Origin: a virus
Lineage: Duplodnaviria; Caudoviricetes
IMG/VR virus record: IMGVR_UViG_3300048554_000002
Coordinates: 1-63,628 of that record
DNA: 63,628 nt
Strand: one strand, 5' to 3'
Shown: piece after piece, positions 1 through 63,628 of the stretch
Numbering within the stretch: the first letter of the stretch is position 1
Layout of the letters: each line of letters opens with the position of its first letter
Notes under the pieces: generated by a model
What the model was told of the DNA's origin: nothing
Databases searched by the model: none
The model's input: only the letters and a program-made list of their open reading frames with translations
Program-made: the position numbers and the translations under genes

Positions 1-135
1 GTTGGTTAGCGCATTGGTCATAACTATGGCTTGGCCTTCATCAAAACCAGCGTTCTCTTGCAAGAACTTATTCATGGTTTCGGACACGCCAGTGTATTTG
101 CTAATTATAGACGTAAATTGTGACGCGGAAACATC
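1..135. repeat. Terminal direct repeat (assembly overlap) indicating a circular or circularly permuted genome
   Basis: Bases 1-135 equal 63494-63628 except G9 vs A63502, which is synonymous (CTA/TTA Leu) in the minus-strand gene. Confidence 0.97.
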
Positions 136-825
136 ACCACCTGTAATCTCAGCGGTAAGAGACGCGGTAATACTATCCTTAACGCCGTCTTGGAGTTTCT
201 CCCAACCACCTACAATGGGATTACCTTCAACGTCTATACCACCAGTAAAGTTTTCGTACTTAGCGTCTATTTTATCTGCTATTTGCCCGAGACTAGCGCC
301 AACTGCAGCGTTAAGACCTCCTGTAGCAAACGCCTGTAGTGGGTCTTGTCCGTATATAATTGCCGTAGTAGCGGATTGTGTACCACCTTTAATACCTGCT
401 TGGACAGCGGCTTCGACGGTAGAGTTTAACCCTGCGCTAGCTATTTTTGGGTTAACATATGTTGAACTAAATTCTCCAACTTTCCCAGTAGCATAAGAAA
501 TGGCTGCGGCCTTAACTACATCACCAAGATCGCCTCCGTTTGCGGCTACTGCAGCACCGTCAATAAGAGGGAGCGCCCATGCGTTACCCGTAGCAACTGC
601 GCCTATCTTAGCAATAGTAGTAATCGGGTCGTCTAGCGCAGCTTGAATAACATCCCCAACGCCACTTAGTACGGGTTCGACTATCTCGTCTACAACCCAA
701 TCAACAGCGTCACCAACAACGCCGACAACATCTTCGACAATATCTACAACACCACTAGCGACATCTTCGACAACATCCACCGCCGTGTTAACCACATCTT
801 CGACAAGTTCAACTACTGCTGACAT
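1..825 (-). CDS. 5' part of a giant (~2208 aa) internal virion/ejection protein that continues across the junction into 57692-63628
   Basis: ATG at 825 lies 1 nt after the TAG of the upstream gene. The frame MSAVVELVEDVV...SKYTGVSETMNKF is open. Position 87 equals 63580, and 825-87 = 246 codons in frame. Confidence 0.9.
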   Translation of the reverse strand, partial: MSAVVELVEDVVNTAVDVVEDVASGVVDIVEDVVGVVGDAVDWVVDEIVEPVLSGVGDVIQAALDDPITTIAKIGAVATGNAWALPLIDGAAVAANGGDLGDVVKAAAISYATGKVGEFSSTYVNPKIASAGLNSTVEAAVQAGIKGGTQSATTAIIYGQDPLQAFATGGLNAAVGASLGQIADKIDAKYENFTGGIDVEGNPIVGGWEKLQDGVKDSITASLTAEITGGDVSASQFTSIISKYTGVSETMNKFLQENAGFDEGQAIVMTNALTN

Positions 826-826
826 G

Positions 827-1294
827 CTACATTATCTCACTTAACGGTATCTTACCTAAAGTTACGTATGCTCGTGATCCACCTGTGGCCTTTCGACCTA
901 CAGCGATTTCACTATCACCTTTGTCGGTGTATCGTTTCCACGTCTTAAACGCACTATCATATACGTCTCCATCATAGTCAGAAACGTATCGTTTTATACC
1001 TTTCCGTTGCATATAGGTAAAATAACGCAACCCGTTGGCTATAAAGTTTTGCGCCGTGTCAAGATTAAACGCACGGCCCCACATCAAGTCTTCGTTTTTG
1101 CCTTTGCCCCTATGCCCAAGAAACACTGTGTTCCCTATCTGCACCATGTCGGAGTCTTCCATATTCATTTCTTCGACGATACTGACCATCGCTGCTTCGA
1201 CGCTAATGTTTTTCGGTCCAAGCTCCCCAACTACAGTGGAAATAATTGTAGGTGCGGGTAGTGGTTCGGTTTTACTATCTACAACAGTTAGCAC
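827..1294 (-). CDS. Hypothetical protein, putative GNAT-fold acyltransferase
   Basis: 155 aa, tightly coupled to its neighbours. Predicted helix-helix-strands-helix-strand-helix-strand order resembles GNAT. Position matches GNAT-like genes that precede podovirus ejection proteins. Confidence 0.5.
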   Translation of the reverse strand: MLTVVDSKTEPLPAPTIISTVVGELGPKNISVEAAMVSIVEEMNMEDSDMVQIGNTVFLGHRGKGKNEDLMWGRAFNLDTAQNFIANGLRYFTYMQRKGIKRYVSDYDGDVYDSAFKTWKRYTDKGDSEIAVGRKATGGSRAYVTLGKIPLSEIM

Positions 1295-1295
1295 C

Positions 1296-2408
1296 CTACA
1301 CCTCCGTAGAAAAAATTGCGGCTGAATAGATGTTACCCATGCCAGCGGCTAGACTAAGAAACGGCCCTCGTGGGGCTGGCGCATCGTAGGACAAAAACAC
1401 ATCGTCGTCTTCAGTCCTATTGAGGATTTGTGGTACAATACCGCATTCCATGTCATTTAGCAACAGTCCTGTCTCTAATAACCCACTAGCGCTTAACGTA
1501 TGCCCTATTCGTGGTTTGTATGACGTAGCTACAAACTCACTAAGACTACGTTGCAACGCGGCTTTCTCTGCTTTATTATTAGCATCAGTGCCAGTCCCGT
1601 GCGTCTTTACCACGTTAACATCTTCCTTACGTACCCCCGCTACATGTAAGGAACCTTCGATAGCCTTAGAGTAGCCTTCACCATCAGGACGCTGCCCAAG
1701 CGGATTTGTGTTGTTTTCTGCAGACGTATATGCACCTAAAAACTTGGCCATAGGTGTGGACATACCTACATGTTCTTTCTCAAACACCGCTAATGCGGCC
1801 CCCTGACCTACATGAAATCCTGTGTTAACAGTATCAAACGCGGATGGTTTACGATCAGGTTCTTCTGATAGCTGTATACTAGCCTTGGCATCCCCGAAAA
1901 ACTCTAGCGAAGGTATGCACACAGAATCCTCACCCGCCAAGACAATGACCCTATCAAACCCGTAATGCCAAAACAAATTCTGCATATCCATAAGCACTTT
2001 TAAACTAGAGGCGCAGGCACTAGCATCTGTAGAAACGTGGTCGTGTACGTGAAACATGCTGGCTATTCGCCCTGCGTATATGTTAGTGAGCGTTATAAAC
2101 GGTATCTTGGTCTTGTAGTGCAGTTCCGCATCAGTATTCCTATCATATCGCCCGCTTGTGCCCATCCAGCCTTGGCTACCTGCAGCAAACATAAATGCAG
2201 TCTTACCGCCAACAGGGTTACTCACAACGTAATCTATAGTTTTTTGTAGTATAACTTTGTCAAACGCTTTGTGTGGAGGGTAGAACAACCCTGACTTAGC
2301 GCGCCTAAAAGTATCTTTTACGATATGCACGCTTTGCGGAAATGCTATATCTTCGTAAGTAGTTTTTTCCGTAGTGCATAGTGTTTCACAATGGGTCATG
2401 TATATCAT
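1296..2408 (-). CDS. fabF: Beta-ketoacyl-ACP synthase (FabF/FabB-type ketosynthase)
   Basis: Cys-His-His triad motifs DASACASS, KTHGTGT and SYKPRIGHTLSASG, plus GFHVGQGAA and a C-terminal AAGMG. Confidence 0.9.
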   Translation of the reverse strand: MIYMTHCETLCTTEKTTYEDIAFPQSVHIVKDTFRRAKSGLFYPPHKAFDKVILQKTIDYVVSNPVGGKTAFMFAAGSQGWMGTSGRYDRNTDAELHYKTKIPFITLTNIYAGRIASMFHVHDHVSTDASACASSLKVLMDMQNLFWHYGFDRVIVLAGEDSVCIPSLEFFGDAKASIQLSEEPDRKPSAFDTVNTGFHVGQGAALAVFEKEHVGMSTPMAKFLGAYTSAENNTNPLGQRPDGEGYSKAIEGSLHVAGVRKEDVNVVKTHGTGTDANNKAEKAALQRSLSEFVATSYKPRIGHTLSASGLLETGLLLNDMECGIVPQILNRTEDDDVFLSYDAPAPRGPFLSLAAGMGNIYSAAIFSTEV

Positions 2409-2692
2409 ACAACGGACTCCATAGCTGCTTCAACAGAATCAAAATCCTGCTTTTTGTTCTCAAGCATGTAATCTCGTACGGCACGTAAAGACGTTACAGG
2501 TATATTAAAATCCTCCGTCTCTGGAAGTCCGTATATATCTGACAACATTACTAATGTAAGCGTCACGTCTAAGCTATCTAACCCAATGTCTTCTTCTTTT
2601 AGGGTTACATCTAATGATTTAGGTTTAGTGTATTTGTCTAAACGCGGTTTATTTTCGCGGACGCAAGCGTCGAACAGTTCTATAAAGTCCAT
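2405..2692 (-). CDS. acpP: Acyl carrier protein
   Basis: 95 aa acidic protein with the phosphopantetheine-site motif IGLDSLD. Stop overlaps the KS start (ATGA). Confidence 0.88.
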   Translation of the reverse strand: MDFIELFDACVRENKPRLDKYTKPKSLDVTLKEEDIGLDSLDVTLTLVMLSDIYGLPETEDFNIPVTSLRAVRDYMLENKKQDFDSVEAAMESVV

Positions 2693-2732
2693 TTTGCACC
2701 TATCTGTTGAGGGTGCTTTTATTGTACAGCAT

Positions 2733-3356
2733 TTAGTTATTACTTACAAACTGAACTGCTACCACTGAAGAAGGAAGACCGGGATGCGGTGTAGTCGCCG
2801 CCTGTGTTTGTAGGGTAAGATCAGTATCATCTACAGCCCAATACATTTCTATATACTGGTCTGCGAGCAAATCTATAGAAAAATTCCAAAATACTGCTGT
2901 ATGGTCGTTACCTTTAATTGAATTTTTCTGTCCGCCGTACGGCACATCTGTACCGTTTTTGTTTATCCACGTCCACAATATCGCAGTGGCCGAGTTATCT
3001 TTCTTAACCTGCATTGTCACTTGAAAGTTGTATATGCCATCAGCCGTTACTGTTATTCTAGTTTTGTTAGTTCCTTCTATAGATACACTATTCCATAGGT
3101 AGCTATTTTCAAACTCAACCGGATACCCTGTATTAGGTGCCGTTGCGGTCTGATTTGTAGTGCTGTAAAATAACCCGCGTGGTAGGTATAAGAATTTACC
3201 ACCATCATCAGAATCTAACAACGTATTTACCACGTTAAGAAACCTATTGAAGAACAAACGTAGCACGTTGCTATTCTGGTCCATGTATGGACGTTCATAA
3301 CCTTCAGGCGCTAAAGGAAGCGCGGGTGTAGCTACCTTATCTATTTCGTTAGGCAT
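2733..3356 (-). CDS. Virion/tail-associated protein with C-terminal beta-rich (C1q/BclA-like) domain
   Basis: 207 aa, coupled to the nozzle gene. Motifs ITVTADGIYNFQVTMQ and DQYIEMYW. Confidence 0.55.
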   Translation of the reverse strand: MPNEIDKVATPALPLAPEGYERPYMDQNSNVLRLFFNRFLNVVNTLLDSDDGGKFLYLPRGLFYSTTNQTATAPNTGYPVEFENSYLWNSVSIEGTNKTRITVTADGIYNFQVTMQVKKDNSATAILWTWINKNGTDVPYGGQKNSIKGNDHTAVFWNFSIDLLADQYIEMYWAVDDTDLTLQTQAATTPHPGLPSSVVAVQFVSNN

Positions 3357-5203
3357 TACCGCCTCCCGTCAGGGCGCATGTCAATCCTCGGTGCGCCGAG
3401 CTGCCATGTAACACCTTCTCCTGTGGACTCAACTTTCATAGCAAGCTGCCTACCACGCACGCGGGTATATATCTGCCCCGTATACGCCTCTACAGGAAGC
3501 ACAGCCGTACGGGTTATCGTACGTGAGTTACTACCACCTTCCGACAGAGGATCATTATAGCCAGACCCAGAATTGGCAAGTGGTAGTAACGTCATCGTCG
3601 CACTGGGGGAACCTGTTGTAGACCCATCAAACCGTATGTCAGGCAATATGCGCCATATAAACGCAAACTGATGGCCGTCTTCTAAGTCAAACTCTGCAGA
3701 AGCAACAAACGCGTGTATGGCTGCGGTGGTAGCTGTCTCGTTGTCATCTACACCTTCCTCGTGGTTTACGAGGTTATATGAGTATGTAGCTGCAAGCGGG
3801 TTACCCCGTAGACCGGAATCAAGCCATGCAGTGCGGGCCATTGTGCCATAGTACCAAATATCTTCTAGGTAGTTGTACACCACATAACGATCTATATTTG
3901 TCTGATCGGTAGAACAATAGAACCACCACACTTCGTGATACGACTCGTTAGTCCCTGCAAATACTTGGTCGTATTGTTGCTCGTTGAAGTCACCAAAGAC
4001 AAACTTACGCAGGTCACAGCGCAGGGGTTGAGTACGCCCGTCATACTTGTAGAACTTATCTTTACCCATCCAGTAGGCTACGCCATTAGCATAGGCTACA
4101 CAGTTTTGTGATGCTGTAGATATGTTTTCACCAACAAGCTGCGCAGACCACACTACAGGAGCGCCCACATATTGTAGCGAATAGAGAGCCGCGTCAGTCC
4201 AGACCAGCACCTCCTGTCTAGCTTGTTTAGAGGCTATAATCTCGGTGCCACGAGATAACGTAAGGAACCCTGCTTGTGATGTAACCGATGGTGTCCAATC
4301 TACTACACTACCTTGATCCGACCATCGCACCAACATAGGGTTGACTGTGGAACTACCAAACTCATTTGTACCGAACGCAAACACAAAACGATTGATGTCG
4401 GATACTTCTAAAATACGTTGGCTTGTGGGTACGTTGCTTGCGCCACCAAGGGTTGATAGCTCTACACCGCGGGATGTTAGTCCGCTAGTTGCATCCCAAT
4501 AATATATCGGCCCCCCACGAGGCCCAAAAACAAGGTCTTCGCCAAAATTAGACTGGCTCCAAAGCCTGATTGCATCTGTAGATGTGTCACCTACACCCCA
4601 CGTACCAGAACCCCAAGAAGAAGCGCCCCAACCTGTAAGGGGGATTGCAAACGCGGGACCAATGTTGATCTGATACGCCGCCGTAACCGTACCACCACCT
4701 GTTGCAGTAGAGGAAGCTGCAGAACCCGCATCTATTGTGTATTCGTTGGTAGTGGTAGTAAGAGTTATCTGATACTCACCGTTTAGAGTAAGCCCACCCA
4801 CGGCGCTAGCACCACTATAGGTAACAAAATCTCCGTCTGTATAGCCGCCATTCGCATCGGTAACCGTAACAATAGGAGAACCTGAAGTTGTTGCGAACGG
4901 GTTTGTGAGCGTCACTGTAGCACGTAATGGGGTGATGTCGTTATACGCTCCACCGTTCTCAATGTAGTATTTTAGGTTGGTGCCGACGGCAATAAGGTTC
5001 TGACTACCTAGTGTTACCCAATTCCATAATGACCTACACACACCTTGAAACGTGGTAGCAGATATACGTTGCCAACCACCTATCTTCTCAGGTGTACCCT
5101 GCCGAAAGCGTATCTTGTCGCACTCGTACCAGCCACCTTCGCTTGTGTAGCGTGTGTTTTCGCGGTTCACACCAGACTTTAAAAGTAGCTTCTTTAGGGG
5201 CAT
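3356..5203 (-). CDS. Tail nozzle / head-stabilisation protein (P22 gp10 / T7 gp12-like position)
   Basis: 615 aa, beta-propeller-like. N-terminal DKIRFRQGTPEKIGGW, VRWSDQ, and C-terminal RVRGRQ...WQLG...DGRR. Confidence 0.7.
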   Translation of the reverse strand: MPLKKLLLKSGVNRENTRYTSEGGWYECDKIRFRQGTPEKIGGWQRISATTFQGVCRSLWNWVTLGSQNLIAVGTNLKYYIENGGAYNDITPLRATVTLTNPFATTSGSPIVTVTDANGGYTDGDFVTYSGASAVGGLTLNGEYQITLTTTTNEYTIDAGSAASSTATGGGTVTAAYQINIGPAFAIPLTGWGASSWGSGTWGVGDTSTDAIRLWSQSNFGEDLVFGPRGGPIYYWDATSGLTSRGVELSTLGGASNVPTSQRILEVSDINRFVFAFGTNEFGSSTVNPMLVRWSDQGSVVDWTPSVTSQAGFLTLSRGTEIIASKQARQEVLVWTDAALYSLQYVGAPVVWSAQLVGENISTASQNCVAYANGVAYWMGKDKFYKYDGRTQPLRCDLRKFVFGDFNEQQYDQVFAGTNESYHEVWWFYCSTDQTNIDRYVVYNYLEDIWYYGTMARTAWLDSGLRGNPLAATYSYNLVNHEEGVDDNETATTAAIHAFVASAEFDLEDGHQFAFIWRILPDIRFDGSTTGSPSATMTLLPLANSGSGYNDPLSEGGSNSRTITRTAVLPVEAYTGQIYTRVRGRQLAMKVESTGEGVTWQLGAPRIDMRPDGRR

Positions 5204-5211
5204 GTTACACC

Positions 5212-5688
5212 TTAATCTATAAGTTCAAAATGAGGGCCGTCAATAAATGGCCTACGCCCCTGCGATCTACGAAGGTCAACATACGCGTTCATAGCGTCTT
5301 CCATTGTGCCGTTCCATTTACGAATGTCCATAGGGTATGGCATTTCAGGTGTACCCCATGCAGCGCCCCAACAAATAGAAACACCTACCACTTCTGCGGC
5401 TTCTTTGATCGCATCGGCAAGATCATCGTATAAATTCAGTTCCCACGATGCACGCCCATTAACATAGGCCATAATATCAAAAGCCTTACCCTCAAGGTGT
5501 TTTGACTTCATGGTTTGACTAGCGCCTTTAGCGACCAACTCTTTTTGTTGTTCCAAGGTTCTCATCCCTTGCACAACACCGAAATCAGTTTTTGTTAGGG
5601 TTATGGCATGTTTCACAACAGCCTGTAGCCGTTCGTCAATACCCTCAAGCCTATCAAGGCTACGTCTACTTAACTTAAACTCGCTCAT
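5212..5688 (-). CDS. Endolysin, L-Ala-D-Glu peptidase (M15C family)
   Basis: Start moved to MSEFKLSRRS (RBS GAGG). Motifs QGMRT.EQQ, SKHLEGKAFD and DGPHFEL. Confidence 0.9.
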   Translation of the reverse strand: MSEFKLSRRSLDRLEGIDERLQAVVKHAITLTKTDFGVVQGMRTLEQQKELVAKGASQTMKSKHLEGKAFDIMAYVNGRASWELNLYDDLADAIKEAAEVVGVSICWGAAWGTPEMPYPMDIRKWNGTMEDAMNAYVDLRRSQGRRPFIDGPHFELID

Positions 5689-5689
5689 G

Positions 5690-6073
5690 TTACTTCCTCT
5701 TAAAAAATGCCTGTGCCCCGCGCACACCGAAACTGGCTGAAATTGCAATTCCAAGGCTGTAAAAATACCAGTCTGGCGCTTTGTTGAGTTGTTCAAAGCC
5801 TCGGTCTACCCAACCTTCTGCGCCCGGAATCCAGCATAAAATCAATGGGATAGACAAGATAATTACGAACCACTCATCCTTCCAGCTAGACTTGGCACCT
5901 TCTGCCATGATGCGTTCCCAGTCTGCGACTGAGGTTTCCTTGGACAGCATAATCTTGGCTTTGGCTTCTGCTTCTGTGAGTTTTAACTTGGCATCCGCGG
6001 CTTGTTTGTCAGCTTTACCCTGCAGCCAAGAAGAGGCTAGATTACCTAGTGGTCCTATTAGCGCCTGTATCAT
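5690..6073 (-). CDS. Holin (3-TM type)
   Basis: 127 aa with SSWKDEW motif, hydrophobic segments and a basic C-terminus. Directly upstream of the endolysin. Confidence 0.7.
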   Translation of the reverse strand: MIQALIGPLGNLASSWLQGKADKQAADAKLKLTEAEAKAKIMLSKETSVADWERIMAEGAKSSWKDEWFVIILSIPLILCWIPGAEGWVDRGFEQLNKAPDWYFYSLGIAISASFGVRGAQAFFKRK

Positions 6074-6270
6074 TTCTCAGACCCCAACCACACGGCTATC
6101 GTTCCCGTCATAGCCCCACTAACCACTGAAATCATTGCGGATTGCTGCGTTGACAAGTCATCCAAACTCATTCCCCACTCAATCACACGGATATACATAA
6201 TCGTCATAACAACCATCATAAAACGTGGCATGAGCTTGTATTGCAGAATCTTTTCAAAGGTATTTGCCAT
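6070..6270 (-). CDS. Small 2-TM membrane protein (lysis-associated)
   Basis: 66 aa with two hydrophobic helices, RBS GAGG, overlapping the holin start. Confidence 0.65.
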   Translation of the reverse strand: MANTFEKILQYKLMPRFMMVVMTIMYIRVIEWGMSLDDLSTQQSAMISVVSGAMTGTIAVWLGSEK

Positions 6271-6271
6271 G

Positions 6272-6532
6272 TTACACCTCTATGTTTAACTTCGTTCCTT
6301 GCGGCCTGTCCGCATTGGTCTTGCGTCCGAACCTATCATAGCTTTCTGATAATTCCAACTGTTGCTTTCTTAGGGCTTCTAGGTGTTGGTGGTTATTCCT
6401 GTGGTTCTTTTCCACCCGCTGTTCTGTGAGGTGGTTTTCTATGCGTTCGCGTGCACGCGTTTGTTCGTGGATGTGACTTCCCACATCGAACGGCATGTTA
6501 CCTACACCTGTAAGTCCGTCAGCCACAGCCAC
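6272..6532 (-). CDS. Hypothetical protein
   Basis: 86 aa ORF tightly packed in the operon. Confidence 0.6.
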   Translation of the reverse strand: MAVADGLTGVGNMPFDVGSHIHEQTRARERIENHLTEQRVEKNHRNNHQHLEALRKQQLELSESYDRFGRKTNADRPQGTKLNIEV

Positions 6533-6641
6533 CCCTTTCTATAACCCATTCTGCTATTTTACGATGATGTGTTATAATCACAATCTTGCCTCGCTCGTCG
6601 TACACTATCCACCGCAATCTACCTACTTGCACCAGCCGCAT
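6519..6641 (-). CDS. Small hypothetical protein (40 aa, not in ORF track)
   Basis: MRLVQVGRLRWIVYDERGKIVIITHHRKIAEWVIERGGCG. ATG immediately follows the upstream TAA and fills the gap. Confidence 0.55.
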   Translation of the reverse strand: MRLVQVGRLRWIVYDERGKIVIITHHRKIAEWVIERGGCG

Positions 6642-7115
6642 TTACCATCTGCCTTGGTCCTTACCGATCAACCAAACAGCAAAGCTCATAACAGTAACGC
6701 CAACTGCAGCGGCCAGCAAACCAACAACCCACTCAATAATTTTACGTTTTAGTTCTTCTTTGCGATACAGTTCCTCTTTGCGCTGTTTGCGCATCTGTGC
6801 CTCAATATACAGCACCTCCTCCCACGCGGATGGACCATAATGGAACGATATAAAATTTTTGATTTCGGTACGCATTTGCTCCATCTTCTTCTTTTGGGCA
6901 AATATCTGTATCGCGGTTTCGTTATCGGAACCTTTGAAACTGTACCATGGTGGGTTTTGTGCCCTGTCTTCTGCGTAGGAAAAATCACTAAACGCCTTAC
7001 CCCATTGGGAAAGTTGACCAGACATATCTTGGATATCGCGGCCTACGGCAATGCCTTTCTTGATGGCATTAAAAGCGCTCGTCGCCATACCTACTGCTGT
7101 AATTGGATCAATCAT
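6642..7115 (-). CDS. Membrane-anchored coiled-coil protein (lysis region)
   Basis: 157 aa starting MIDPITAVG, with a coiled coil and a C-terminal TM helix. Confidence 0.7.
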   Translation of the reverse strand: MIDPITAVGMATSAFNAIKKGIAVGRDIQDMSGQLSQWGKAFSDFSYAEDRAQNPPWYSFKGSDNETAIQIFAQKKKMEQMRTEIKNFISFHYGPSAWEEVLYIEAQMRKQRKEELYRKEELKRKIIEWVVGLLAAAVGVTVMSFAVWLIGKDQGRW

Positions 7116-7285
7116 GTTTCACGAAACCTCACCGGACACTGGTAATCAGGATCAACTCGGTAAATCCTGTCATAATAGCTATAGGGTCGCGTGCCACAGT
7201 CATACCAGCAGGCTTTGTAGAACCAACTGCCGTAGCCGTTTATGAACACATGCCCGTACCCTATGAATACGAGCGTGCAAAGCAT
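7112..7285 (-). CDS. Small Cys/Tyr-rich hypothetical protein (57 aa, not in ORF track)
   Basis: MLCTLVFIGYG...QCPVRFRET. Starts 2 nt after the upstream stop, and its stop overlaps the downstream ATG (ATGA). Confidence 0.6.
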   Translation of the reverse strand: MLCTLVFIGYGHVFINGYGSWFYKACWYDCGTRPYSYYDRIYRVDPDYQCPVRFRET

Positions 7286-7286
7286 G

Positions 7287-7520
7287 TTACCGCTCCATTA
7301 AGCGGTCTATTTTTTCTTCAAGGCGGTCAAACCGTGCAACGATCTGATTCATAGTTGAAGCACCGTCTAGTTTATTGACGTATTCTTTCGCCATCTCTTC
7401 CCTTGTTTTGTTCAAGAGAATTTGAACGCGCCCAAGTTCGGCGTGTTGAGCTTTTAACCACCAACCAATACCGCCTATTGAAGCAGCTAATCCTACATTT
7501 ATGAGCGCGTTCATTTCCAT
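7287..7520 (-). CDS. Small membrane protein (N-terminal TM plus coiled coil)
   Basis: 77 aa with a hydrophobic N-terminus and C-terminal RFDRLEEKIDRL. Confidence 0.7.
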   Translation of the reverse strand: MEMNALINVGLAASIGGIGWWLKAQHAELGRVQILLNKTREEMAKEYVNKLDGASTMNQIVARFDRLEEKIDRLMER

Positions 7521-7753
7521 TATTGTGCCGCTACCTCTTGAGCTTCTTCTGGTGTATCTTCCAAAGCCCCTTTGAGCATATCAATGAAGAACTTACGACC
7601 ACCTTCTAGCTGGGTCATGTTAAACCGTGTTGATTGTAGCTTGCGATCCAAGTCTGCAACGTGGTTTACCATTTCCTGCTGTTCGGCAGTCATGTCTTCG
7701 AATGTGTATTCTTTATCGTCGATCACGATAGGCGTTGTTTTTTTCTCAGCCAT
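7520..7753 (-). CDS. Hypothetical protein (tail-fibre-associated coiled coil)
   Basis: 77 aa with RBS AGGAG. Confidence 0.7.
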   Translation of the reverse strand: MAEKKTTPIVIDDKEYTFEDMTAEQQEMVNHVADLDRKLQSTRFNMTQLEGGRKFFIDMLKGALEDTPEEAQEVAAQ

Positions 7754-7778
7754 TTTGATCTCCTTTTCTAAGGTTAAG

Positions 7779-8150
7779 TTATTCCGCAGCCCACGGCGCG
7801 GTTTCTACGGCTGTTGGCGGGTTGATTTGTTTCGCAATATTGCGATCATGTCCCGCTTCCCATTCCGCACAGATAACGCCTTCGCCTTCAGCGGCATTGG
7901 CGTCAATAGTATCCTTGGCCCATCCTACGACTTGCGCTTCTGTCAAGTCTGCGAACGATGTGAACGTAGCAGGGTCCAAGTTATTAGTGTTCAAACTGAT
8001 CTGGTTTGCAGATGAAATGGTGTAGGTTGTTCCGTCTACAGTTTCTTCTGAGTTTAGACGCCAGACAACAGAGAATACGACTTCGGAAAGCCCATCCTGT
8101 GTTCTGGTTTGAAGCTGGTCATTTACGGACCAAGTGTGTGTAACAGCCAT
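7779..8150 (-). CDS. Tail-fibre-associated protein / chaperone
   Basis: 123 aa directly after the fibre gene, RBS AGGAG, motifs FADLTEAQVVGW and PW at the C-terminus. Confidence 0.65.
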   Translation of the reverse strand: MAVTHTWSVNDQLQTRTQDGLSEVVFSVVWRLNSEETVDGTTYTISSANQISLNTNNLDPATFTSFADLTEAQVVGWAKDTIDANAAEGEGVICAEWEAGHDRNIAKQINPPTAVETAPWAAE

Positions 8151-8177
8151 TGTTTATTTCTCCTTGCTGGTTACGGG

Positions 8178-11100
8178 TTATGGATTCCAAGTGACATTAA
8201 CTTTCATTTGACCAAATAGGCCATTTGAAGCGTTTGTGTTTGTAAATTGAACTTTTATTCCTTTTTGTGATCCGCTTGTGTAAGCAACAGGAATACCAAT
8301 GTTATCCGGGTCTGTGTTATACACAGTGTATCTATCCAATGCTGAAGAACCACCGTTGAAATACCCAGAGAAAATATATTTAGCCGACCCTCTATCTGGT
8401 CCAGTGTTGATATAAAACCAAACATCCACCTCGGCGTGAAAACGCAGCTTGCCTTGAATACCTAGCTTTAACTGCAACTCACAAAAGGCTTCTCCAGTAT
8501 TCCCTGAACCAGCAGTAACGTCTTTATGGGCCATAATCAGAGCGTTGGCTAGTGAACCAGATGAACCAGTTTGCACAACTGTACCTGTCGCCGTTCCGAA
8601 ATTTGATTGCGTTCCAACAGAAACTAACCCTGTATTAGTAATCCGCATACGCTCGGATGCAGTATCTGCTCCGTCTGAAGTTGTATAAAACTCCAAACGC
8701 CCCGGCATATCATCCCCGCTGGGAGAACCGTCAACTCTTGCTTGAATATTCGCACCTTCAGCGCCTTGGTCAGTCCCGTCATCACCATAGAACGCAACCC
8801 GGCCAAGATAATCATTATTATAAACTACTGATGAGCCGCCCTTGGATGTGGCTCTCGATTTAACAAACATGCGGTACGGGCCGTAAGCACTACCCGAAAA
8901 CCGAGCTATTGTACTGTTCGCATCGTTTGACCCTGTACCAACAACCTGAACTGCCGCTTGATCTGTAGCCATATTAATAGATGACGTATGGCCAATCAAA
9001 ACCCGCCCCGCACTATCAATCCGCATACGCTCATAAGCATAAGGCGCACCTTCACCGTTACCACCTGTCCAGAAGGTCAAAGCCCCTTTGCTGTTGGCGG
9101 TGGTTTGTACCATGTTAATACCAGCGTATGAGTTGCTGGACGTTCCACCAAAAAAGTTTATTCCTGCGTAGCTGAACTGAGTATTGCTAGAGTTTCTAAC
9201 ATCAATGCCGGGTTTGTTTAATGCGCTCCAAAGGTCTGCCGCACCGATTGCAGTGTTGTCTTGCGATCTTATTTGCAAATTTGGATTGGAGTAGACAACC
9301 ATGTTGTCGCCAATATTTACCTGACCACCTGACGAAATCCGCATACGCTCGGTTGGGGTAGCTGCGCCGTCAGCGGTTGTGCGGAACACAATACGCCCCG
9401 GCATGTCGTTAACACCCGGCGTCCCGTCAATTTCTACATCCCAGCGTGCAGCGGTGGAAGATAAGTCGGTGCCATCGGCTGCGGTGAACAAAAACGAAGC
9501 AACTTGATCGTCATCAGATACAATACCGTAAGTCCCTGCGGATGCTCCGCGTGATTTTGTCATCCAAAAGCTAGGTCCAGCGGAGCTTGAAATAAATCGG
9601 CTAATGGAAAGAGCGGAGTTTCGGTAGTCTGACTCCCCAACGACTTGCAGGCGCATCGCTGCGTAACTTGCATCGCTGTTTTCGTGACCCAAAATAACCC
9701 GTTGCGACGAGTTAATCCGCATGGCCTCGACCATCGAGCCGCCGCTGTCTTTAGTTTGAAAAGCGATTTGGCCTTCGTAGATGTTAGCCCCCGTGTAACC
9801 CTGAATATTGGCTACTTCATAGCCCGAAGAGTTGGTGTTGCGCCAAGCAATTCGACGCATTGTAGAATTACCGCCGCTCGAACTTTGGAGGTCAATGTTT
9901 CCACCTACGGATACCTCTTGGGTCGGAGATTGAGAGCCTAATCCGATTAGACCAGAAGACGTAATCCGCATACGCTCGGTTGAGGAAGATGCACCGTCTG
10001 CGGTTGTCCAGAAAGTTAAACGACCCGGCATGTCGTTAGCGCCGGGAGTGCCGTCAACCTGTGCCGCAATCATTGCTCCTGACGTATTTGTATCTAACCC
10101 ATCAGCACCAGCGAATTGTAAACTGCCGAAATAGTCATCGTCTTGAACTATGGCACTAGAGCCGACTGTTGTACCTCTGGTTTTAGCGAAAAAAGCAACG
10201 GGACCAGCAACACTGTCAGCGTTCATTGTTATTTGAGATGCTGACTTTCCTGCCGTGCTTTCAATCTGTAGTAGTGAACTGCCGCCATTGTTTACAATGC
10301 CTCGAATAGCATCCGTACCTATTAGCAAGCGTCTTCCTGTATCAATAAGCATCGCAAAGTTATCACGCGCAGTATGGAAGCGTAGGTCCATATTTGCACC
10401 AGACGCAGCCCGTGTACCAATGATACGAGAACCAATAGCGGAGTTATCGCCACTAACAACAAAATCAATTGATGCGCCTTCACTGCTATCGGTTGAAGAA
10501 ACATTTGCTTGCAGTTTAATTAATGGGATGATCGCGCCTGTGCTTGCTGAATAAATGTGCAAAGGTGTGTCTGCATCCCGCGCACCACCGATACCCACGA
10601 AGCCACCATTCGTAATCCGCATACGCTCGGTTGCAGAGGATGCGCCATCGGCAGTAGTGTGGAACTCAAGACGTCCGGGCATATCATTCGCACCCGGAGT
10701 TCCGTCAACATCTGCAATAATTAAAGCCGCTTGCGTTTGTAGATCAGTGCCATCGTCCGCTGCAAATCGTATTGCACCAATATTATCGTTGTCTTGAACG
10801 ACTGTGCCGGGTGTACCAACTGTAGCTGATCTTGAAGAGCCAAACGCGATAGTTGCGCCACCCGCGTTGTTCCCGTAGGCATCAAAAACTGTGTTCAAAA
10901 TGGTTTTGTTTTGGGAAACTTGTAATTTTGCTGACGCGCTAGACCCTACAGGCGTAGCAGATGTTTTTCCAATCAAAACCCGCTGCGCCGAGTCGATGAT
11001 CATAGCCGTGCCAGACCCACCTGTGCGGAAAGACATATCATCGTTGTCAAAGTCGTAGGCCATAAACCCACGATTGCTTCCTGCGGTAGTACGGAAGGTA

Positions 11101-12440
11101 ACTTCTGAAGTTCCAGTATTCGTGTCGTTAGTTAAATGAATTTTTGCGGGGTCATCTTTTATTGTCAAAGTGCCTGACGGACTTGTTGTCCCCACGCCCA
11201 CCCGATCATTCGCGCTATCGACGTACAGCGTGTCGGTGTCTACGGTTAAGTCGCCAGCAATCGTAACATCATCAGGCAAACCAACGGTGAGCGTCTGACC
11301 AGAGGCAGATGTCTCAATCTCGTTAGTCGTACCCGCAATCGTAAAGGTCTGACTATCCAGATCAACGGCACCCGTGCCGCTATCACCGCCAAAGTCCAAA
11401 TCTTGCGCGGTTACTTGGCTATCCACATACGCCTTGATCGACTGTTGTGTGGCCAGACCCGCAGGATCGTCGGAGGACATGTTGTCCTCATCCAAGATCG
11501 AAGTGACCGTAACTGTGCCCGCGATATTAAGGCTTGTGTTGGCTGTCGCTGTAGTAACCGTAGCCGCTGCAGGGGTCGCCCCACCAATAACTACGCCATC
11601 CGCTGTGCCGCCATTAATGTCGGCTGTTGTAAGAACTGCAGACGCTACTGTGACTACACCTGTACTATCCGCAATAGAACCTGCCGCTGTGCCATCGTTC
11701 GCTTTGATGTTTGTTACTTCTAAGTTCGTTGCGTTGACGCCATCATCCTTGAGTAACACGCTGTCAATCGTAACACCGGAGCCTGCTGTAGTCTCGTCGA
11801 TGGTGTTTGTAGTAATCTTCTGGCCATTATCGACGATGATGTCGTTGGCACCGGACGTATTACCGTTAGCAAGAACCTCGGATAACTCATTATTAGCGCC
11901 CACCTGCGCATCCACATAGGCTTTAATTGACTGCTGTGTAGCCAAAGATGTAGCACTGTCAGAGGCCATATTATCCTCGTCAAGGACCGCTGTAACTGTT
12001 GTGCTAGTACCCAACTGCAGAGATGTGGTATGTGTGAGCGCCTCAACGACATTTGTGCCATCACAGAACAAAAACGTAGTGCGTCCATCAGGGACAAGGA
12101 TGCCCGTGCCACCAGAAGTTTTTACTGTAATGTTCTGCCCAGCCGCGTTTTTCACGATATAGATTTTAGACGCCGTAGGACATACAACTGTACCTGCGCC
12201 AGACAACGCTGTACCCGTATCGGTAAGCTCCAACATAGCACAACGTGATTCTGAAGTTGTACCGTTGGCGCTAGTGAGTGTGTGTGCGTTTGTGGTCCAC
12301 GTATCAATAACCGCACGTCCCGCGATAGCCTGTTCAACCATCGACGTGATATTGTCGTTAACCACGTCACCCCATGTGCCGCTAAGTTCACCCTGAACTG
12401 GCAGAGCAAGTTTAAGTATCGGTGAGTATTGCGTTGTCAT
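8178..12440 (-). CDS. Long tail fibre / receptor-binding protein
   Basis: 1420 aa, G/T/S/A-rich. Repeats LATQQSIKAYVD (x2), DG.PG..DMPGR..F.TT.DGA....ERMRI (x4) and VGVGT/VLIG beta-motifs. Confidence 0.88.
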   Translation of the reverse strand: MTTQYSPILKLALPVQGELSGTWGDVVNDNITSMVEQAIAGRAVIDTWTTNAHTLTSANGTTSESRCAMLELTDTGTALSGAGTVVCPTASKIYIVKNAAGQNITVKTSGGTGILVPDGRTTFLFCDGTNVVEALTHTTSLQLGTSTTVTAVLDEDNMASDSATSLATQQSIKAYVDAQVGANNELSEVLANGNTSGANDIIVDNGQKITTNTIDETTAGSGVTIDSVLLKDDGVNATNLEVTNIKANDGTAAGSIADSTGVVTVASAVLTTADINGGTADGVVIGGATPAAATVTTATANTSLNIAGTVTVTSILDEDNMSSDDPAGLATQQSIKAYVDSQVTAQDLDFGGDSGTGAVDLDSQTFTIAGTTNEIETSASGQTLTVGLPDDVTIAGDLTVDTDTLYVDSANDRVGVGTTSPSGTLTIKDDPAKIHLTNDTNTGTSEVTFRTTAGSNRGFMAYDFDNDDMSFRTGGSGTAMIIDSAQRVLIGKTSATPVGSSASAKLQVSQNKTILNTVFDAYGNNAGGATIAFGSSRSATVGTPGTVVQDNDNIGAIRFAADDGTDLQTQAALIIADVDGTPGANDMPGRLEFHTTADGASSATERMRITNGGFVGIGGARDADTPLHIYSASTGAIIPLIKLQANVSSTDSSEGASIDFVVSGDNSAIGSRIIGTRAASGANMDLRFHTARDNFAMLIDTGRRLLIGTDAIRGIVNNGGSSLLQIESTAGKSASQITMNADSVAGPVAFFAKTRGTTVGSSAIVQDDDYFGSLQFAGADGLDTNTSGAMIAAQVDGTPGANDMPGRLTFWTTADGASSSTERMRITSSGLIGLGSQSPTQEVSVGGNIDLQSSSGGNSTMRRIAWRNTNSSGYEVANIQGYTGANIYEGQIAFQTKDSGGSMVEAMRINSSQRVILGHENSDASYAAMRLQVVGESDYRNSALSISRFISSSAGPSFWMTKSRGASAGTYGIVSDDDQVASFLFTAADGTDLSSTAARWDVEIDGTPGVNDMPGRIVFRTTADGAATPTERMRISSGGQVNIGDNMVVYSNPNLQIRSQDNTAIGAADLWSALNKPGIDVRNSSNTQFSYAGINFFGGTSSNSYAGINMVQTTANSKGALTFWTGGNGEGAPYAYERMRIDSAGRVLIGHTSSINMATDQAAVQVVGTGSNDANSTIARFSGSAYGPYRMFVKSRATSKGGSSVVYNNDYLGRVAFYGDDGTDQGAEGANIQARVDGSPSGDDMPGRLEFYTTSDGADTASERMRITNTGLVSVGTQSNFGTATGTVVQTGSSGSLANALIMAHKDVTAGSGNTGEAFCELQLKLGIQGKLRFHAEVDVWFYINTGPDRGSAKYIFSGYFNGGSSALDRYTVYNTDPDNIGIPVAYTSGSQKGIKVQFTNTNASNGLFGQMKVNVTWNP

Positions 12441-12450
12441 GTTTCAGTCC

Positions 12451-13425
12451 TCATGCGGCTATGTCTTGCCAGTTTGGAGTTTGTGTTTCAGATACGGTCC
12501 CCCACGAAGGAGATTGCGTACTGGCGATAGGTGTCCAATTAGGTGTTTGGTTGTCATCGACCTCGCCCCATACGTTGGCGAAACCAATAATTCCCGTAGC
12601 TGCAAGCCCTGTAACAGATATATCTGCGTTAGCTGATACGACTACAGTACCAAGTTCTGCGTTCCCTTGCAATCCCGTAACTGAAACTACAATTCCAAGC
12701 GCGATAAATACGTCACCTATTTCACCGTCAGCTTCCACGCCTGTGGGTGACACGTTAGCTGTACCAGTCATGGTAACAGTGCCTATAGCACCATCGGCTT
12801 CTACGCCCGTAACGGGAATATTAGCCTCGGCGTCTACAGTAGCATCGCCAATCTCACCGCCAGCCTCTACGCCTGTTGGGAAGATGTTAGCCGCCGCAGT
12901 AGCAGTAACTGTCCCTAATACGCCGTCAGCTTCTATACCTGTAACAGCTACATTAGCTTCAGCATCTACTGTGGCTGTACCGATTCCACCATCGGCTTCT
13001 ACACCTGTAACAGCTACATTAGCTTCAGCGTCAATCGTGACTGTACCGATTTCACCATCTGCTTCTACACCCGTAGCAAAGACAGTCATATCTACAGCGA
13101 CAAATACTGCCCCTATAGCACCATCGGCTTCTACTCCGGTTACTGGTATCTCTGCAGCGGCGCTAACCGTTACTGTGCCTATTGAGCCTACTGCGCGAAC
13201 AGCTTGAACAAGTACATCCGCCTCGGCGTCAATACCTACAACATTTACGTGTCCATCTGCTTCAACACCTGTGACAGCAACAACTGCCTCTGCGTCAACA
13301 GTGACAGACCCAATAGCGCCTTCCGCGGCTACGCCATCAACGTAGACAATAGTTAGGTCGGTGCCCCAAGCCGTTTGGCCCCAAGCACCTGAACCCCAAC
13401 CTACGTATTCTACAGAAGACGGCAT
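12451..13425 (-). CDS. Virion structural protein with ~12 tandem 22-aa repeats
   Basis: Repeat consensus TGVEADGxIGTVTVDAEANVAV, with Trp-rich termini. Confidence 0.8.
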   Translation of the reverse strand: MPSSVEYVGWGSGAWGQTAWGTDLTIVYVDGVAAEGAIGSVTVDAEAVVAVTGVEADGHVNVVGIDAEADVLVQAVRAVGSIGTVTVSAAAEIPVTGVEADGAIGAVFVAVDMTVFATGVEADGEIGTVTIDAEANVAVTGVEADGGIGTATVDAEANVAVTGIEADGVLGTVTATAAANIFPTGVEAGGEIGDATVDAEANIPVTGVEADGAIGTVTMTGTANVSPTGVEADGEIGDVFIALGIVVSVTGLQGNAELGTVVVSANADISVTGLAATGIIGFANVWGEVDDNQTPNWTPIASTQSPSWGTVSETQTPNWQDIAA

Positions 13426-13434
13426 CTAGCCACC

Positions 13435-13872
13435 TTACGGAGTAGCGATACGTACAATAGCGTTTGTAGCGTCCGCTGTGGGGAACTGAACCTGAAAGTC
13501 ACCCGCTGTAGAAGTTTTATCTGCGCCGAAATCAAGTACAGCAACCGCTGGATTACTGCCACCAACTTTGTAGATTAGTGCGCCCCGAGCTGTAATTGTA
13601 GCGTCGGTCCATGTTGTGTCCGCAAAATCTAAGAACGCTGTAGTGCCTGACGAGGCGGGATTAGCTGAGATGGTAAGCGTATTACCCCCTGCAGTGTATC
13701 CTGTACCTGATACTTCATTCGTCGTTGCATACGCTGTTGTAGCCGCGCCTAACGTAGCTGAACTTGTATACAAAGCGATCTTAAAAACCTGTGATGTATC
13801 ACTGCTAAAATCCATCTCGCCGTCTAATAGAGCGACTTTGAAAGATGTGCACATTGCTTGTGTAATTGCCAT
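13435..13872 (-). CDS. Virion structural protein
   Basis: 145 aa with FKIALYTSSATL...EVSGTGYTAGG motif and RBS AGGAG. Confidence 0.7.
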   Translation of the reverse strand: MAITQAMCTSFKVALLDGEMDFSSDTSQVFKIALYTSSATLGAATTAYATTNEVSGTGYTAGGNTLTISANPASSGTTAFLDFADTTWTDATITARGALIYKVGGSNPAVAVLDFGADKTSTAGDFQVQFPTADATNAIVRIATP

Positions 13873-13882
13873 TTCTGTCTCC

Positions 13883-14512
13883 TTAACTTACTGGCACTCG
13901 GAACTGCCCCGAGCGATATGCGTCTTCACGTAGTTTGCCGTCACCCAAAGTTTTAAGCAACGCAATAGATTGCAAATACATCTTCTCGTACATTGCAACA
14001 ATATCTGGCTCACCCTTCATAAATCGTATCGCTTCGATAAGCGCACCGTTAAGTAGAGCAGAATCAAACTCGTCCCCAAGCCATGTATTGTTAGCCACAA
14101 CGATGGATTGAGGATAATATCCATAATGTAGCTCCATGGCATATGAACTGTCTGGGGTAGGTCCGAGGATAATTGTGTCGTCGTCAAAGTAAGCATAGTG
14201 TTTTGGTAACCCCTCTGATGTTGGATTAGGGTACGCTTCTCGCATAAAGTTTACGTCTTTGTTAAGGAGGTAATGATACACACCACTACCATCTACCACC
14301 GCAAGGCTGTAGCTGTACAAAAAGTCACTTGGGGAAGACAAGTAGTTATTACTTGCTGTCACTGTACCTGTAACATTCTTACGCAGCGCAGGTATCTGCA
14401 CTGTGTTGTATATCTTCTGTTCAGCCTGCTGTGTGAACATAGCGAGCTGGTCATCTGTAAACGAGTTTTCACAAATGTCTTCGATGTTGGTTTTCAGCTC
14501 GGTATAGTTCAT
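13883..14512 (-). CDS. Head-tail adaptor / tail tubular-A-like protein
   Basis: 209 aa with MNYTELKTNI and G.PK.YA...LGPTPD motifs. Confidence 0.7.
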   Translation of the reverse strand: MNYTELKTNIEDICENSFTDDQLAMFTQQAEQKIYNTVQIPALRKNVTGTVTASNNYLSSPSDFLYSYSLAVVDGSGVYHYLLNKDVNFMREAYPNPTSEGLPKHYAYFDDDTIILGPTPDSSYAMELHYGYYPQSIVVANNTWLGDEFDSALLNGALIEAIRFMKGEPDIVAMYEKMYLQSIALLKTLGDGKLREDAYRSGQFRVPVS

Positions 14513-14515
14513 AGC

Positions 14516-14695
14516 TTATGCCATTGGCCCCCGTGCATACAAACCTTTGGTCGCTGCGCCTGTGCCGCGTACCTTGATTTTACCACCCTTTTTGTAAGCC
14601 GTTTGCATAGGCTGGCCTGTCTTTTTTGCTTCCTTTGCGGCGGCTTTCTTACCTGCTGCATCGTATCCGAACATCTTATTTCCAACTTTGGGCAT
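14516..14695 (-). CDS. Small basic protein (59 aa, not in ORF track)
   Basis: MPKVGNKMFG...AYKKGGKIKVRGTGAATKGLYARGPMA, RBS GGAGG, fills the gap exactly. Confidence 0.75.
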   Translation of the reverse strand: MPKVGNKMFGYDAAGKKAAAKEAKKTGQPMQTAYKKGGKIKVRGTGAATKGLYARGPMA

Positions 14696-14705
14696 AGCGC
14701 ACCTC

Positions 14706-15071
14706 CTATGTTATACTTACGGTAACTTGGCCAACCTGACCAGCACCTACTAAATTGTTAGGGGTAAGCCCAAACGGATCATCCCCTCCACCTACAGGGT
14801 TCCAACCCCACTGAATACCACGGCTACTTGTATCCCCAGACGGCCCTAAACTCTGATCGGGACGTGGATTGCGTATAGCCTGCGGGTCATCAACAGGAAA
14901 CTCACCCAACTTCAACTGTGGGTGGTCTGGACTCCAACACTCAGGACAAGCCTTTATATTCGTATCTCGACCTTTCACAAATAGGTTCTTTAGCTCCCGT
15001 AGCTTGTACTGGAACCCGCATACATCGCAGAGCGCTAACGCTTTCTTTGCTGATGCAAACCTAGTCGTCAT
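14706..15071 (-). CDS. Zn-ribbon-containing structural-module protein
   Basis: 121 aa with CDVCG...CPEC and HPQL...DPQA motifs. Confidence 0.7.
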   Translation of the reverse strand: MTTRFASAKKALALCDVCGFQYKLRELKNLFVKGRDTNIKACPECWSPDHPQLKLGEFPVDDPQAIRNPRPDQSLGPSGDTSSRGIQWGWNPVGGGDDPFGLTPNNLVGAGQVGQVTVSIT

Positions 15072-15760
15072 TAGGCAATCCTACCTATTCTAGGCACAAA
15101 TCGTGCCGCTGTTTTCTCTCGGTCCTCGCCCGCAGCCATTTCGAACTGCTCGTCGTACACAGCTTTTAACATTGGTATACGTTCAGCCAGTTCAGGAACC
15201 TTCATAGCAATGTGGTAAGCTAACCCCGCAACAAGACATGGGAAGAAACGGAAGTTCATATCTGCTGTCTGTACCCCAGACCCAGCATCCTGAATACGAC
15301 GCATACGCCAGTAGTATAGCACGTAATTGTTGTTATCAGGCACAGGCCACACATTTACCTTCGGTGCATCGCGTAAACGTTCGACATAGAGCTGTATGGG
15401 ACGCCCTTGTGTTAACTTGTTAGGTATAGACGCGTACGTACTTACACTAATCCTGCTTATAGTAAGATCAGATTGTGTCGAGGTGTTACCACTATTAGTA
15501 CGTATTTGGTGTTCAAGCAAATCAATAGTATCTGCTGGTAGTGTGTACTGTGTGGTGCCCTGCACTAGGTTTATCGTACCAGAATCAATAGTCCACATAT
15601 TGATGCCACGGTTTTGCCACTCAATCGTCATCAAATTCATGGATCGTCTGGCAGTGCGTAAGTCGTAGCCAGAACGCATCTCGCGGCCCGCACGTTCCCA
15701 TGCTTCCTCCGCTATCTCGGTGAAGTCCATATCGAACGCTGTGGTGCCTGATGTCGTCAT
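15071..15760 (-). CDS. Head completion / adaptor protein
   Basis: 229 aa with ARRSMNL..EWQNRG, VWPVPD and LVAGLAY motifs. Confidence 0.7.
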   Translation of the reverse strand: MTTSGTTAFDMDFTEIAEEAWERAGREMRSGYDLRTARRSMNLMTIEWQNRGINMWTIDSGTINLVQGTTQYTLPADTIDLLEHQIRTNSGNTSTQSDLTISRISVSTYASIPNKLTQGRPIQLYVERLRDAPKVNVWPVPDNNNYVLYYWRMRRIQDAGSGVQTADMNFRFFPCLVAGLAYHIAMKVPELAERIPMLKAVYDEQFEMAAGEDREKTAARFVPRIGRIA

Positions 15761-16035
15761 TTCTTACGCCTCTTTAGCGGAGATACCCGTCTGGGCTTAC
15801 CCGCTGGTTGTCCTAAACGCTTCTTCTGCGCTATACGCTTGCTTTTCTCAGCCTTCGTCATTTCCCCGCTAGTTTTTGGAGTTTTGCTAGAAACTCGTTT
15901 AGATGGTCTACAGTACGGTGTACCTCGGCTTTCACCTTTTTTACGACCACACGGCTTACCCGTCTTAACATCTTTCCAGTCCTCCTTGAACCAGCGTTTA
16001 AGTGCAGCACCTTTTGCGGTTTTGCGAACAGCCAT
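15757..16035 (-). CDS. Small highly basic protein
   Basis: 92 aa, K/R-rich, with LKRWFKEDW...CGR...PYCRP. Confidence 0.75.
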   Translation of the reverse strand: MAVRKTAKGAALKRWFKEDWKDVKTGKPCGRKKGESRGTPYCRPSKRVSSKTPKTSGEMTKAEKSKRIAQKKRLGQPAGKPRRVSPLKRRKK

Positions 16036-16214
16036 TACTTGCCCGCCTTCTTCTTTCTACATTTTGCGATGGCCCCACTCGCATACGCGCTTGGGAACAC
16101 CTTGTACGAAGCCTTTACTTTGTGGTAACACGCATCCTTGACGGTGCCGCCCTTCTTGTAACCTTTGCTACATTTAGAACAGCCACAGCTACCGGATTTG
16201 TAATACCTACGCAT
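16035..16214 (-). CDS. Small basic Cys-rich protein (59 aa, not in ORF track)
   Basis: MRRYYKSGSCGCSKCSKGYKKGGTVKDACYHKVKASYKVFPSAYASGAIAKCRKKKAGK. Overlaps both neighbours by 1 nt (TGATG, TAATG). Confidence 0.75.
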   Translation of the reverse strand: MRRYYKSGSCGCSKCSKGYKKGGTVKDACYHKVKASYKVFPSAYASGAIAKCRKKKAGK

Positions 16215-16819
16215 CAGCGCATCTTACAGACTTTACCGCCACGGGCCATGCCGTAGCCGCGGATTTTACCACCAGACTTCATCTTCTTGACCTTACCGCC
16301 AGCCATCATACCGCCTGTAAGACGCTTAAAATCCTCTGGGCTATAGTTTTCTTTTGGGTCGATCCCACGCGTACTACCACTCGGCATACCACCAATAGTC
16401 TCAGGTCGTAGTTTAGGACGAGGACTTGTAGCATTCGGACGTTTCATAGGGCGGGGGGAAGTCATAGGTGCAGCAGAACGCTTCTTCGTAGGGCGCTTTT
16501 TAGGACGCTTTTTACCGAGTTCATCCATATCTACACTCATTCCAGCTTGATACTTTTTCACTTTACCACCTTTCTTAAATACGCCGCGTCCTTTTAGGAC
16601 ATCAGCTTGTGTTACTTTACCGTCACCTGTCAGGTCAGGCATACCACCTTTTTTATAACCTTTTGCGGGTTTCTTCATAAATTTTTTCGCAACCTCTTTT
16701 GATACACCCATATCTGGGTCGTTGTACGCCATCGCCATATACCGGCGTTGTTTCTCAGACTTAGCAGGCATCCTGTCCCCCGTTAGCTGTGTGCGCATTT
16801 GGGTACGAGAAATAGCCAT
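16214..16819 (-). CDS. Basic low-complexity protein with repeated xxGGKV motifs
   Basis: 201 aa, K-rich, containing DLTGDGKVTQAD (EF-hand-like). True start may be at MPAKSEKQRR. Confidence 0.7.
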   Translation of the reverse strand: MAISRTQMRTQLTGDRMPAKSEKQRRYMAMAYNDPDMGVSKEVAKKFMKKPAKGYKKGGMPDLTGDGKVTQADVLKGRGVFKKGGKVKKYQAGMSVDMDELGKKRPKKRPTKKRSAAPMTSPRPMKRPNATSPRPKLRPETIGGMPSGSTRGIDPKENYSPEDFKRLTGGMMAGGKVKKMKSGGKIRGYGMARGGKVCKMR

Positions 16820-17128
16820 CTAACAGTTCCATTTCCGCAAACTCTTGTTAATGCGACTATCAGGATCGTTTGCCGTTTTTGCGCTCGTATTACGTTTTTT
16901 CATGCCCTTCATGCGTGCGCAGAAAGACTTCCGCCGATTAGCGGCCTTAGAACCTTTTTTGAGCTTGCTGGGCTTTGTGGTAACAGCAGTCTTTAACTTA
17001 CTACCGGGATTGGCTTTCCGATAACTAGCGACACCCTTGGCGTTCAAGCCGCCAGACTCGCTTTTACCTTCTTTGCGCTGCCAAGCGGGAGACTTTACTC
17101 CCCCACCTTTTTTATAATATGCCCGCAT
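16820..17128 (-). CDS. Small basic protein
   Basis: 102 aa with GGLNAKG...RRKSFCARM...SLRKWNC and RBS GGAGG. Confidence 0.75.
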   Translation of the reverse strand: MRAYYKKGGGVKSPAWQRKEGKSESGGLNAKGVASYRKANPGSKLKTAVTTKPSKLKKGSKAANRRKSFCARMKGMKKRNTSAKTANDPDSRINKSLRKWNC

Positions 17129-17137
17129 AGCACCCTC

Positions 17138-17410
17138 CTAGCTATAGAAGAAGGTCATGGCGGTTATATTAGTAGCCGCGGATACATAAACGTCTGAACT
17201 ACAGCGAATACCATCATCAGGAATGTTAATTGAGTGAGAGTCGGACGCTAGAAAATCAATATCCAGCACTGTAGTGCCTCCGTTACCGTTGGTAACTGTA
17301 AGACGCCCCGCACCTGCACCTGTTAAAACTTGTACCTGACGAACTCGCGCTGGGCCTACACCTAACGATCCTGCGCCTGTTACACGTTTGGTTAATACAT
17401 CAGAAGACAT
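17138..17410 (-). CDS. Small beta-rich virion protein
   Basis: 90 aa in the capsid operon. Confidence 0.65.
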   Translation of the reverse strand: MSSDVLTKRVTGAGSLGVGPARVRQVQVLTGAGAGRLTVTNGNGGTTVLDIDFLASDSHSINIPDDGIRCSSDVYVSAATNITAMTFFYS

Positions 17411-17413
17411 ATG

Positions 17414-17605
17414 TTAGTCCTTCTTCTTTTTAGGACGACCACGCTTCTTGGTAGCAGGTTTATCTTCCCATGCCTCATTTACATCAGGCGTAGAAGGATC
17501 GTCTGCTTTAAGCGTACCATCTGTGTTACGGGCACGGACTTTAGATGTCCCCAAACCACGAGCTGCTAGTTCTTCTTCGCTAGGCGGTTGAAACCGATCA
17601 CTCAT
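17414..17605 (-). CDS. Small protein with AT-hook-like tail
   Basis: 63 aa with DDPSTPDVNEA and C-terminal KKRGRPKKKK. Confidence 0.7.
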   Translation of the reverse strand: MSDRFQPPSEEELAARGLGTSKVRARNTDGTLKADDPSTPDVNEAWEDKPATKKRGRPKKKKD

Positions 17606-17616
17606 GCTTCACCCCC

Positions 17617-17841
17617 TTACGCTGCTGCGATTGTGGCACCTGTGTCAGAACGCTTCCAGTTTGTTCCGTCAGAGAAAGCCAAGATAGCGGAACCAGCCGC
17701 ACCGTTTGAAACGAACACAACTGTACCTGCACCTGCAGAAGAAGCTGATGGAGCGTTAGCTACGGTATAAGTTGGAACTTTAATATCACCAACAAAGCCG
17801 TTGGTAGAGGTCACTGGACCTGAAAAGGTAGTATTCGCCAT
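17617..17841 (-). CDS. Capsid decoration / fibre-like small protein
   Basis: 74 aa starting MANTTFSGPV, RBS GAGGA. Confidence 0.7.
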   Translation of the reverse strand: MANTTFSGPVTSTNGFVGDIKVPTYTVANAPSASSAGAGTVVFVSNGAAGSAILAFSDGTNWKRSDTGATIAAA

Positions 17842-17849
17842 GAATATGT

Positions 17850-17922
17850 CCTCACATGCGAGTTAAGTGAATCTGTCTGCATGTCGTCAGTCGGGCCTGT
17901 CAGATTCACGGGATGCTCCCGA
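17850..17922 (-). ncRNA. Structured RNA downstream of the Mu-gpT-like capsid gene (Mu-gpT-DE-like candidate)
   Basis: 5' hairpin at 17909-17921 and a 9-bp stem at 17901-17909/17867-17875. Loop ACAUGC can pair with GCAUGU next to the RBS (pseudoknot). Has its own promoter. Confidence 0.55.
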
Positions 17923-17930
17923 TAATTAAC

Positions 17931-17960
17931 AATATACCACTACATAACATAATATGTCAA
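17931..17960 (-). promoter_or_regulatory. Sigma70-type promoter
   Basis: TTGACA-N18-TATATT with an extended TG, directly after the capsid terminator. Confidence 0.65.
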
Positions 17961-17961
17961 C

Positions 17962-17991
17962 AAAAAGAAAGGGGCCACCGAAGTGACCCCT
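17962..17991 (-). terminator. Rho-independent terminator after the major capsid gene
   Basis: AGGGGTCAC-TTCG-GTGGCCCCT followed by TTCTTTTT. Confidence 0.88.
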
Positions 17992-18013
17992 AACATAGTC
18001 TATGTGACCTGCC

Positions 18014-18922
18014 TTACGCTCCGGGCGAACCGAAGATACCCAGTGGGTCAGATACACCGAAGCTGTAACGCTCACGGGCTTTATAGCGACTGTTGCCTGT
18101 ATCGAAGTCAGCATCCATCGAAGTCGCCATTGGCGCACGAGTGAAGTGCTTCAGACCGTTTGGTACGTCAGTCATCAAGAACCAAGCATTGGTGTCTGTC
18201 AGATAGTGGTTGACCGCATAGCCTTCAGGGATTGACCCGTTGTTGCGTAGTGCGTTCAAATCGTTATCGGCAGTACCGACACGACCTTCTGTCTCTAGGA
18301 GACGAGTTGCCACGAACTGCAGTGCTGGTGGGATAATCAACTTACGTGGCTGAGATGCGATAAGCAAACCACGCTCGTCTGTCCAACCCGCGATCTGAAT
18401 AACTGCTGCTTCAAGCGATGTCTCGTTGAGGTCAGCCGCTACTGCTGGCGTGTTAGAGTTAGTTCCACCAGATACCAATGGGTGGTCGGTAGCACACAAG
18501 GATTTACCGTCACCGTATGTGGTGCCTGCGGCAAAGGCGTTGTTAAGAACTGCAGCAGCCTTAACTTGCTTCGTGTACGCCATCGCACGAGCCAGTGCTT
18601 TAGTATAACGAGACGACAATGAGTCATACAGGTTATCCTCAATAGCTTCCTCAGTGATTGAGAAACCCATTGCAACTGTTTCGTGTGTGTAGCGTGCAGT
18701 CCATGCTTCTTGAGCATTGTCATACTCAATCGCGGAACCTTCACCTTTAACTGGCGCTGCTGAAAAACCGGATAATTTGGTTTCTTCCTCGAATGACCGA
18801 TCTGACGATTCGGTTTCAAAGATTTCAGCGTGTTCTTCGCCATATTTTGCGTATTCCATTCCGAACAATGCGTTCAGGCCGGGGAGCAGCTCTTTAAGTA
18901 GCTGGGCGCGTGAAATAGCCAT
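18014..18922 (-). CDS. Major capsid protein (Mu gpT-like, HK97 fold)
   Basis: 302 aa MAISRAQLLKELLPGLNALFG...ITEEAIEDNLY...KARERYSFG. Strong RBS, followed by a terminator. Confidence 0.92.
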   Translation of the reverse strand: MAISRAQLLKELLPGLNALFGMEYAKYGEEHAEIFETESSDRSFEEETKLSGFSAAPVKGEGSAIEYDNAQEAWTARYTHETVAMGFSITEEAIEDNLYDSLSSRYTKALARAMAYTKQVKAAAVLNNAFAAGTTYGDGKSLCATDHPLVSGGTNSNTPAVAADLNETSLEAAVIQIAGWTDERGLLIASQPRKLIIPPALQFVATRLLETEGRVGTADNDLNALRNNGSIPEGYAVNHYLTDTNAWFLMTDVPNGLKHFTRAPMATSMDADFDTGNSRYKARERYSFGVSDPLGIFGSPGA

Positions 18923-18934
18923 TAGTTAATCTCC

Positions 18935-19531
18935 TTATACGCCAGTAGTGTTACTGTACTGGTGACCTGCGTTCCATTTAACGTAAGCCTCAGTGTAACC
19001 ACCACTTGTGTTTTTGGTTTCTTCAACCAAACCGATGATACGGAACGGCAACGTGTTAGTAGTTGCTGATGTATCAGAAATAGCACCACGCGAGTTACCC
19101 GAGGTCGAGTCACCTGTGTTGTCTACGCCTGCTACGTTTGCGCCGATATCGGTTATCGCTAGATCACCAATAGTTGTACCTGAAGAAACAACAGCGGCTT
19201 TGAACAGCAGGTCGGTAGCGTCTGCTACGTAAGCCTGAATGTCGCTTGCGACTGTGTTTGCAGGATAAGATTGGCTGTATAATTCATAACCCAAGTTTGG
19301 ATCAGTGTATTTACAACCCATGAAAACACCAACAGGTGTCATTGCAGCATCGAACGGGTCACGTTCAACAGTGCCTCCGGTAACCACTTTAACGGCATCA
19401 CCAAAGAAGATGCTAGTGTCATAACCACTGGCAATACTCATTTGACGATAGACGCCCCCAACAAAGGGAGTGCCGCTTAGTAGTTTTACCGGAACCAGAC
19501 CGTAAGGTCCGCTAACAGAAGGATAAGCCAT
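18935..19531 (-). CDS. Capsid decoration/cement protein
   Basis: 198 aa just upstream of the MCP, with PYGLVPV and IFFGDAV...GVFMGC.Y motifs. Confidence 0.65.
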   Translation of the reverse strand: MAYPSVSGPYGLVPVKLLSGTPFVGGVYRQMSIASGYDTSIFFGDAVKVVTGGTVERDPFDAAMTPVGVFMGCKYTDPNLGYELYSQSYPANTVASDIQAYVADATDLLFKAAVVSSGTTIGDLAITDIGANVAGVDNTGDSTSGNSRGAISDTSATTNTLPFRIIGLVEETKNTSGGYTEAYVKWNAGHQYSNTTGV

Positions 19532-19546
19532 CTAAAGCTCCTAAGA

Positions 19547-19996
19547 TTAAGTTCCTTTACCGAAAGTAACCTTCGTCTTCCGTTCATTAAACAACGGCAT
19601 ACGAGGATCATTTTCTCTCATAAGGTTGTTGTCAACAGAGTTCATCTGAGCTTGTGCCTGTTCGTTATAGTAGGCGTTCCGCTCTTCGACCATCTCTTTC
19701 GGAGCCTTACACAACATCAAACCACCAATAACCACATTGTCCTTGAAGCGCTCTTGCTCAATCGCAACAATGGTAATTTCTGGATGATCCGATGCCTTTA
19801 CAGGCTCCCAACCTTCACGAAGTTTTGAAGAAACGTTTGTGGCATCGACCTGACCCTGTGTACTTACGCGTACCCAGTGAAAATCATAGCCCGGCTCGGG
19901 ATTGGGAGAGGGTAATACCTCGGGGCGCGTCCAAGCCTTCTTACGAACTGTACGTTCGCGGGTTTCTAATTCACGGTTAATCCGATTCTCAGCCAT
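19547..19996 (-). CDS. Head-morphogenesis protein
   Basis: 149 aa with HWVR...KLREGWEPV...GGLMLC. Confidence 0.7.
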   Translation of the reverse strand: MAENRINRELETRERTVRKKAWTRPEVLPSPNPEPGYDFHWVRVSTQGQVDATNVSSKLREGWEPVKASDHPEITIVAIEQERFKDNVVIGGLMLCKAPKEMVEERNAYYNEQAQAQMNSVDNNLMRENDPRMPLFNERKTKVTFGKGT

Positions 19997-21014
19997 TTTG
20001 TTTCCTCATATCTAATGCAACCTGTTTGGCGTATTGTTGAGGCGTTAACCCCAACCTCTTAGCGAGCTGAACTTGGGTCTTGGTCAGTGTTACCTTTTTA
20101 GGGGCTGTGCTCCGCGTTGCGGGTGCCACTACCTGTGTCTTTCGCTTCGGTTCAGCATCCTCGAAATTATCGGGGAATACTTGGCGCATACGAGCATCTA
20201 TCGTCTCGTAGTATTCATCACTTTGCGGGCTTACGCCCTGTTTGACAAGTTTACTGTGCAACCCCAGCGCTAAACTCGTCATCTCATCGTCGTTCCCAAA
20301 CCACGAATTGGCTTTCTGCCAGTCTGCGGCCCGTTCATCGACTTGTACTGCCGGGGCGGGTTCTGGTTCTGGTTGTACAGGAGTTTGTTCCTCCTGTAAA
20401 GCAGGTAATTTGAAGTTTGCTAACCTATCAGCCTTTAACTTAGCAGATGTTAACTTTTCTTGTGCTTCAAGCACAGCCTCTGAATCACCAGACTCATACG
20501 CTTCTTTGTATGACCGTTTGGCGGCTTCAGTTTCTATAGCTGCGTTTTTCTTAGCCTGCTCAAGCAACGCCGTCTGGTTCTTGTTGACGTTACCTTTTAG
20601 CTTCTTATTTTCTTCCATAAGCTGCTGAGTAACGCGTTCAAGTTCTTGGCGTTCACGTAAAGCCTCTTCTTTGGCCCTGCGCTCATCATGGTAACCCTTG
20701 GTAAAATGCTTGATGCGTTTTTGAACTTGGTCGGAATACTTCTCAAGTTCCTCATCAGTAACATCTTCAGGTGGCTCGGATGGCTTACGATTGCGGTCAG
20801 CCTTCGGCGTGTCGTCAACAACCTCAATTTCAAGGTCGTCGTCATCACTATCCTTTTTGCTTTCCGGTTTATCCGCTGGTGCCTCATCTGCTGCAAAATC
20901 TTCTGCAGTTTTCTTCCCAGTGATGTCAATTTCAACTGCGCTAGTTTCTTCGATAGCCATTTTGTTGTCATCGTCATCCTCGGGAAATTCAAATTCTACT
21001 TTTTGAAATGCCAT
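19989..21014 (-). CDS. Capsid scaffolding protein
   Basis: 341 aa acidic coiled coil between portal and MCP, with C-terminal LT..Q..LAKRLGLTPQQYAK. Confidence 0.75.
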   Translation of the reverse strand: MAFQKVEFEFPEDDDDNKMAIEETSAVEIDITGKKTAEDFAADEAPADKPESKKDSDDDDLEIEVVDDTPKADRNRKPSEPPEDVTDEELEKYSDQVQKRIKHFTKGYHDERRAKEEALRERQELERVTQQLMEENKKLKGNVNKNQTALLEQAKKNAAIETEAAKRSYKEAYESGDSEAVLEAQEKLTSAKLKADRLANFKLPALQEEQTPVQPEPEPAPAVQVDERAADWQKANSWFGNDDEMTSLALGLHSKLVKQGVSPQSDEYYETIDARMRQVFPDNFEDAEPKRKTQVVAPATRSTAPKKVTLTKTQVQLAKRLGLTPQQYAKQVALDMRKQNG

Positions 21015-21016
21015 AT

Positions 21017-21394
21017 CTACGCCCTCTGTATGCCCGTTGGATCAGCTACAACAGCCTCAATAGAGTCGTCGTTCATTAGCCGATATTCTATACCACCAAT
21101 AGTAAACCGTGTGCCCGAGTTCATACGGAACATCACAAAGTCACCTTCTTTACACCAAGGTCCATCAGGAAAACGGTCTTTGTCAGCGTATGCGCCTGAC
21201 CCCATATCCACGACAAGGCCAATAATAGACATAATGTGGTCTTGGGTTTTGGCGGTATCTGTTTTAATAATAGAAGTCCCCGATATGGTTTCTTCTGGTT
21301 GCGGTAGTGCTACGAGTACGCGGTAGCCTACGGGTTTTGGGAGTTGTAACTCCAATTCAGCATCGCTGATTTTAACTGCTGCTTCAGTCATCAT
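21017..21394 (-). CDS. groES: GroES/Cpn10-like co-chaperonin
   Basis: PVGYRVLV...GLVVDMG...KEGDFVMF...YRLMNDDSIEAVV. Start moved to MMTEAAVK. Confidence 0.85.
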   Translation of the reverse strand: MMTEAAVKISDAELELQLPKPVGYRVLVALPQPEETISGTSIIKTDTAKTQDHIMSIIGLVVDMGSGAYADKDRFPDGPWCKEGDFVMFRMNSGTRFTIGGIEYRLMNDDSIEAVVADPTGIQRA

Positions 21395-21581
21395 CGTCTT
21401 CCATATAGTTTTTCGCAAGGTCTTCAATGTAAGATTTGGTGGCTTCGAGACCCCGAATTAAGCCAACAACTTCCCTATAGTTTGCATAGTCTTTAGGTGA
21501 CCCTGCGTGTAGGAAACTCTGTGCAGACGATATATCGCCGTTGATTCTATCTTTCAGCACGTCAAAGACGGTTTTTGCCAT
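21384..21581 (-). CDS. Small hypothetical protein
   Basis: 65 aa between portal and GroES, with DYANYREVVGLIRGL. Confidence 0.7.
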   Translation of the reverse strand: MAKTVFDVLKDRINGDISSAQSFLHAGSPKDYANYREVVGLIRGLEATKSYIEDLAKNYMEDDDD

Positions 21582-21587
21582 GGTATA

Positions 21588-24059
21588 TTATGACTCCTTT
21601 TTAGGTTTCTGTGCGGACTGTAGCATCCGTGCAGCTTCAAGGCTCATCTTGTTACGCTCGGCACGCGTGGCCTGTTCTAACTTGACGCCCTTTTCTTCTG
21701 CTTCTATCGCAACCTCGGCCTGTTCGATCTTGACACGTTCTGCCTCTAACATGGCGGACGTAGCATCCTTGGCCTTCTGTAGGTCGAGTTTTTCTTTCTG
21801 CAAGGCGCTATCCGCCTGATCTTTAGCCATCTTACGCTGCTGCTCTTGTTGCTTGACCTGCAGTTCTGCCTGCTTCATCTGTATGATTGGGTCTTGCTGT
21901 TGCTGTTGAGCCTTCTGCTGCGCTGCTTGCTGCTGATTTGCCTGTGTAAGCTGCTTGCCTGCGTCCGCAACCAGACGTGACAGTTGTACTTCCATATCTT
22001 CTGGCAGCTCCTCGTTCGGAGCGGGTAGAGGTGCACCCAGCTTCTCTTCGATCTTTTGTCTGTAAGAGAACCCGAGGTGTTCGGCAATATGGGCCTGCAG
22101 AGACGCCATAATCTGTTTTGCCTGTGGGTTTTGCCCGATCATCTGTGCCATCATCGGGTCTTGCATAAACGATGTGTGCGTAGCGATATGCGCTTCGTGG
22201 TCTTGATAGATAAATGCCTTCATCGGTTTGCCGACCAACGCGTCCATGTTCTCGCTGATAGGGTCTGTAGGCTTCGCATCGTCCTTCGTAGGCACCAGCT
22301 TATCTGCGTTCTTGACCCCTAGCACCTCGATCATCTGCCTGTGTAGCTGTGGCAGGTCATATATCTGTGGTGCCTGCTGTGCCATCTGTAGGACAGCTTG
22401 ATACTGTACAACCCGCTGTGCCATCGTAGAGCTGTTAGGATCGCTCACAGGGATCACATCGACCATCATGTAGTCTGCCTGCTTGGCGGACACTTCGCCT
22501 CTCACGGGCACGTATGTGTACTCTGCGGGCGCATATTCAGCCATGATGGCCTTGAGGAGCTTGAACTCCTGCTTCATCGCATAATGTACACGCGCTTGTA
22601 CCGCAGCCATGGGCTTCAGGGTACGTTCTAACAGGGCCAGTGTGGTCCCAACGGGGGCGTTAGCCGACATGTCCGAGATGTTCATGTCACTAATAGCGCC
22701 TAGCCTACGTCCTTCTGTTGTGATTTGATTCAAGAGGGCGAGAAGGGTCTGGCTAGGTTCCTTGTACGGGAGAGGCATGATGTTATCACGGATGCTACCA
22801 GACGGTACGTCTACATCCTTAAACTCACCCGGTTCTATCGGTGTATCGTCTCCCTTGATACGTAACCCACGCGACTTCAGCCCACCGGGGAGATTCGATA
22901 GGGTGCCCGCGTCAACGAGCTGTCGTATCAAGGAAGTTCCTGCTTTGGCGTAGCCGCCAATAATATGTATGAGGCCAAGCCCATAAAACCCAAACCCCGG
23001 CACGTACACGTAATGGACGAAGTGCTGACGCTTGAGGGTTAAGGGGTCACCCTCCTCGTAGTTCCTACGGACCGCCAGCACTTCGCCGCTTCCACGCTCA
23101 ATCGTGACGACATAGGGTCGAGCAATCCCGTCGTCATCGTCTATACCTTCGATCAAAAGGTCAGCGTGGATTTCATAGATAGCGTAGCGGTCATCATTGG
23201 TTAGCGAATAACCACCTTCTTCCGCTTTCTTTTCTTCTATGTCAGTGTGAAATGCTTCGGGGTCACCAAGGTCTACGTCCCTGTAGAACCCACCAGCCTG
23301 TAGTTTCTTCAAATCGTTCTTTGTCTTACGCATGATGTGCGTAACACGTTCTGCAGACTCAATGTTTGACGCACCATACGGTACGATGACATCCTCTGCA
23401 GATATGTATATAGCCGCCTGACGGCCCATATTAGGGTCAAAGTAGACCTTCTTGAACGCCGACCCAGCCAATCCAAGGCTATACAGCATCCGTTCATGTT
23501 CGGGGCGATATTCTACCATACGCTCCGTCAATTCGTAATTCATGTCCGCCTTCACGCGTGACGCGGCTTCTTCCTTCTCCTTGGTTTCTTCCCCAAGGAT
23601 TTTTGTCTTTACTGGTCCCGCAGCGGGGAACGTTTCAGACATTGTTTCTGCTTGGAACCGTATCGCGGCCTCGGCAAGCACGGTAGAGAACACGCCACAC
23701 GCGCCTTCCCATGGGTCTGTGCGTTCCTCATACTTGAAGCCCAGCACATCCAGACCCTTGACGAACGTATCCGCCCAGTCTTTGCGGCTATCTATATCGG
23801 ACTGCACCTGCCCCATGAGGTCATCAGACAAGGACGACAGGTCGCTATCTTCCATAATCTCGGCTAGGTTGGCACCGAACTCGGTAAAATCTGCTTCTGT
23901 ACCGGGGATTATGGTTATCTCCATACCCCCATCGGATAGGGTTACAGCCTCTGGGTCAATAATTTCAATCTCCAGTTCGGGGACTTCCATTTCTTCCATA
24001 TCTGTAAGTTCTTCATCCATCCCGAGCGGGGCAGAGAATATTCCTTTTTCAATAGCCAT
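21588..24059 (-). CDS. Portal protein (P22-like, with long C-terminal coiled-coil barrel)
   Basis: 823 aa after TerL, with GSAFKKVYFD and GFYGLGL motifs and a Q-rich C-terminal coil. Confidence 0.88.
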   Translation of the reverse strand: MAIEKGIFSAPLGMDEELTDMEEMEVPELEIEIIDPEAVTLSDGGMEITIIPGTEADFTEFGANLAEIMEDSDLSSLSDDLMGQVQSDIDSRKDWADTFVKGLDVLGFKYEERTDPWEGACGVFSTVLAEAAIRFQAETMSETFPAAGPVKTKILGEETKEKEEAASRVKADMNYELTERMVEYRPEHERMLYSLGLAGSAFKKVYFDPNMGRQAAIYISAEDVIVPYGASNIESAERVTHIMRKTKNDLKKLQAGGFYRDVDLGDPEAFHTDIEEKKAEEGGYSLTNDDRYAIYEIHADLLIEGIDDDDGIARPYVVTIERGSGEVLAVRRNYEEGDPLTLKRQHFVHYVYVPGFGFYGLGLIHIIGGYAKAGTSLIRQLVDAGTLSNLPGGLKSRGLRIKGDDTPIEPGEFKDVDVPSGSIRDNIMPLPYKEPSQTLLALLNQITTEGRRLGAISDMNISDMSANAPVGTTLALLERTLKPMAAVQARVHYAMKQEFKLLKAIMAEYAPAEYTYVPVRGEVSAKQADYMMVDVIPVSDPNSSTMAQRVVQYQAVLQMAQQAPQIYDLPQLHRQMIEVLGVKNADKLVPTKDDAKPTDPISENMDALVGKPMKAFIYQDHEAHIATHTSFMQDPMMAQMIGQNPQAKQIMASLQAHIAEHLGFSYRQKIEEKLGAPLPAPNEELPEDMEVQLSRLVADAGKQLTQANQQQAAQQKAQQQQQDPIIQMKQAELQVKQQEQQRKMAKDQADSALQKEKLDLQKAKDATSAMLEAERVKIEQAEVAIEAEEKGVKLEQATRAERNKMSLEAARMLQSAQKPKKES

Positions 24060-24069
24060 AGCTTACCTC

Positions 24070-25635
24070 TTAATAATATCCGCCGCTGCGCTGTTTCCAG
24101 TATCGGGGTTCTTCTGGTTCGTCCGTGGGTAGTCGGATAAAGCCACCTTGCCTGAACCGCATCAGAGCCATAACCGTCGAATCCACGAGGTCATCATTAC
24201 TCATAAACGGGAATCCTGCAATCTCTTCCACTACTTCTTCTGCCCACCGTGTCTGTGGCACCCACACAAGCTCGGACGCAATTATGTCCGCTACAGAGTT
24301 GAGGCGTGCCGTCTTATCCCCTGACCCCCTGTGGGGGGTATACTCCGATATGGGTAGACCCATACGCCGCATTTCTTGGTACAGGGCTACGCCAGAGCTT
24401 TTCTTCTCAACTATGAACGAATCTGGCTCCCAGTCCATGTATTCTTCCATAGCAAGCTGTTTAAGCTCTGGGAACTCCATACGCTGTTTTATGCTATTTA
24501 ACAATATAATATTGTACGCGTTGGTTTCCTCGTTCAAGAAAACACCCCATGTGGTAAGCGCTGTATAGTCTGCACGGTTGTGCTTCTCGGCTGCGGCATC
24601 AAGCGACATTATAATATATTCACAGGGTGGCGGCTGGTCGTGTGTCCATTCCTGCCACCACTCACGCTTGACGATAGCGGCTTCTTCTGCGGTAGGCTGC
24701 TGCTGGTACTGCGCGTTCCACTGGAACGTAGGCATCGACGCCTTGGTGCGTAGCAGCGCCTCTAAATCGAAGAACTCAGGCCACAGAGGTTTTTGTACTT
24801 CCTTCTTCGTCTTTTTGTTGAATGTGTCTAAGATCGCGGGAAACTCGACTACCTCGTATTGGTCTGACCGTTCGTTCTGCACCATGTCCCGCACAACGCG
24901 TCCTGTCAGGTCATCCATGTGCCAACGCGTCTGGATTATTGCAACCCTACCGCCCGGCATAAGGCGAGTACGGGCACCGAAGGTGAACCACTCATAGGCT
25001 TTCTCGAACACCTCGAAGTTTCCGTTAATAACGTCCTGCTCAGAGTGAGGGTCATCAACAAGCAGAAGATCAGCACCACGACCAGCCAATGCTGACCCAA
25101 TACCACACGCATAATATTCACCTCCTACGTTTGTGTTCCACCGTCCTGCTGACTTACTATCCTGTGCTAGTTGCACGGTAGGAAATATGGAACGGTACTG
25201 ATCTGTAGCAATCAGGTTACGCACTTTACGCCCAAAATCCACCGCGAGGTCCGTGGTATGGGACACCATCATCACCTTTTTGCCGGGATTTCGCCCTAAA
25301 AACCACGCTGGGTAGAAGATCGAAACAAGCTGAGATTTGCCGTGTCTGGGGGGTATATTCACGCAAACCCGGTCCTTATCGCCCTTCTCAATACCCATTA
25401 ACATGTTAGCCAGTATACGGTGATGCTTACCAACTATGAAATCAGGCATCATCAACTTGCAAAACTCTATCAGATCGTCATACGCAGCCTTATTTGCCGT
25501 CCGATTGTGCAGCTCATCCACCATCCGGTCGATTTCTGCCACCTCTTCGTCACTAAACGTGTCCAGATTGGCCAACATGACCTCGATATCGGCCTCGTCA
25601 AAGTCCAAAGCCTCAGTCATCGTCGTCAAACCCAA
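24070..25635 (-). CDS. terL: Terminase large subunit
   Basis: Walker A PPRHGKS, Walker B LLLVDDP, motif III QTRWH, and nuclease motifs SLDAA...NDDLVDS. Confidence 0.95.
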   Translation of the reverse strand: MGLTTMTEALDFDEADIEVMLANLDTFSDEEVAEIDRMVDELHNRTANKAAYDDLIEFCKLMMPDFIVGKHHRILANMLMGIEKGDKDRVCVNIPPRHGKSQLVSIFYPAWFLGRNPGKKVMMVSHTTDLAVDFGRKVRNLIATDQYRSIFPTVQLAQDSKSAGRWNTNVGGEYYACGIGSALAGRGADLLLVDDPHSEQDVINGNFEVFEKAYEWFTFGARTRLMPGGRVAIIQTRWHMDDLTGRVVRDMVQNERSDQYEVVEFPAILDTFNKKTKKEVQKPLWPEFFDLEALLRTKASMPTFQWNAQYQQQPTAEEAAIVKREWWQEWTHDQPPPCEYIIMSLDAAAEKHNRADYTALTTWGVFLNEETNAYNIILLNSIKQRMEFPELKQLAMEEYMDWEPDSFIVEKKSSGVALYQEMRRMGLPISEYTPHRGSGDKTARLNSVADIIASELVWVPQTRWAEEVVEEIAGFPFMSNDDLVDSTVMALMRFRQGGFIRLPTDEPEEPRYWKQRSGGYY

Positions 25636-26209
25636 ATTCTTCGTCTGTATCCAGCAGTTGAGCCTCTATAACCGTGGCATCTTCTACTTCTGGTTGTGGA
25701 TTTACCAGTTTTGCAAGTTTACCGCGTAGTTTTTCCTTGATGTCATCGGTTGTTTGGTGGGTAATCGTGACTTCGGACTTCTCAGTAAACAATCCTACGT
25801 CTGATATCTTACCAAGAAGCTCCAATGCACGCATACGTACCCGTGGATCAGGGTTTTCGCTCTCAATGATGAGCTTATTAGTCACCAGATTGCGCAGTTG
25901 CTTGGAAGATTCTACTACAGAATGATTAAATTCGTCTATGATGTTGCTTGTTAGGCGCACAGAAGCAGGTGTTAGGGCCGCTGCACGTTTATGCGTCACC
26001 TTCTTAGATGTTTTGTCGGGGTCTTGGGCGTATGCAGTAGCTAATGTAGCAGCTACTTCCTTATCTACCTCGTCGGGTTCAAGGTCCGCACCATGTTTTT
26101 CGAGTTCGTCAACGGTTTTACCCAGTGCATCGGCACGCTCTGGTAGAGGTATGTGCTTCACCTCATCTTCTAGGGGAACCCCTAGCTCTGGAATAGCATT
26201 CATTGTCAT
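25613..26209 (-). CDS. terS: Terminase small subunit (probable)
   Basis: Overlaps the TerL start and carries RMRALELLGK..VGLF. Start moved to MTMNAIPEL, downstream of the promoter. Confidence 0.65.
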   Translation of the reverse strand: MTMNAIPELGVPLEDEVKHIPLPERADALGKTVDELEKHGADLEPDEVDKEVAATLATAYAQDPDKTSKKVTHKRAAALTPASVRLTSNIIDEFNHSVVESSKQLRNLVTNKLIIESENPDPRVRMRALELLGKISDVGLFTEKSEVTITHQTTDDIKEKLRGKLAKLVNPQPEVEDATVIEAQLLDTDEEFGFDDDD

Positions 26210-26240
26210 AGTACGTCGCAGGTTGGTAACCGATAACGTA

Positions 26241-26269
26241 ATAATAGGGTACAAAAAATTTTTTGACAA
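26241..26269 (-). promoter_or_regulatory. Sigma70-type promoter for the morphogenesis operon
   Basis: TTGTCA-N17-TATTAT, about 30 nt upstream of the TerS ATG. Confidence 0.65.
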
Positions 26270-26577
26270 GGGTTTTGAAAAAGAGGTGGGGGGTGTCCTG
26301 TGTGGGGCAAACGTAAAAGTTGGTCCATATTTGAGCGTATTAGTATTATACAGGATAGCGCGGAGTCCCACATGACAGCGCGGTGGGTGGGGTAGGTGTA
26401 CCCTCGACAGATTAGGATTTTCGGGCATCTGCCCGAATTATCTTTTAGTGATATCTAATGTGATTTGATTGCTTTTAGTGGGTAAACCTATTGCGTAACA
26501 TGTTATGACATGGCATAAATGTTTCATCGGGACAGCAAGACACTGGGTCAAGCGCCGATTTATTTGGAGTAAATCAA

Positions 26578-27186
26578 ATGACAATTTCTAAACTTGTAAA
26601 CGAACTGACTAACACTGGCGCAAAAATGGGCGTCGAAAATATCTCTGCTCTTGAGGCGGGCGGCATGAAAGCGGCGCATACTGCCGAGGGCAAATTGGCG
26701 GCAACATACGCGGCCATGTATGCCTCTGGCATACGCCCGACAGATTACCTGTCGCACAAGAACAGAGAGAGCACCGCGACAGCGGAGGCATACGCGGAGC
26801 GCGGCAATATCGCGGCCATGATATGTTACACTAAAACGGAGCGCGCTCAACTGTCGGCCAAACTTCCAAAGGATGCGACAGCGGAGGAAAAGGCGGAGCG
26901 CAAGCAATTGCAAGATCGCAAGACCGAATTGCTCAAGACCATACGCCGCGGCCTTATCACACAAGATAAGATCAGCAACCCAGAGGCGTATGCGACAGGC
27001 GCGGCGGATCGTAAAGAGGCCATCGAAAAACTTGGCATCGCCATCGACACCGCAGAAAAGATCATGCAGGGCGAGGGATTGCCTGAGTGGTTTGACGCGC
27101 CAGAGGCGGTTGCAGTAATCAAAGCATTCCGCAATAAATACCGCGTACCAACAAAACAAACTGTCGATATCGACAGCATCATCTAA
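26578..27186 (+). CDS. First early gene, hypothetical protein
   Basis: 202 aa, RBS GGAG, followed by a strong terminator. Confidence 0.8.
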   Translation: MTISKLVNELTNTGAKMGVENISALEAGGMKAAHTAEGKLAATYAAMYASGIRPTDYLSHKNRESTATAEAYAERGNIAAMICYTKTERAQLSAKLPKDATAEEKAERKQLQDRKTELLKTIRRGLITQDKISNPEAYATGAADRKEAIEKLGIAIDTAEKIMQGEGLPEWFDAPEAVAVIKAFRNKYRVPTKQTVDIDSII

Positions 27187-27195
27187 CAGACTATC

Positions 27196-27224
27196 GGGTC
27201 GGCCTTCGGGTCGGCCCTTTTTTT
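27196..27224 (+). terminator. Rho-independent terminator
   Basis: GGGTCGGCC-TTCG-GGTCGGCCC-T7. Confidence 0.88.
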
Positions 27225-27246
27225 GTGCCTAAATTTCCCCCATGTT

Positions 27247-27558
27247 TTCGGGCATCTGCCCGAAAGATTGATACCAGTATCCTGAGTAGCGCCACGCATT
27301 ACGTGTTGCGTATTGATACGGCATGTGATACCTTGGCATTGGCTCATACCATAATGCCTGTACTGGCCCGCTTCGGCGGGTCTTTTTTTATTCGGGCATC
27401 TGCCCGAAAGATATGATACCAGTATCCTGAGTAGCTCTGCGCCTAACACGTTTTACCCTTGTACCACCAACACTGCGCATAAGATGTCACCAGATGGTAT
27501 TTCGGGCAACTGCCCGAAACTTGTGATACCAGTATCTTGAGTAGCGCCACGCGCCTAA
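27247..27558 (+). repeat. Three composite direct repeats (18-bp palindrome plus TGATACCAGTATCYTGAGTAGC)
   Basis: Units start at 27247, 27391 and 27501 and are separated by unrelated sequence. Confidence 0.9.
27365..27389 (+). terminator. Rho-independent terminator
   Basis: GGCCCGC-TTCG-GCGGGTC-T7. Confidence 0.8.
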
Positions 27559-27863
27559 GTCATTGAAAACAAAGGAATGTATCATTTGTACCACTCGTGT
27601 ACCACTGCAAATGGGGTCTAAGTCATTGATTTCAAAGCAATGTAGCGTTTGTACCACTTTTATAAGTATATATATCTTCTTTTTATTGAAGGGTAAGAGA
27701 AGGGGCTTCTGGCCTAAAAACCCCATCACAAATCTAGGTATATCGTTATGGTACAAACGTAACATTGCTACATTCGTTTAATATCAACCACTTACAGACC
27801 ACCATGGTGGTACATGATGGTACATACAACCTTACGCAACCTTACACCACCAAACCACAAAAC

Positions 27864-27892
27864 TTGACACAGCCTGATACTTATGCTATACT
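27864..27892 (+). promoter_or_regulatory. Sigma70-type early promoter
   Basis: TTGACA-N17-TATACT with an extended TG. Confidence 0.85.
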
Positions 27893-27980
27893 GGTTATAA
27901 GTTAGGAGTAACCCTAGCCCAACCAAGCAAAATTCAAATCAACTTTCGGGCAACTGCCCGAAACACATGGAGGAACTAAA

Positions 27981-28190
27981 ATGTCAAAGACCGTAACTGC
28001 ACAAGGCTTCGCATGGTGTGGCAAGACACGCACCCATTCACTGCTCGTAACCTTTGAAGCGCGTAACCGCGTGGAGGCTGAAAACTGGATGAAGTACCAG
28101 AGCCGTTGGATGAAAGACTTGCGCATCGTACGCAACAACGACCAGTCTATTCTGGACGATCTGTTAGCATCTTATGGGGAGGCAGCGTAA
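27981..28190 (+). CDS. Hypothetical early protein
   Basis: 69 aa, RBS GGAGGA. Confidence 0.75.
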   Translation: MSKTVTAQGFAWCGKTRTHSLLVTFEARNRVEAENWMKYQSRWMKDLRIVRNNDQSILDDLLASYGEAA

Positions 28191-28405
28191 TGGCGCGTAA
28201 ACATTATACCCCCGAATGTGTTGGCTGCGGTGAAGTGTTCAGTGTTCGCCGTGCACGTCTTGGCTACAATGTGTGTCTGGAGTGTGGCGACTACCAAGCC
28301 ACAAAGCAACGCGCAAGTTGGTGCGTAGTACCGCTTCCCAAGCAAGGCTACACCCGCGTCACCAAAAAGGACGAGTTACTTAGCCTTAACCAGAAAACAC
28401 GTTAG
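28190..28405 (+). CDS. Small C4 Zn-finger protein (DksA/TraR-like spacing)
   Basis: Start at MARKHY (TAATG overlap), with CVGCG...RRARLGYNVCLECG. Confidence 0.7.
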   Translation: MARKHYTPECVGCGEVFSVRRARLGYNVCLECGDYQATKQRASWCVVPLPKQGYTRVTKKDELLSLNQKTR

Positions 28406-28433
28406 CGTGTGATCTACCATCAAACTGTATTAC

Positions 28434-28462
28434 TTGACACAACTCGATACTTGTGTTATATT
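28434..28462 (+). promoter_or_regulatory. Sigma70-type early promoter
   Basis: TTGACA-N17-TATATT with an extended TG. Spacer resembles that of the 27864 promoter. Confidence 0.82.
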
Positions 28463-28536
28463 AGGTGTACGAGCAATACCAAGAACACCTTAACAAACTT
28501 TCGGGCAACTGCCCGAAACTCAAATGGAGAAAGACA

Positions 28537-29523
28537 ATGAACATGGATTATGAGATTAACAACCAATTACTGCAAGACGCAGAAACGGCGGCGAAGGATT
28601 ATTGGGATGTAGATAAGGGCACGTTACGTGACTGCATCACCCAAGCACCGTCAATCAGTTCAGCGGCAATGATCGTGGACTTCAACGCATCCGTCTGGAC
28701 TGCGCGTAAGAAAGACCGCAAGGCATCGGATGATATCACTGACATGAACTATGCCGCCAAGGGTGTAGCCAATGTGTCTAAGAACCTACTGGGTGACTGC
28801 GAGGAATTACGCGCCGTCCAGAAGTTCGCAGGTAACGTGCGTAACATACACTACAGCATGACAATGCCATGGTCTGACAACGGCTCCCGACTGCTGACCA
28901 CGCAGCAATACTTCAAGTACAACGAAGTGATGACCGACCTGCAACAAGAGTTCGAGCGGTTGGTGGACGAGTTCTTGACTGTGTACGAGTGGAAGATCAT
29001 GGACGCGCAAGCCAAGCTAGGTGCTATGTTTCACCGTGACGAGTATCCCACGCGTGACAGTCTGCGTGACAAGTTCGGGTTCCGTGTGTCCTACGTGCCC
29101 TTGCCTGATAGTGGCGACTTTCGGATTGACATTGGCAACGAGGCTATGGTCACACTGCAAACCCAATATGAAACACACTACACGCAAGCCATCAAGACCG
29201 CGATGAATGACATATGGCACAAGCTGCATGACAATCTGACCACGCTTGCGCGACAACTCGACGTGAACGAGGAAGGCAAGGGCAACCGCCTGTATGACAG
29301 TGTGTTTGACCGAGCTATCGAGCTGACCGAGATGTTGGGTACGTGTAACGTAACAGGTGATAGTCAGATGGAAGCCATGAAGCGACAACTGGAACAGGCG
29401 TTTCATGTGTCGGGTGAACGCAGCTTGAACCTCGACCAGATCAAGAACAGCCCGTCATTGCGTGAAGAAACACGTAACAAAGTCACCGCAGCTATCGCTG
29501 CTCTACCAAGTCTGGACATGTAA
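28537..29523 (+). CDS. Helical hypothetical protein (DUF3150-like), first gene of the AAA/vWA module
   Basis: Start at MNMDYE after RBS GGAG, with motifs WTARKKD, TMPWSDNG and EYPT...DKF. Confidence 0.7.
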   Translation: MNMDYEINNQLLQDAETAAKDYWDVDKGTLRDCITQAPSISSAAMIVDFNASVWTARKKDRKASDDITDMNYAAKGVANVSKNLLGDCEELRAVQKFAGNVRNIHYSMTMPWSDNGSRLLTTQQYFKYNEVMTDLQQEFERLVDEFLTVYEWKIMDAQAKLGAMFHRDEYPTRDSLRDKFGFRVSYVPLPDSGDFRIDIGNEAMVTLQTQYETHYTQAIKTAMNDIWHKLHDNLTTLARQLDVNEEGKGNRLYDSVFDRAIELTEMLGTCNVTGDSQMEAMKRQLEQAFHVSGERSLNLDQIKNSPSLREETRNKVTAAIAALPSLDM

Positions 29524-29615
29524 TGTTTGGTGATTGGCAAGACTGGATCATTGGGGCAGCTACCGTTGCCCTGATATTACTATGGATTTTATCCGTATCA
29601 TTAAATTGGATTTAA
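29523..29615 (+). CDS. 30-aa single-TM peptide (not in ORF track)
   Basis: MFGDWQDWIIGAATVALILLWILSVSLNWI with TAATG coupling. Confidence 0.5.
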   Translation: MFGDWQDWIIGAATVALILLWILSVSLNWI

Positions 29616-29652
29616 CATTCGGGCAGGTGCCCGAAAACATGGAGAAGAACAA

Positions 29653-30744
29653 ATGAACAATGCACAACAAATGTACGCCCTCGACCTAGATCAGTGTGTA
29701 ACCGCGATCAAAGCAGTGGGTAAGCTACGCACCATCCTCATGGAAGGTGACATGGGTAACGGTAAATCATCAACCATACACACACTAGCAGATGACCTGC
29801 CCGATCACACGCCCTGCTACTTTGACTGCACCACCAAAGACATCGGTGACTTGAACCTGCCCAACATGGCGGTGATGAACGAGCAAGGCTATGTGACCTT
29901 TGTGCCCAACGAAGAATTGGGTGCGCATCTGGGTAAGCCGATCATCCTTATGATTGACGAGCTAGGCAAGGCCAACCCTGCTGTTAAGAACGCACTGCTA
30001 CGCGTCATGCAAGAACGTACGGTGGGTAGCATCAAGCTGCATCCTGACAGTATTGTGTACGCGACGACCAACAAAGGGTCCGAGGGTGTGGGTGACATGT
30101 TACCACCACATGCACGTAACCGTGTGTCCGTGGTACAGGTGCGTAAGACTGACCATATGAACTGGATCGAATGGGGTATCAACAACGGTATCGACCACAG
30201 CTTGCTTGGTTGGGTCAAAGACAACCCGCAACTCATGGCATCATTCGAGGAAGTCAAAGACCCTGATGAGAACCCGTACATCTTCCATCCCAAGCAACAG
30301 CGCAAAGCGTTTGTAACTCCTCGTACGTTACACGCTGCGTCTGACATATTACACCAACGTCATGCGTTCGATGACCAGACGCTAACGGCTCTGCTGATGG
30401 GTACTATCGGTGACCGTGGTGCTATGGACCTGATGGCGTTCGTCAAACTGGCTGACCAACTGCCAAGCCTACAGTCTATCAAGGACACGCCAAGTACGGC
30501 CAAGGTGCCTGACAGTGCCGCAGGTATTTGTATGGTTGTGTATCGTACACTCGCGTCTATCGAAGCTGACTGGCTTAACGCGTGGATGGACTACATGCCA
30601 CGTTTGGACGTGGAGGCACAGGGTATGTTCGCCAACGGTGTACGTGCACCCAAGTACAGTAAGCAGTCAATGGTGATGAAGAACAAGAAGTTCACCGCAT
30701 GGGCAATGCAGAACAACTACATGTTCGCAGCAGACAAACGATAA
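29653..30744 (+). CDS. AAA+ ATPase (MoxR/dynein-related)
   Basis: Walker A GDMGNGKSS, Walker B LMIDE, ATTN sensor and TPRT. Confidence 0.88.
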   Translation: MNNAQQMYALDLDQCVTAIKAVGKLRTILMEGDMGNGKSSTIHTLADDLPDHTPCYFDCTTKDIGDLNLPNMAVMNEQGYVTFVPNEELGAHLGKPIILMIDELGKANPAVKNALLRVMQERTVGSIKLHPDSIVYATTNKGSEGVGDMLPPHARNRVSVVQVRKTDHMNWIEWGINNGIDHSLLGWVKDNPQLMASFEEVKDPDENPYIFHPKQQRKAFVTPRTLHAASDILHQRHAFDDQTLTALLMGTIGDRGAMDLMAFVKLADQLPSLQSIKDTPSTAKVPDSAAGICMVVYRTLASIEADWLNAWMDYMPRLDVEAQGMFANGVRAPKYSKQSMVMKNKKFTAWAMQNNYMFAADKR

Positions 30745-30768
30745 TTCGGGCAGGTGCCCGAAAGGAGA

Positions 30769-31974
30769 ATGACAATGTTAGCAATAGGTAAACAACTAAC
30801 GGAAGAACAACGGCTATCCAAAGCAGTCGTTGATATCATGCCGCGCATCCCTGAGATATCGGGGTTGCTGATGATCGGTGAACGTAAGATTGACGAGACG
30901 GTGCCAACAGCCTGTACCAACGGACGTGACGAGTGGTACGGTAGGGCGTTCGTGGCTGCACATAACGATGCAGAGTTACGGTTCGTCGTGATACACGAGG
31001 TATTCCACAAGATGTATCGTCACTTGGTAACGTGGGCGCATCTGTGGAAGATATGTCCGCGCACTGCCAACATCGCAATGGACTACGATATCAATGGCAA
31101 GATCATTGACGAGTACGGCCAAGATGGTTGGGTCACGATGCCCAAGGGTGGATGCTATGATCCTAAGTACAAGGGTTGGGGTACGGCTAAAATCTTCTGG
31201 GATATCTATGATCCTGATGCAGCCAACGATCAGCCGCAAGGTGGTAAGCCTGACGATGGACATCCTCAAGGGTTCGACGATCACGATTGGGAAGGTGCAC
31301 AAGACATGACACCCGACGAGCAGCGTGAGATACAACGCGAGGTGGACGAGGCCATACGTCAAGGCTCACTTGTTGCAGGTAAGATGGGCAGCGGTGGCAG
31401 TCGTGACATGGAAGAATTGCTGAAGCCCAAGGTGGATTGGCGCGAGGTGTTGCGTGAGTTTGTGCAAACAACCTGTGCAGGTAGCGATTACTCGACGTGG
31501 AAGAAACCTAACAGGCGTTACGTGGGAGCTGGTATCTACATGCCAAGCGGTATCTCAGAACAAGTTGAGTGCATCGCAGAACACAACGACATGTCTGGTT
31601 CCATCGGCAAGCGTGAACAGCAGATAATGATTAGTGAGTTGGTTGGTATCTGTGAAGCGGTCAAGCCTGACGAGTTACACGTAAGCTATTGGGATACGAA
31701 AGTCTGTGGGTACGAGAAGTATACCAACGACGAACTGGATACCGTAGCGGCCAAGACGAACCCTGTGGGTGGTGGCGGCACTGATGTAACCTGTGTGCCT
31801 GAGTACATGAGTGCGAACGGTATCAAGCCGCAAGCGTCTGTCGTGTTTACAGATGGCTACCTCTACGGTGGTTGGGGTACGTGGGATCATCCTGTGCTGT
31901 GGGTGATCGTGGATAACAAGAACGCCAAGCCCGATCACGGTGTGACGGTGCATGTACAATCGGAGGATTTATGA
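30769..31974 (+). CDS. Metallopeptidase-vWA fusion (DUF2201-like)
   Basis: PTACTNG and HEVFH zinc motif, plus vWA MIDAS motifs DMSGS...GGGGTD...VFTDG. Confidence 0.85.
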   Translation: MTMLAIGKQLTEEQRLSKAVVDIMPRIPEISGLLMIGERKIDETVPTACTNGRDEWYGRAFVAAHNDAELRFVVIHEVFHKMYRHLVTWAHLWKICPRTANIAMDYDINGKIIDEYGQDGWVTMPKGGCYDPKYKGWGTAKIFWDIYDPDAANDQPQGGKPDDGHPQGFDDHDWEGAQDMTPDEQREIQREVDEAIRQGSLVAGKMGSGGSRDMEELLKPKVDWREVLREFVQTTCAGSDYSTWKKPNRRYVGAGIYMPSGISEQVECIAEHNDMSGSIGKREQQIMISELVGICEAVKPDELHVSYWDTKVCGYEKYTNDELDTVAAKTNPVGGGGTDVTCVPEYMSANGIKPQASVVFTDGYLYGGWGTWDHPVLWVIVDNKNAKPDHGVTVHVQSEDL

Positions 31975-32153
31975 TGGGTAACATGTTTGTAGATAATCCG
32001 TTTATCGCATGTCCTGAGTGTGACGGTACAGGTGAACAGACGCGTGAACGTGCTGTGCCTATGAGTTTCACAAATCCGTACGGGTACTTGGAAGAATACC
32101 AAGTGGAGTGCGACAACTGCCGTGGGTTAGGGGAGATAGAACGTGACGAATGA
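31971..32153 (+). CDS. Small DnaJ-type Zn-finger protein
   Basis: CPECDGTG...CDNCRGLG. Confidence 0.7.
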   Translation: MMGNMFVDNPFIACPECDGTGEQTRERAVPMSFTNPYGYLEEYQVECDNCRGLGEIERDE

Positions 32154-32310
32154 AGAGCGTACGTCCGATGTTCTACCTAACACGTTAGAGGCAGAGCTGA
32201 AGGCTATGGGCATCATGTCCGTAGAACCCGAAGAACCAGAGCCGAAGGTGGTGCGTGACTTCACCTTCAAAATGCCAACCTTTGATGAAAATGGAGAACC
32301 AGACTTTTGA
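32143..32310 (+). CDS. Small acidic protein (55 aa, not in ORF track)
   Basis: GTG start after GGGGAG, ends ...PTFDENGEPDF, fills the gap. Confidence 0.6.
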   Translation: MTNEERTSDVLPNTLEAELKAMGIMSVEPEEPEPKVVRDFTFKMPTFDENGEPDF

Positions 32311-32528
32311 TAGAATATTTTACTATCCTCATCCTAACTTACACGGTGGGTGAGTACGATCTGCAATCTAGGATCGTGTTTCCGAGTGCCAAGTTATGTG
32401 GTGATGCGCTACCTGCGTATTATGAACCAATCTATGCGTTTGACAAAAACAGCATGGCTCAATGCGAACGGACAGATGAAATGTCCAAAACAATAAGGCC
32501 AAAACTAAGGCCACAAACTGGAGAATGA
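32307..32528 (+). CDS. Small hypothetical protein with hydrophobic N-terminus
   Basis: 73 aa, RBS GGAG, TTG start, two Cys. Confidence 0.6.
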   Translation: MIEYFTILILTYTVGEYDLQSRIVFPSAKLCGDALPAYYEPIYAFDKNSMAQCERTDEMSKTIRPKLRPQTGE

Positions 32529-33247
32529 CCGTCATGGTTACACCAAATTTTGCCCCCAAGAGCAACAAGTCTTGGACAAGTAAAGAGTTGGAACAGCTTA
32601 TCTCTTTGAAGCTCGAAGGTTATACCTACAAGGATATTGCCGACCATTTAGGACGCACCGAGAAGGCGGTGCAAGTGAAGATGTCCAAGTGGAACAATAG
32701 CATGGCACAAACGTCAAAACGTGCTACTGCGTTGGCAAACGAAGAGCCATTCGATATCGCTGCGCTTGTTGATGATAAACCCGTACGGGCCAAACCAAAG
32801 TATTACTTACGTCATGTTACGTTTGAGACAAAGGAACAGGCCAAGGCGATGGGCGCACGTTGGGATGGTATGTGTTGGTTCATTCCCGATACCGTGACAG
32901 GTGACGCGCGTAAAGCGTTGACCACGGAGTATGGTCCTGTGTTCTACGGCAATCACTCGCGTAAGGGTAAGGGCCAATGGGATGCGTTCACCCCTGCCGA
33001 GTTGGATGACACCAAAGCAAAAGTGCAGTCCGAACCTGACCCGGGCAGACCTCACGTACAGGCCAAGTCAAAACCTGTTACACAGAAGAAGGTACAGCCC
33101 GTCGCTGAATCAAAGCGTACCGATCCCAAGGTTACCACTGCTGTCGATACAAACGTGTTTACTATCCGTATACCCAAGCGTCTTGTCTGGGGGGTACTGG
33201 TATCTGCGTTGGTAGTCGCTGCGTGGTACGTGGGCAAATCATTCTAA
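32525..33247 (+). CDS. Myb/GcrA-like HTH plus DUF5710-like domain plus C-terminal TM helix
   Basis: WTSKELEQL...YKDIADHLGRTEKAV, then KEQAKAMGARWDG, then LVWGVLVSALVVAAWYV. Confidence 0.7.
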   Translation: MTVMVTPNFAPKSNKSWTSKELEQLISLKLEGYTYKDIADHLGRTEKAVQVKMSKWNNSMAQTSKRATALANEEPFDIAALVDDKPVRAKPKYYLRHVTFETKEQAKAMGARWDGMCWFIPDTVTGDARKALTTEYGPVFYGNHSRKGKGQWDAFTPAELDDTKAKVQSEPDPGRPHVQAKSKPVTQKKVQPVAESKRTDPKVTTAVDTNVFTIRIPKRLVWGVLVSALVVAAWYVGKSF

Positions 33248-33313
33248 TTCGGGCAACTGCCCGAAATCAAACGGGGTGGCGTGGTGTCACCCCACAACAA
33301 ATGGAGAAATACA

Positions 33314-34327
33314 ATGGCCTTATATTGGCAAAACAGACACCTAATGTCCTTTGATAAAGTGGCGGCAACATACGATGCTATCAAACCGCTGCGTGGTAAA
33401 CTCAGTGATGCTAACGTACGTCCTCTTGGTGACCGTGCGCGTAAGTGGGAGCGGATCAAAAAGATCAACAACAACTGCTACGTGCTGACAGACGGGTATC
33501 ACACTGGTGATGATGTGTTTAAGAGTTGGGGTTACAACCATAAAACAGGTAAACCAACCGAAGCAGAAATGATTAACCTTGCACCAATCGTGTGGCGTAG
33601 ACACAGAGATGGTACGACGACAATCAAGGTGCGTAACGGTACAGGTCAAGGTGCACACAACGGTCGGTATAGTTTCTTAGACAGACACCTGCCAAACGGT
33701 ATGCGGTTCATCGTTCGCAACGGCAAACACTTTATATCGTTGGGTCACGGCACCACTTACAAGGAATATTATCTTGCTAAGAGTAACACGTTAGCTGCGT
33801 GGGCATTGCCTGACGATGCACAGAGAAATCAGTGGACCAAAGACTTCACATCCCGTGATGATGGTGTGGCGCTGACGTTTCGTGTTGCCGATGACAAAAT
33901 AACTTTTGTGGACGGTGGTAAGGGGTTGCCTGTTGCGCCCAAGGTTCGGGTAGATAAGAAAGCCAAAGCCAAGATGAAGGATGCTATTGCTGAGTTCCGT
34001 GAGTGGGCGTTCACCATGTATCCTTTGTTACCTACCAACGACTACGAGTATAACAATCGTATCCGTGATGAAATACGCAACGTGATAGGTGGCTACGGGT
34101 GGCATATAACTGGTAGTTTTAGTGACGATCCAGAGTTTACGCGTACGGTAATAAATGACCCTGACCACGGGTTACGTCTGCACCTGATGTACGGGATCAT
34201 GGGTGAGACTGACTACCATCTGCGTCACACGTTTGACAGTGATGCGGATCATGTGAAGACTGTCAAATCGCAATTCAACCGTAAAATCAACAAAGTCTGT
34301 GGTTTTACAAAACAAGTGAGAGGATAA
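33314..34327 (+). CDS. Hypothetical protein
   Basis: Start at MALYWQ after RBS GGAG, about 337 aa. Confidence 0.75.
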   Translation: MALYWQNRHLMSFDKVAATYDAIKPLRGKLSDANVRPLGDRARKWERIKKINNNCYVLTDGYHTGDDVFKSWGYNHKTGKPTEAEMINLAPIVWRRHRDGTTTIKVRNGTGQGAHNGRYSFLDRHLPNGMRFIVRNGKHFISLGHGTTYKEYYLAKSNTLAAWALPDDAQRNQWTKDFTSRDDGVALTFRVADDKITFVDGGKGLPVAPKVRVDKKAKAKMKDAIAEFREWAFTMYPLLPTNDYEYNNRIRDEIRNVIGGYGWHITGSFSDDPEFTRTVINDPDHGLRLHLMYGIMGETDYHLRHTFDSDADHVKTVKSQFNRKINKVCGFTKQVRG

Positions 34328-34330
34328 AAA

Positions 34331-35239
34331 ATGTCTATAAGCCATACAACAGTGGACGCCGCCAAAGAATATGCGGCTGAATATATGCGTAAGCGTGGGT
34401 GCGTATCGCACGAACAAGATCAGTATGTGAAACCTCAACTGTACGAGTTCGTTCGCGCAATAGAGAAAACGCTACGCGTAAAGACCATACCGCGCTGTGA
34501 CAAGACAGTACATGTGTACCGCGAGGGTGACCTGATGACTATGGGTTACATTGGGTATGGCGACTTTGCGACCAGTGTGAACGGGGGTAACAAGTTTATA
34601 GTATGTGCGCGTGGTATTGAGAATATGAAGTATTCTACCAGTGGAAACCAACACAACATGCGTATGGCGATCAACATGGATACCGCCGTGAAACATGCTA
34701 AGAGACACCTTGTATCTTACACTGTGGGAGAATGTGCTCTTGCTATGGTGCGCGATGTCACGGGAGAGGTAAACACGTTCCGAAATGCAGTACAGAGTAA
34801 GTATGACGAAACTATACAGTCGGTGGGGATAAACACACGCGGTTACGGTCCAGACAAGAAAGCCGCAGAACGTTTGATGGCCGAGCTACGAACCATGGTG
34901 CAGTCTGGGCATACGTTCATCGACAAGGAGCTTAATGCTGCCGTACATACTATGTTTGAGCAACAGGAAGAAGCCAACAGGTTCAGGGATCGGGCTGTGC
35001 CTATGGACTTTGTGAACATTGCCGAGCGATGGGGTAAACAAGTGGTCAACTGTGCGCGTATCAAAGACGTGACCACAAGCTACAATCCCGAGGTAGAGAT
35101 GGTACGATCTTACGAACCAGACGAGGTGTCGGAAGATATGCAGCACAAGTGCGCTGCTATGAGTATGTGTGAGGATGGTCACTTCGTAGAGGGTGTGGGG
35201 TACAAAGTAAATGCCCATACGTTTTACCTCTACGTGTGA
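34331..35239 (+). CDS. Hypothetical protein
   Basis: 302 aa, RBS GAGG. Confidence 0.75.
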   Translation: MSISHTTVDAAKEYAAEYMRKRGCVSHEQDQYVKPQLYEFVRAIEKTLRVKTIPRCDKTVHVYREGDLMTMGYIGYGDFATSVNGGNKFIVCARGIENMKYSTSGNQHNMRMAINMDTAVKHAKRHLVSYTVGECALAMVRDVTGEVNTFRNAVQSKYDETIQSVGINTRGYGPDKKAAERLMAELRTMVQSGHTFIDKELNAAVHTMFEQQEEANRFRDRAVPMDFVNIAERWGKQVVNCARIKDVTTSYNPEVEMVRSYEPDEVSEDMQHKCAAMSMCEDGHFVEGVGYKVNAHTFYLYV

Positions 35240-35502
35240 GGTGTTACACTGTGACACCAACCAATGACATCACTTACAACATACAGATACACCATACCAC
35301 CAAAACTGTCCAAGTGGCATGTATAGGTATGAATTGTGTTGACGCAGACTTAAAAGGCTATTATATGTCTGTAGACGATCTACCGCTATGGGTGCAGGAC
35401 AGGTTGTCTGTGCTTATGATGTTGGACGTACCACCTCCTCTTAACGATGTGGATGGGGTGGGTAGCAGACTAGGGCCATATACTTATTGGGTCTACAAAT
35501 AA
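35236..35502 (+). CDS. Hypothetical protein
   Basis: 88 aa (start possibly GTG at 35251), with DDLPLWVQDRLSVL...GVG motif. Confidence 0.65.
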   Translation: MRCYTVTPTNDITYNIQIHHTTKTVQVACIGMNCVDADLKGYYMSVDDLPLWVQDRLSVLMMLDVPPPLNDVDGVGSRLGPYTYWVYK

Positions 35503-35571
35503 ATTCGGGCAGATGCCCGAAACCGCGAGGCGGTCACCGCTGCCTCGCTACTGGTATCTTGGAGGACGACA

Positions 35572-35874
35572 ATGACACCCGAAGCAAAAGTTAAAAAGAA
35601 AGTGGTAGAGCAGCTAAAGCAATTACGCGCCTACTACTTCTACCCTGTAACAGGTGGCTACGGACGTAGTGGTGTACCTGACATCATAGGGTGTTACGAA
35701 GGATTATTTTTTGGGATCGAATGTAAGGCAGGGAACAACAAACCCACACCATTGCAGGAGAAGAACCTAAAAGAAATACGTGCCGCAGGGGGATTGGACA
35801 TGGTTGTTAATGAGGACAACATGCACACGGTAATGGACGAGTTACGTGCATGGTCTATGGTCCCAGACGGTTAA
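35572..35874 (+). CDS. VRR-NUC domain nuclease (Holliday-junction-resolvase-like)
   Basis: MTPEAKVK...GVPDIIGC...GIECKA...TPLQ. Confidence 0.88.
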   Translation: MTPEAKVKKKVVEQLKQLRAYYFYPVTGGYGRSGVPDIIGCYEGLFFGIECKAGNNKPTPLQEKNLKEIRAAGGLDMVVNEDNMHTVMDELRAWSMVPDG

Positions 35875-36050
35875 CCCAAGCTGTGAGTGGGTTGCGGGTT
35901 TATGGATATTGTCCCGCGAAAACCGCAGCAGTACGAGCAACGCCCTCCATGATATTACTCATTGCGTTTGTGATCGTACCGAAGAAACCGCGTCATGGTT
36001 AGTCCCTGTGGCTTCTAACATGGGGCACCACTTTAACAATGGAGGAACCT

Positions 36051-36239
36051 ATGGGTGACGAGCAGTTAACTACGTTTCAAGAAGCCAACCTAAAATGGTT
36101 GAAGCGGCAGGTTGATAACTTACAGGATGAACAGCACCGTGCAGATGCGCGGCCTCGCGTACAACAGGAACTTTGGGCTGCGCGTGAGGAGCTTGATAAC
36201 TACGTCAAGACGCTGCGTGACCACGGTATAAAAATATGA
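36051..36239 (+). CDS. Small coiled-coil protein
   Basis: Start at MGDEQ after RBS GGAGGA. Confidence 0.65.
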   Translation: MGDEQLTTFQEANLKWLKRQVDNLQDEQHRADARPRVQQELWAAREELDNYVKTLRDHGIKI

Positions 36240-36550
36240 ACGAACAGGAACGTGTAAAATACGAGGAGTTGTACCGACAAAAGTGGGAGCAGCAAATTAA
36301 AAAAGATAAGAAAGATAATCCTCGTTTAGTAACAAGTAACAGGTACATAAACAACGCCATGCACAAAGAAAATGGTTCAAAGGGTGGTAGACCCAGAAAG
36401 GAGGAGAACAAACTAAAACTGACAAAGGACGCTGAAGTGTTGAACCGCATGTTGCAGCGTAAGATGACGTTAGGAGACGCCGCAGAAATAATGGGCATAA
36501 GCCGAAAATGGGCGTCAACGTTAAAAAATAAATATGATTTGCCAAGATAG
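36236..36550 (+). CDS. HTH DNA-binding protein
   Basis: 104 aa with NGSKGGRP and C-terminal TLGDAAEIMGISRKWAS. Confidence 0.7.
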   Translation: MNEQERVKYEELYRQKWEQQIKKDKKDNPRLVTSNRYINNAMHKENGSKGGRPRKEENKLKLTKDAEVLNRMLQRKMTLGDAAEIMGISRKWASTLKNKYDLPR

Positions 36551-36554
36551 GAGA

Positions 36555-37322
36555 ATGGCTATGGTTGCGAAGAAAACAGCAGGGGCACCCCTCGAAATAC
36601 ATACTGTCAAACAGGGGCGTATCAAACTGCGGATGGTTGGTCAGACACCGTTGTACTTTAATAGTATGGGCGCAAAAGCGTGGCGTGATCTGTTAGTGGG
36701 TGCAGGTAAAAAGACTGCGGCTGAAAAGAAAGAACTAAAACATAACCCCGAAAAAGAATTTAGGGAAAGTGTTTACACTAAGAAAACAGGAGACACGCTG
36801 TTGTGCTTCCCTGCGGCAGGGGTAAAGGGTGCTATGGCTACGGCTGCACTAGAAACGGCAGGGATCACTAAGACAAGTGTGCAGCGGCTAATATTTCTGC
36901 CCGAAAGCCATGTGCAGATTTGGGGCAAGCCGTATCTGAAGATGGACATTGTTCGGTCTGCGGATATGAATAAGACCCCCGATGTTCGTACCCGTGCGTA
37001 CCTACCCAACTGGTGCGCAGAGGTGGATATAAAGTTTGTTACACCAACGCTCAGTGCCATGGCTATCTCGTCATTGTTAATGAACGCAGGGATAATCGTG
37101 GGGCTTGGCGACTTCAGACAGGAGAAAGGTCGTGGCTCTTATGGCACGTTCTCTGTAACAGGTTCTGAGGATATGGGGGAACAACAGGCTATTTGGGATG
37201 ATATCACGCAAGAAGCGCGTGAGGTCCAAGAGATGGCATTAGAGTATCCCGAATGCGCTGATGAACAGACAGCGGAGCTTATGCAGTTCCTACAAGAAGA
37301 ACGGTTGCGTCGAGCAGCTTAA
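36555..37322 (+). CDS. Stand-alone Cas7/RAMP-superfamily-like RNA-binding protein
   Basis: RAMP-ordered motifs: first strand IKLRMVGQTPL, FPAAGVKGAMATAA (cf. IPGSSLKGALR), thumb region, W.AEVDIKF, and a C-terminal Gly-rich loop GLGDFRQEKGRGSYGTF. Confidence 0.75.
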   Translation: MAMVAKKTAGAPLEIHTVKQGRIKLRMVGQTPLYFNSMGAKAWRDLLVGAGKKTAAEKKELKHNPEKEFRESVYTKKTGDTLLCFPAAGVKGAMATAALETAGITKTSVQRLIFLPESHVQIWGKPYLKMDIVRSADMNKTPDVRTRAYLPNWCAEVDIKFVTPTLSAMAISSLLMNAGIIVGLGDFRQEKGRGSYGTFSVTGSEDMGEQQAIWDDITQEAREVQEMALEYPECADEQTAELMQFLQEERLRRAA

Positions 37323-37329
37323 ACGAAGA

Positions 37330-37349
37330 GGGGCGGTTAACGCCGCCCT
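37330..37349 (+). other. Hairpin at the 5' edge of the repeat array
   Basis: GGGGCGGT-TAAC-GCCGCCCT with no U-tract. Confidence 0.7.
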
Positions 37350-37362
37350 AATTCACGGATAA

Positions 37363-37700
37363 GGCGGTTATGGAGTGTTGGGGTTTGGTCCGTTGCGGTC
37401 AGTCGGGGCGGTCGAGGTGAGATGAGGTCTGATATGTTAAGGTCGGGCGGGGTTTGGTATGGCGGTCAAGGCGGTTGAGGCGCGGTGAGTTGGGTTAAGG
37501 CACGGACGGGCGTGGTACGGCAAGGCGGTCAAGGTGTGTTGTGTTCGGGTATGGCGAGCTACGGTGAGATATGGTCGGGTGAGGCGGTCGTGGTGCGTTC
37601 CGATGTGGCGCGTTCCGATGTGGCGCGGCCCGTTTGGGCGGTCTAGGTTGGGTGTGGCGCAGCGTGGTCCGATGTGGCGCGGTGTGGCACGACGAGACAG
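37363..37700 (+). ncRNA. Array of six putative guide-RNA units: GGCGGTY + (NN-GNY)n with strict 5-nt periodicity
   Basis: GGCGGTY at 37363, 37407, 37461, 37470, 37524, 37583 and 37637. Of 55 intervening triplets, 54 start with G, 53 end in Y and 32 are GGY. The NN positions vary freely. Confidence 0.85.
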
Positions 37701-37716
37701 CTAAACTAATGAGAAG

Positions 37717-37741
37717 GTGGTGGGCTGTAGTGGCCCACTAC
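37717..37741 (+). other. Hairpin at the 3' edge of the array
   Basis: GTGGTGGGC-N7-GCCCACTAC. Confidence 0.6.
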
Positions 37742-37770
37742 ATAAAAATAAATTTACTGGAGAACTAAAT

Positions 37771-38274
37771 ATGGCTAATTTTTCTAAGAAAACAAAGCAG
37801 CGTATCATTGACGATTACCTGCATAAAACAGGCGCGAACATGTTTGTGCCCTCAGAGTTTGTCGATTGGTTAGCAGGGCAACCAGAACATGAGGCTTACC
37901 CTGCGTTCTACGAGATGGATGATGCAGAAGCAGCGCGTCAATTCCGTATTCAAATGGCACGTCAGATGGCATCTGGTTTGCGTATCGTTGCGAAGACAGA
38001 AGAAGTCGAAAGCTCGGTGGTTTCTATCAAGGTGGCAGAATACCCTGCGTATATATCCCCTGTGTCTAAAAGGCGTGATGGTGGTGGGTATGAACCGTTT
38101 GATCCTAGTGATGAAACTGCGCAATCTGAGTTACGTAGGCAGGCAGGCACAAGTCTAGCTGCGTGGTTGGAGCGGTTCCGCGGCTGCGCTGAACATATAG
38201 GGGTGGATGTCACTCCATTGGAAGATATCGTGCGTGTATTACGTGACGAAAAAGACGAAGCGGTGGAGGCATAA
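37771..38274 (+). CDS. Hypothetical protein, probable partner of the RAMP-like protein and array
   Basis: Start at MANFSKK after RBS GGAG, with motif HEAYPAFYEMDDAEAARQFRIQMARQ. Confidence 0.75.
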   Translation: MANFSKKTKQRIIDDYLHKTGANMFVPSEFVDWLAGQPEHEAYPAFYEMDDAEAARQFRIQMARQMASGLRIVAKTEEVESSVVSIKVAEYPAYISPVSKRRDGGGYEPFDPSDETAQSELRRQAGTSLAAWLERFRGCAEHIGVDVTPLEDIVRVLRDEKDEAVEA

Positions 38275-38715
38275 ATGGCTAAGAAAGGATCGCCGTACGC
38301 GGATAAGATATGGGCGTACAAGATAAAACATCCTACAGCGAAAGCTAGGGAAATCGCGGACGCGACTAACACATCTTATGGGTACGTCTATAAACTTCTA
38401 AAGAAGATCGGCACACCAGACGAAGTGTTTGAAAAGGAAGCGCGTAGGGTCACGCGTGGGCAGGTGCTAGATACCGCCAAAGAATATGTGACCAAAGATC
38501 GTGCGGCTGACCATGGCAACATGGAAGATAACTTCAGCACCATAGGCAAGTATTGGTCGGTGCATCTAGGTGTGGATGTAAGTGCCACAGATGTAGCTGT
38601 GATGATGACGTTGTTGAAAGCTGCACGTATAAAGTCGAACCCGTCACATCCAGACAACTGGGTAGACGCATGTGGTTACATGGCATGTGGTGGCGAGATA
38701 GTGGGTAAGGTCTGA
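38275..38715 (+). CDS. HTH plus DUF6378-like protein
   Basis: N-terminal AREIADATNTSYGYV, then R..DHG...NF..I...W...DNWVD.CGY. Confidence 0.75.
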   Translation: MAKKGSPYADKIWAYKIKHPTAKAREIADATNTSYGYVYKLLKKIGTPDEVFEKEARRVTRGQVLDTAKEYVTKDRAADHGNMEDNFSTIGKYWSVHLGVDVSATDVAVMMTLLKAARIKSNPSHPDNWVDACGYMACGGEIVGKV

Positions 38716-40544
38716 TGGACCTAATCACGTTAGATTTTGAAACCTATTACGACAGGGATTATTCTCTGTCTAAATTAACAACAGAAGCCTACGTCCGTGA
38801 TCCTCGTTTTGAGGTGATCGGCGTGGCTGTCAAAGTAAATAATGGAGAAACGGAGTGGGCTAGTGGAACGCATGAACAACTTAAACGATACCTTGGAGCC
38901 TTCCACTGGGAAGAAGCTATGGTACTTTGCCATAATACTATGTTTGATGGTGCCATTCTTAATTGGCATTTTGATATTCGTCCTCGGATGTATACCGATA
39001 CTTTGTGTATCGCCCGTGCTTTACATGGGACTGAAGCTCGCGCAAGTCTCGCGGCGTTATCTGAAAGGTACAATCTCGGCACTAAGGGGACAGAGGTCGT
39101 ACGTGCCCTCGGGAAAAGGCGTGGAGATTTTGGACCCGTAGATTTAGCGGAGTACGGCGACTACTGTATCAATGACGTGGACCTCACCTATAAACTTTTT
39201 AGTAGGATGGCCCGACAGTTCCCCAAGCAGGAGCTACGTTTGATAGACGCCACCCTGCGTATGTTTACCGAACCTACTTTGGACTTAGACCGTGGCTTGT
39301 TGCAGTCGCACCTTCAAGATGTGAAAGATCGCAAGGCCAAACTGCTGACTGATGCAGGGGTAGAAGATAAGAAAGACCTTATGTCCAACCCGAAGTTCGC
39401 GGAGTTGTTGAAAGGGTTTGGGGTCAAGCCCCCGATGAAGACGAGCCTGACCACAGGCAAAGAAACATTCGCGTTTGCCAAGAACGACGAAGCGTTCAAA
39501 CAGTTGTTAGAACATGAGGATGATCGTGTGCAGTCGCTAGTAGCGGCGCGTCTTGGTAGTAAGTCTACGCTAGAAGAAACACGGACCCAAAGGTTTATCG
39601 ACATCTCAAACCGTGGGCTTCTGCCTGTCCCTGTAAGATATTATGCTGCGCATACTGGACGGTGGGGTGGCGACGATAAGATCAATCTGCAAAACCTACC
39701 GAGCCGTGGGCCAAACGGTAAGAAGCTAAAGCAAAGCCTTATCGCACCCGAAGGACATTCGTTGATAGACTGCGACAGTTCACAGATTGAAGCGCGTGTA
39801 TTGGCGTGGCTTGCAGGGCAAGATGATCTGACCCAACAGTTCGCGGATGGCGAGGACGTATACAAGTACATGGCGTCCAGTATCTATAACGTGCCAGTAG
39901 ACGGGGTGAGCAAAGACCAGAGATTTGTGGGTAAGACTACAATTCTTGGCGCAGGTTACGGTATGGGTGCCGTTAAGTTCCAAGCACAGCTACAGGGCAT
40001 GGGTGTCTACATAGACTTAGAAGAAGCACGGCGCATCATACAAGTATACCGCGATGCCAACGGCGCAATCAGTTCCTTGTGGCGAGCCGCGAACAACATG
40101 GTGCAGTATATGCAGCGTGGGGATACCCTAAACTTTGGGCGCGAGGGCGTGTTAAAGGTGGACGCATCTACCAGCTCAATAATCTTACCTTCTGGCCTAC
40201 CTATGTTTTATCATGGGTTAGCCGCAGAGCAGGGCGAACGTGGCCCCGAGTACACATACAAAACGCGCAGAGGCGCAAAGCGTATATACGGTGGTAAGGT
40301 GGTGGAGAACGTGTGCCAAGCTATTGCACGTTGTATCATAGGACATCAAATGTTACTTATTGCCAAGAGATACAAAGTTGTGCTAACTGTACATGACAGT
40401 ATTGTGGCCTGTGTAACCGACGAGGAGTTGGATGAAGCGCAAGCATATGTCGAAGAATGTATGAGCCAAACACCTAAGTGGGCTGATGGATTACCGATCA
40501 CATGTGAAAGCGGAACAGGCAAATCATATGGAGAATGTGAGTGA
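38715..40544 (+). CDS. polA: DNA polymerase family A with 3'-5' exonuclease
   Basis: Exonuclease motifs LDFET, HNTMFD and YCINDV. TGRW, motif A DSSQIEARV, motif B R..GKTTILGAGYG, motif C VHDS. Confidence 0.95.
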   Translation: MDLITLDFETYYDRDYSLSKLTTEAYVRDPRFEVIGVAVKVNNGETEWASGTHEQLKRYLGAFHWEEAMVLCHNTMFDGAILNWHFDIRPRMYTDTLCIARALHGTEARASLAALSERYNLGTKGTEVVRALGKRRGDFGPVDLAEYGDYCINDVDLTYKLFSRMARQFPKQELRLIDATLRMFTEPTLDLDRGLLQSHLQDVKDRKAKLLTDAGVEDKKDLMSNPKFAELLKGFGVKPPMKTSLTTGKETFAFAKNDEAFKQLLEHEDDRVQSLVAARLGSKSTLEETRTQRFIDISNRGLLPVPVRYYAAHTGRWGGDDKINLQNLPSRGPNGKKLKQSLIAPEGHSLIDCDSSQIEARVLAWLAGQDDLTQQFADGEDVYKYMASSIYNVPVDGVSKDQRFVGKTTILGAGYGMGAVKFQAQLQGMGVYIDLEEARRIIQVYRDANGAISSLWRAANNMVQYMQRGDTLNFGREGVLKVDASTSSIILPSGLPMFYHGLAAEQGERGPEYTYKTRRGAKRIYGGKVVENVCQAIARCIIGHQMLLIAKRYKVVLTVHDSIVACVTDEELDEAQAYVEECMSQTPKWADGLPITCESGTGKSYGECE

Positions 40545-41209
40545 CAAAAGTATGGCCGTGGTCCTTCAGTAAGATCAAAGACTTTGAGCAATGCCCGAAG
40601 CAGTATTACCACAAACACGTCTTGAAAGAGGTGCCGTTCGTGCAGACCGAGGCTATACTATATGGCAACGAGTTCCATAAGATGGCCGAAGACTTCATTG
40701 GTAAAGATACACCTGTACCCGCGAAGTTCAGCTATGCGAAGAAAGCCCTAACATCTTTGAAGAACAGGCAGGGCGAGAAACTATGCGAGATAAAGATGGG
40801 CCTGACGGAAAACCTAGAGGCTTGTGACTTCTACGCCTCTGACGTTTGGTTTCGCGGTATTGCTGACCTAGTAATACTGGACGATGAAGTAGCCACCGTT
40901 GTGGACTACAAGACAGGCAAATCCGCTAAGTATGCAGACAAAGGGCAGCTAGAGTTGATGGCCCTTGCACTGATGGCGCGGTATCCGCAGGTCAAGAAGG
41001 TACGCGCTGCATTACTATTTGTAGTTTGTAATGACTTGGTAAAAGATACTTACATGGAGTATGATAAGTCCAAGCTGTGGGAGAAGTGGCTCGGTAAGTA
41101 TGGGCAGATGGAAACCGCAGCAAAAGAAGACATGTGGAACGCACGACCTAACGGATTGTGTAAGCGATACTGTCCTATCATTGAATGTGTCCATAACGGA
41201 GCCAACTGA
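40541..41209 (+). CDS. PD-(D/E)xK Cas4/RecB-like exonuclease
   Basis: SFSK..FEQCP, G..H, GIADL, DYKTG, QL, and a C-terminal C...C...C cluster. Confidence 0.88.
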   Translation: MTKVWPWSFSKIKDFEQCPKQYYHKHVLKEVPFVQTEAILYGNEFHKMAEDFIGKDTPVPAKFSYAKKALTSLKNRQGEKLCEIKMGLTENLEACDFYASDVWFRGIADLVILDDEVATVVDYKTGKSAKYADKGQLELMALALMARYPQVKKVRAALLFVVCNDLVKDTYMEYDKSKLWEKWLGKYGQMETAAKEDMWNARPNGLCKRYCPIIECVHNGAN

Positions 41210-41478
41210 TGCCATATAAAAACCCCAAAGACCGCCCCAAACAAAAGAACAAACCTGTCGGTAGCAAACCATTTGAAGCTCGAATGGAACGCCAACGTGC
41301 TCGTCGTGCTATGGACAAGAAGGGTGTGGATAAAAACAAGAACGGTAAAGCTGATAAACGCGAAGGCAAAGATATCAGCCACAAGAAAGCCTTGTCGAAA
41401 GGCGGTTCTAATAAAGACGGTGTAACAATCGAAAGCCGCAGCAAGAACCGCGCACGGAACTACAAGAAGAAAAAGTAA
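41209..41478 (+). CDS. Small HNH-like protein
   Basis: GKDISHKKALSKGGSN...SRSKNRARN. Confidence 0.65.
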   Translation: MPYKNPKDRPKQKNKPVGSKPFEARMERQRARRAMDKKGVDKNKNGKADKREGKDISHKKALSKGGSNKDGVTIESRSKNRARNYKKKK

Positions 41479-41506
41479 TTCGGGCAACTGCCCGAAAGGA
41501 GAACAC

Positions 41507-43042
41507 ATGCGAATAGTGGATGGTAAGGCGCTGCTGCTCAAGCTGCGCAACCCAAAACGTGTCACTGAAACGATACCAAAAAGCAGGCCAGTGCAGGACC
41601 ATGAAGTCTTGGTCAAGTGGGGTATAGACGAAGCGCATACCCTGCGTAAGTTGAACATAAATGTGCCATCACCTATTAACGGTAGGTACACATGGACAGG
41701 CAAATATGCACCGTTCGACCACCAGAAGAAGACCGCGGCCTTCCTGACTATGAACCCGAAAGCGTTTTGTTTTAACGAGCAAGGTACAGGTAAGACTGCC
41801 TCGGCTATCTGGGCAGCGGACTACCTAATGAAGCAGGGCAAGGTCAAACGTGTTTTGGTCATCTGCCCCCTTTCCATTATGGATAGCGCATGGCGCGAAG
41901 ACTTGTTTACCTTTGCGCCGCACCGTAGTGTGTCGATAGCCCATGGTGCATCGAAGAAACGCCGCGAGATTATCCAGCAAGGTTCCGAGTTTGTCATAAT
42001 AAACTATGACGGTGTTGAAATCGTAGCGGACGATATAGTCAACGGTGGGTTTGATCTGGTCATTGTGGATGAAGCTACACACTACAAGAACGCGCAGTCC
42101 AAACGATGGAAGGTGCTGAACAAGCTAGTGGGTGACGATACTTGGCTGTGGATGATGACAGGTACACCTGCCGCGCAGTCGCCGTTAGACGCGTACGGTC
42201 TAGCCAAACTTATTGACCCACAATCTGTGCCAAGGTTCTTTGGGTCTTTCCGCGATATGGTTATGACGAAGGTTACGCAGTTTAGGTGGGTGGTCAAACC
42301 TACCGCATCGGACCTTGTGTTTAATATATTACAGCCTGCCATACGGTTCACCAAAGAAGAATGTCTTGACCTACCCGACATGACGTACACGAACCGACAC
42401 GTTGAGCTTACCCGACAACAGAAGAAATACTACAACACGCTCAAGAAAAGCATGACCATGACTGTGGGTGACGATGAGGTAACCGCTATGAACGCGGCGA
42501 TCATTATGAACAAGCTACTGCAAATATCTGCAGGGGCAGTCTACACCGACGAAGGTGATACGTTGGAGTTCGACATCAAGCATAGATATAAAGTGCTGAA
42601 AGAAGTCGTAGATGAGAGCAGTCAAAAGGTGTTGGTGTTTGTACCGTTCAAACACACCATTGACATACTAACAGATAAGTTGCGTAATGACGGGATATCT
42701 ACGGAAGTAATACGGGGGGACGTGCCCGTAGCCAAACGGACCGATATATTTAAGCGGTTCCAGAATACCCCCGATCCAAGGGTGCTAGTCATCCAACCGC
42801 AGTCGGCAGCACATGGTGTTACGTTAACAGCAGCCAACACTGTGGTGTGGTGGGGGCCAACGTCTTCACTAGAAACATACGCCCAAGCTAACGCTAGGGT
42901 TCATAGGTCAGGTCAGAAGCACCGTTGTACAGTCGTGCAGCTACAAGGTTCTGCCGTGGAAAAGCGTATTTATTCACTATTGAATAACAGAATAGACGTA
43001 CACACAAAAATGATCGACCTTTACAAAGAATTACTTGACTAG
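41507..43042 (+). CDS. SNF2-family (SF2) helicase
   Basis: GTGKT, DEAT, MTGTP and QANARVHRSGQ motifs. Confidence 0.92.
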   Translation: MRIVDGKALLLKLRNPKRVTETIPKSRPVQDHEVLVKWGIDEAHTLRKLNINVPSPINGRYTWTGKYAPFDHQKKTAAFLTMNPKAFCFNEQGTGKTASAIWAADYLMKQGKVKRVLVICPLSIMDSAWREDLFTFAPHRSVSIAHGASKKRREIIQQGSEFVIINYDGVEIVADDIVNGGFDLVIVDEATHYKNAQSKRWKVLNKLVGDDTWLWMMTGTPAAQSPLDAYGLAKLIDPQSVPRFFGSFRDMVMTKVTQFRWVVKPTASDLVFNILQPAIRFTKEECLDLPDMTYTNRHVELTRQQKKYYNTLKKSMTMTVGDDEVTAMNAAIIMNKLLQISAGAVYTDEGDTLEFDIKHRYKVLKEVVDESSQKVLVFVPFKHTIDILTDKLRNDGISTEVIRGDVPVAKRTDIFKRFQNTPDPRVLVIQPQSAAHGVTLTAANTVVWWGPTSSLETYAQANARVHRSGQKHRCTVVQLQGSAVEKRIYSLLNNRIDVHTKMIDLYKELLD

Positions 43043-43063
43043 GTTACATTTAACAACTAAAGT
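43035..43063 (+). promoter_or_regulatory. Possible sigma70-type promoter
   Basis: TTGACT-N17-TAAAGT upstream of RBS AGGAG. Confidence 0.45.
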
Positions 43064-43091
43064 GTAATTCTCGTTAATTAGGAGAACGCAT

Positions 43092-43493
43092 ATGGAGGAT
43101 ACATCCGACATCCCTGCAGATAAGCTAACCAAAGCCTACATAAAGATACGGGCAAAAAGAGCGGAGCTATCTGCACGGTACAAAGAAGAAGATGGAGTGT
43201 TGGTACGCCAACAGGAAATCTTGAAGAATGCGCTATTAGACTACTGTGAGAACCACAATGTTGAAAGCGTTAGAACCTCTGAAGGTTTGTTTTTTCGGTC
43301 TAGTAAAACCAAGTATTGGACCAGTGATTGGGAACAAATGTACGGTTTCATCAAAGAGCATGATGTACCTGAGTTCCTAGATAAGCGGTTGAACCAGACC
43401 AACATCAAACAATTTTTGGAGGAAAACCCAGACGTTATGCCTAAAGGCATGAACGTAGACACCGAGTACGTCATATCAGTAAGGAAAAAATAA
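43092..43493 (+). CDS. Phage replication-module hypothetical protein
   Basis: 133 aa with coiled N-terminus and SVRT..G...DWE....FI motif. Confidence 0.75.
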   Translation: MEDTSDIPADKLTKAYIKIRAKRAELSARYKEEDGVLVRQQEILKNALLDYCENHNVESVRTSEGLFFRSSKTKYWTSDWEQMYGFIKEHDVPEFLDKRLNQTNIKQFLEENPDVMPKGMNVDTEYVISVRKK

Positions 43494-43750
43494 TGGCAGA
43501 ACCATTTGTACCAATAGAGGATTTGGCAAAGCATTTTGCAGTGTCCATTTCTACTATCCGTGCGTGGGTACGGCAGGGGCATATCCCTAAGTCCACGTAC
43601 ATTAAGATCGGTAACACATACCGCTTTAATAAAACTTCTGTAACCGCAGCCTTAACAGGTAAGGCCAAGGAAGAAGAACAGGCCGAGATACGCAACGAGC
43701 CTGTAGAAGAACAGCTAGAATTTGATTTCGATGCTGATGTAGACGTATAG
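43493..43750 (+). CDS. Excisionase/MerR-like HTH DNA-binding protein
   Basis: IEDLAKHFAVSISTIRAWVRQGHIP...KIG..YRF. Confidence 0.8.
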   Translation: MAEPFVPIEDLAKHFAVSISTIRAWVRQGHIPKSTYIKIGNTYRFNKTSVTAALTGKAKEEEQAEIRNEPVEEQLEFDFDADVDV

Positions 43751-43769
43751 TCAGAAAAGGAGAACGACA

Positions 43770-44483
43770 TTGGCTGATACATATATAATTGAGGGCGTTG
43801 AAGCTCTATGGCCGCGCATAGACCAAACCTATGCGTTTGATAAAAAGGTTAACCGCAGTATGCCTTGCGGTCCGCGTGACACTAACGCGGAATTTTCTAT
43901 CCAGTTTCGTATGGATAGCACTGCGGCGAAGGCTTTGTTCAAGGCTATGAGCGCAAGCTACATGGCAAACCGCGAGGACAAGTGGGCAGAGAAACTATCT
44001 AATCCGTTCGTAAAGGATGATAACGGTACATATACGCATAAAGCCACGTTGAAGGGCGCGTATAATGGTCAGGCAACCGATAAGCCTGCTCAGTACGATT
44101 CACAGGGTAACGGGTTAGCAGAAGACTTTCAGTTGACCACTGGCAGTACGGTTAACATCGCCGTGAAGTTGGTGCCATATGACTTTGGGGGAAACCAAAG
44201 CGTGTCACTAAGGCTGAACGCTGTGCAGGTTATTAAGTACCTTCCGATGGAACGTGCCAACCCGTTCGGTACAGTGGATGGTGGTTTTGTGGCAGAAGAC
44301 CCAAACCCATTCAAAGAGAAGCCCAAGTCAAACAACGTGTTGGAAATGAAGCCCACCACAGATGACGATGATGGGTTTGACGAAGAGCCAGTAAAAAAGA
44401 CTGTAAAGAAAGCAGCGGTAAACTCTCCGTCAAGCGGTGATCTCAACGACATTGTGGATAGCATGTTCGACGACGACGATTAA
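43770..44483 (+). CDS. Single-stranded DNA-binding protein (T7 gp2.5-like)
   Basis: TTG start after AGGAG, GSTVNI...VSLRLNAVQVI motif, acidic tail ending MFDDDD. Confidence 0.75.
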   Translation: MADTYIIEGVEALWPRIDQTYAFDKKVNRSMPCGPRDTNAEFSIQFRMDSTAAKALFKAMSASYMANREDKWAEKLSNPFVKDDNGTYTHKATLKGAYNGQATDKPAQYDSQGNGLAEDFQLTTGSTVNIAVKLVPYDFGGNQSVSLRLNAVQVIKYLPMERANPFGTVDGGFVAEDPNPFKEKPKSNNVLEMKPTTDDDDGFDEEPVKKTVKKAAVNSPSSGDLNDIVDSMFDDDD

Positions 44484-44491
44484 AACAAAAC

Positions 44492-44517
44492 GCCACGGTT
44501 ACTACGGTAGCCGTGGT
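44492..44517. terminator. Stable hairpin between SSB and primase (terminator or attenuator)
   Basis: GCCACGGTTAC-TACG-GTAGCCGTGGT, A-rich on the 5' side. Confidence 0.55.
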
Positions 44518-44542
44518 TACTCTTATGGTATGAGTGGTAGTA

Positions 44543-47344
44543 ATGAAAACAAAACGATTTTTGGAGCTAATTCTAGCGCACGAAGGGGAATATTGCGTTT
44601 GGGCCAACAGGAACGGGCGGGTACAGCAAACCTTCCACGCATCTGTAGATGACCTGTTACAGGCAGGACGCGACTTAGATAGCAACGGGTGGAACGCCTT
44701 CTTTGCGATGGGAACGTTTTTTGACAGCAGTTCCCGTGAAGCGACCAACGTGCAGTGGATGAAGTCTTTCTACTTAGATTTAGACTGTGGCCCCGACAAA
44801 GAGTTTCCATCCCAAGCAGTAGCCATAGACGCGCTACGCACCTTCTGTGAAAATAACGGCTTGCCCACACCCACGCTTGTGAACTCAGGACGTGGCGTAC
44901 ACGTATACTGGATATTGTCCGAGCCTGTGTGTAGGGAAGATTGGTGGCCTGTAGCCGAACGTCTAAAGATGTTATGTAGGGATCAAGGTTTTGAGGCCGA
45001 CCCCTCGCGTACTTCTGACGCTGCTAGTATTCTGCGCATACCAAACACACGTAACCACAAGTACGAGGAACCACTACCTGTAGAATTTTATGGGATAGAA
45101 GACTTCGATACTGTGGACTTTGACACGTTTGCCACGCTGTTAGGCGATGATCCGATACCAGTACCCAAGAAACGCGAGACATCGGCGGTCAGCGCTTTCA
45201 AAGACGCGATGTACCAAAACTATAAAGGTAGCTTCAAGCGTCTGTTGCTGAAGACCAAGAACGGTACGGGCTGCAACCAGATCAAACACATAATAAAACA
45301 TCAAGGTAGCGTGTCGCACGACCTATGGCGAGCGGGGTTATCAATAGCCAACGTGTGCGAGGACGGGGCAGAAGCGGCTCACATAATGTCTGCGCAGCAC
45401 GAAGATTACAGTGTGCAGGGCACACTAAAGAAGATGGAAGATACAGGCGGTCCACACTTCTGTAGCACGATAGAACGGCTGAACCCTGACGGGTGCGAGG
45501 GTTGTCCAAACAAGGGTAAGATCACAACCCCTGCGGTGCTTACAAAAGAAATCAAAGAAGCTACGCCAGAAGACAATATTATAGAGGAAATAGATGGGGA
45601 TAGTACGAAGCAGATCACAATACCTGCACTGCCAAGACCATATTTTAGGGGGCAGAACGGGGGCGTGTACCTACGCACTGTGAACTCAAATGATGAACCC
45701 GAAGAAATTTGTGTGTACCACAACGACTTCTATGTAACGCGCAGGCTGCACGATGTTGAGCTTGGGGAAGTCATAGCTTTTGCTTTACACCTACCAAGGG
45801 ATGGGGTTCGAGAGTTTGTAGTCCCGCTATCAGCTATTACATCAAGGGAAGAGTTCCGCAAACACATGTCCATGAAGGGCATAACCACATTCGGGAAGGA
45901 CGTAGACAAGCTAATGGCCTACACAGCAGCATGGATAAACGAGTTACAACAAACAACTACCGCTAGTGAAGCGCACCAACAGTTCGGTTGGGTTGATGAA
46001 GACACGATGGATGCGTTTGTGTTAGGTGACCAACTGATTACGGCAGCGGGTACAGAATACAACCCACCGTCAAGTAAGACTGCGGGGTTGATAGACGCGT
46101 TTAGGCCAAAAGGTTCTAGGGAGCGTAGTAGGGAGCTACTCGACTTTTACGCACAAGAAGGCATGGAGCTACAACAGTTCACTATATGCGGGGCTTTCGG
46201 CACTATCCTCATGCCCTTGACTGGGTTGTATAGTCTAGGTGTGCATCTGTTTGGTGAGACAGGTGGTGGTAAGACAACGGCTATGTACACAAACACGTCC
46301 ATATGGGGGGAGCCACGTCCACTGACGTTGACCAAGAAAGATACAGAAAACTCTAGGATGAACCGCGCCGAGGTCATGCACAATCTGGGGTTAAACACGG
46401 ATGAGATGACCAACATCCACGGCAAGCAAGCGTCCGACTACGCGTACCAATTATCAGAAGGAACGCAGAAGAACCGGATGGCAGGTGGCGGCAACTACGA
46501 ACGTGTTAGGGGTAAGCCGTGGCGTCTGATAGCTTTCTCCACAGGTAACATTAGTATTTACGCACAGATGGCTATGGCCAAGGGCGACACCAAAGCAGAG
46601 ATGCAGCGGCTGCTCGAATTACGTGTGGATGAAATACCCAAAGTAGCTGTTGACCCTGCGGTATCCGCTAGTCTGTACAAAGACGTACAAGCCAACTACG
46701 GCCACTTTGGTCCCGAGTACGTGCAATACGTCATTCAAAACAAAGACACTATCAAGGCTGACTACGAAACCATAAAAGCCAGATTAGACAAAGCCGCAGG
46801 GTTGGATCAGAAGAACCGTTTCTGGTCTGGTGGGTGTTCCGCTATATTAGTCGGAGCCTTGGCCGCAAAACGAGCAGGCATAATAGATTATGATATGAAG
46901 AAGCTGTTTAAGTGGGTAGTGGGGCAACTTATACGGGTAAAAGCGTTTGTAGATGATAGCACCGCGTCTGTCCAAACACTGGTCACAGAATTTACTACCG
47001 AACATTGGGGTAGCATACTGAAGATCAAAAGCACCGACACTGCACAAGAAGCGGAAGGTATTACGCCCATGGTTATACCCGACCAGAACCCAAGAGGCTC
47101 TTTGGTTGCGCGATACGAGACAGATACAAACATGCTATATATTGTACCCAAACCGTTCAAGAAGTGGCTTGGCGAACAGAAGCTAGACTACACTAGCACG
47201 GTAGAGGGGATGCAGCGCGAGATGGGGGCTAAACGCAAACAGATGCGGTTGTCCAAAGGCACTAACTTTAACCTGCCTCCGATACGCGCCATTGCAGTAG
47301 AGTTAAAGGGTTTTACCGTTGTACCAAAAGCCACTGAGGATTGA
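44543..47344 (+). CDS. Primase-helicase (AEP/RepB-like primase + DUF927 + P-loop helicase)
   Basis: YLDLD, NSGRGVHVYW, LRIP.T.N, a Cys cluster (C...CEGC), QQFGW and Walker A GETGGGKT. Confidence 0.85.
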   Translation: MKTKRFLELILAHEGEYCVWANRNGRVQQTFHASVDDLLQAGRDLDSNGWNAFFAMGTFFDSSSREATNVQWMKSFYLDLDCGPDKEFPSQAVAIDALRTFCENNGLPTPTLVNSGRGVHVYWILSEPVCREDWWPVAERLKMLCRDQGFEADPSRTSDAASILRIPNTRNHKYEEPLPVEFYGIEDFDTVDFDTFATLLGDDPIPVPKKRETSAVSAFKDAMYQNYKGSFKRLLLKTKNGTGCNQIKHIIKHQGSVSHDLWRAGLSIANVCEDGAEAAHIMSAQHEDYSVQGTLKKMEDTGGPHFCSTIERLNPDGCEGCPNKGKITTPAVLTKEIKEATPEDNIIEEIDGDSTKQITIPALPRPYFRGQNGGVYLRTVNSNDEPEEICVYHNDFYVTRRLHDVELGEVIAFALHLPRDGVREFVVPLSAITSREEFRKHMSMKGITTFGKDVDKLMAYTAAWINELQQTTTASEAHQQFGWVDEDTMDAFVLGDQLITAAGTEYNPPSSKTAGLIDAFRPKGSRERSRELLDFYAQEGMELQQFTICGAFGTILMPLTGLYSLGVHLFGETGGGKTTAMYTNTSIWGEPRPLTLTKKDTENSRMNRAEVMHNLGLNTDEMTNIHGKQASDYAYQLSEGTQKNRMAGGGNYERVRGKPWRLIAFSTGNISIYAQMAMAKGDTKAEMQRLLELRVDEIPKVAVDPAVSASLYKDVQANYGHFGPEYVQYVIQNKDTIKADYETIKARLDKAAGLDQKNRFWSGGCSAILVGALAAKRAGIIDYDMKKLFKWVVGQLIRVKAFVDDSTASVQTLVTEFTTEHWGSILKIKSTDTAQEAEGITPMVIPDQNPRGSLVARYETDTNMLYIVPKPFKKWLGEQKLDYTSTVEGMQREMGAKRKQMRLSKGTNFNLPPIRAIAVELKGFTVVPKATED

Positions 47345-47546
47345 TGATCTAGCGCCAGACCAAGTGAAGATCATCGTTGATTGGGACGCCATGGTGGTGG
47401 GGGCGTCCGTTTTTATCCCTTGCGTAAATAATATCAAGGCAAAGAAACAACTGATTGAAGTAGCAACGCGCAAAAATTGGAACGTCGAGATACGGGTTCG
47501 GGTGGAAAACGGTATGTTTGGGGTTCGCATGTGGCGAACTGTGTGA
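47319..47546 (+). CDS. Small hypothetical protein
   Basis: 75 aa with W..MVVGASVFIP...GVRMWR. Confidence 0.65.
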   Translation: MYQKPLRIDDLAPDQVKIIVDWDAMVVGASVFIPCVNNIKAKKQLIEVATRKNWNVEIRVRVENGMFGVRMWRTV

Positions 47547-47593
47547 TACTTGTTAGGTGACAAGCTAGACTTCTTGTCGTTCTCCTCCCACTG

Positions 47594-47619
47594 CCCCCGC
47601 CACTGTGCGGGGGATTTTT
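47594..47619 (+). terminator. Terminator at the convergence of the two transcription blocks
   Basis: CCCCCGC-CACTGT-GCGGGGG-ATTTTT. Confidence 0.65.
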
Positions 47620-50600
47620 AGTCGAATAGCTGTATCCCCTGATCGTATTCGTCCAAGCTACGCAGCATAAACGGCGTGTATTCAATACCACCCACCATCT
47701 TCTTAGTACGCGTATCGAACGCTCTGCGTGACTTCTTGATTGTATCAGGCATGATTAGGTTTTTACTACGTGCACTTCTAGGTAACTCACGATTATAGTC
47801 TCGTATCTTTTTCAACGCTTCACGGTATCCAGAGGCATCACCATTAGCAGCGGCAATATTCGCAGCGCGTAACAAACGTGTACGTTCGGTTCTAAGGAAC
47901 GCATCTTTCCGCCGCTCGTTCTTGTTTATCTCATAAGTTTTTATGACATCAGCGTTCGCAAACCCGGCAAACTGCCCGAGTACCTGCATCACCCCAATAT
48001 CTTCTACCACGGCGTCACCTCTACGGGTTTCGACTTCACCTGTCGCAGCCTGTTTACCGCCTTTGATTATGTTTCTCGCCGCCGCGGGTAGGATTGCTTC
48101 CGTACCTTTAAGTATTTCGCCTTCTTGTACCAAGCCTACACCACGTTCAATACTCAACCCGATACCTACGATTGGACCACCTAGCTGCTCAATCAGAGTA
48201 AAGAATTGTGATTGATCCTTCTCAATGATTGGTGGGCGGTACAGCAGACTGTTCAGGCTGATACGGCTTGCAACCTCTACACCCAAGGCTTCGTTTATAA
48301 CGCCTTTGTACAAACCTTCGCCTACAGTCTTACGGAGCATTGCATCGAAATCATCTTCGTCATCATCTACAAACAAGTCGTATATCTGACCCAACGCACC
48401 CATCAACGGCATACCTGCTACACCTGCGAACAACCCTGTAGATACAAGGAAGCGACCTAGCTGTTTCTGTGCGATGCGACGATTAACTTTATCGTCTTCT
48501 GTCTTGGCAGTCTTAAACGCCTCGTCTGTCATACGCGCCATCATGTAGTATTTACTGATAGCGAACCGCTTAAACAACATGGCCATGTTGCCGATACCCG
48601 ACTGTGCATAAACTGGACGCCCTGCAGAAGCAGTAGCACCAAGGGTAAACTCTGTCTCTGTCACCGCAGTCATGGCTGCTTGACGCTTTTCATCTATGGT
48701 AAGCTCGCTGCCCTTTTCCGCTTCCGCTTTACTCTTACCCGTTTTAAGAAGCGCAGCGGCTTTCTTTGCTTTTATACTATCTACTTCCAACATATAGGTA
48801 GCTGTCATGGCGACTTCGCGGTTGTAACGTTCTGCATGGTGAAACAGGAAGCTGTTCCATGAGTTTATCTTTTCCATGACATCTTTGGTGTTACCCATGT
48901 CAAGCTGCTCTTGGTTCAGCGTCTGGTTTATCTGCGCGTTTTCAGTAGCTACCTCTGCCAATACCTCTATATCTCGCAGTTCCTTTGGTAAGTCCGCTGC
49001 GTCGAAGTCATAATTTGCTATGGAGAACCCAGCCATACCCGTGTTGACTTTGCGGTCCGTCATCTTGCCGTTTGGCCCCATGACCTGCACCATCTTTTCT
49101 TTTGGGCTACGCGCAAGGATCGCGCTTGCTGAACCCATTGCCTTCATGGCAGCTTTGTCACCGTACTTGCCCATCAACCGTGGGGCGGTACTCATAAACA
49201 CATCGAATGTGGTGATAGCCGCGGAGGATAAGTTGAAGCCCATGGTCCAACCGTAACCTGCAGAGGTGGCAACTTGCGACCAACGGGGCACTGTAGGACG
49301 CTGCGCAAAGTTTGCTATCTGCTCAAGTTTATCTCGGAACAAACCTACATCTGTGGATGTCTTTTCTGCAGGGGCAAACTCACGGAGTTCGTTCTTAAAC
49401 CCCTGTATCTTAGCACCGTATTGCATCTGCACGATCTGGCGGTTGTAGTCACGTCCCTTGTTCTGCACCATGTCTACAAGATCAAAGGCTTCCTCGGCCA
49501 TCCCTGTGGGTGTCTTGTCACCCAAGAAACCACGTACATCTCCACGTTTGCGGAACGACTGCATAAACGAACGTTCGGGCATCATATCCAAAGCCAACGC
49601 AGCAATACTGTCAATGGTGGTGGCGTCTACATCGTTGGCCTTCAGTGTCTGTAACACGTTAAACACAAAAGAATCGGGCGGGGCTTGCGAGAAACTAGCC
49701 ACGGTACTAGACGTACCTTCTTCCCAATCTTTTAAGATATACGCACGGCGCTTATCGCCTTGTGGAAGTTTAGCTAAAACCCCATCGTTGTATTCTTTTA
49801 GGTTGCGTTTAGCTTTCTCCCGCAACCGTTCAGACGTAAAGTATTCTACAAAACGTTCTACCTTACCTGTCTTTGGGTCTATGGTGTTATACGCTAGGCG
49901 AAAGTTACCTTGACGGGTCAACGGAGCAAACGGTTTGATAACCCCACGATCCATGTTCAATAGCTTCGCTAGTTTGTCTATGGCTTTCTTACGTGTGGCT
50001 GCGTCTTTTATAGTAGCTGCAAGGTTTTCATCTATCGACTTCATAACTTCAGCCGTGCTCGCCTCGAATGTGTTGGTGACTACCGCGTATAGATTTTGAC
50101 CTTCTTTACCTAAACTCTTCCACTTCTTATGTAAGTCTGCGTGGATCGCTCGGGCTTCTTTTTCGTTATACCCTTCCGCATTCTTGTCACGCCCATAGGC
50201 TTTATTAAAGTCAGCCTGTCTGGGATCAATACGTTCGTATGTTGCGTTCGGCACCAAGGCTTGCAACGTGTTGAATTTTTCAAGGTTGTCTTTCTTAAAC
50301 TTGCGTAGATCAGCTACGATAGGATCAAGCCGTTCGTTACGCTCCCGTAACGCGGAACTCATACCGTTGATGATGTTGTTTAATTGTGGAGCCATAGGTA
50401 TTTTAGACTCCGCCAACCGCCCTAAGATGTTTACGGGCTGCAAATTCAAGAATACTTTTTTGGCCACTGGGGGTATCGCGGAACCCATAAGCTCTTTGGC
50501 TTGATCGTAGAAGTTTTTATCCGCGTTTATAACCTTTGCGCCTAGTTCATTGATGGCCTGTGCCGCACCTGCAGGTGTTTTTATCTTCAGATACATCTTA

Positions 50601-53600
50601 GTAGCTGCGCGGCCATCGTAATCTGCGGCGATCATTTCTTGCACAAGCTCGTCGATTGCTTGATACGCAGAGTTATCCGGTACGTTCGGGCGTCCAAGCA
50701 GTGTCCTAACAAAATTAGAGATGGCTCGTACCATCTGCTGCCACGGATTACGTCCTTTGATTGTAGTCAACTTCAGTTGTGTTTGGAACTCAGGGTTGGA
50801 CAGCGCCTCTGCAACGAACTCATCCATCGTGGTCAGTCCGTATTCGTCAGCTAGTTGTTCCTTGGTTTCTTCAAACAACCTGTTTAGCTTTTTAGTCAGA
50901 GGATGCGATTTGTTTGCGATGATCCCAGACGTAGCCGCGTGTAACGCTTCGTGCAATAACGCGTGCCCGGTAAACCCTGTGTCTTTGTCTAGGTATATCG
51001 TGTTATCAGCAGGATCGAAGTAACCAGCTACCGGAGCGCCATCTTCCGCACGCAGGTTTTTTCTAGCTACAATCTTGGTGCCGCCCAAAGTTTCCGCGAG
51101 GCGCTTGGATAGCAACGCTATATCTTTCGACGGAGTAGTGAACCGCAATGCGTTCAGCGCGTCCACCAAGTTACCTTTGTTGATAGCATCTTTTACAGAC
51201 GGGCGTATCGGTGTGTCTATCACCAGCTCGGCGGGAAGCTGTAAGTCTTTTGCACTGATAATTTCTAGTTCCGCTAATTCTTCAGGAGTTAGCCTAGACC
51301 GTGCTTCAGCCACCCTATCTTTAGCATTATAATTAGCCTGTGCAGCGCGTGCTTGGCTTTCCATCTGTATTCCTGCCTTAACGTAGCTTTGTAGCTCGGC
51401 AGACATGCCCGTGTCTTTAGATGTTAGCCAATCAGTAATTCTACGCGCACTGGTTTTGCCCATGGATGGCAAATTGTTTTTTGGGTCTGACGTATAAAAC
51501 TTAGCCAACACAGGGTCATCTTTGTATTCTTGTGCGTTGCGTGTTCTGTCAGGCGTTTGCATACCTACATCGTATATTATTGCGTCTAGCGCAGCGGTAA
51601 ACGTAGGGAACTGATTGAAGTATTTTTGTACTGAGTTTGCAAGTTGTGAGCCTTTTGCTTTTGTGCGTTTGGCATCCATCAACTTGAGTATTTTGTTTTT
51701 GTCGGAAGCGGTCATAGGCGCTGCAGGCGCATCCTTATCAGAATCTGCTTTACCTTGACGTTGTATATCTGCATCTTGTTCCGCGAATTTTGCTGCTTGT
51801 GTTGTATCAGCTTCTTTTGCCTTGGCTGTTTCCGCACGCTTCTTGGTGGCCGCATCGGCCTTTTGTGTGGCGAACGTCTGTTTTGTAGTTTCTTTCACGG
51901 GTTCAGGCGCTAACGTAGGGTCTTCCACAAACTGTGGTTTACCTTCTGCGACTAGCGTTTGTTTGTTCACACGTACTCGAGTGCCGGGTATCCGTTGACG
52001 TGTTACAGGGCGATCTGGACCTTGGCGCTCGCGTCCTTCTAGTGTAGTTGGCTGCGGTTCCGCTGGTGCATCAGCTCTCCCAACGCCTCGCACAGTGCGT
52101 CCCACTCCTCGTCCGTCAGGTGCCGTAGTATCGGGGGTACTAGGAGCGGCTGCGGTGGGTCCGTCTGCACTGCTTGGTCCAACAGGCGGAACGCCAACTC
52201 CACTTGTTGCTGTGTCAACTGGTCTAGCATCTAATGGCTCCCCTGCATCTTTCATGGTGAGTGTAGATTTTTGAATAGTTTTAGGTTTTACGGGGTAAAC
52301 AAATTGTTCCTCGTTTGCTGTATCCTCCGCAAAAGCTGTGGGTGTATCTGGCTCTCTTAGCGGTCTAGCCTGCTTAATCTCTGCTACTTTATTCCGTACC
52401 GCTAACTTTTCTTGCTTGGTCAGCGTAGGTCGAGTCATACCCGCAGCAGTTATAGCCTTTTCTACAGCTTTCTCAGTATTTACTACGCTACTGGTTGTAG
52501 ATGCGGCTAACGCTTTGTCTACTACTTCCTTACGTCGATCCGCGGCTTGACGAAACGGGGCTTCCTGTGCGGCCTTAACTTGTGGGGCAGCGGTCCTAGC
52601 AAACAAATCTTTTTCTTGCGCCTCGGCCCTACCACGCCGTACCGCTGCATTGTCTTGTTGAGCAAGTACATCTAATAAATCAGGCTGCGCTTCGTCAAAC
52701 TTCCTTACACCTTCTAAAGTTTCCGCTACAGGTTCTTGTACTTCTCGTACTCTACCCTGCTCGTCTAACTCTACTCTTGGTGCTGCAGGACGCGCTGCAT
52801 CTCGTGCCGCGGCTTCTGGTGATCTTCTACGTTCCGCTTCTAATTCTGCGGCTAACAAATCAGGTTGTTCAAACGCTGCTACATCGTCCCGTTGTAAGGC
52901 GGCTTGTTCCTCGCGTTTACGCGCTTGTCCCTGTGGGTCTAACTTATTTGCAGCCGCCTGAGTCACAATGGAAGGATCACGTTCTACTACAGGCGTGGTA
53001 AGCTCATCCTCTATTTCTTCTTGTGCACGTTGCGCTAATTTAGTGCCCCGTTTTTGCATTTCTTCGGAAACAACAGTTTCAAGATCAGGTAAAGATATAC
53101 CTGTTCGCGCTACGATATCTTCCATCTCTCCAAGGGCCACATCACCCTCGGCGTCAATTATTCTGCCTATATCTGCACGGGCTTGCGCATTACCCAAAGA
53201 TTTACGTTGGTCGGCAATTCGTTTTGGTGGTGCCGGTAGGAGTCCCGCAATACCCGCTTCTGGAGACGGTAGTGCCAACACTTCTTCTTGCGCTGGCGCA
53301 TCTGCTGTAGGTTTAGTTTTACGGCTGTTTGTGAACGCGTCTACGAGGAATTGGATGGTGGCACCTGCACCGCCGCCTAGCGCAGCGGACTCGCCTGTGC
53401 CTTCTAGTATGGCCCGCTCTGGGTTATACCCACGCTCTGCTAAGTTTTGTACAATCTCTGCGGTAGCTTCTTGCGCTGCTTCTGCGCCACCTGTAACGGC
53501 GGCGTTTGATATGCGTTGCCCCATAGTCTCGACTACTTCAGGGCCAAGTTGATCCATCAACCTGTTAATCACAGGGACATCTACGGAACGCATGAAGCGT

Positions 53601-54247
53601 CCTAGTGGTGCGACTTCCAAAAGACCAAACGGTGCGGCCTGACGTATTGCACGGTTACGTTCTTCTTGAGTTGCGCCTGCTGCACGGGCGCGTTCACTAG
53701 CTTCGCCTGCTGCGGTTCCTACACCTAATAGTGCGCCTGCACCTGTGGCAATCCCCGTAGTAGCGGCAGCACCAAGAGACACAGGAGCAGCAGCAATACC
53801 CGCAGCAATACCCGCAATAGGTGCAGCAAAGCCTGCAATAGAACCAAACACACTACCAATTTTGTAGCTTAGATCATCCTGATCGCCACCTTTAGGTTTT
53901 ATGGCGTCAGCAATACCTTGTATCTTGCTACGTGCAGCGAGTTCAGCTTCTTCATCTAGTAAGGTAGCGGCACCTAGTGCGGCCATCTCGCCTGTGCCTA
54001 CAAACCCTGCGCCAAAACCTTTTCGTAGATCGCCAAGTACACCTGTTTCTTCAGGAATAGGAACAAAGTCTGGTATGCCTTGTTCCATTTCGGCTTGTCG
54101 TGCTTCTTGCCGCCGTAACCGCGCAGCTTCACGGTCTGCGCGTTCTTGTTTATTTACGAGGTCTACTAAGTCTTCTTTGGATGTACCTCGTGGAGCTTCG
54201 ACTTGAACCGTCGCCCCATCGCCAAAGGTGAGCGTATGTATAGCCAT
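47618..54247 (-). CDS. Giant ejection/polyvalent protein with zincin-like metallopeptidase domain
   Basis: 2209 aa with an N-terminal G/A-rich hydrophobic segment and AGYFDP..NTIYL...LLHEALH...EFVAEA. Confidence 0.8.
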   Translation of the reverse strand: MAIHTLTFGDGATVQVEAPRGTSKEDLVDLVNKQERADREAARLRRQEARQAEMEQGIPDFVPIPEETGVLGDLRKGFGAGFVGTGEMAALGAATLLDEEAELAARSKIQGIADAIKPKGGDQDDLSYKIGSVFGSIAGFAAPIAGIAAGIAAAPVSLGAAATTGIATGAGALLGVGTAAGEASERARAAGATQEERNRAIRQAAPFGLLEVAPLGRFMRSVDVPVINRLMDQLGPEVVETMGQRISNAAVTGGAEAAQEATAEIVQNLAERGYNPERAILEGTGESAALGGGAGATIQFLVDAFTNSRKTKPTADAPAQEEVLALPSPEAGIAGLLPAPPKRIADQRKSLGNAQARADIGRIIDAEGDVALGEMEDIVARTGISLPDLETVVSEEMQKRGTKLAQRAQEEIEDELTTPVVERDPSIVTQAAANKLDPQGQARKREEQAALQRDDVAAFEQPDLLAAELEAERRRSPEAAARDAARPAAPRVELDEQGRVREVQEPVAETLEGVRKFDEAQPDLLDVLAQQDNAAVRRGRAEAQEKDLFARTAAPQVKAAQEAPFRQAADRRKEVVDKALAASTTSSVVNTEKAVEKAITAAGMTRPTLTKQEKLAVRNKVAEIKQARPLREPDTPTAFAEDTANEEQFVYPVKPKTIQKSTLTMKDAGEPLDARPVDTATSGVGVPPVGPSSADGPTAAAPSTPDTTAPDGRGVGRTVRGVGRADAPAEPQPTTLEGRERQGPDRPVTRQRIPGTRVRVNKQTLVAEGKPQFVEDPTLAPEPVKETTKQTFATQKADAATKKRAETAKAKEADTTQAAKFAEQDADIQRQGKADSDKDAPAAPMTASDKNKILKLMDAKRTKAKGSQLANSVQKYFNQFPTFTAALDAIIYDVGMQTPDRTRNAQEYKDDPVLAKFYTSDPKNNLPSMGKTSARRITDWLTSKDTGMSAELQSYVKAGIQMESQARAAQANYNAKDRVAEARSRLTPEELAELEIISAKDLQLPAELVIDTPIRPSVKDAINKGNLVDALNALRFTTPSKDIALLSKRLAETLGGTKIVARKNLRAEDGAPVAGYFDPADNTIYLDKDTGFTGHALLHEALHAATSGIIANKSHPLTKKLNRLFEETKEQLADEYGLTTMDEFVAEALSNPEFQTQLKLTTIKGRNPWQQMVRAISNFVRTLLGRPNVPDNSAYQAIDELVQEMIAADYDGRAATKMYLKIKTPAGAAQAINELGAKVINADKNFYDQAKELMGSAIPPVAKKVFLNLQPVNILGRLAESKIPMAPQLNNIINGMSSALRERNERLDPIVADLRKFKKDNLEKFNTLQALVPNATYERIDPRQADFNKAYGRDKNAEGYNEKEARAIHADLHKKWKSLGKEGQNLYAVVTNTFEASTAEVMKSIDENLAATIKDAATRKKAIDKLAKLLNMDRGVIKPFAPLTRQGNFRLAYNTIDPKTGKVERFVEYFTSERLREKAKRNLKEYNDGVLAKLPQGDKRRAYILKDWEEGTSSTVASFSQAPPDSFVFNVLQTLKANDVDATTIDSIAALALDMMPERSFMQSFRKRGDVRGFLGDKTPTGMAEEAFDLVDMVQNKGRDYNRQIVQMQYGAKIQGFKNELREFAPAEKTSTDVGLFRDKLEQIANFAQRPTVPRWSQVATSAGYGWTMGFNLSSAAITTFDVFMSTAPRLMGKYGDKAAMKAMGSASAILARSPKEKMVQVMGPNGKMTDRKVNTGMAGFSIANYDFDAADLPKELRDIEVLAEVATENAQINQTLNQEQLDMGNTKDVMEKINSWNSFLFHHAERYNREVAMTATYMLEVDSIKAKKAAALLKTGKSKAEAEKGSELTIDEKRQAAMTAVTETEFTLGATASAGRPVYAQSGIGNMAMLFKRFAISKYYMMARMTDEAFKTAKTEDDKVNRRIAQKQLGRFLVSTGLFAGVAGMPLMGALGQIYDLFVDDDEDDFDAMLRKTVGEGLYKGVINEALGVEVASRISLNSLLYRPPIIEKDQSQFFTLIEQLGGPIVGIGLSIERGVGLVQEGEILKGTEAILPAAARNIIKGGKQAATGEVETRRGDAVVEDIGVMQVLGQFAGFANADVIKTYEINKNERRKDAFLRTERTRLLRAANIAAANGDASGYREALKKIRDYNRELPRSARSKNLIMPDTIKKSRRAFDTRTKKMVGGIEYTPFMLRSLDEYDQGIQLFD

Positions 54248-54250
54248 TTA

Positions 54251-56122
54251 TTAGTCCACACTAACATTTTGTAAATCTTCTACCGAACGTCCGCTACCCT
54301 TCAATATAAGGTCTTGTGCTATCGTTCTAGCAACTTCTTCTAACTCTAGCAGGCCACTTTTGTTTAACGCTGTGTTTACAATGAGCGTTATTCTAGCGTC
54401 TTCCGCTGCGATATTCTGGTCAATCTTCGCTAACTTCTCGACATCATCATCTCCCATTGCTTCAGCGCGTTGGATGTTTAAGTCTTGTAGCAATGCGGAG
54501 TTGTCTCTAGCGGTCTGAATGGCAGCATCCCGTTGCGCAGCAATATCACCTTGCACTTTATATGCAGCGGTTAAACGCGTCTGGTCCGCTAGGCGGTCAT
54601 TTTGTACCTTCTGCACTTCAATCTTCGCAAGGTCTGTTGTGTTCTGCATTTCTGCTTTTTGGGCGTCTAAAATACGGTCCGCATCTTTACCCACTTGCCG
54701 CATTTGTTCCGCAGTTAACGTGGTAGCACTTGCGATGGCAGCTCTTTCGTTTGCGTTGGCATCCGCAGCCATTTGATTTGCAAGCTGCAACCCTGCTCGA
54801 CCAAGAACAGAGTCATCCCCCATCTTAGCGCGTTCCATTTCAAACTCATCAAACAGGCGTTTTCTACGGTTGTTACGTGTCTCAGACATCGCAGCATACC
54901 CGCCACGCGCCGCAGCACCGATAGACCCCGTACCACCTGTACCGATTAAGAACGCGGTTAAGTCTTCGTCAGGACTGTAGTTTTCTTTGTCGAACGCTTG
55001 CATACGCTCTAACATCTCGTCGTACTTAGCACTTGTTTCGTCACGCTTCAGATACTCGTCTGATATATTCATACCCTTTCGCAGGGCGGCATCAGCAGAT
55101 GTTTCGTTTGTGGGTGACATAGCTGGACCAACTGGATTTACCGCACCGCCTGTTTGTGGGACGGTTAGAGATGGTAGCCCTCCTTCGTCTGGACTTGGTA
55201 CAGAGGGTGGTGCTTGATTTGGTAGGTTTGGTGCAGGCGCATCGGGTACAAGTGGAGGCATAGGTACTACAGAGGATGGTATATCTTCCGCATCATCAGG
55301 TCCGAGTGGCCTGTTTGCTTCTACTCGTGCGTCTATGTCTGTTGGACCTGCGCCTGTGCGAGACATAACTCTTTGTTCTGACGGTGATAGTAGGTCGATG
55401 TTTTGCCTAGCAGTTTCTGCTACATCCGCCCTAGCGGCCAAACCACCTGCTTCTTGCTGTGCCTTTATTCGCCGTGCAATGGCTTCGTCCGTAAGGCGTG
55501 TGGTTCTATTACGCCCTTGACCCAAACCTGTAGTAGGCATGTTAGCACGATAACGCGCTATTTCTTCTGGAGATACACCTAGTACATATCCGGGCCTAAC
55601 AACCCTATCCCCCTGCGCAAACGATACAATACCGCCGCCTGCCATCATCTTTGGCCCTTGAGCCATTCTAGCAGCGGCAAGCCCCTGTGCTTGAGGGGGT
55701 GCAGCTTGAGGTCGTCTAGGTTGCGCACCGCCGCCAAGGCCCGGAAGGCCCGCTATTCCTGCAGGTTTACGAGGCTGTGCCTTCGTCATGCGTTGCATGT
55801 TCTGCTGCTGCATCTTCTGCTTTTGATCCAACGTGCCCTTCGTACGTCCAGCTAGCTCTCCAAGCGTACCGCCCATCTCCTGTTTTGTTAGATTCAAGGC
55901 TTCTTGTTCGCGCTGTTGTGCTATAGTGCCCGGCTGCTGCTGCATCTTTAACTGCATATCTGCAGCTACGGCTTTCTTTTCAGACGTAAGTTTTTGCAAT
56001 GCCAGTAAGTCTAGGAGTTCCTTGTTGGCCCCGTAACGTTTCTGTAGCTGCTGTGGGTTGCCTCGGTAGGCATCCATGCGTTGTTCGATTTGTGCGTCTA
56101 AACCGCCGCCACCTAAAGCCAT
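54251..56122 (-). CDS. Internal virion/ejection protein
   Basis: 623 aa with Q/P-rich low complexity, coiled coils and MMAGGGIVSFAQG. Confidence 0.7.
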   Translation of the reverse strand: MALGGGGLDAQIEQRMDAYRGNPQQLQKRYGANKELLDLLALQKLTSEKKAVAADMQLKMQQQPGTIAQQREQEALNLTKQEMGGTLGELAGRTKGTLDQKQKMQQQNMQRMTKAQPRKPAGIAGLPGLGGGAQPRRPQAAPPQAQGLAAARMAQGPKMMAGGGIVSFAQGDRVVRPGYVLGVSPEEIARYRANMPTTGLGQGRNRTTRLTDEAIARRIKAQQEAGGLAARADVAETARQNIDLLSPSEQRVMSRTGAGPTDIDARVEANRPLGPDDAEDIPSSVVPMPPLVPDAPAPNLPNQAPPSVPSPDEGGLPSLTVPQTGGAVNPVGPAMSPTNETSADAALRKGMNISDEYLKRDETSAKYDEMLERMQAFDKENYSPDEDLTAFLIGTGGTGSIGAAARGGYAAMSETRNNRRKRLFDEFEMERAKMGDDSVLGRAGLQLANQMAADANANERAAIASATTLTAEQMRQVGKDADRILDAQKAEMQNTTDLAKIEVQKVQNDRLADQTRLTAAYKVQGDIAAQRDAAIQTARDNSALLQDLNIQRAEAMGDDDVEKLAKIDQNIAAEDARITLIVNTALNKSGLLELEEVARTIAQDLILKGSGRSVEDLQNVSVD

Positions 56123-56997
56123 TATGCGCTCTCCTCGCTAGAACTACCGCCGAATATTTGGTCGTATAGTGCTTTAATGCCGCCCGCCCCAGATAACACT
56201 TCTGATAGTGCGCTTGGTTCCGCGTAAGAATAAGTCTGTGCAGTTAGGGGTAACCCCTGCAACAAAGACTGCATATACTGCACCTGCTTGTACGGGAAGT
56301 CACGTTCTTCTTCAAACTGCAATCTGTCTGCTACGATACCTTCAGATTCAATCGCTCGCTGCGTAGCGCCCATATCTGCTAGATTTTGTAGTCCCTGCGT
56401 ACCGTACAGGTTAATCTTGTCCTGCGCGGTCATCCCACGGTCTTGTTCTACGTTGAACTGGTTAAGTGCTTGGGTGTACGCGTCTGCGTAGCCCGCACCT
56501 GTTATGCCTTGTAGCTGCTGCGCTAGATTACGGTTTGATTCTGCATCAAATAATGCCTGTGCTGATCCGCCGTAAGCCCCTGCAAACTTATTAGCGTTTT
56601 GTGCAGCCGTGATCCCTGCTTGCCGCCGTGCTTCCTCTAGTTGAGGGTCTAAAGACGCTTGTAGGTATGGGTTCATATACTGCTGGACTGCTGCGCCCGT
56701 GAACTGCTGTGGTTGATATCCTGCTGTACCCATCTGACTAGGATCAAACGCACTTGCTAACCCCGCTACACCTTGAAACGCTTGACTTTGTAGGTCAGAT
56801 GCACCCGCGGTAAGCGGACCCATATATGCGTTGTACCCCTCATTCGCCAGCGCTTGACCTTTGCCAAGCATTTCTGTGACGTATGGACCTACATAAGAAG
56901 AAAGAGAGGATTCTTTTCCCGTCATCTCACCTACAATATCCGATCCCCCTGTAAGCGGGTCGATTGGATTTGTTTGATTCGTTGTGGTTTCAACCAT
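56122..56997 (-). CDS. Internal virion/DNA-ejection protein
   Basis: 291 aa, Q/A/G-rich, with QYMNPY.Q and GAYGGS motifs. Confidence 0.7.
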   Translation of the reverse strand: MVETTTNQTNPIDPLTGGSDIVGEMTGKESSLSSYVGPYVTEMLGKGQALANEGYNAYMGPLTAGASDLQSQAFQGVAGLASAFDPSQMGTAGYQPQQFTGAAVQQYMNPYLQASLDPQLEEARRQAGITAAQNANKFAGAYGGSAQALFDAESNRNLAQQLQGITGAGYADAYTQALNQFNVEQDRGMTAQDKINLYGTQGLQNLADMGATQRAIESEGIVADRLQFEEERDFPYKQVQYMQSLLQGLPLTAQTYSYAEPSALSEVLSGAGGIKALYDQIFGGSSSEESA

Positions 56998-57005
56998 GGG
57001 TCACC

Positions 57006-57692
57006 TCACGCGGGTATAAATTTCTTAGGGTCTATCTCTTTACCCTGTTTATCGTTGCCTGTACGGGCTTTGCGTACACGACGCATCATGTCTTGTAATA
57101 CTTTAGCACCTGCATCGGAGTTACCGTTGCCTAGATGGCTTACAACATCCGCAGGAATAACAAACTCACCATCACTTAGTCGTGCTTCTTGCTTACCTTC
57201 AATGTTAGCAGGAACTTTGTCAGCCATTCCATCACTAGCACCATCAAGATATTTGCCTTCTTTTAACTGCGCAATACCCCCTGCAGCCATCCCTGTGGGT
57301 TCTTCCTGTACAGGTTCTGGAATACGTGGACCACCGGGTCTTCTACGTTCTTGTCGTGCAGGGTTAGCCGCGTTTAGTGCCGCCAAACCTTCCGCAGACA
57401 TTGGTGTTGCGGGAGCCTCGCCCTTTGGACGATATTGTGCCTGCGTAAAATACCGCTGCCCACCACTTCCGGGTCGTCTGTTAGGATCATACGTGCTAGG
57501 TACAGTTTCGCGCTGTACTTCGTACTCAGGAATATCGCCTTGGTAACCTGTTTGTGGGATGTTAGCTTGCCCAATACCAGACTGGTTTAGTAAGTAACCG
57601 CCTCCAAGACTTACAGCCGCACCAAGAAGATCAAGTTCCCCGTCTTCACCTGAAACAAGTCCTTTGAGTGCATTGTCTAACCAACTAGCCAT
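57006..57692 (-). CDS. Internal virion protein
   Basis: 228 aa with MAAGGI...G..DG.AD..PA..ARLSDGEFVIPADVV..LGNG. Confidence 0.7.
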   Translation of the reverse strand: MASWLDNALKGLVSGEDGELDLLGAAVSLGGGYLLNQSGIGQANIPQTGYQGDIPEYEVQRETVPSTYDPNRRPGSGGQRYFTQAQYRPKGEAPATPMSAEGLAALNAANPARQERRRPGGPRIPEPVQEEPTGMAAGGIAQLKEGKYLDGASDGMADKVPANIEGKQEARLSDGEFVIPADVVSHLGNGNSDAGAKVLQDMMRRVRKARTGNDKQGKEIDPKKFIPA

Positions 57693-60600
57693 TACATATC
57701 TCCAAGTATTCTTAGTAGCATATCATTTTCATCCTCAACCTGTCCACCCTCTGCAAAGCCACTAGCAAAAGCCAACGGACCCGCGGGATTATTTGCAGGT
57801 CGTGTAGTGGGCGCTCGTGCAGTTCCGTATGGACTTACAAACTTTTGTGCCTGTCCTTGGTCCCTGAAGATAGACTCAAAGCTGTAAGGTGTTATGTCCG
57901 CTAACGCATCAGGGGTTTTAACATCTACGCGTCTTCCGCCTATGTCCTCTGCTTGCATTAACATGTTTGCCAAATCATTTACGTTCTGTTGCTGCGTTTG
58001 CGTGTTAATTTTTGTGTCAATCTGGGTGTTCAGATCAGTAATCATATCGGTGATTGCGTCCGTATTTGCGTCTATCTCGCTGTATATACCTGTAGCGGGA
58101 GTGAACATGGACGTATCTGCAAGGGTAACATCTTCTTCACCCTGTAATGCTGTTTCTAACAGAGTTTGGTCATTTATGTCAATGATACCATCCCCAGTAA
58201 CATCATACTGCGTGATTAACTCCGCGCTGACATTTTCTTGCGCGATTAAGTCGATTACGAAGTCTATGTCTTCCTGTGTAACTTCTCGTGCAGGTTTACC
58301 AACAAGGTCTGCTACCGCGTCGATATCTGCACCAAGGCTGGCCTTTACGTCACCTATAGCAGTTGTAAAACTTTCCGTTAACTCGTCTTTAGTAGTACCA
58401 AGTTCTGCGAGTATGTTTGTTTCTGTGGTGCCCAGCGCGGCGGATAGTTCCGCAAGTGCGGCATCGACATCACCGTCATTCTTCTCAATTAATTCAGTTA
58501 GGCGTGTCTCTACGTCACCAATTTCCGTGGTTAAGCCTGCTACGTCCTCGGCAACATCCGCCACGTCCCCAGCAATACCTGCTACATCTTCTTTTACCTC
58601 TGCAACGTCCTCGGCTACAGCGTCTATTTCACCGCTAAGTTCTTCTTTTGTTAGCCCAAGCTGCTCCAACATAGCATCTTCAGTGAGGCCAAGGTCTTCA
58701 GTTAGTTTGTCAATCGCAGCTTGTAACGCCTCGTCGCGTGTAGCGCCTTCCTCTAACTCTTTGTATATCCCTGTAGCTTCTTTGGATTCATCTTCTGGTG
58801 TATTCGGGTTATCCTCAACGGACGGTGAACCCATAATAGACTTAATCACGTTAAACGTAGCAGTCGGCATATACGTGGTAAGCTGTTCACGTTGAAACGC
58901 CTCAAACCCTGCCGCGTCATAATCTTCGGACTCAGGATCAAACTGCCCTACAAACCGATCTACATCTTCTTGTGTTACATCTACAAGGCCCAACTCTTCG
59001 TAGGCTGCACGTACTTCACCAGCGTCAAAGAACCTTGGGTCTACAAACTCGTCGATGGCGGCTTTTTGTGTAGTCTGGTAGTTTTCGTCATTTACCTGCC
59101 CAGTAAACGCTGCAATATCTTCCTGTGACGGTTGATACCCGATAGCACTTAGGAACTCTTCTGCTTCTGCTGCGGTTACCTGCCGTGGGTCAACGTAGCC
59201 ACCGATAGCACTTGTCTGCGTTTCTTCTGTCTTAGAAGCCACAAACTGTGCGATTTCTTCTGGTGTTGCGGTATATCCTGTATCTGCAAAGAACTGTGTA
59301 GCTTCTTCTAGGGTGGTCGCTAACGGGTCGTATTCTGCACGCGCTTCCGATAGTTTTTCGGACGCGTAATTCTCCGCTACACCTTGACCTACATATGTGG
59401 CCGCTAGGGCGTCAGTTAGGGTAAGCCCTTCTTCATCGGCAATAGCCTGCACTTCTTCACGGGTAACCTGTCGTGGGTCTACATAAGACGCGATAAGTCC
59501 AGACTGTGTAGTTTCTTCAACCTGCGCAACAAACTGCTCGACCTGTTCATCTGTCGGTTCATATCCAAGATTTGTAAAGAACTCACGCGCTTCTTCCGCC
59601 GTGACCTGCCGTGGGTCTACGTAGGTTCCAACACCTGTTTCTGTAGTAGTCGCAAAGTCTTCTTCGCCTTGACCTACAAAATCTGCTACTTCTTCATCGG
59701 TAGCTTCATATCCTAGCGCATCAAACAATGCCTTGGCTTCGTCTGTGGTGACCTGCCGTGGGTCAACAAACTCTGCAATGGCGGCTTTTTGTTCTTCTTC
59801 AGTTTTAGACGCAACAAAGTCCGCAACCTGCTGGTCTGTAGGTGTGAACCCTTGAGCCTCAAAGAATTGTTTGGCTTCCGCAGTGGTAGTCGCTAGTGGG
59901 TCAAACTCGGCGGTAGCTGCAGCAAGTGTAGATTCTTGATCTTTTTGCCCAAGATACGTAGCGGCCAAGGCTTCTGTAAGTGTAAGTCCTTCTTGATCTG
60001 CAATGGCTTGTACTTCGGCTTGTGTGACGAATCGCGGGTCCACATAATCGGATATGGCTGTCTGCTGCTCACTTTCCGCTACTTGCGCAACAAAGTCTGC
60101 AACCTCTTCGTCGGTAGGCGTATACCCAAGGTCAGAGAAGAACTTGCGAGCTTCTGTATCAGTTACCTGTCGTGGGTCTACATACAGCGCCGTAGCGTCT
60201 TTCTTGTTAGTCTCGAAGTTTTCAGTGCCTTGCCCAACGTAGTTAGCGACTTCTTCATCTGTAGGTTCGTACCCTTGATCTTCAAAGAACTTACGGGCTT
60301 CTGCTTCGGTTACCTGTCGTGGGTCTACATAAGACGCGATGGCCTCTTTCTGGTCGGCATCTGGGGTTGCGCCCATATACGAAGTGATTTCTGCTTCTGT
60401 CGGTGTATAGCCTAAATCGTCAAAGAACTGTTCGGCTTCTGCGCGGGACGTACCTTGTGAATCGTACTCGGCTGATATTTCCGCAACGGCTGCGGCTTCG
60501 TCTTTCTGACCTACATATGCTTCCGCTTGCTCATCGGTAAGCGTTATACCCTCTGCAGCGGCGGCGGCTTTTACTTCGTCAGCGTCTAAGAATTTTGGGT

Positions 60601-63600
60601 CTATGTAAGATGCAACCGCAGCAGCTACATCAGATTCTGGTCTATTGGATACAAACGATTCTATTTCTGCATCTGTCGGCTCAAATCCGGGGTTTGCGTC
60701 CTTAAATATTTTGGCCGCTTCGTTCGTACTAACGTACATAGTGTCGTACGTGGAGTTGAGCACGTTGTTTAATATTACAGTGTCAGTAATACCTAAAGTG
60801 TTAAGCGCTGCTGTAGCGGCTTCGGCACTACCTGCGTTTTTAACAGTGTTTACCACCGTAGGGTTTAACGACATAAGCGCATCAGCTACCGCGTTGCCTG
60901 TATATAGCGTGCCCCCGACCCCGTAGCCAGAAACAGCACCCATAAATCCGTTTTCAAATACGGAACCCGCAACATCGTAGTTAGGGTCAATCTGTGAGTT
61001 TACCGTCGCCGTAAATAGTTGTGGTAAGGCTTCCTCTATAAACTCTGTTGAGCCTTCTTTTATGGCTACAGTACCACCGTCCTGTATCTTCTTACCTAGT
61101 TTTTGGAACGCGTCCCCGGCAAATTCACTGGCATTATCACCAAGGATGTTTTTAGCTAGTGCCGCACCACCAAACCCTGCACTGGCAGCGGTAGTAAATA
61201 GCGCAATAGTCCCTGCCTTTTGGGCGGTGTCCATGGCAAGATCGGTAGCCTCTTGTTCAGACATTCCTTGCGCTATAGCGTTTGCATATGTCTCATCGAA
61301 AGCTCCTGCAGCCGTACCGCCAAATGCTTCCGCTGCGTCTAAGGCTACCGCACTACCGACTGCGGCCTTTGTAGCAAATTTTTTCGCGTAGGCTTCCCCA
61401 CCCTGCAAGAGTGCAGCTTTCGCAACGTTGCCCACGCCCCCAGAGACTATAAGAATAGGTATTTCCTGCAAAATCTCACTAGCTACGTTTTCCGCAAGGA
61501 ATTGTACAGGATGTTCTGTTAGGTTGCCCCAAATTGACTGCGCTTTTAACCAACCCTTTTGCACTGTGCTGGGTTCTTTGCCGGGATTATTCTGTCGCCA
61601 TTCTTTGTCGTAATCCTGCGACCGTTTCTGCATATCTTCTGCGCCAGCTACCCACGCGTCAGAACGCAGGTCACCACTTAACGCTAGTAGATTTTTAGCA
61701 GTCTGCCCTACAGTGTTATTTGGGTTTGCGCCAACTAGAGTAGCCAATCCTGATATGGCCTGTAGCATTTCACCAGTTGCGCCAGTAACTACACTTGCAG
61801 CGTTACCAAAGGCTTCCTGTTGATCTTCAGGAGTTTCGTCTAAATATACTTGTTTTAGTTTGTTGTATACGCTCCAAAGCGTACCGCCTGTATCCTCGTC
61901 AAATTGCTTACCTTGGTTATCGTCTAACCCTGCGATAGTCGCTACTACGACTCCGCTTGCAGGGGGTAAGTTCTTTACAGATATTTGACCATCTTCAGTA
62001 AACGCGGTCATTTTGTCGTTACTGAGGTACGAAAACCCTTGTGGTACTTCTTTAAACGCAAGCGGTCCATATAACGCATTAAATGCAACGTCCACTACAT
62101 CAAGGTTTGGGTTTGCGGAACTAGCTACACTGCTTACGTTTGTTTCGCCTAGCTTTTCCTGTTTCGTAGATGGTAGCTCCCATGACAACTTTCCATCCGT
62201 ATTGACGAGCACCGCCCCACCGCTAGTCAGCGTACCAACATCAACACCTGCGCCGAACGTCACTGTGTCTAGCGTAGCTTCGGGTGGATTGTTTTTGAAA
62301 TCTGTAGCCGCAGCGTCTACTGCTGAAAGGCTTGGTTTATCAAACGCAGGGTCACCCGCACCGCCGTCAAAAGCATCTTTAAACGCGTTGCCAACATTAA
62401 CTATGTTATTAGTAGAATATCCATTCGCGCTTAGTAGGTCTTTTACTTCGTCTCCTGACATACCTGTAGTGTCGAGAAAAACGTTAGACCCATCGCTGTT
62501 TTTTGCGTCAAGTTTAATATACTCGCCTGACAAAAACACATTATAATCCTCTGTGGATTGGGGTATAAACCCTGCGTCTTTTAGCGATGTTGTTAGTTCA
62601 GGGGTCAGCGCAGCATCCGCAACCATAGTGTTGGCGAACTTATCTAAATCTAACCCTGTAATACTTGCGGCGTTCTTTATTTCTTTGTCTGCGTAAGCAA
62701 GATATTTAGCTAACTGGCCCGGTTCTAAGGAGGCAAGTGTCAGCCCTTTTGCAGCTAAAGCGTTTTCTACGGTAGATAATCTAATGGCGTCTAGGGTGGC
62801 GTCTGCTTCTGACTTGTTTGCTGGACCCTGCTGCCCATTAAGAAGAAAATGTTCTGCAACGTTGTCAACATCTTGGCCGAGGAACTCTTTGTATGCCTCT
62901 GCATCAAAATTTGGACGTAGGGACAGTGCCGCTGCAAGCGTAGCCTTATCATAAACAGGCTTCATAGCCGCGTCTAGGTCGTCTATGTCGGACATCATAG
63001 CTTTTGTTTTTGCAGTGTACGCGGCGTCTAGTTCAGGGATTTGCGCGGTATATGTGTCATAGTCTGTTTTATATTTGTCTAACGCAGGTTTAAGCGTATT
63101 GTCGTAGTCACTCTTAAACTGATCCGCAAAAGTTTGATATGCCCCCGCCGCAGAATTAAGGGCATCCACAGTAGCTTGTGTAGGGTTTTGATTATAGGCT
63201 TTAAGCGCGGCGTTATAAATACCTTCAAGCCGTTCTTGCTCTATTACTTTCTTTTGTATCGCAACTTGCGTGGCATTATAATTCTCCGCTGCTGATACAG
63301 CGTTTGCCGACGCTTCATTTAGTGCGTTTGCGGCTTCCTGAGTAGCACTGGATGCTCCTGTAACCTTGTCTATGGCGGCATCAACAGGGCGGTCTACAAT
63401 ATCTTTAAGCGCCTCCATCCCGTACTCATCCCACTTAGCAAAAAATGCGTCGGAACTTAGTTCAGGGTTGCCTTCCAAAGCTACAGTTGCAGCGTTGGTT
63501 AACGCATTGGTCATAACTATGGCTTGGCCTTCATCAAAACCAGCGTTCTCTTGCAAGAACTTATTCATGGTTTCGGACACGCCAGTGTATTTGCTAATTA

Positions 63601-63628
63601 TAGACGTAAATTGTGACGCGGAAACATC
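57692..63628 (-). CDS. 3' part of the giant (~2208 aa) internal virion/ejection protein with ~13 tandem 45-50 aa repeats
   Basis: Continues from 825. Acidic, with YVDPRQVT..EA..FF...GY.PT repeats and a hydrophobic central segment. Confidence 0.88.
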   Translation of the reverse strand, partial: DVSASQFTSIISKYTGVSETMNKFLQENAGFDEGQAIVMTNALTNAATVALEGNPELSSDAFFAKWDEYGMEALKDIVDRPVDAAIDKVTGASSATQEAANALNEASANAVSAAENYNATQVAIQKKVIEQERLEGIYNAALKAYNQNPTQATVDALNSAAGAYQTFADQFKSDYDNTLKPALDKYKTDYDTYTAQIPELDAAYTAKTKAMMSDIDDLDAAMKPVYDKATLAAALSLRPNFDAEAYKEFLGQDVDNVAEHFLLNGQQGPANKSEADATLDAIRLSTVENALAAKGLTLASLEPGQLAKYLAYADKEIKNAASITGLDLDKFANTMVADAALTPELTTSLKDAGFIPQSTEDYNVFLSGEYIKLDAKNSDGSNVFLDTTGMSGDEVKDLLSANGYSTNNIVNVGNAFKDAFDGGAGDPAFDKPSLSAVDAAATDFKNNPPEATLDTVTFGAGVDVGTLTSGGAVLVNTDGKLSWELPSTKQEKLGETNVSSVASSANPNLDVVDVAFNALYGPLAFKEVPQGFSYLSNDKMTAFTEDGQISVKNLPPASGVVVATIAGLDDNQGKQFDEDTGGTLWSVYNKLKQVYLDETPEDQQEAFGNAASVVTGATGEMLQAISGLATLVGANPNNTVGQTAKNLLALSGDLRSDAWVAGAEDMQKRSQDYDKEWRQNNPGKEPSTVQKGWLKAQSIWGNLTEHPVQFLAENVASEILQEIPILIVSGGVGNVAKAALLQGGEAYAKKFATKAAVGSAVALDAAEAFGGTAAGAFDETYANAIAQGMSEQEATDLAMDTAQKAGTIALFTTAASAGFGGAALAKNILGDNASEFAGDAFQKLGKKIQDGGTVAIKEGSTEFIEEALPQLFTATVNSQIDPNYDVAGSVFENGFMGAVSGYGVGGTLYTGNAVADALMSLNPTVVNTVKNAGSAEAATAALNTLGITDTVILNNVLNSTYDTMYVSTNEAAKIFKDANPGFEPTDAEIESFVSNRPESDVAAAVASYIDPKFLDADEVKAAAAAEGITLTDEQAEAYVGQKDEAAAVAEISAEYDSQGTSRAEAEQFFDDLGYTPTEAEITSYMGATPDADQKEAIASYVDPRQVTEAEARKFFEDQGYEPTDEEVANYVGQGTENFETNKKDATALYVDPRQVTDTEARKFFSDLGYTPTDEEVADFVAQVAESEQQTAISDYVDPRFVTQAEVQAIADQEGLTLTEALAATYLGQKDQESTLAAATAEFDPLATTTAEAKQFFEAQGFTPTDQQVADFVASKTEEEQKAAIAEFVDPRQVTTDEAKALFDALGYEATDEEVADFVGQGEEDFATTTETGVGTYVDPRQVTAEEAREFFTNLGYEPTDEQVEQFVAQVEETTQSGLIASYVDPRQVTREEVQAIADEEGLTLTDALAATYVGQGVAENYASEKLSEARAEYDPLATTLEEATQFFADTGYTATPEEIAQFVASKTEETQTSAIGGYVDPRQVTAAEAEEFLSAIGYQPSQEDIAAFTGQVNDENYQTTQKAAIDEFVDPRFFDAGEVRAAYEELGLVDVTQEDVDRFVGQFDPESEDYDAAGFEAFQREQLTTYMPTATFNVIKSIMGSPSVEDNPNTPEDESKEATGIYKELEEGATRDEALQAAIDKLTEDLGLTEDAMLEQLGLTKEELSGEIDAVAEDVAEVKEDVAGIAGDVADVAEDVAGLTTEIGDVETRLTELIEKNDGDVDAALAELSAALGTTETNILAELGTTKDELTESFTTAIGDVKASLGADIDAVADLVGKPAREVTQEDIDFVIDLIAQENVSAELITQYDVTGDGIIDINDQTLLETALQGEEDVTLADTSMFTPATGIYSEIDANTDAITDMITDLNTQIDTKINTQTQQQNVNDLANMLMQAEDIGGRRVDVKTPDALADITPYSFESIFRDQGQAQKFVSPYGTARAPTTRPANNPAGPLAFASGFAEGGQVEDENDMLLRILGDM
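63494..63628. repeat. Terminal direct repeat (copy of 1-135)
   Basis: 135 bp with one mismatch. Confidence 0.97.

Follow-up and report, generated by a model that had tools for sequence, protein, structure and literature searches.

Acetyltransferase-like genes head the ejection operons of podoviruses (Hardies 2016, PMC4819975), as the earlier note on this DNA had also stated, and the portions of that paper concerned with their products, the IVP-A class, describe these as resembling acetyltransferases, as necessary for morphogenesis and, in T7, as missing from the finished virion. Genetic work on T7 and P22 left the role of this acetyltransferase-fold gene unexplained. Small acyltransferases that move an acyl group from a carrier protein to an amine are known from other systems, including the HlyC/TAAT enzymes of RTX systems, the LuxI-type AHL synthases and lipopeptide GNATs. 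In the NodF/NodE/NodA system of rhizobia, a specialised acyl carrier protein (ACP) and a KAS-type ketosynthase (KS) build a chain that an N-acyltransferase transfers, the rest being provided by host FAS; the fold of NodA and its acceptor, a chito-oligosaccharide, differ from the phage GNAT case described below. Phage ACPs, and acpP-fabF-fabG in prophages, are treated as metabolic helper genes in the relevant parts of two papers (PMC11705849, PMC8224337). Our literature search found no paper describing an ACP–KS–GNAT cassette.

A compact ACP–KS–GNAT cassette between tail and ejection genes

The window, that is, the whole stretch of 63,628 nt analyzed here, comes from an uncultured marine short-tailed phage (IMGVR_UViG_3300048554_000002; Caudoviricetes). 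The record is a circular permutation in which 126 nt occur twice (63503-63628 = 10-135). Since a giant gene leaves the window at its start and resumes at its end in this permuted record, the two parts represent a single ~2200-aa protein. The genes considered are as follows.

3356..5203, minus strand: 615-aa virion protein of the tail nozzle/hub type, encoded by the final tail gene ahead of the cassette
2733..3356, minus strand: small tail protein, 207 aa, of which the N-terminal ~55 aa are conserved and the C-terminal module is exchangeable
2405..2692, minus strand: divergent ACP, 95 aa, with a candidate phosphopantetheine site at Ser40 (GLDSLD)
1296..2408, minus strand: trimmed FabF-like beta-ketoacyl synthase (KS), 370 aa, with Cys132/His270/Lys298/His303
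827..1294, minus strand: GNAT-fold protein, 155 aa, the positional equivalent of podovirus IVP-A
1..825, minus strand: N-terminal 275 aa of the giant protein, the first of the internal/ejection type
57692..63628, minus strand: remainder of the giant protein, joined via the circular permutation

The ACP, KS and GNAT genes are flanked by the nozzle gene on the upstream side and by the gene for the ~2200-aa giant protein on the other. Reading of the sequence showed that the ACP stop and the KS start codons overlap as ATGA, that 1 nt lies between the KS stop codon (TAG) and the GTG at which the 155-aa ORF begins, a GGAGG being located shortly before this GTG, and that 1 nt lies between the stop codon of the 155-aa gene and the ATG of the giant gene. 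The translational coupling of the trio from the nozzle side to the ejection side, as proposed in the earlier note, was thus confirmed by the ORFs and their junctions. No promoter- or terminator-like excess was found between the cassette genes (9 promoter-like sites in positions 1-6500 versus 10.1 expected). A tRNA scan of the sequence gave 0 genes, and its composition profile gave no relevant signal.

On the tail side, the 615-aa protein matched phrog_3287 ('virion structural protein'; E 6e-67) as well as phage nozzle chains of known structure (8zkk/8zkm, E 2e-6; 9nwi_Y, E 9e-14), and a nozzle-type gene was located upstream in all of the 106 related loci typed (106/106). The 207-aa protein had no match in Pfam, PHROG or PDB; relatives swap it for a pair of proteins of 61 aa and ~111 aa with another beta-rich C-terminal module, and this swap occurs both with and without ACP/KS. 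On the ejection side, the N-terminus of the giant protein consists of a Val/Asp/Glu-rich leader followed by a conserved block, DEIxxPV ... DDPIxTIAKxAAxATGNAWAxPLIDGA, and the protein weakly matched a tape-measure PHROG (E 2.6e-4).

The ACP and KS retain their key residues and are strongly diverged

As a single sequence, the phage ACP gave E 0.029 and 14.2 bits against TIGR00517, below the cut-off of 70.45, and no Pfam match at E<=0.1. In contrast, a profile of 29 phage ACPs matched solved ACPs over positions 6-82 of 95 (best E 4.5e-6), with acyl carrier proteins making up 60 of the 60 matches listed. The phage ACPs form a single family of 48 distinct sequences, in all of which the DSLD motif is invariant (48/48), and this family is acidic (pI 4.05-4.84). 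Assignment to the ACPs is therefore based on profile homology, the DSL serine as the predicted modification site and acidity, with the curated family model scoring below its cut-off. Complex I ACP subunits were also found among the top PDB matches of the phage ACP.

The KS carries PF02801 (65.9 bits) and PF00109 (31.7 bits), both above the cut-off of 20.8, and its Cys132, His270, Lys298 and His303 align to FabF. No substitution of these catalytic residues was detected in 46 aligned rows, in which 130 positions are invariant; the sole non-matches were gaps from cut contigs. The intact Cys-His-His triad that had been read from the single sequence was therefore borne out among relatives. The AF2 model (pLDDT 76.7, pTM 0.84) had FabF structures as its best fold matches (2rjt_A, E 4.4e-21, TMq 0.73). 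Both domains, the thiolase-type fold and the Cys-His-His plus Lys residues place the protein in the KAS I/II type.

The gene order, ACP then KS, is that of acpP-fabF, and the two proteins share the folds, the DSL serine and the Cys-His-His plus Lys residues of AcpP and FabF (KAS II). They differ from these housekeeping proteins in several respects. The phage ACP has T/L/S in helix II at the acidic positions of the aligned ACP, whereas the phage KS is ~40 residues shorter than FabF, with a remodelled N-terminal half (low-confidence model segments: 40-44, 80-91, 95-99, 162-164 and 186-197), and has AAGMGN in its C-terminal loop at the position of the FabF GFGG gate loop. Against the FabF equivalog TIGR03150, only residues 106-336 aligned, with 98.1 bits versus a cut-off of 493.75, and identity to FabF was ~20% across the structural alignment. 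A recent origin from near-identical host genes, which the earlier note had considered as an objection to its own proposal, is excluded by these values. Unlike a type II FAS locus, the phage genome showed no other FAS gene: at E<=1, PPTase, FabD, SDR reductase and FabA/Z dehydratase had no Pfam match in the whole 63.6-kb genome. The absence of these enzymes claimed previously thus holds at Pfam sensitivity, at which PF00550, searched over the whole genome at E<=1, misses even the phage's own ACP.

The 155-aa protein has a GNAT fold and the position of IVP-A

The AF2 model of the 155-aa protein was confident (pLDDT 95.5), and its elements (H14-25 H32-43 E48-53 E56-62 E70-77 H81-97 E102-107 H113-123 E129-134 E140-145) follow the beta-alpha-alpha-beta3-alpha-beta-alpha-beta(beta) order of the GNAT fold. 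The top Foldseek matches were GNATs (E from 4.3e-4), and VIA matches reached Z 9-10.6 with rmsd 2.7-3.7 over 112-135 residues, 46 of the 50 VIA matches listed being GNAT-type by title. The GNAT-like nature of the protein, suggested in the earlier note, is consistently supported by the model and both searches. The AHL synthases TofI (Z 9.8), LasI (Z 9.2), MesI and BjaI were also among the matches. The protein thus shares its fold with LuxI-type enzymes, and the step proposed below is of the same kind as that of known acyl-ACP-dependent acyltransferases; in contrast, the 155-aa family has no sequence membership in the HlyC-type, LuxI-type or lipopeptide-GNAT families (0/73), the LuxI-type Pfam family Autoind_synth being matched by 0/73 members. 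HlyC-type structures did not occur among the matches listed for the model, which is not an exclusion.

In a family alignment of 73 sequences (29% mean column identity), N55, Q52, N77, D79, N83 and N87 are invariant or nearly so. On the model secondary structure, these polar residues map to the beta2-beta3 turn and the beta4/alpha3 junction, the latter being the place where GNATs bind the pantetheine pyrophosphate. The canonical motif A (Q/RxxGxG/A) is absent from this junction, where the loop reads N77-L-D79-T-A-Q-N83, and an acetyltransferase Pfam family was matched by 0/73 members; GNAT catalysis is therefore only putative. Sequence comparison of the family with solved structures gave noise (best E 0.24), a PHROG search gave 0 consistent families among the 73 members, and a survey of 426 candidates, weak as evidence, revealed no longer, fused form.

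The 155-aa protein belongs to the IVP-A class by its position, its size and its fold, the sequence giving no placement in the Pfam families of that class. Its length is close to that of T7 gp13 and P22 gp14 (138-151 aa), and its gene directly separates the last genes of tail-tube/nozzle type from the first gene for an internal virion/ejection protein, an order that is the same in all typed loci reaching both sides and that was compared with the T7 and P22 maps. In addition, the viral fold matches include, at rank 22, a BFVD entry labelled 'Internal virion protein A' (E 1.7e-3, TMq 0.46). The differences are in sequence and in gene neighborhood: PF11090 (T7 gp13) and PF11039/DUF2824 (P22 gp14) were matched by 0/73 members, hhalign of the family profile against the single T7 gp13 and P22 gp14 sequences was negative (probabilities 0.2%), and T7 and P22 carry neither ACP nor KS beside the gene in the regions read.

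ACP and KS are optional additions at one fixed site

Related loci were found using the GNAT-fold protein alone, and the best 80 of 224 GNAT-bearing viral loci were typed. These 80 comprised 40 loci with ACP, KS and GNAT, 9 with ACP and GNAT and 31 with GNAT only, and none with a KS but no ACP (0/80). In the same best 80 of 224, the GNAT gene always immediately preceded the giant gene. Each ACP in the typed loci was immediately upstream of GNAT or KS-GNAT and nowhere else, and the GNAT tree required at least six gains or losses of the cassette. The GNAT gene is thus the core, to which ACP, with or without KS, is joined as an option at a single fixed site; this nested distribution across the best 80 of 224 loci is what is new here. 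Because 31 of these 80 loci lack both ACP and KS and the state changed at least six times, the core job of the GNAT-fold protein is independent of both. Accordingly, the part of the earlier note that treated the trio as one dedicated module was weakened, since the three genes do not form an obligatory unit (31/80 without ACP and KS, 9/80 with ACP but no KS; best 80 of 224). Since the ACPs at the fixed site form a single family, the pattern may reflect one old insertion followed by losses rather than function.

In the freshwater phage MW202545.1, the gene order is the same at identities of 52.6% (KS), 31% (ACP) and 31% (GNAT), and its trio precedes ejection-type genes, the last of which encodes an SLT-domain protein. 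Synteny of the trio with ejection-type genes, on which the earlier note had staked its proposal, was observed in every related locus reaching such genes, MW202545.1 included. A search of 50,697 phage records gave MW202545.1, which is uncultured, as the sole match and thus no cultured member, and single-protein scans of viral contigs for distant relatives with P0263 and P0218 gave none. In the cultured Alteromonas phage R22Y, an ACP-like ORF is followed in turn by a 167-aa ORF and the gene for a 919-aa protein; this phage was rejected as a cultured analogue since homology was not significant (hhalign probabilities of 27% and 1.8%, HMM ~2-7 bits). Separately, six contigs of 151-171 nt (depth 2-4, >=95% alike) from an oligo-dT marine RNA library, X1, fell on the GNAT and KS genes; these do not demonstrate transcription, as DNA carry-over is possible, and stretches lacking cover carry no meaning.

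Tests of a GNAT–ACP link and of an acceptor

The earlier note had suggested structure prediction for the pairing of GNAT and ACP. Docking of the two proteins gave a median ipSAE of 0.55 (runs 0.00, 0.62 and 0.55), whereas the best of three controls gave 0.03; at least 12% of the contacts agreed among the runs, and the partner pLDDT was at least 74. The docking mark is reached by 58/80 solved complexes and 2/110 mismatched pairs, with 7/80 solved complexes and both passing mismatches reaching it at <=0.60. The pairing is therefore weakly supported: the median exceeds the controls, but one run was 0.00. No GNAT residue tracked the presence of ACP across independent transitions, and the columns that differed followed phylogeny; the GNAT of locus L094, which has no ACP, resembles those of ACP-bearing sisters, and the GNATs of the ACP-bearing loci L049, L052 and L061 resemble those of ACP-less neighbors. 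Spearman correlations of pairwise identities over 51 loci (ACP-KS 0.75, KS-GNAT 0.56, ACP-GNAT 0.69) were set aside as a sign of linkage, since shared descent and mosaic recombination explain all of them.

We also examined the start of the giant protein. No invariant acceptor residue was found at the N-terminus among 71 distinct starts: residue 2 varies (S/A/G/P, sometimes F), and the first conserved Lys is not invariant. The earlier proposal that an acyl chain is attached to an ejection protein is thus supported in part: the synteny and the GNAT fold stand, but this N-terminus offers no conserved acceptor residue.

A possible acyl-donor role and its alternatives

Our best guess, tentative and held with slightly less than even confidence, is that ACP and KS form a private acyl-donor module feeding a GNAT-fold IVP-A. 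The gene identities, folds, catalytic residues, coupling and nested distribution are observed, and from them we infer all chemical steps, and the acceptor, of the following scheme. The 155-aa protein would be the IVP-A of this phage group, a small, acetyltransferase-fold, presumably non-structural protein at the head of the ejection operon, and the ACP, and with it the KS, would be a dispensable module that lies immediately ahead of it and supplies an acyl donor of the phage's own. Host PPTase would first convert the ACP to holo-ACP at Ser40. The KS would then load the phage ACP, perhaps by condensation of a primer acyl group with malonyl-ACP, in which case the chain would stay at the 3-oxoacyl stage for lack of a reductase, or perhaps by relaying an acyl group of host origin through Cys132. 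Finally, the GNAT-fold protein would use the acyl-ACP as a donor to acylate an acceptor needed for the assembly or function of ejection proteins, the leading candidate being the first ejection protein, which is translated right after it. Relatives lacking ACP and KS would draw on host acyl-ACP or acyl-CoA.

This scheme is supported by the nested, position-fixed distribution, whose order is kept across the deep divergence to MW202545.1, and by the tight translational coupling. Purifying selection on the DSLD motif, the KS residues and the GNAT polar residues argues for it as well, as do the acyl-ACP-using enzymes TofI and LasI among the fold matches, the distance of KS and ACP from host housekeeping genes and, weakly, the docking result. 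It also agrees with the acetyltransferase-like, morphogenesis-required character of the IVP-A class in the relevant portions of PMC4819975. The dispensability of ACP and KS, the lack of a GNAT residue tracking ACP, the missing motif A and acetyltransferase Pfam match and the missing conserved acceptor residue count against it, as do the single ACP family, which may go back to one old insertion, the Pfam label of T7 gp13 as a 'probable scaffold protein' and the docking run at 0.00. Compared with NodF/NodE/NodA, the phage genes differ in sitting in a virion operon.

It is also possible, though rather doubtful, that ACP and KS serve host lipid metabolism as an accessory ('moron') or auxiliary metabolic pair, are functionally unlinked to the GNAT-fold protein and owe their position to historical accident. 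At late stages of infection, such a pair might divert fatty-acid synthesis or inhibit it, the gene boundary being merely permissive. This would be in line with the classification of phage ACPs as metabolic helpers in the parts of PMC11705849 and PMC8224337 mentioned above, the repeated loss or gain of the cassette while GNAT was kept, the missing co-adaptation signature in GNAT and the membership of all phage ACPs here in one family. However, the restriction of ACP in these loci to sites upstream of GNAT or KS-GNAT, the overlapping or 1-nt-spaced genes inside a late structural operon and the strong divergence of both proteins from housekeeping forms are not readily reconciled with it, and a lone KS and ACP without FabD/G/Z/I cannot by itself raise fatty-acid flux.

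Alternatively, the GNAT-fold protein could be a non-catalytic assembly chaperone or scaffold, with the ACP (with KS) as a protein cofactor or structural partner. T7 gp13 is a 'probable scaffold protein' in Pfam, IVP-A is described as an assembly protein absent from the virion in the portions of PMC4819975 concerned, canonical motif A is absent, and ACPs are structural subunits elsewhere, as exemplified by the complex I ACPs noted above. We nevertheless consider this improbable, since the serine of the invariant DSLD motif and a KS tetrad free of substitutions point to thioester chemistry and the conserved GNAT polar cluster resembles a ligand site. Production by the trio of a diffusible or packaged small molecule, such as a 3-oxoacyl amide or an AHL-like signal made by a LuxI-type GNAT, is very improbable: a KS without a reductase would give 3-oxoacyl-ACP, the LuxI-type donor, and AHL synthases are among the fold matches, but these score no better than ordinary acetyltransferases, Autoind_synth is matched by no member, and GNAT heads the ejection operon in all relatives, including the 31 of the best 80 of 224 loci without ACP/KS.

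Implications for virion assembly

Returning to the reading in which ACP and KS supply an acyl donor to the GNAT-fold protein, the cassette hints at phage-made acylation during virion assembly. The position-fixed, repeated recruitment of ACP and then KS is a first genomic hint of the substrate class of the acetyltransferase fold in this position. A broader version, which we regard as unlikely, is that IVP-A proteins including T7 gp13 and P22 gp14 are acyl-ACP-dependent acyltransferases that fatty-acylate an ejection protein for envelope entry, and that some marine and freshwater phages add a private ACP and KS for a special, probably 3-oxo, donor. Bacterial viruses would then have an equivalent of the myristoylated penetration proteins known from non-enveloped animal viruses. 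Should acyl transfer not be real, the cassette would still be a widespread, compact and diverged ACP-KS pair. If it is real, phage ACP genes booked as metabolic helpers would need to be re-read, and virion assembly and cell entry would gain a new step, protein lipidation encoded by the phage.

Gene order around the ACP–KS–GNAT cassette

The window, 63,628 bases long, is a complete phage record of IMG/VR. The record is circularly permuted, as its final 126 bases (63503-63628) repeat positions 10-135; IMG/VR classes it as linear. Because of this terminal repeat, the minus-strand ORF at 1-825 continues at the window end (57692-63628), and the open-ended ORFs of 275 aa and 1978 aa are one gene encoding a giant protein of about 2200 aa. 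The late genes all lie on the minus strand, in the following order.

Late genes of the window, in order
Minus strand: terminase and portal, followed by the major head protein, at the start of the late-gene order
Minus strand: 1420-aa tail fibre, after the major head protein
5212-5796, minus strand: endolysin, inside the structural operon and just upstream of the nozzle gene
Minus strand: 615-aa nozzle-type protein, after the endolysin
2733-3356, minus strand: 207-aa small tail protein, between the nozzle-type gene and the ACP
2405-2692, minus strand: acyl carrier protein (ACP), after the 207-aa tail gene
1296-2408, minus strand: ketosynthase (KS)
827-1294, minus strand: 155-aa protein (GNAT)
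1-825 and 57692-63628, minus strand: giant protein
Minus strand: proteins of 228, 291 and 623 aa, after the giant protein
47618-54247, minus strand: second giant protein of 2209 aa, with an LPD39 domain and a DarB-like C-terminus

The earlier note had put nozzle genes on one side of the trio and the first ejection protein on the other. The nozzle side was borne out by matches of the 615-aa protein to solved structures whose chains were deposited under the name of phage nozzle proteins; the label "ejection protein" for the giant is based on its position and on an SLT-domain protein found at the end of this block in the uncultured freshwater phage MW202545.1. The proposed translational coupling of the trio was evident in the sequence itself, as an ATGA overlap and two 1-nt spacers, and promoter-like sites showed no enrichment.

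In the second giant protein, an LPD39 domain (E 7e-12) is accompanied by a C-terminal region resembling DarB-like antirestriction proteins (phrog_10089, E 1e-36); a role as a packaged polyvalent anti-defence protein is probable. Short DNA stretches of the endolysin gene were 79-84% identical to the endolysin genes of Roseobacter phages CRP-1 and CRP-345; no other pointer to a host was seen. The N-terminal ~55 aa of the 207-aa tail protein are kept across relatives, and in many of them (L030, L034, L042, L077, L012 and others) the gene is replaced by a 61-aa ORF and an overlapping ORF of ~111 aa carrying a beta-rich module unrelated to the C-terminal part of the 207-aa protein. This swap was independent of ACP/KS presence, and the C-terminal module has the look of an exchangeable receptor-binding or tip domain.

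Nested distribution of the cassette genes

A KS-seeded scan of viral contigs yielded 28 loci with 67-99% identity, each having, within contig reach, the order nozzle, small tail protein, ACP, KS, GNAT and giant protein. Among 50,697 GenBank phage records, the trio was found only in MW202545.1 (KS 52.6%, ACP 31% and GNAT 31% identical to the window), where it has the same location and is followed by four proteins, the fourth annotated with an SLT domain. The database search upheld the expected synteny with ejection-type genes. The other 22 KS matches in GenBank phages were partial, 23-31% identical, and resembled bacterial fabF.

A scan seeded with the GNAT only gave 224 loci, the best 80 of which, not a random sample, were typed using HMMs made from the window's proteins. 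Of these 80, 40 carried ACP, KS and GNAT, 9 carried ACP and GNAT without KS, and 31 carried the GNAT only; KS without ACP occurred in none. Because every one of the 80 contigs includes the upstream tail genes, ACP and KS are truly missing where they were not found. Where the ACP occurs without the KS, it abuts or overlaps the GNAT. Hence the GNAT is the core element, always heading the giant gene; the ACP comes as an addition to this GNAT, and the KS as an addition to the ACP.

When 64 distinct GNAT sequences were placed on a maximum-likelihood tree, at least six architecture changes were required (lowest possible, two), compared with a mean of 24.4 after label shuffling, and none of 200 shuffles was as low as six. 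One small GNAT clade holds all three architectures. Together, these results indicate that the architectures are inherited, yet were gained or lost several times. The GNAT of L016 was 99% identical to that of the window, its KS 80.5% and its ACP only 37%; L105 showed 83% for the ACP, 94% for the GNAT and 62% for the N-terminal half of the KS. These mosaic identities, seen also in L018, place recombination breakpoints inside and between the cassette genes.

The 155-aa protein as an IVP-A-type GNAT

The 155-aa protein had no family match in Pfam, NCBIfam or PHROG. The family it belongs to is large, with members similar in length; the 90% clusters hold 178 of them at E<=0.001, and there are 163 representatives at 50% identity. 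The predicted model, built with a 73-sequence alignment, had a pLDDT of 95.5 and the GNAT order of elements. Its top PDB matches in Foldseek were GNATs (E from 4.3e-4), and an independent structure search gave Z 9-10.6, with 46 of the 50 listed entries being acetyl/acyltransferases or AHL synthases as judged by title. Canonical motif A is absent, and Q52-x-G-N55-T and N77-x-D79-x-x-x-N83-x-x-x-N87 are conserved in its place.

According to Hardies et al. (PMC4819975), the family of an ejection-operon head gene matches acetyltransferases by HHpred, as does T7 internal virion protein A (IVP-A), which is needed for morphogenesis but does not stay in the virion; homologues occupy this position in P22 and epsilon15. 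On the genome maps, T7 gene 13 (product PF11090) is flanked by 12 and 14, and P22 gene 14 (product PF11039) by 26 and 7. In position, size and fold the 155-aa protein agrees with this class, but by sequence it belongs to neither the T7 nor the P22 family. In a viral fold search, an "Internal virion protein A" model appeared only at rank 22, the best nine matches being unnamed uncultured-phage proteins (TMq 0.60-0.85). For these reasons we treat its sequence family as new, and as one of the IVP-A kind.

Conserved residues of the ACP and KS

The ACP is too diverged to reach the Pfam and TIGRFAM cut-offs. Its single-sequence PDB matches were weak; every one was an ACP, and the DSLD motif was aligned in them. 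With a profile built from 29 phage relatives, E 4.5e-6 was reached, and all 60 listed rows were ACPs. The DSLD serine was invariant in all 48 distinct ACP sequences (from 75 ORFs).

The KS scored above both Pfam domain cut-offs, and the claim that its catalytic residues are intact was confirmed: Cys132, His270, Lys298 and His303 align to FabF, with zero substitutions over 46 aligned rows (130 invariant positions in the alignment). The predicted model (pLDDT 76.7, pTM 0.84; N-terminal half least confident) was closest to FabF structures (TMq 0.73, E 4e-21, ~20% identity), and the protein is far from the FabF equivalog (98 bits; cut-off 494). The reported lack of PPTase, FabD, SDR and FabA/Z held, in that no such Pfam domain was found in the genome, in a search that also misses the phage's own ACP.

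A possible acyl-donor module for the GNAT

As the best explanation, we tentatively propose that the ejection-operon GNAT has an optional acyl-donor module private to the phage, formed by the ACP with or without the KS, mainly because the nested distribution fits an arrangement in which the ACP would serve the GNAT and the KS would serve the ACP. The main rival, which we consider somewhat less likely, is that ACP and KS are an accessory pair unrelated to the GNAT. The nested distribution does not prove the donor reading: all phage ACPs form one family, and one old insertion with later losses could yield the same nested picture. Moreover, the GNAT columns distinguishing loci with an ACP from those without track phylogeny, and the co-adaptation test gave no column signal tied to ACP presence beyond it. 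Identity correlations among ACP, KS and GNAT were uninformative on the donor-module explanation. GNAT–ACP docking gave a weak pass (median 0.55; runs 0.00, 0.62 and 0.55; best control 0.03), and passes at <=0.60 are wrong more often than right unless the guess is already likely.

The central proposal of the earlier note, acylation of an ejection protein, stands as a hypothesis. The giant protein starts with M-[S/A/G/P], rarely M-F, followed by a Val/Asp/Glu-rich leader of variable length and a conserved block (DEIxxPV ... DDPIxTIAKxAAxATGNAWAxPLIDGA) found in all three architectures. Since residue 2 is not uniform and several loci have another residue instead of the block Lys, this N-terminus offers none that can be named as acceptor.

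The cultured N4-like Alteromonas phage vB_AmeP-R22Y (PP212876.1, L109; region 23774-27301) has an ACP-like 98-aa ORF with a DSL motif (PF00550, E 0.007), overlapping a 167-aa ORF without a family and followed by a 919-aa protein. The N-terminus of the latter (…IWQEITVPILE…) resembles the leader of the window's giant protein in style; homology between the R22Y ORFs and the window genes was not significant. R22Y could nonetheless serve as an experimental stand-in. The R22Y paper books its ACP as a metabolic helper gene, the reading that published phage ACPs are given (PMC11705849 and PMC8224337). Neither an ACP–KS–GNAT cassette nor an ACP linked to an internal virion protein was found in the full-text literature, whose coverage mostly excludes subscription journals.

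The observation is real. Taken singly, the ACP, the KS and the IVP-A-type GNAT are ordinary; their combination and placement are unusual. New here are the three-state nested distribution and its phylogeny, together with the negative co-adaptation test.

What the first reader, a model, noticed from the sequence alone, without database searches (positions are those of the whole stretch)
36555..38274. Candidate non-CRISPR RNA-guided system: solo Cas7/RAMP-like gene, 5-nt-periodic guide array and partner gene
Seen: a RAMP-motif protein is followed 40 nt later by a hairpin-bounded non-coding array of six units with alternating conserved GNY and variable NN, then a 167-aa gene. No cas1, cas2, cas3, cas5, cas6, cas8, cas10 or CRISPR repeats occur in the genome. 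Established: Cas7-family RAMPs polymerise along guide RNA with a fixed nucleotide step. Inference: each subunit grips one GGY and displays NN, so the dinucleotides together specify a gapped target, probably in competing phages, silenced by binding rather than cutting. From memory and unverified, this matches recently reported VIPR-type (GGY/NN) phage systems.
Basis: partly seen in the sequence, partly recalled or inferred. Interest (0 to 1): 0.97.

Follow-up and report, generated by a model that had tools for sequence, protein, structure and literature searches.

The report
VIPR guide-RNA system in marine phage
This marine phage carries a VIPR system, a recently described CRISPR-like weapon made of one small RNA-binding protein and an array of five-letter-repeat guide RNAs, and its guides match genes of rival phages and a satellite-like element.

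Summary

Forty nt downstream lies a 336-nt array of six guides plus a one-repeat stub. It follows the grammar [GGTY][NN-G-K-Y]x8-11, and 57 of 60 in-phase pentamers are NN-G-N-Y.

In 68 related viral contigs, 67 carry the same delimiter (GGCGGTY) downstream. Delimiter spacing is quantised at 4+5k nt. The NN positions are near maximal entropy, while G and Y are 95% conserved. A 167-aa gene follows the array wherever enough sequence is present.

Under the published one-nucleotide-skip rule, four of the five guides searched have exact, wobble-aligned matches elsewhere:
- a terminase small-subunit gene;
- a head-protein-like gene of roseophage relatives (64 contigs; reversed control 0);
- collagen-like Q(GAT)3 repeats;
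- a small gene in an integrase-primase-helicase island.

No guide matches the phage's own genome.

VIPR has been in print since April 2026, so this is a new member of a known kind. Its particulars are tail-less abutting guides, a G-K-Y motif and an accessory gene unrelated to vap1. Expression, RNA processing and silencing are inferred, not shown.

The parts
36555..37322 (+). vipr: 255-aa single-domain RAMP (Vipr homologue). Thumb hairpin about residues 127-150 with R145/R147. G-loop G183-G197 (GLGDFRQEKGRGSYG). C-terminal helical extension 209-254 that SUSP1 Vipr (195 aa) lacks.
37330..37349 (+). Leader hairpin (8-bp stem) whose 5' arm itself contains GGCGGTT. It is not followed by a T-run on the + strand.
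   Evidence: z -2.5. One search reads it as terminator-like only on the - strand. Same position in L001-L011 and L027 (first delimiter at +12, spacing 31; L005 spacing 36).
37363..37698 (+). vrRNA array: six guides and one stub. Each is [GGTY] followed by NN-G-K-Y pentamers, and the last pentamer before each junction ends in GGC.
37366..37409 (+). Guide g1 (8 NN).
   Evidence: script name U1. Not searched in the collections, because its 16 specified bases are too few.
37410..37463 (+). Guide g2 (10 NN). Exact 1-nt-skip matches lie in a roughly 102-108-aa gene (peptide EDDLIKRGF/LI, sense strand) beside primase, DUF5906/VapE-like helicase and tyrosine integrase genes.
   Evidence: 0 in viral contigs; 7 in metagenome contigs; 6 of 7 in one gene family, in frame.
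37464..37472 (+). Stub: GGTC plus one pentamer (AAGGC), a collapsed unit.
   Evidence: In L001 and L003 the same place is read through as a 63-nt spacing.
37473..37526 (+). Guide g3 (10 NN). No exact target found.
   Evidence: 0 in viral contigs, 0 in metagenome contigs.
37527..37585 (+). Guide g4 (11 NN). Exact match in the terminase small-subunit gene of an HK97-like phage contig (peptide KVVRMETDIRE, sense strand, skip base at codon position 3).
   Evidence: It also gives 25 hits with at most 2 mismatches among 80 related loci.
37586..37639 (+). Guide g5 (10 NN). It holds a 15-nt unit in 2.5 tandem copies. Matches read Q-(G-A-T)3 collagen-like repeats on the antisense strand.
37640..37698 (+). 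Guide g6 (11 NN). It has no terminal GGCGGTY. Exact matches lie in a 123-135-aa head-protein-like gene (peptide SVTATGTATHY, antisense strand).
   Evidence: (64 loci). Control with the NN order reversed: 0.
37717..37741 (+). Trailer hairpin (10-bp stem) after the last guide. It is present in some relatives and absent in others, where the last delimiter runs straight into the ribosome-binding site of the next gene.
   Evidence: (z -4.2).
37771..38274 (+). Candidate vipr-accessory gene (167 aa). No Pfam family and no significant fold match. Helices, then a beta-hairpin, then a long helical hairpin.
   Evidence: Found next to vipr or its array in 60 of 68 loci. The 8 without it have at most 782 nt after vipr.. 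No similarity to SUSP1 vap1.

Best explanation
Window 36555-38274 is a VIPR (Viral Interference Programmable Repeat) locus of a marine phage, probably one that infects Rhodobacteraceae.

Proposed mechanism:
- vipr, the array and the 167-aa gene lie on one strand and are probably transcribed together (inferred).
- The array transcript yields six guides of 8-11 pentamers (inferred). How they are separated at the GGC-GGUY junctions is unknown.
- By homology with the solved SUSP1 complex, one Vipr protomer binds each pentamer. It clamps G-K-Y with the thumb arginine (R147) and the G-loop (D186, F187, R188), and it displays the two variable bases.
- The displayed dinucleotides pair with double-stranded DNA while skipping every third base. 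A guide therefore reads codon positions 1 and 2 of a gene and ignores the wobble base.

Matches of the guides (shown computationally):
- the terminase small-subunit gene of an HK97-like phage family;
- a head-protein-like gene of a group whose nearest named relative is Roseobacter phage CRP-6;
- collagen-like fibre repeats;
- a small gene of an integrase-primase-helicase island.

The expected outcome is transcriptional silencing of competitors in a co-infected or lysogenic cell, helped by the accessory protein. This rests on analogy with SUSP1 and is not shown here.
For: Protein:
- AF2 model pLDDT 95.3.
- The profile of 111 family members hits 'SUSP1 Vipr protein' (36pp_D) at E 2.4e-8 in a search of all PDB sequences. 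hhalign gives probability 97.2%.
- The aligned stretch covers SUSP1 R138, D177, W178 and R179. The cryo-EM preprint names these as the contacts to the GGY guanines and pyrimidine. Here they are R147, D186, F187 and R188.

Array:
- 57 of 60 pentamers are in phase.
- 67 of 68 related viral loci carry GGCGGTY downstream, and 63 of 68 carry five or more copies.
- Spacings fall at 39, 44, 49, 54, 59 and 64 nt.
- Over 241 unique in-register units, positions 1-2 have 1.93 and 1.99 bits of entropy. Position 3 is G in 95%, position 4 is G in 55% and T in 36%, and position 5 is a pyrimidine in 95%.
- Homologues at only 26-27% identity, in Gordonia phages Ecliptus and UmaThurman, also have NN-GGY arrays directly downstream.
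- Loci with a 100% identical Vipr carry different sets and orders of guides.

Targets:
- g4 has 1 exact hit with 22 specified bases, g6 has 64 and g5 has at least 120 in viral contigs. g2 has 7 in metagenome contigs.
- The skip base falls on codon position 3 in the g4 hit, in 147 of 151 g5 matches, in 56 of 64 g6 loci by the automatic frame call (in all 5 of the other loci re-read by hand the same gene was found), and in 6 of 7 g2 hits.
- The 64 g6 targets are 34 different sequences, with all four bases at 9 of the 10 skip positions.
- The reversed-order control for g6 gave 0 hits.
- On 80 loci of the g4 target family, 215 clade guides gave 3 exact hits with a 1-nt skip. Skips of 0, 2 and 3 gave 0, and five shuffled, reversed or swapped controls gave 0.
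- No guide matches the phage's own genome. The best is 5 of 20 bases wrong.
- g2 and g4 have the sense of the mRNA, and g5 and g6 the antisense. This fits DNA targeting, not mRNA targeting.

Context: no Cas1, Cas2 or Pfam RAMPs match and no CRISPR-like repeats.
Against: - Nothing here shows that the array is transcribed, processed or bound by the protein. Contigs from four RNA libraries cover the 3' end of vipr, the array start and g6, but such libraries can hold DNA, and contigs show no RNA ends.
- Sequence similarity to SUSP1 Vipr is limited to about 50 C-terminal residues. The N-terminal contact residues named in the preprint (H17, E71, M72) could not be aligned.
- Only 37 of 60 triplets are the canonical GGY.
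- There is no conserved structured 3' tail of the kind that caps SUSP1 vrRNAs.
- g3 has no exact target in either collection, and g1 was not searched.
- g5 is a low-complexity guide built by a 15-nt duplication. Its many matches to collagen-like repeats may be a by-product.
- g4 has only one exact hit.
- The accessory protein has no recognisable fold or family and no likeness to vap1. Its role, and whether the outcome is silencing or cutting, remain open.
Confidence: 0.9

Rival explanations
1. It is a VIPR system that destroys its targets instead of silencing them: the 167-aa protein is a nuclease or recruits one, as proposed for VIPR types III-V.
For: The preprint says that types III-V carry predicted nucleases or helicases as vap genes. 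The 167-aa protein has no assigned function, so an enzymatic role is not excluded.
Against: No nuclease family or fold was found. The weak, non-significant fold rows were DNA-binding winged-helix proteins such as PadR and RepE, at E 0.7-1.4. According to the preprint, nuclease types are enriched in cellular defence islands, whereas this locus is in a phage.
Confidence: 0.12
2. The RAMP and the array act on RNA, by mRNA binding or as an anti-CRISPR decoy that soaks up host type I or III machinery, and not on DNA.
For: The nearest solved folds are RNA-targeting Csm3 and Cas7-11 subunits. RNA anti-CRISPRs exist; I saw one only in a search listing.
Against: Two of the four guides with matches (g2, g4) have the same sense as the target mRNA and could not pair with it. 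The repeats are pentamers, not CRISPR repeats. The protein is homologous to SUSP1 Vipr, for which binding of double-stranded DNA was shown.
Confidence: 0.04
3. The G-rich 5-nt periodic tract is a structural or replication element, such as G-quadruplex-prone DNA or iterons. Its closeness to a RAMP-like gene is coincidence, and the gapped matches are chance.
For: GG every five bases could form G-quadruplexes; this is my own reasoning and was not tested. g5 is a plain tandem duplication.
Against: The gene-array pairing holds from 100% down to 26% protein identity. The NN positions are maximally variable while G and Y are fixed. Exact 22-base gapped matches fall in frame in single gene families, and the reversed control gave none.
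Confidence: 0.02

Closest known systems
SUSP1 VIPR system (type II; Escherichia phage phiSUSP1, KT454805: vipr 28474-29061, vap1 28031-28471, four vrRNAs)
   Same: Both have a solo small RAMP with a homologous thumb and G-loop and guides of about 10 pentamers with fixed G..Y and variable NN. Both follow the 1-nt-skip, wobble-aligned target rule and aim at other mobile elements, one of them a satellite-like island. Both have a small accessory gene and are phage-borne.
   Different: - Each SUSP1 vrRNA stands alone, with its own leader and a roughly 40-nt structured tail. Here the guides abut, separated only by GGC-GGTY.
- The motif here is G-[G/T]-Y.
- Vipr here is 255 aa with a C-terminal helical extension, against 195 aa.
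- The aromatic residue of the G-loop is F, not W.
- The gene order is vipr-array-accessory gene.
- The accessory protein is unrelated in sequence to vap1.
'Staggered vrRNA arrays' of the VIPR preprint (legend of fig. S18, seen)
   Same: [quoted passage not shown] Here each junction is a 4-nt unit, a repeat one base short. It shifts the register by one and directly joins two guides. The Gordonia phage arrays show the same with T-GGC or A-GGC.
   Different: I could see only the legend, not the figure or the data files, so the identity is likely but unverified. Which of the seven types this clade belongs to could not be settled.
Non-canonical VIPR arrays found with a genomic language model (bioRxiv 10.64898/2026.10.21.760802; passages read)
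   Same: They are period-5 arrays next to Vipr-like folds whose fixed triplet departs from GGY or is degenerate at one position.
   Different: The patterns named there (GAC, CAC, WGT, TGH) are not G-K-Y. No target decoding is given in the passages I read.
Csm3/Cas7 backbone subunits of class 1 CRISPR-Cas
   Same: Same RRM-thumb-G-loop fold. Both polymerise along a guide with a fixed step; for this protein that is inferred.
   Different: There is no CRISPR array and no cas1 or cas2, and no other RAMP was found by the Pfam RAMPs model or the Vipr-family profile. The Pfam RAMPs model does not match the protein. The step is 5 nt with 2 bases read, not 6 nt with 5 read (the CRISPR figure comes from the preprint's text).

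Membership tests
VIPR system | Homology to an experimentally characterised Vipr. | tested here: met
   Family profile against PDB sequences hits SUSP1 Vipr at E 2.4e-8. hhalign 97.2%, 52 columns. The similarity is restricted to the C-terminal third.
VIPR system | Residues that hold the GGY triplet (SUSP1 R138, D177, W178, R179; also H17, E71, M72). | tested here: inconclusive
   R147, D186 and R188 are conserved, and W is replaced by F187. H17, E71 and M72 lie in parts that did not align.
VIPR system | Adjacent tandem pentanucleotide repeats with a conserved GGY (or related) triplet and hypervariable NN, about 9-16 per vrRNA. | tested here: met
   57 of 60 pentamers are NN-G-N-Y. Family-wide entropy is 1.93 and 1.99 bits at NN, against 95% G and 95% Y. 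Unit sizes in the family are 6-15, and here 8-11.
VIPR system | Minimal locus outside any CRISPR-Cas context, with a vipr-accessory gene. | tested here: met
   No Cas1, Cas2 or Pfam RAMPs match and no CRISPR-like repeats. The 167-aa gene is conserved in 60 of 68 loci, and the other 8 are cut short.
VIPR system | Targets obey the 1-nt-skip rule, are mostly wobble-aligned, lie on either strand of other mobile elements, and are absent from the element's own genome. | tested here: met
VIPR system | vrRNAs are expressed, co-purify with Vipr and silence transcription. | not testable with these tools
   Only contigs from RNA libraries covering parts of the locus, which do not prove transcription.
VIPR type II (SUSP1 / P. 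fulva clade) | Each vrRNA ends in an invariable structured 3' tail (a pseudoknot in SUSP1), and the accessory gene is vap1. | tested here: not met
   Guides abut at GGC-GGTY with no tail. The SUSP1 intergenic regions were read for comparison. The 167-aa protein against vap1 gives hhalign probability 0.2%.
CRISPR-Cas class 1 effector | A CRISPR repeat-spacer array, an adaptation module (cas1/cas2) and further Cas subunits. | tested here: not met

The most novel reading that the evidence does not exclude
In this clade, guide boundaries may be set by a repeat that is one base short (G-GTY after an invariant GGC) and not by a structured RNA tail. A single transcript would then be partitioned into filaments of 8-14 protomers by register alone. 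The identical junctions would double as recombination points through which related phages swap whole guide cassettes, which would be a Cas1-free way of updating a guide repertoire. Within that repertoire, g5 would be a generalist guide that silences collagen-like fibre genes of many unrelated phages.
Probability: 0.3. Interest if true: 0.65.

Novelty: new member of a known kind. Interest (0 to 1): 0.4.

Why it matters
VIPR systems were described only in 2026, and experiments so far cover E. coli and Pseudomonas elements. This locus shows the same machinery in an abundant family of uncultured marine phages. The protein has 1,626 relatives with E up to 0.001 in the 90%-identity cluster collection and 1,989 representatives of 50%-identity clusters.

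Four of its guides could be given candidate targets directly from sequence: packaging, head and fibre genes of other phages, and a small gene of a satellite-like island. That gives a concrete map of who fights whom among phages that probably infect Rhodobacteraceae.

The compact tail-less array may interest people who engineer VIPR, because it packs six guides into 336 nt.

Tried and rejected
Searches that found nothing
- Pfam found nothing for either protein. PHROGs gave only families of unknown function.
- Rfam found no family over the array, only a sub-threshold S15-leader match at the trailer hairpin.
- Megablast of the locus against named phages found nothing.
- The promoter and terminator scan found no more than the shuffles did, so I name no promoter.
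- A plain period-5 Fourier measure was weak, because each junction shifts the phase. I replaced it with delimiter parsing.

The 167-aa protein
- The complex prediction of Vipr with the 167-aa protein returned no verdict (score 0.00). It counts neither for nor against binding.

Targets and host
- g2 and g3 had no exact match in viral contigs. g3 had none in metagenome contigs.
- Clade guides gave no hit of 90% or better on the 68 Vipr loci, and only short 7-8-NN guides with 2 mismatches on the window genome. I therefore do not claim that relatives target each other.
- CRP-6 itself is a poor g6 target, with 5 of 22 bases wrong.
- The large terminase of the g4 target family has no close relative in species-representative genomes; the best is 56%. 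Only 2 of 401 sampled genomes of one class hold even a distant Vipr match. The host assignment therefore rests on the CRP-6 and Octadecabacter virus relatives of the g6 target and on a Sulfitobacter homologue of the 167-aa protein.

RNA libraries
- The contigs do not cover 37432-37585. That gap proves nothing.

Not seen
This covers the type assignments, figures S16-S18 and the data files. They may already list this clade, its array type and its accessory gene.
Full report
What is there

The window is a complete 63,628-bp virus record. On the + strand lie:
- an ORF of 255 aa (36555-37322);
- a 448-nt non-coding stretch;
- an ORF of 167 aa (37771-38274).

Forty nt after the first stop codon the motif GGCGGTY appears. 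It recurs at 37363, 37407, 37461, 37470, 37524, 37583 and 37637. One more copy sits inside a hairpin at 37332.

Between junctions the sequence parses in one register as [GGTY] followed by NN-G-N-Y pentamers. The last pentamer before each junction ends in GGC. This gives six guides of 8, 10, 10, 11, 10 and 11 pentamers, plus a one-pentamer stub. In this report they are g1 to g6; my scripts called them U1, U2, U4, U5, U6 and U7.

Of the 60 pentamers, 57 are NN-G-N-Y, 48 are NN-G-[GT]-Y and 37 are NN-GGY. Elsewhere in the genome the longest run of such pentamers is 5. Hairpins at 37330-37349 and 37717-37741 bound the array.

The protein

Pfam is silent on it, but the family is large: 1,626 relatives in one search and 1,989 50%-cluster representatives in another.
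- An AlphaFold model built on 111 relatives has pLDDT 95.3.
- The family profile, searched against every PDB sequence, finds 'SUSP1 Vipr protein' (36pp_D) at E 2.4e-8. hhalign against the SUSP1 gene read from the phage record gives 97.2%.
- The aligned block runs from the thumb arginine through the glycine-rich loop. SUSP1 R138, D177, W178 and R179 are named in the cryo-EM preprint as the contacts to the GGY triplet, and R138A and D177A abolish silencing. They correspond to R147, D186, F187 and R188 here.
- Residues 209-254 form a helical extension that the 195-aa SUSP1 protein lacks.

The array in relatives

In 68 viral contigs that encode a relative (48-100% identity), 67 carry GGCGGTY within 700 nt downstream and 63 carry five or more copies.
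- Junction spacing is quantised at 4+5k nt. The counts among unique units are 9, 41, 35, 83, 37 and 23 for 39, 44, 49, 54, 59 and 64 nt.
- Over 241 unique in-register units, the two N positions carry 1.93 and 1.99 bits. Position 3 is G in 95%, position 4 is G in 55% and T in 36%, and position 5 is a pyrimidine in 95%.
- The junction behaves as a repeat one base short (G-GTY), which shifts the register by one. The flanking NN lean towards AA before the junction and GA after it.
- Gordonia phages Ecliptus and UmaThurman, whose homologues are only 26-27% identical, have NN-GGY arrays directly downstream, with the same kind of 4-nt break.
- Two divergent contigs (L061, L068) have the order vipr, 167-aa gene, array.
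- Contigs whose Vipr is 100% identical to the window's carry different numbers, identities and orders of guides. g5 and g6 stay fixed at the 3' end. This looks like cassette exchange at the junctions.

The accessory gene

A homologue of the 167-aa protein lies next to vipr or its array in 60 of 68 loci. The eight without it end within 782 nt of vipr. The other neighbours (an HTH gene, a DUF6378 gene, DNA polymerase) come and go.

In several relatives the last junction runs straight into its ribosome-binding site, which suggests one operon. Its model (pLDDT 86.8) has no significant fold match, and it shows no likeness to SUSP1 vap1.

What is known

VIPR is described in three 2026 preprints from one laboratory and is mentioned in a fourth.
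- First preprint: I read the Results, Discussion and four Methods sections, plus passages including the supplementary figure legends.
- Cryo-EM preprint: I read one Results section.
- Third and fourth preprints: I read passages only.

They define VIPR as follows:
- a solo ancestral RAMP and vrRNAs of 9-16 YNNGG repeats;
- a one-nucleotide-skip code that reads double-stranded DNA;
- targets in competing phages and satellites, mostly wobble-aligned;
- accessory vap genes;
- seven types, including 'staggered' arrays in which one vrRNA ends where the next begins.

Targets

I applied the published rule, replacing each fixed triplet with one N. No guide matches the phage's own genome; the best has 5 of 20 bases wrong.

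| Guide | Exact matches | What is matched |
|---|---|---|
| g1 | not searched (16 specified bases) | - |
| g2 | 0 in viral contigs, 7 in metagenome contigs | 6 of 7 in one 102-108-aa gene, in frame, sense strand |
| g3 | 0 in viral contigs, 0 in metagenome contigs | - |
| g4 | 1 in viral contigs | terminase small-subunit gene |
| g6 | 64 loci | head-protein-like gene |

- g4. The hit lies in the Terminase_4 small-subunit gene of an HK97-like head module. It reads K-V-V-R-M-E-T-D-I-R-E with every skipped base at codon position 3. That contig shares no detectable similarity with the window.
  - Among 80 relatives of the contig (large terminase 75-100% identical), 215 clade guides gave 3 exact hits and 9 hits of 90% or better with a 1-nt skip.
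  - Skips of 0, 2 and 3 gave 0 exact hits. Five reversed, shuffled or swapped controls gave 0 exact hits and 0-3 hits of 90% or better.
  - One 8-NN guide from another contig matched exactly 80 times in this set. It reads positions that stay fixed while the family diverges.
- g6. By the automatic frame call, 56 of 64 loci read the same gene and frame, with peptide S-V-T-A-T-G-T-A-T-H-Y on the antisense strand. All 5 of the others that I re-read by hand hold the same gene.
  - The targets are 34 different sequences, with all four bases at 9 of 10 skip positions.
  - The gene is head-protein-like (phrog_240, E 1.2e-7). Its nearest named relatives are in Roseobacter phage CRP-6 (61%), where it lies between the portal gene and a gene annotated 'putative tail fiber protein', and in an Octadecabacter virus.
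  - The reversed-order control found nothing.
- g5. 147 of 151 matches read Q-(G-A-T)3 in long ORFs. These are collagen-like repeats. Because g5 is itself a 15-nt duplication, I treat it as a possible generalist guide, not an established one.
- g2. The target gene lies after primase and DUF5906/VapE-like helicase genes, and in one contig after a tyrosine integrase as well. From my own knowledge, that gene set is typical of phage satellites and small integrative elements. This parallels the satellite targets of SUSP1.

Two guides have the sense of the target mRNA and two the antisense. This fits DNA recognition.

Expression

Contigs from four marine RNA libraries cover the 3' end of vipr and the array start, and then continue into other NN-GGY units. 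One 151-nt contig covers g6 through the start of the 167-aa gene without a difference. This is compatible with transcription, and it shows array variation in nature. It does not prove an RNA, its ends or its strand.

Verdict

Relative to the characterised SUSP1 type it differs in five ways:
- tail-less guides joined by a 4-nt register break, probably the preprint's 'staggered' form, though I could not see that figure;
- a G-K-Y triplet in place of GGY;
- a longer Vipr, with F in place of W in the G-loop;
- the gene order vipr, array, accessory gene;
- an unrelated accessory protein.

These differences lie within the diversity that the preprints already sketch, so I class it as a new member of a known kind. 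The mechanism steps shown here are fold, homology, array grammar, family-wide co-occurrence and computed targets. The steps inferred by analogy are transcription, processing, filament assembly and silencing.

Noticed in passing
L357 3127-3437 (Gordonia phage UmaThurman, NC_031249 about 33352-33662): The annotated gene gp40 ('hypothetical protein', locus 3137-3460) lies over a run of NN-GGY pentamers directly after the Vipr homologue gp39. It is probably an array read as an ORF.
   Followed up: partly
L362 1463-6043: A compact island of tyrosine integrase, primase (PriCT_2), DUF5906/VapE-like helicase and the 102-aa gene that g2 matches. In L359 the same module sits beside a 1,457-aa cadherin/He_PIG protein gene. 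It may be a phage satellite of a marine bacterium.
   Followed up: partly
window 37590-37627: Guide g5 holds a 15-nt unit (three pentamers) in 2.5 tandem copies. Relatives L008 and L009 carry a shorter 8-NN version, so guides can grow by slippage.
   Followed up: partly
L001-L011, L027 arrays: The same guide cassettes recur at different positions and in different combinations among close relatives. One g4 variant with a single NN change matched more members of the terminase target family than g4 did (40 hits against 25).
   Followed up: partly
P0237: A 58%-identical homologue of the 167-aa protein is recorded in a 234-kb contig of Sulfitobacter sp. R18_1. It may mark a prophage-borne VIPR in a culturable roseobacter.
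   Followed up: no
window 38275-38715: The next gene encodes a DUF6378 domain (E 1.1e-31). Pfam also gave weak, sub-threshold helix-turn-helix matches in its N-terminal part. PHROGs labels relatives 'phosphofructokinase', which looks like an inherited misnomer.
   Followed up: no
window 12887-13084: Three tandem 66-nt repeats (65-100% identity).
   Followed up: no
window 27391-27658: Two pairs of 41-52-nt direct repeats (85% identity), 63 and 110 nt apart.
   Followed up: no

What the first reader, a model, noticed from the sequence alone, without database searches (positions are those of the whole stretch)
37583..37700. The NN code reads as codons with the wobble base skipped: collagen-like and tail-protein-like targets
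Inference from decoding each NN as NN-x. The reverse complement of U5 gives CAn GGn GCn ACn GGn GCn ACn GGn GCn ACn = [QH]-G-A-T-G-A-T-G-A-T, a typical collagen-like Gly-X-Y fibre repeat. The reverse complement of U6 gives S-V-T-A-T-G-T-A-T-[HQ]-Y, resembling a virion beta-protein. Read forward, U2 = [DE][DE][DE]L[IM][KN]RG[FL][IM], U3 = [DE]A[DE]G[KN]TRVT[KN], U4 = [KN]VVR[IM][DE]T[DE][IM]R[DE] and U1 = [IM]VG[FL]PA[HQ]G. No collagen repeat was seen in this phage's own proteins. A guide ignoring every third base would resist synonymous escape and hit families of competitor phages.
Basis: inference. Interest (0 to 1): 0.9.

Follow-up and report, generated by a model that had tools for sequence, protein, structure and literature searches.

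The report
Phage VIPR guide-RNA array, decoded
This marine phage carries a VIPR system, a CRISPR-like silencer described in 2026 whose guide RNAs read only the first two letters of each codon, and four of its six guides spell conserved motifs of rival phages' genes.

Summary
It matches a mechanism published in 2026 as VIPR (bioRxiv 10.64898/2026.04.26.720920).

- **Array:** 37361-37698 holds 62 in-register pentamers NN-G-[G/T/A]-[T/C]. Seven 4-nt GGTC/GGTT joints cut it into guide units of 8-11 pentamers.
- **Protein:** the upstream 255-aa protein folds as a Cas7/Csm3-type RAMP. It aligns with the phage SUSP1 Vipr over the loop that reads GGY.
- **Targets at a 1-nt gap:**
  - U4 matches a small-terminase gene, 22 of 22 bases.
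  - U6 matches 64 viral contigs, all in frame as SVTATGTATHY in a ~123-aa head protein, as 34 synonymous variants.
  - U5 matches collagen-like QGATGATGAT repeats.
  - U2 matches EDDLIKRGFI in a ~105-aa protein.
  - U3 found nothing. U1 was not scanned.
- **Controls:** U6 at gap 2 gave 0 hits. Among 480 family guides, 14 scored 90% or better at gap 1, against 0, 3 and 0 at gaps 0, 2 and 3. In all 14 the skipped base sits on codon position 3.

This is a new member of a known kind. The scan has noted VIPR before on other DNA: 513 notes in at least 390 genomes.

The parts
36555..37322 (+). vipr gene: a stand-alone RAMP (Cas7/Csm3-like) protein of 255 aa. The ORF is open from 36534, but most homologues start at the later Met.
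   Evidence: AlphaFold2 pLDDT 95.2. Foldseek gave 73 PDB chains at E<=0.001, and the rows listed are subunits of CRISPR effector complexes, Csm3/Cas7 first. VIA Z is 9-10.9. hhalign against the SUSP1 Vipr gave probability 97.2%. No Pfam match and only PHROG 4652 of unknown function.
37329..37348 (+). GC-rich hairpin between vipr and the array
   Evidence: Read directly from the sequence. The terminator scan lists it only for the minus strand, and no T-run follows it on the plus strand.
37361..37698 (+). vrRNA array: 62 NN-GGY pentamers with seven GGTY joints
37370..37409 (+). guide unit U1, 8 NN
   Evidence: Not scanned against the collections. Shared with arrays L002, L005, L036, L040 and L123.
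37414..37463 (+). guide unit U2, 10 NN
   Evidence: 7 exact gap-1 matches in metagenome contigs. Five lie in frame as EDDLIKRG[FL]I in a 64-108-aa ORF, and a sixth has the same 29-mer as one of them. No match in viral contigs.
37477..37526 (+). guide unit U3, 10 NN
   Evidence: No exact gap-1 match in viral or metagenome contigs.
37531..37585 (+). guide unit U4, 11 NN
   Evidence: One exact 22-of-22 gap-1 match, L148 12505-12536, in frame as KVVRMETDIRE in a small-terminase gene.
37590..37639 (+). guide unit U5, 10 NN, a low-complexity 3x(GT GC CC) pattern
   Evidence: In the 80 loci kept, 100 of 104 matches are antisense and in frame as [QH]GATGATGAT in ORFs of median 488 aa.
37644..37698 (+). 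guide unit U6, 11 NN
   Evidence: 64 exact gap-1 matches in viral contigs. All 64 are antisense and in frame as SVTATGTATHY at about residue 71 of a ~123-aa head protein (PHROG 240). They comprise 34 distinct 32-mers.
37726..37742 (+). 8-bp perfect hairpin between the array and the next gene
   Evidence: I3. It is not conserved across the family: in 21 of 23 relatives the array ends only 24-33 nt before the next start codon.
37771..38274 (+). candidate vap (accessory) gene, 167 aa
   Evidence: It follows the array in the related loci. No Pfam or PHROG family. The model has pLDDT 77.5 and no PDB fold match at E<=0.001.

Best explanation
This is a VIPR locus (Viral Interference Programmable Repeat): vipr (36555-37322), a tail-less 'staggered' array of about six vrRNA guides (37361-37698), and a candidate accessory gene (37771-38274).

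The mechanism below comes from the SUSP1 preprints and is inferred here, not shown. One Vipr protomer binds each pentamer. It sequesters the G-G-Y bases and presents the two variable bases. These pair with double-stranded target DNA while every third target base is skipped, and binding blocks transcription.

Inferred: the array is transcribed with vipr, and units are delimited at the conserved GGC|GGTY joint, where two pentamer registers overlap by one G.
For: Repeat grammar: units of 8-12 pentamers make up 510 of the 727 internal units in the family, with a mode of 10. The preprint reports 9-16 repeats per vrRNA.

Protein: pLDDT 95.2. Csm3/Cas7 chains, including 6ifn_E, which the preprint used as its own Cas7 query, are the top Foldseek hits. 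VIA Z is 9-10.9 over residues 17-205. hhalign of the 82-sequence family alignment against SUSP1 ALH47069 gave probability 97.2% and E 3e-11 over 52 columns. It puts R147, D186, F187 and R188 opposite SUSP1 R138, D177, W178 and R179, the residues the structure preprint says hold G2, G1, G2 and Y3.

My parser also finds the published SUSP1 arrays beside that gene.

Targets and controls: as set out in the summary.

DNA rather than mRNA is the target. U4 and U2 have the sense of the coding strand and U5 and U6 the antisense; among the 14 family hits, 8 are sense and 6 antisense.

No self-targeting: the window's own guides score at shuffle level (75% or less) on its own genome, and the target proteins have no homologue in the window.

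Guides are shared in a mosaic pattern among relatives, as spacers are.
Against: - Nothing here shows RNA processing, Vipr-RNA binding or silencing. Contigs from four RNA libraries cover parts of the array, but they cannot prove transcription.
- The hhalign match covers only 52 columns.
- U3 has no exact target, and U1 was not scanned.
- U5 is low complexity, and no gap control was run for it.
- One U2 hit (L333) looks like chance.
- The published type II system has a conserved 3' pseudoknot tail. This array has none.
- I could not see the figures or supplements that define the seven types, the vap families or the staggered arrays.
- The 167-aa neighbour has no recognisable DNA-binding or nuclease fold.
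- Codon phase is not universal in the family. Five relatives' guides match a tRNA-Arg gene of a target phage.
Confidence: 0.92

Rival explanations
1. The tract is an RNA that wraps a TRAP-like multimeric ring or a similar RNA-binding protein, with one G-G-Y triplet per subunit and about 10 per ring. It would act as a regulatory leader or a protein sponge, and the NN bases would be meaningless spacers.
For: Period 5 with a conserved triplet and a 2-nt spacer, in units of about 10, resembles TRAP sites as I recall them. This was my first guess.
Against: The NN bases carry information. They spell exact in-frame matches to foreign phage genes at gap 1 only. The adjacent protein is a RAMP, not a ring-former.
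Confidence: 0.02
2. The G-rich, strongly GC-skewed tract is an R-loop or primase-loading origin of replication. It lies just upstream of the polymerase, helicase and primase genes.
For: GC skew of 0.41. The position before the replication module. GGTC joints resemble primase recognition sites, a point I recall rather than tested.
Against: This does not explain the strict 5-nt register, the hypervariable NN, the mosaic exchange of units or the codon-phased matches to other phages.
Confidence: 0.03
3. The locus is VIPR-derived, but in this tail-less array the whole transcript forms one continuous filament, or acts mainly as a decoy or regulator, rather than giving six separate DNA-silencing guides.
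For: There is no 3' tail, ribozyme or nuclease gene in the locus. Per the preprint's text, the staggered type was not among the architectures it confirmed by sRNA-seq.
Against: Matches begin and end at unit borders. U4 matches 11 of 11 NN, and the next in-register dinucleotide, the GG of the joint, does not fit the target. Relatives exchange whole units.
Confidence: 0.1

Closest known systems
VIPR type II of Escherichia phage SUSP1 (Vipr + vrRNA + vap1). Sources: bioRxiv 10.64898/2026.04.26.720920 (results, discussion and about half of the methods read); 10.64898/2026.04.26.720927 (abstract and two result sections read); 10.64898/2026.10.15.759431 (abstract only).
   Same: A stand-alone RAMP protein with D-aromatic-R in the G-loop, GGY/NN pentamer guides of about 10 repeats, the 1-nt skip rule, skipped bases on wobble positions, targets on both strands, targets in competing phages, no self-targeting, and a small adjacent accessory gene.
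   Different: - The protein here is 255 aa against 195 aa, and it is alignable by profile only over 52 columns.
- The second G of the GGY triplet is relaxed: G 65%, T 28% family-wide.
- Guides abut one another through GGC|GGTY joints instead of each carrying a ~40-nt pseudoknot tail.
- The array lies between vipr and the accessory gene.
- The accessory protein has no recognisable fold.
- The hosts are uncultured marine phages.
'Staggered vrRNA arrays' of the same preprint (fig. S18; only the legend was seen)
   Same: The legend says that neighbouring vrRNAs overlap by 1 nt, so that the end of one marks the start of the next. Here the pentamers GGC-GG and G-TY-NN share one G at every joint.
   Different: I could not see the figure or which VIPR type it belongs to.
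Cas7/Csm3 backbone subunits of class 1 CRISPR effectors
   Same: The RAMP fold (Z 9-10.9) and periodic interruption of guide-target pairing.
   Different: No CRISPR repeats and no other cas gene next to it. The period is 5 nt with three guide bases hidden, not 6 nt with one base flipped (CRISPR periodicity as stated in the preprint).
TRAP binding sites in Bacillus trp leaders (recalled, not from any call)
   Same: Conserved triplets with 2-nt spacers, about 10-11 per unit.
   Different: The spacers here encode targets, and the partner protein is a RAMP.

Membership tests
VIPR | Stand-alone RAMP protein (RRM core, G-loop, thumb) outside any CRISPR-cas locus | tested here: met
   Model pLDDT 95.2. 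Foldseek and VIA place CRISPR effector-complex chains, Csm3/Cas7 first, in all listed rows, with Z up to 10.9. The neighbouring genes are HTH, DUF6378, polymerase, exonuclease and helicase, not cas. The whole genome was not screened for cas genes.
VIPR | Homology to an experimentally studied Vipr, including the GGY-reading residues (SUSP1 R138, D177, W178, R179) | tested here: met
   hhalign of A1 against SUSP1 ALH47069 gave probability 97.2% and E 3e-11 over 52 columns. R147, D186, F187 and R188 align with those residues (their roles are described). R188 is invariant, and R147 and D186 are at least 90% conserved among 82 homologues.
VIPR | vrRNA: tandem pentamers with conserved GGY and hypervariable NN, about 9-16 per guide | tested here: met
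   62 pentamers in units of 8-11. The family has 7608 pentamers, and G at position 3 in 96%.
VIPR | Targets follow the 1-nt skip rule | tested here: met
VIPR | Skipped base falls on the codon wobble position, and targets lie on either strand | tested here: met
   14 of 14, 64 of 64 and 100 of 104, with 8 sense and 6 antisense hits. Exception: a tRNA gene is targeted by relatives' guides.
VIPR | No self-targeting at 80% NN match or better | tested here: met
   The best match of the window's own guides on its own genome is 15 of 20 or 15 of 22, equal to shuffles.
VIPR | vrRNA is expressed and co-purifies with Vipr, and the complex silences DNA targets | not testable with these tools
   The only evidence is RNA-library contigs over parts of the array in 4 runs from 4 studies, which may be DNA carry-over.
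VIPR | Adjacent vap accessory gene of one of the six described families | tested here: inconclusive
   A conserved 167-aa gene follows the array, but it has no family or fold match. No vap sequence was compared; the paper's vap families are defined in data I could not open.
VIPR type II (SUSP1 clade) | Each vrRNA ends in a conserved ~40-nt tail with a pseudoknot | tested here: not met
   Units abut through 4-nt joints. In 21 of 23 relatives the array ends 24-33 nt before the next gene. This locus is therefore not filed as type II.
CRISPR-Cas class 1 | CRISPR repeat-spacer array plus several cas genes | tested here: not met
   No repeat-spacer array appears in the locus, and the neighbouring genes are not cas.

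The most novel reading that the evidence does not exclude
In this marine phage family, VIPR works from a tail-less, self-delimiting multi-guide transcript. The one-base register slip at GGC|GGTY, rather than a pseudoknot, a ribozyme or a nuclease, sets where one Vipr filament ends and the next begins. Arrays of up to about 24 units (194 pentamers) act as a broad-spectrum panel aimed at the most conserved peptide motifs of rival phages' virion and packaging genes. One guide covers generic collagen-like fibre repeats, and some relatives' guides are aimed at a phage tRNA gene.
Probability: 0.3. Interest if true: 0.6.

Novelty: new member of a known kind. Interest (0 to 1): 0.4.

Why it matters
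The class and its code are in print, so the principle is not new. This locus adds four things.

- **A clear natural case.** One guide (U6) exactly covers 34 synonymous variants of one head-protein motif in 64 contigs. That is the predicted benefit of skipping the wobble base.
- **Reach.** VIPR is extended to an abundant family of uncultured marine phages: 1989 cluster representatives of the protein at E<=0.001.
- **An untested architecture.** It offers a tail-less staggered array that, by the preprint's text, has not been tested at the bench.
- **Small programmable units.** If the joints alone delimit guides, this would be a very compact way to encode many guides, at about 54 nt each.

Tried and rejected
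- **Early guesses.** Before finding the preprint I considered a TRAP-like ring-binding RNA, an R-loop origin, two-tier G-quadruplexes, Chi-like or primase sites, and pairing to tRNA CCA ends or the anti-Shine-Dalgarno sequence. All fail to explain why the NN bases match foreign genes at gap 1 only.
- **Rfam** found nothing for the array. A sub-threshold S15-leader match at 37713-37830 (23 bits against a cut-off of 39.5) was ignored.
- **Cultured relatives.** Megablast of 36000-39500 against cultured phages gave no match.
- **Family guides against this window** showed no gap-1 excess. The gap-3 hits are the array matching itself.
- **Scans with no exact match:** U3 in viral and metagenome contigs, U2 in viral contigs, and U4 and U6 in 596 Gb of genome contigs. 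The targeted phages were therefore not found as prophages, and no host could be named.
- **The 167-aa protein** had no PDB fold match at E<=0.001.
- **Promoters.** No sigma-70-like promoter was found in 37150-37850.
- **RNA-library contigs** leave parts of the array uncovered. That says nothing either way.
- **VIPR type** could not be assigned. The figures and supplementary data that define the types are not visible, and supplements are closed.
- **ORF heuristic.** The longest-ORF rule placed 6 of the 64 U6 hits in other frames. Forcing the frame showed the ~123-aa ORF is open in all 64, three of them cut by contig ends.
- **Not done:** a search allowing mismatches in the collections, a scan with U1, a gap control for U5, and a screen of the whole genome for cas genes.

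Full report
**What is there.** The window is a complete 63,628-nt IMG/VR virus record. An intergenic tract lies between a 262-aa ORF (36534-37322) and a 167-aa ORF (37771-38274). It is G-rich, with GC skew of about 0.41. By coordinates it resolves into 62 pentamers, 37361-37698. G is at position 3 in 61 of 62. G, T or A is at position 4 (42, 11 and 8). A pyrimidine is at position 5 in 60 of 62. Positions 1-2 are free. Seven 4-nt joints (GGTC x5, GGTT x2) each shift the register by one base. They divide the tract into units of 1, 8, 10, 1, 10, 11, 10 and 11 pentamers. The finding's stretch, 37583-37700, holds units U5 and U6. Elsewhere in the window only 2 positions reach 9 of 10 G at period 5, against 36 inside the array.

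**Conservation.** The two flanking proteins retrieved 146 related loci from IMG/VR. Of all 147 loci (L001 included), 134 show the array at the same place and on the same strand. The other 13 either start at or inside the downstream gene (10) or are cut by a contig end (3). A dynamic-programming parse gave 82 distinct arrays of 26-194 pentamers, 7608 in all. Position 3 is G in 96%, position 4 is G in 65% and T in 28%, and position 5 is T or C in 95%. Of 809 joints, 781 are 4 nt long, and 678 read GGTC or GGTT. Internal units peak at 10 pentamers, and 510 of 727 have 8-12. The joint consensus is R-W-GGC-GGT-Y, with C before the joint in 92%. Whole units are shared among relatives in different combinations. 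For example, L007 shares only U5 and U6, L090 shares only U4, and the distant L124, L126 and L128 share U6 at 95%.

**What it is.** My first reading was a TRAP-like protein-wrapping RNA or an R-loop origin. A full-text search then found a 2026 preprint describing VIPR systems (read). These comprise a stand-alone RAMP protein (Vipr) and vrRNAs made of 9-16 YNNGG repeats. The NN bases pair with double-stranded DNA while one target base is skipped, usually the wobble base, and natural targets are competing phages and satellites. A companion preprint gives the structures (abstract and two sections read). One protomer binds each repeat. G1 is read by D177, G2 by R138 and W178, and Y3 by R179.

**The protein.**
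- An AlphaFold2 model from 82 diverse homologues has pLDDT 95.2.
- Foldseek finds 73 PDB chains at E<=0.001. Every row listed is a subunit of a CRISPR effector complex, Csm3/Cas7 first, and 6ifn_E is among them.
- VIA-align gives Z 9-10.9 over residues 17-205, and all 50 rows shown are CRISPR effector complexes.
- Phage phiSUSP1 has two minus-strand genes flanked by pentamer tracts that my parser recognises.
- hhalign of the family alignment against its 195-aa protein gives probability 97.2% and E 3e-11 over 52 columns. R147, D186, F187 and R188 lie opposite SUSP1 R138, D177, W178 and R179.
- In the 82-sequence alignment R188 is invariant, and R147 and D186 are at least 90% conserved.

Exact gap-1 patterns were scanned in the public collections.

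| Guide | Collection | Result |
|---|---|---|
| U4 (22 fixed bases) | viral contigs | 1 match, in frame as KVVRMETDIRE in a 134-aa Terminase_4 / PHROG 5601 small-terminase gene beside a large-terminase gene |
| U6 (22 fixed bases) | viral contigs | 64 matches |
| U2 | viral contigs | 0 |
| U2 | metagenome contigs | 7 matches |
| U3 | viral and metagenome contigs | 0 |
| U4 and U6 | 596 Gb of genome contigs | 0 |
| U6 at gap 2 (control) | viral contigs | 0 |

- **U6.** With the frame fixed, all 64 matches lie antisense at about residue 71 of an open ~123-aa ORF and read SVTATGTATHY. The protein matches PHROG 240 'head protein'. It sits two genes after the major head protein gene in a 55.6-kb phage. 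The 64 sites are 34 different 32-mers, and all ten skipped positions vary.
- **U5.** In the 80 loci kept, 100 of 104 matches are antisense and in frame as [QH]GATGATGAT, in ORFs of median 488 aa.
- **U2.** Five matches lie in frame as EDDLIKRG[FL]I in a Cys-rich ORF of 64-108 aa next to primase genes. A sixth has the same 29-mer as one of them. The seventh looks like chance.
- **Chance rate.** The genome-contig zeros and the gap-2 zero also show how rare chance matches are.

**Family-wide control.** I ran 480 distinct guides of at least 8 NN from the 82 arrays against the 65 loci fetched with U4 and U6 (579 kb, both strands).

| Gap | Guides matching at 90% or better | Shuffled dinucleotide order |
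|---|---|---|
| 0 | 0 | 0 |
| 1 | 14 (6 exact) | 1 |
| 2 | 3 | 1 |
| 3 | 0 | 0 |

Six of the 14 are U4, U6 or their near-copies in relatives. These are not independent, because those loci were fetched with U4 and U6. The other eight are different guides hitting other sites: the large terminase twice, a 447-aa ORF, a 70-aa ORF, a 108-aa ORF present in five loci, and a 748-aa ORF. In all 14 the skipped base falls on codon position 3 of the longest covering ORF. Eight are sense and six antisense. Sense-strand guides cannot pair with the mRNA, which argues for DNA targeting.

Against four complete target-phage genomes, guides at 90% or better numbered 0, 6, 0 and 0 for gaps 0-3. There, five relatives' guides converge on a site that is not coding. 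It is the 5' part of a tRNA-Arg(TCT) gene, so the wobble phase is usual but not universal.

**Self and non-self.** The window's own guides score only 12-15 matched bases on its own genome, the same as shuffles. Family guides show no gap-1 excess against it. The target proteins have no homologue in it.

**How it differs from the studied system.**
- There is no conserved 3' tail. Units abut, and in 21 of 23 relatives the array ends 24-33 nt before the next gene. The hairpin at 37726-37742 is therefore not a family feature.
- The joint can be read as two pentamers, GGC-GG and G-TY-NN, sharing one G. This fits the legend of the preprint's 'staggered arrays' figure. The text says this architecture was not among those confirmed by sRNA-seq. 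The terminal GG is not part of pairing for U4, because the next in-register target dinucleotide does not fit.
- The 167-aa neighbour is conserved but has no family or fold match.
- Contigs from four RNA libraries of four studies cover parts of the array. They cannot show transcription or RNA ends.
- No sigma-70-like promoter lies in 37150-37850, so co-transcription with vipr is an inference.

**Verdict.** The locus is a VIPR system with a staggered, tail-less guide array in an abundant family of uncultured marine phages. Natural targets were identified for four of six guides. The kind and its code are already in print in three 2026 preprints. This scan has noted VIPR in at least 390 other genomes. 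I therefore file it as a new member of a known kind, of moderate interest.

Noticed in passing
L340 3666-3976 (Gordonia phage UmaThurman, NC_031249.1 about 33352-33662): The annotated CDS gp40 ('hypothetical protein') is a run of GGY-NN pentamers in several staggered registers. It lies directly after gp39, a 27%-identical homologue of the window's Vipr, and next to the integrase-repressor-excise cassette. It is probably a mis-annotated vrRNA array in a cultured temperate actinophage.
   Followed up: partly
L343 12377-12402 (G001:C1 about 32377-32402), within tRNA-Arg(TCT) 12324-12400 on the minus strand: Five different guides from relatives' arrays (L026 at 16 of 16; L049, L051, L053 and L059 at 16-17 of 18) match the 5' part of a tRNA gene in a 55.6-kb phage that U6 also targets. 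This is a non-coding VIPR target.
   Followed up: partly
L148 (12.7-kb viral contig): Guides from at least five different relatives hit this one contig at five further sites: the large terminase twice (one of these sites by two guides), a 447-aa ORF and a 70-aa ORF, in addition to the U4 site in the small-terminase gene. Many guides thus converge on one rival phage.
   Followed up: partly
window 38275-38715: The gene after the candidate vap encodes a DUF6378 protein (Pfam E 1e-31) with a weak N-terminal HTH match. It precedes the DNA polymerase gene.
   Followed up: no
window 46223-46232: This is the only other place in the window with G in 9 of 10 period-5 steps. It lies inside the primase/helicase gene and is most likely chance.
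   Followed up: no
L008-L012 and L082, L091-L093, about 2.3 kb upstream of the array: A short (50-nt) period-5 G run appears in several close relatives well upstream of vipr. It could be a solo guide or chance.
   Followed up: no
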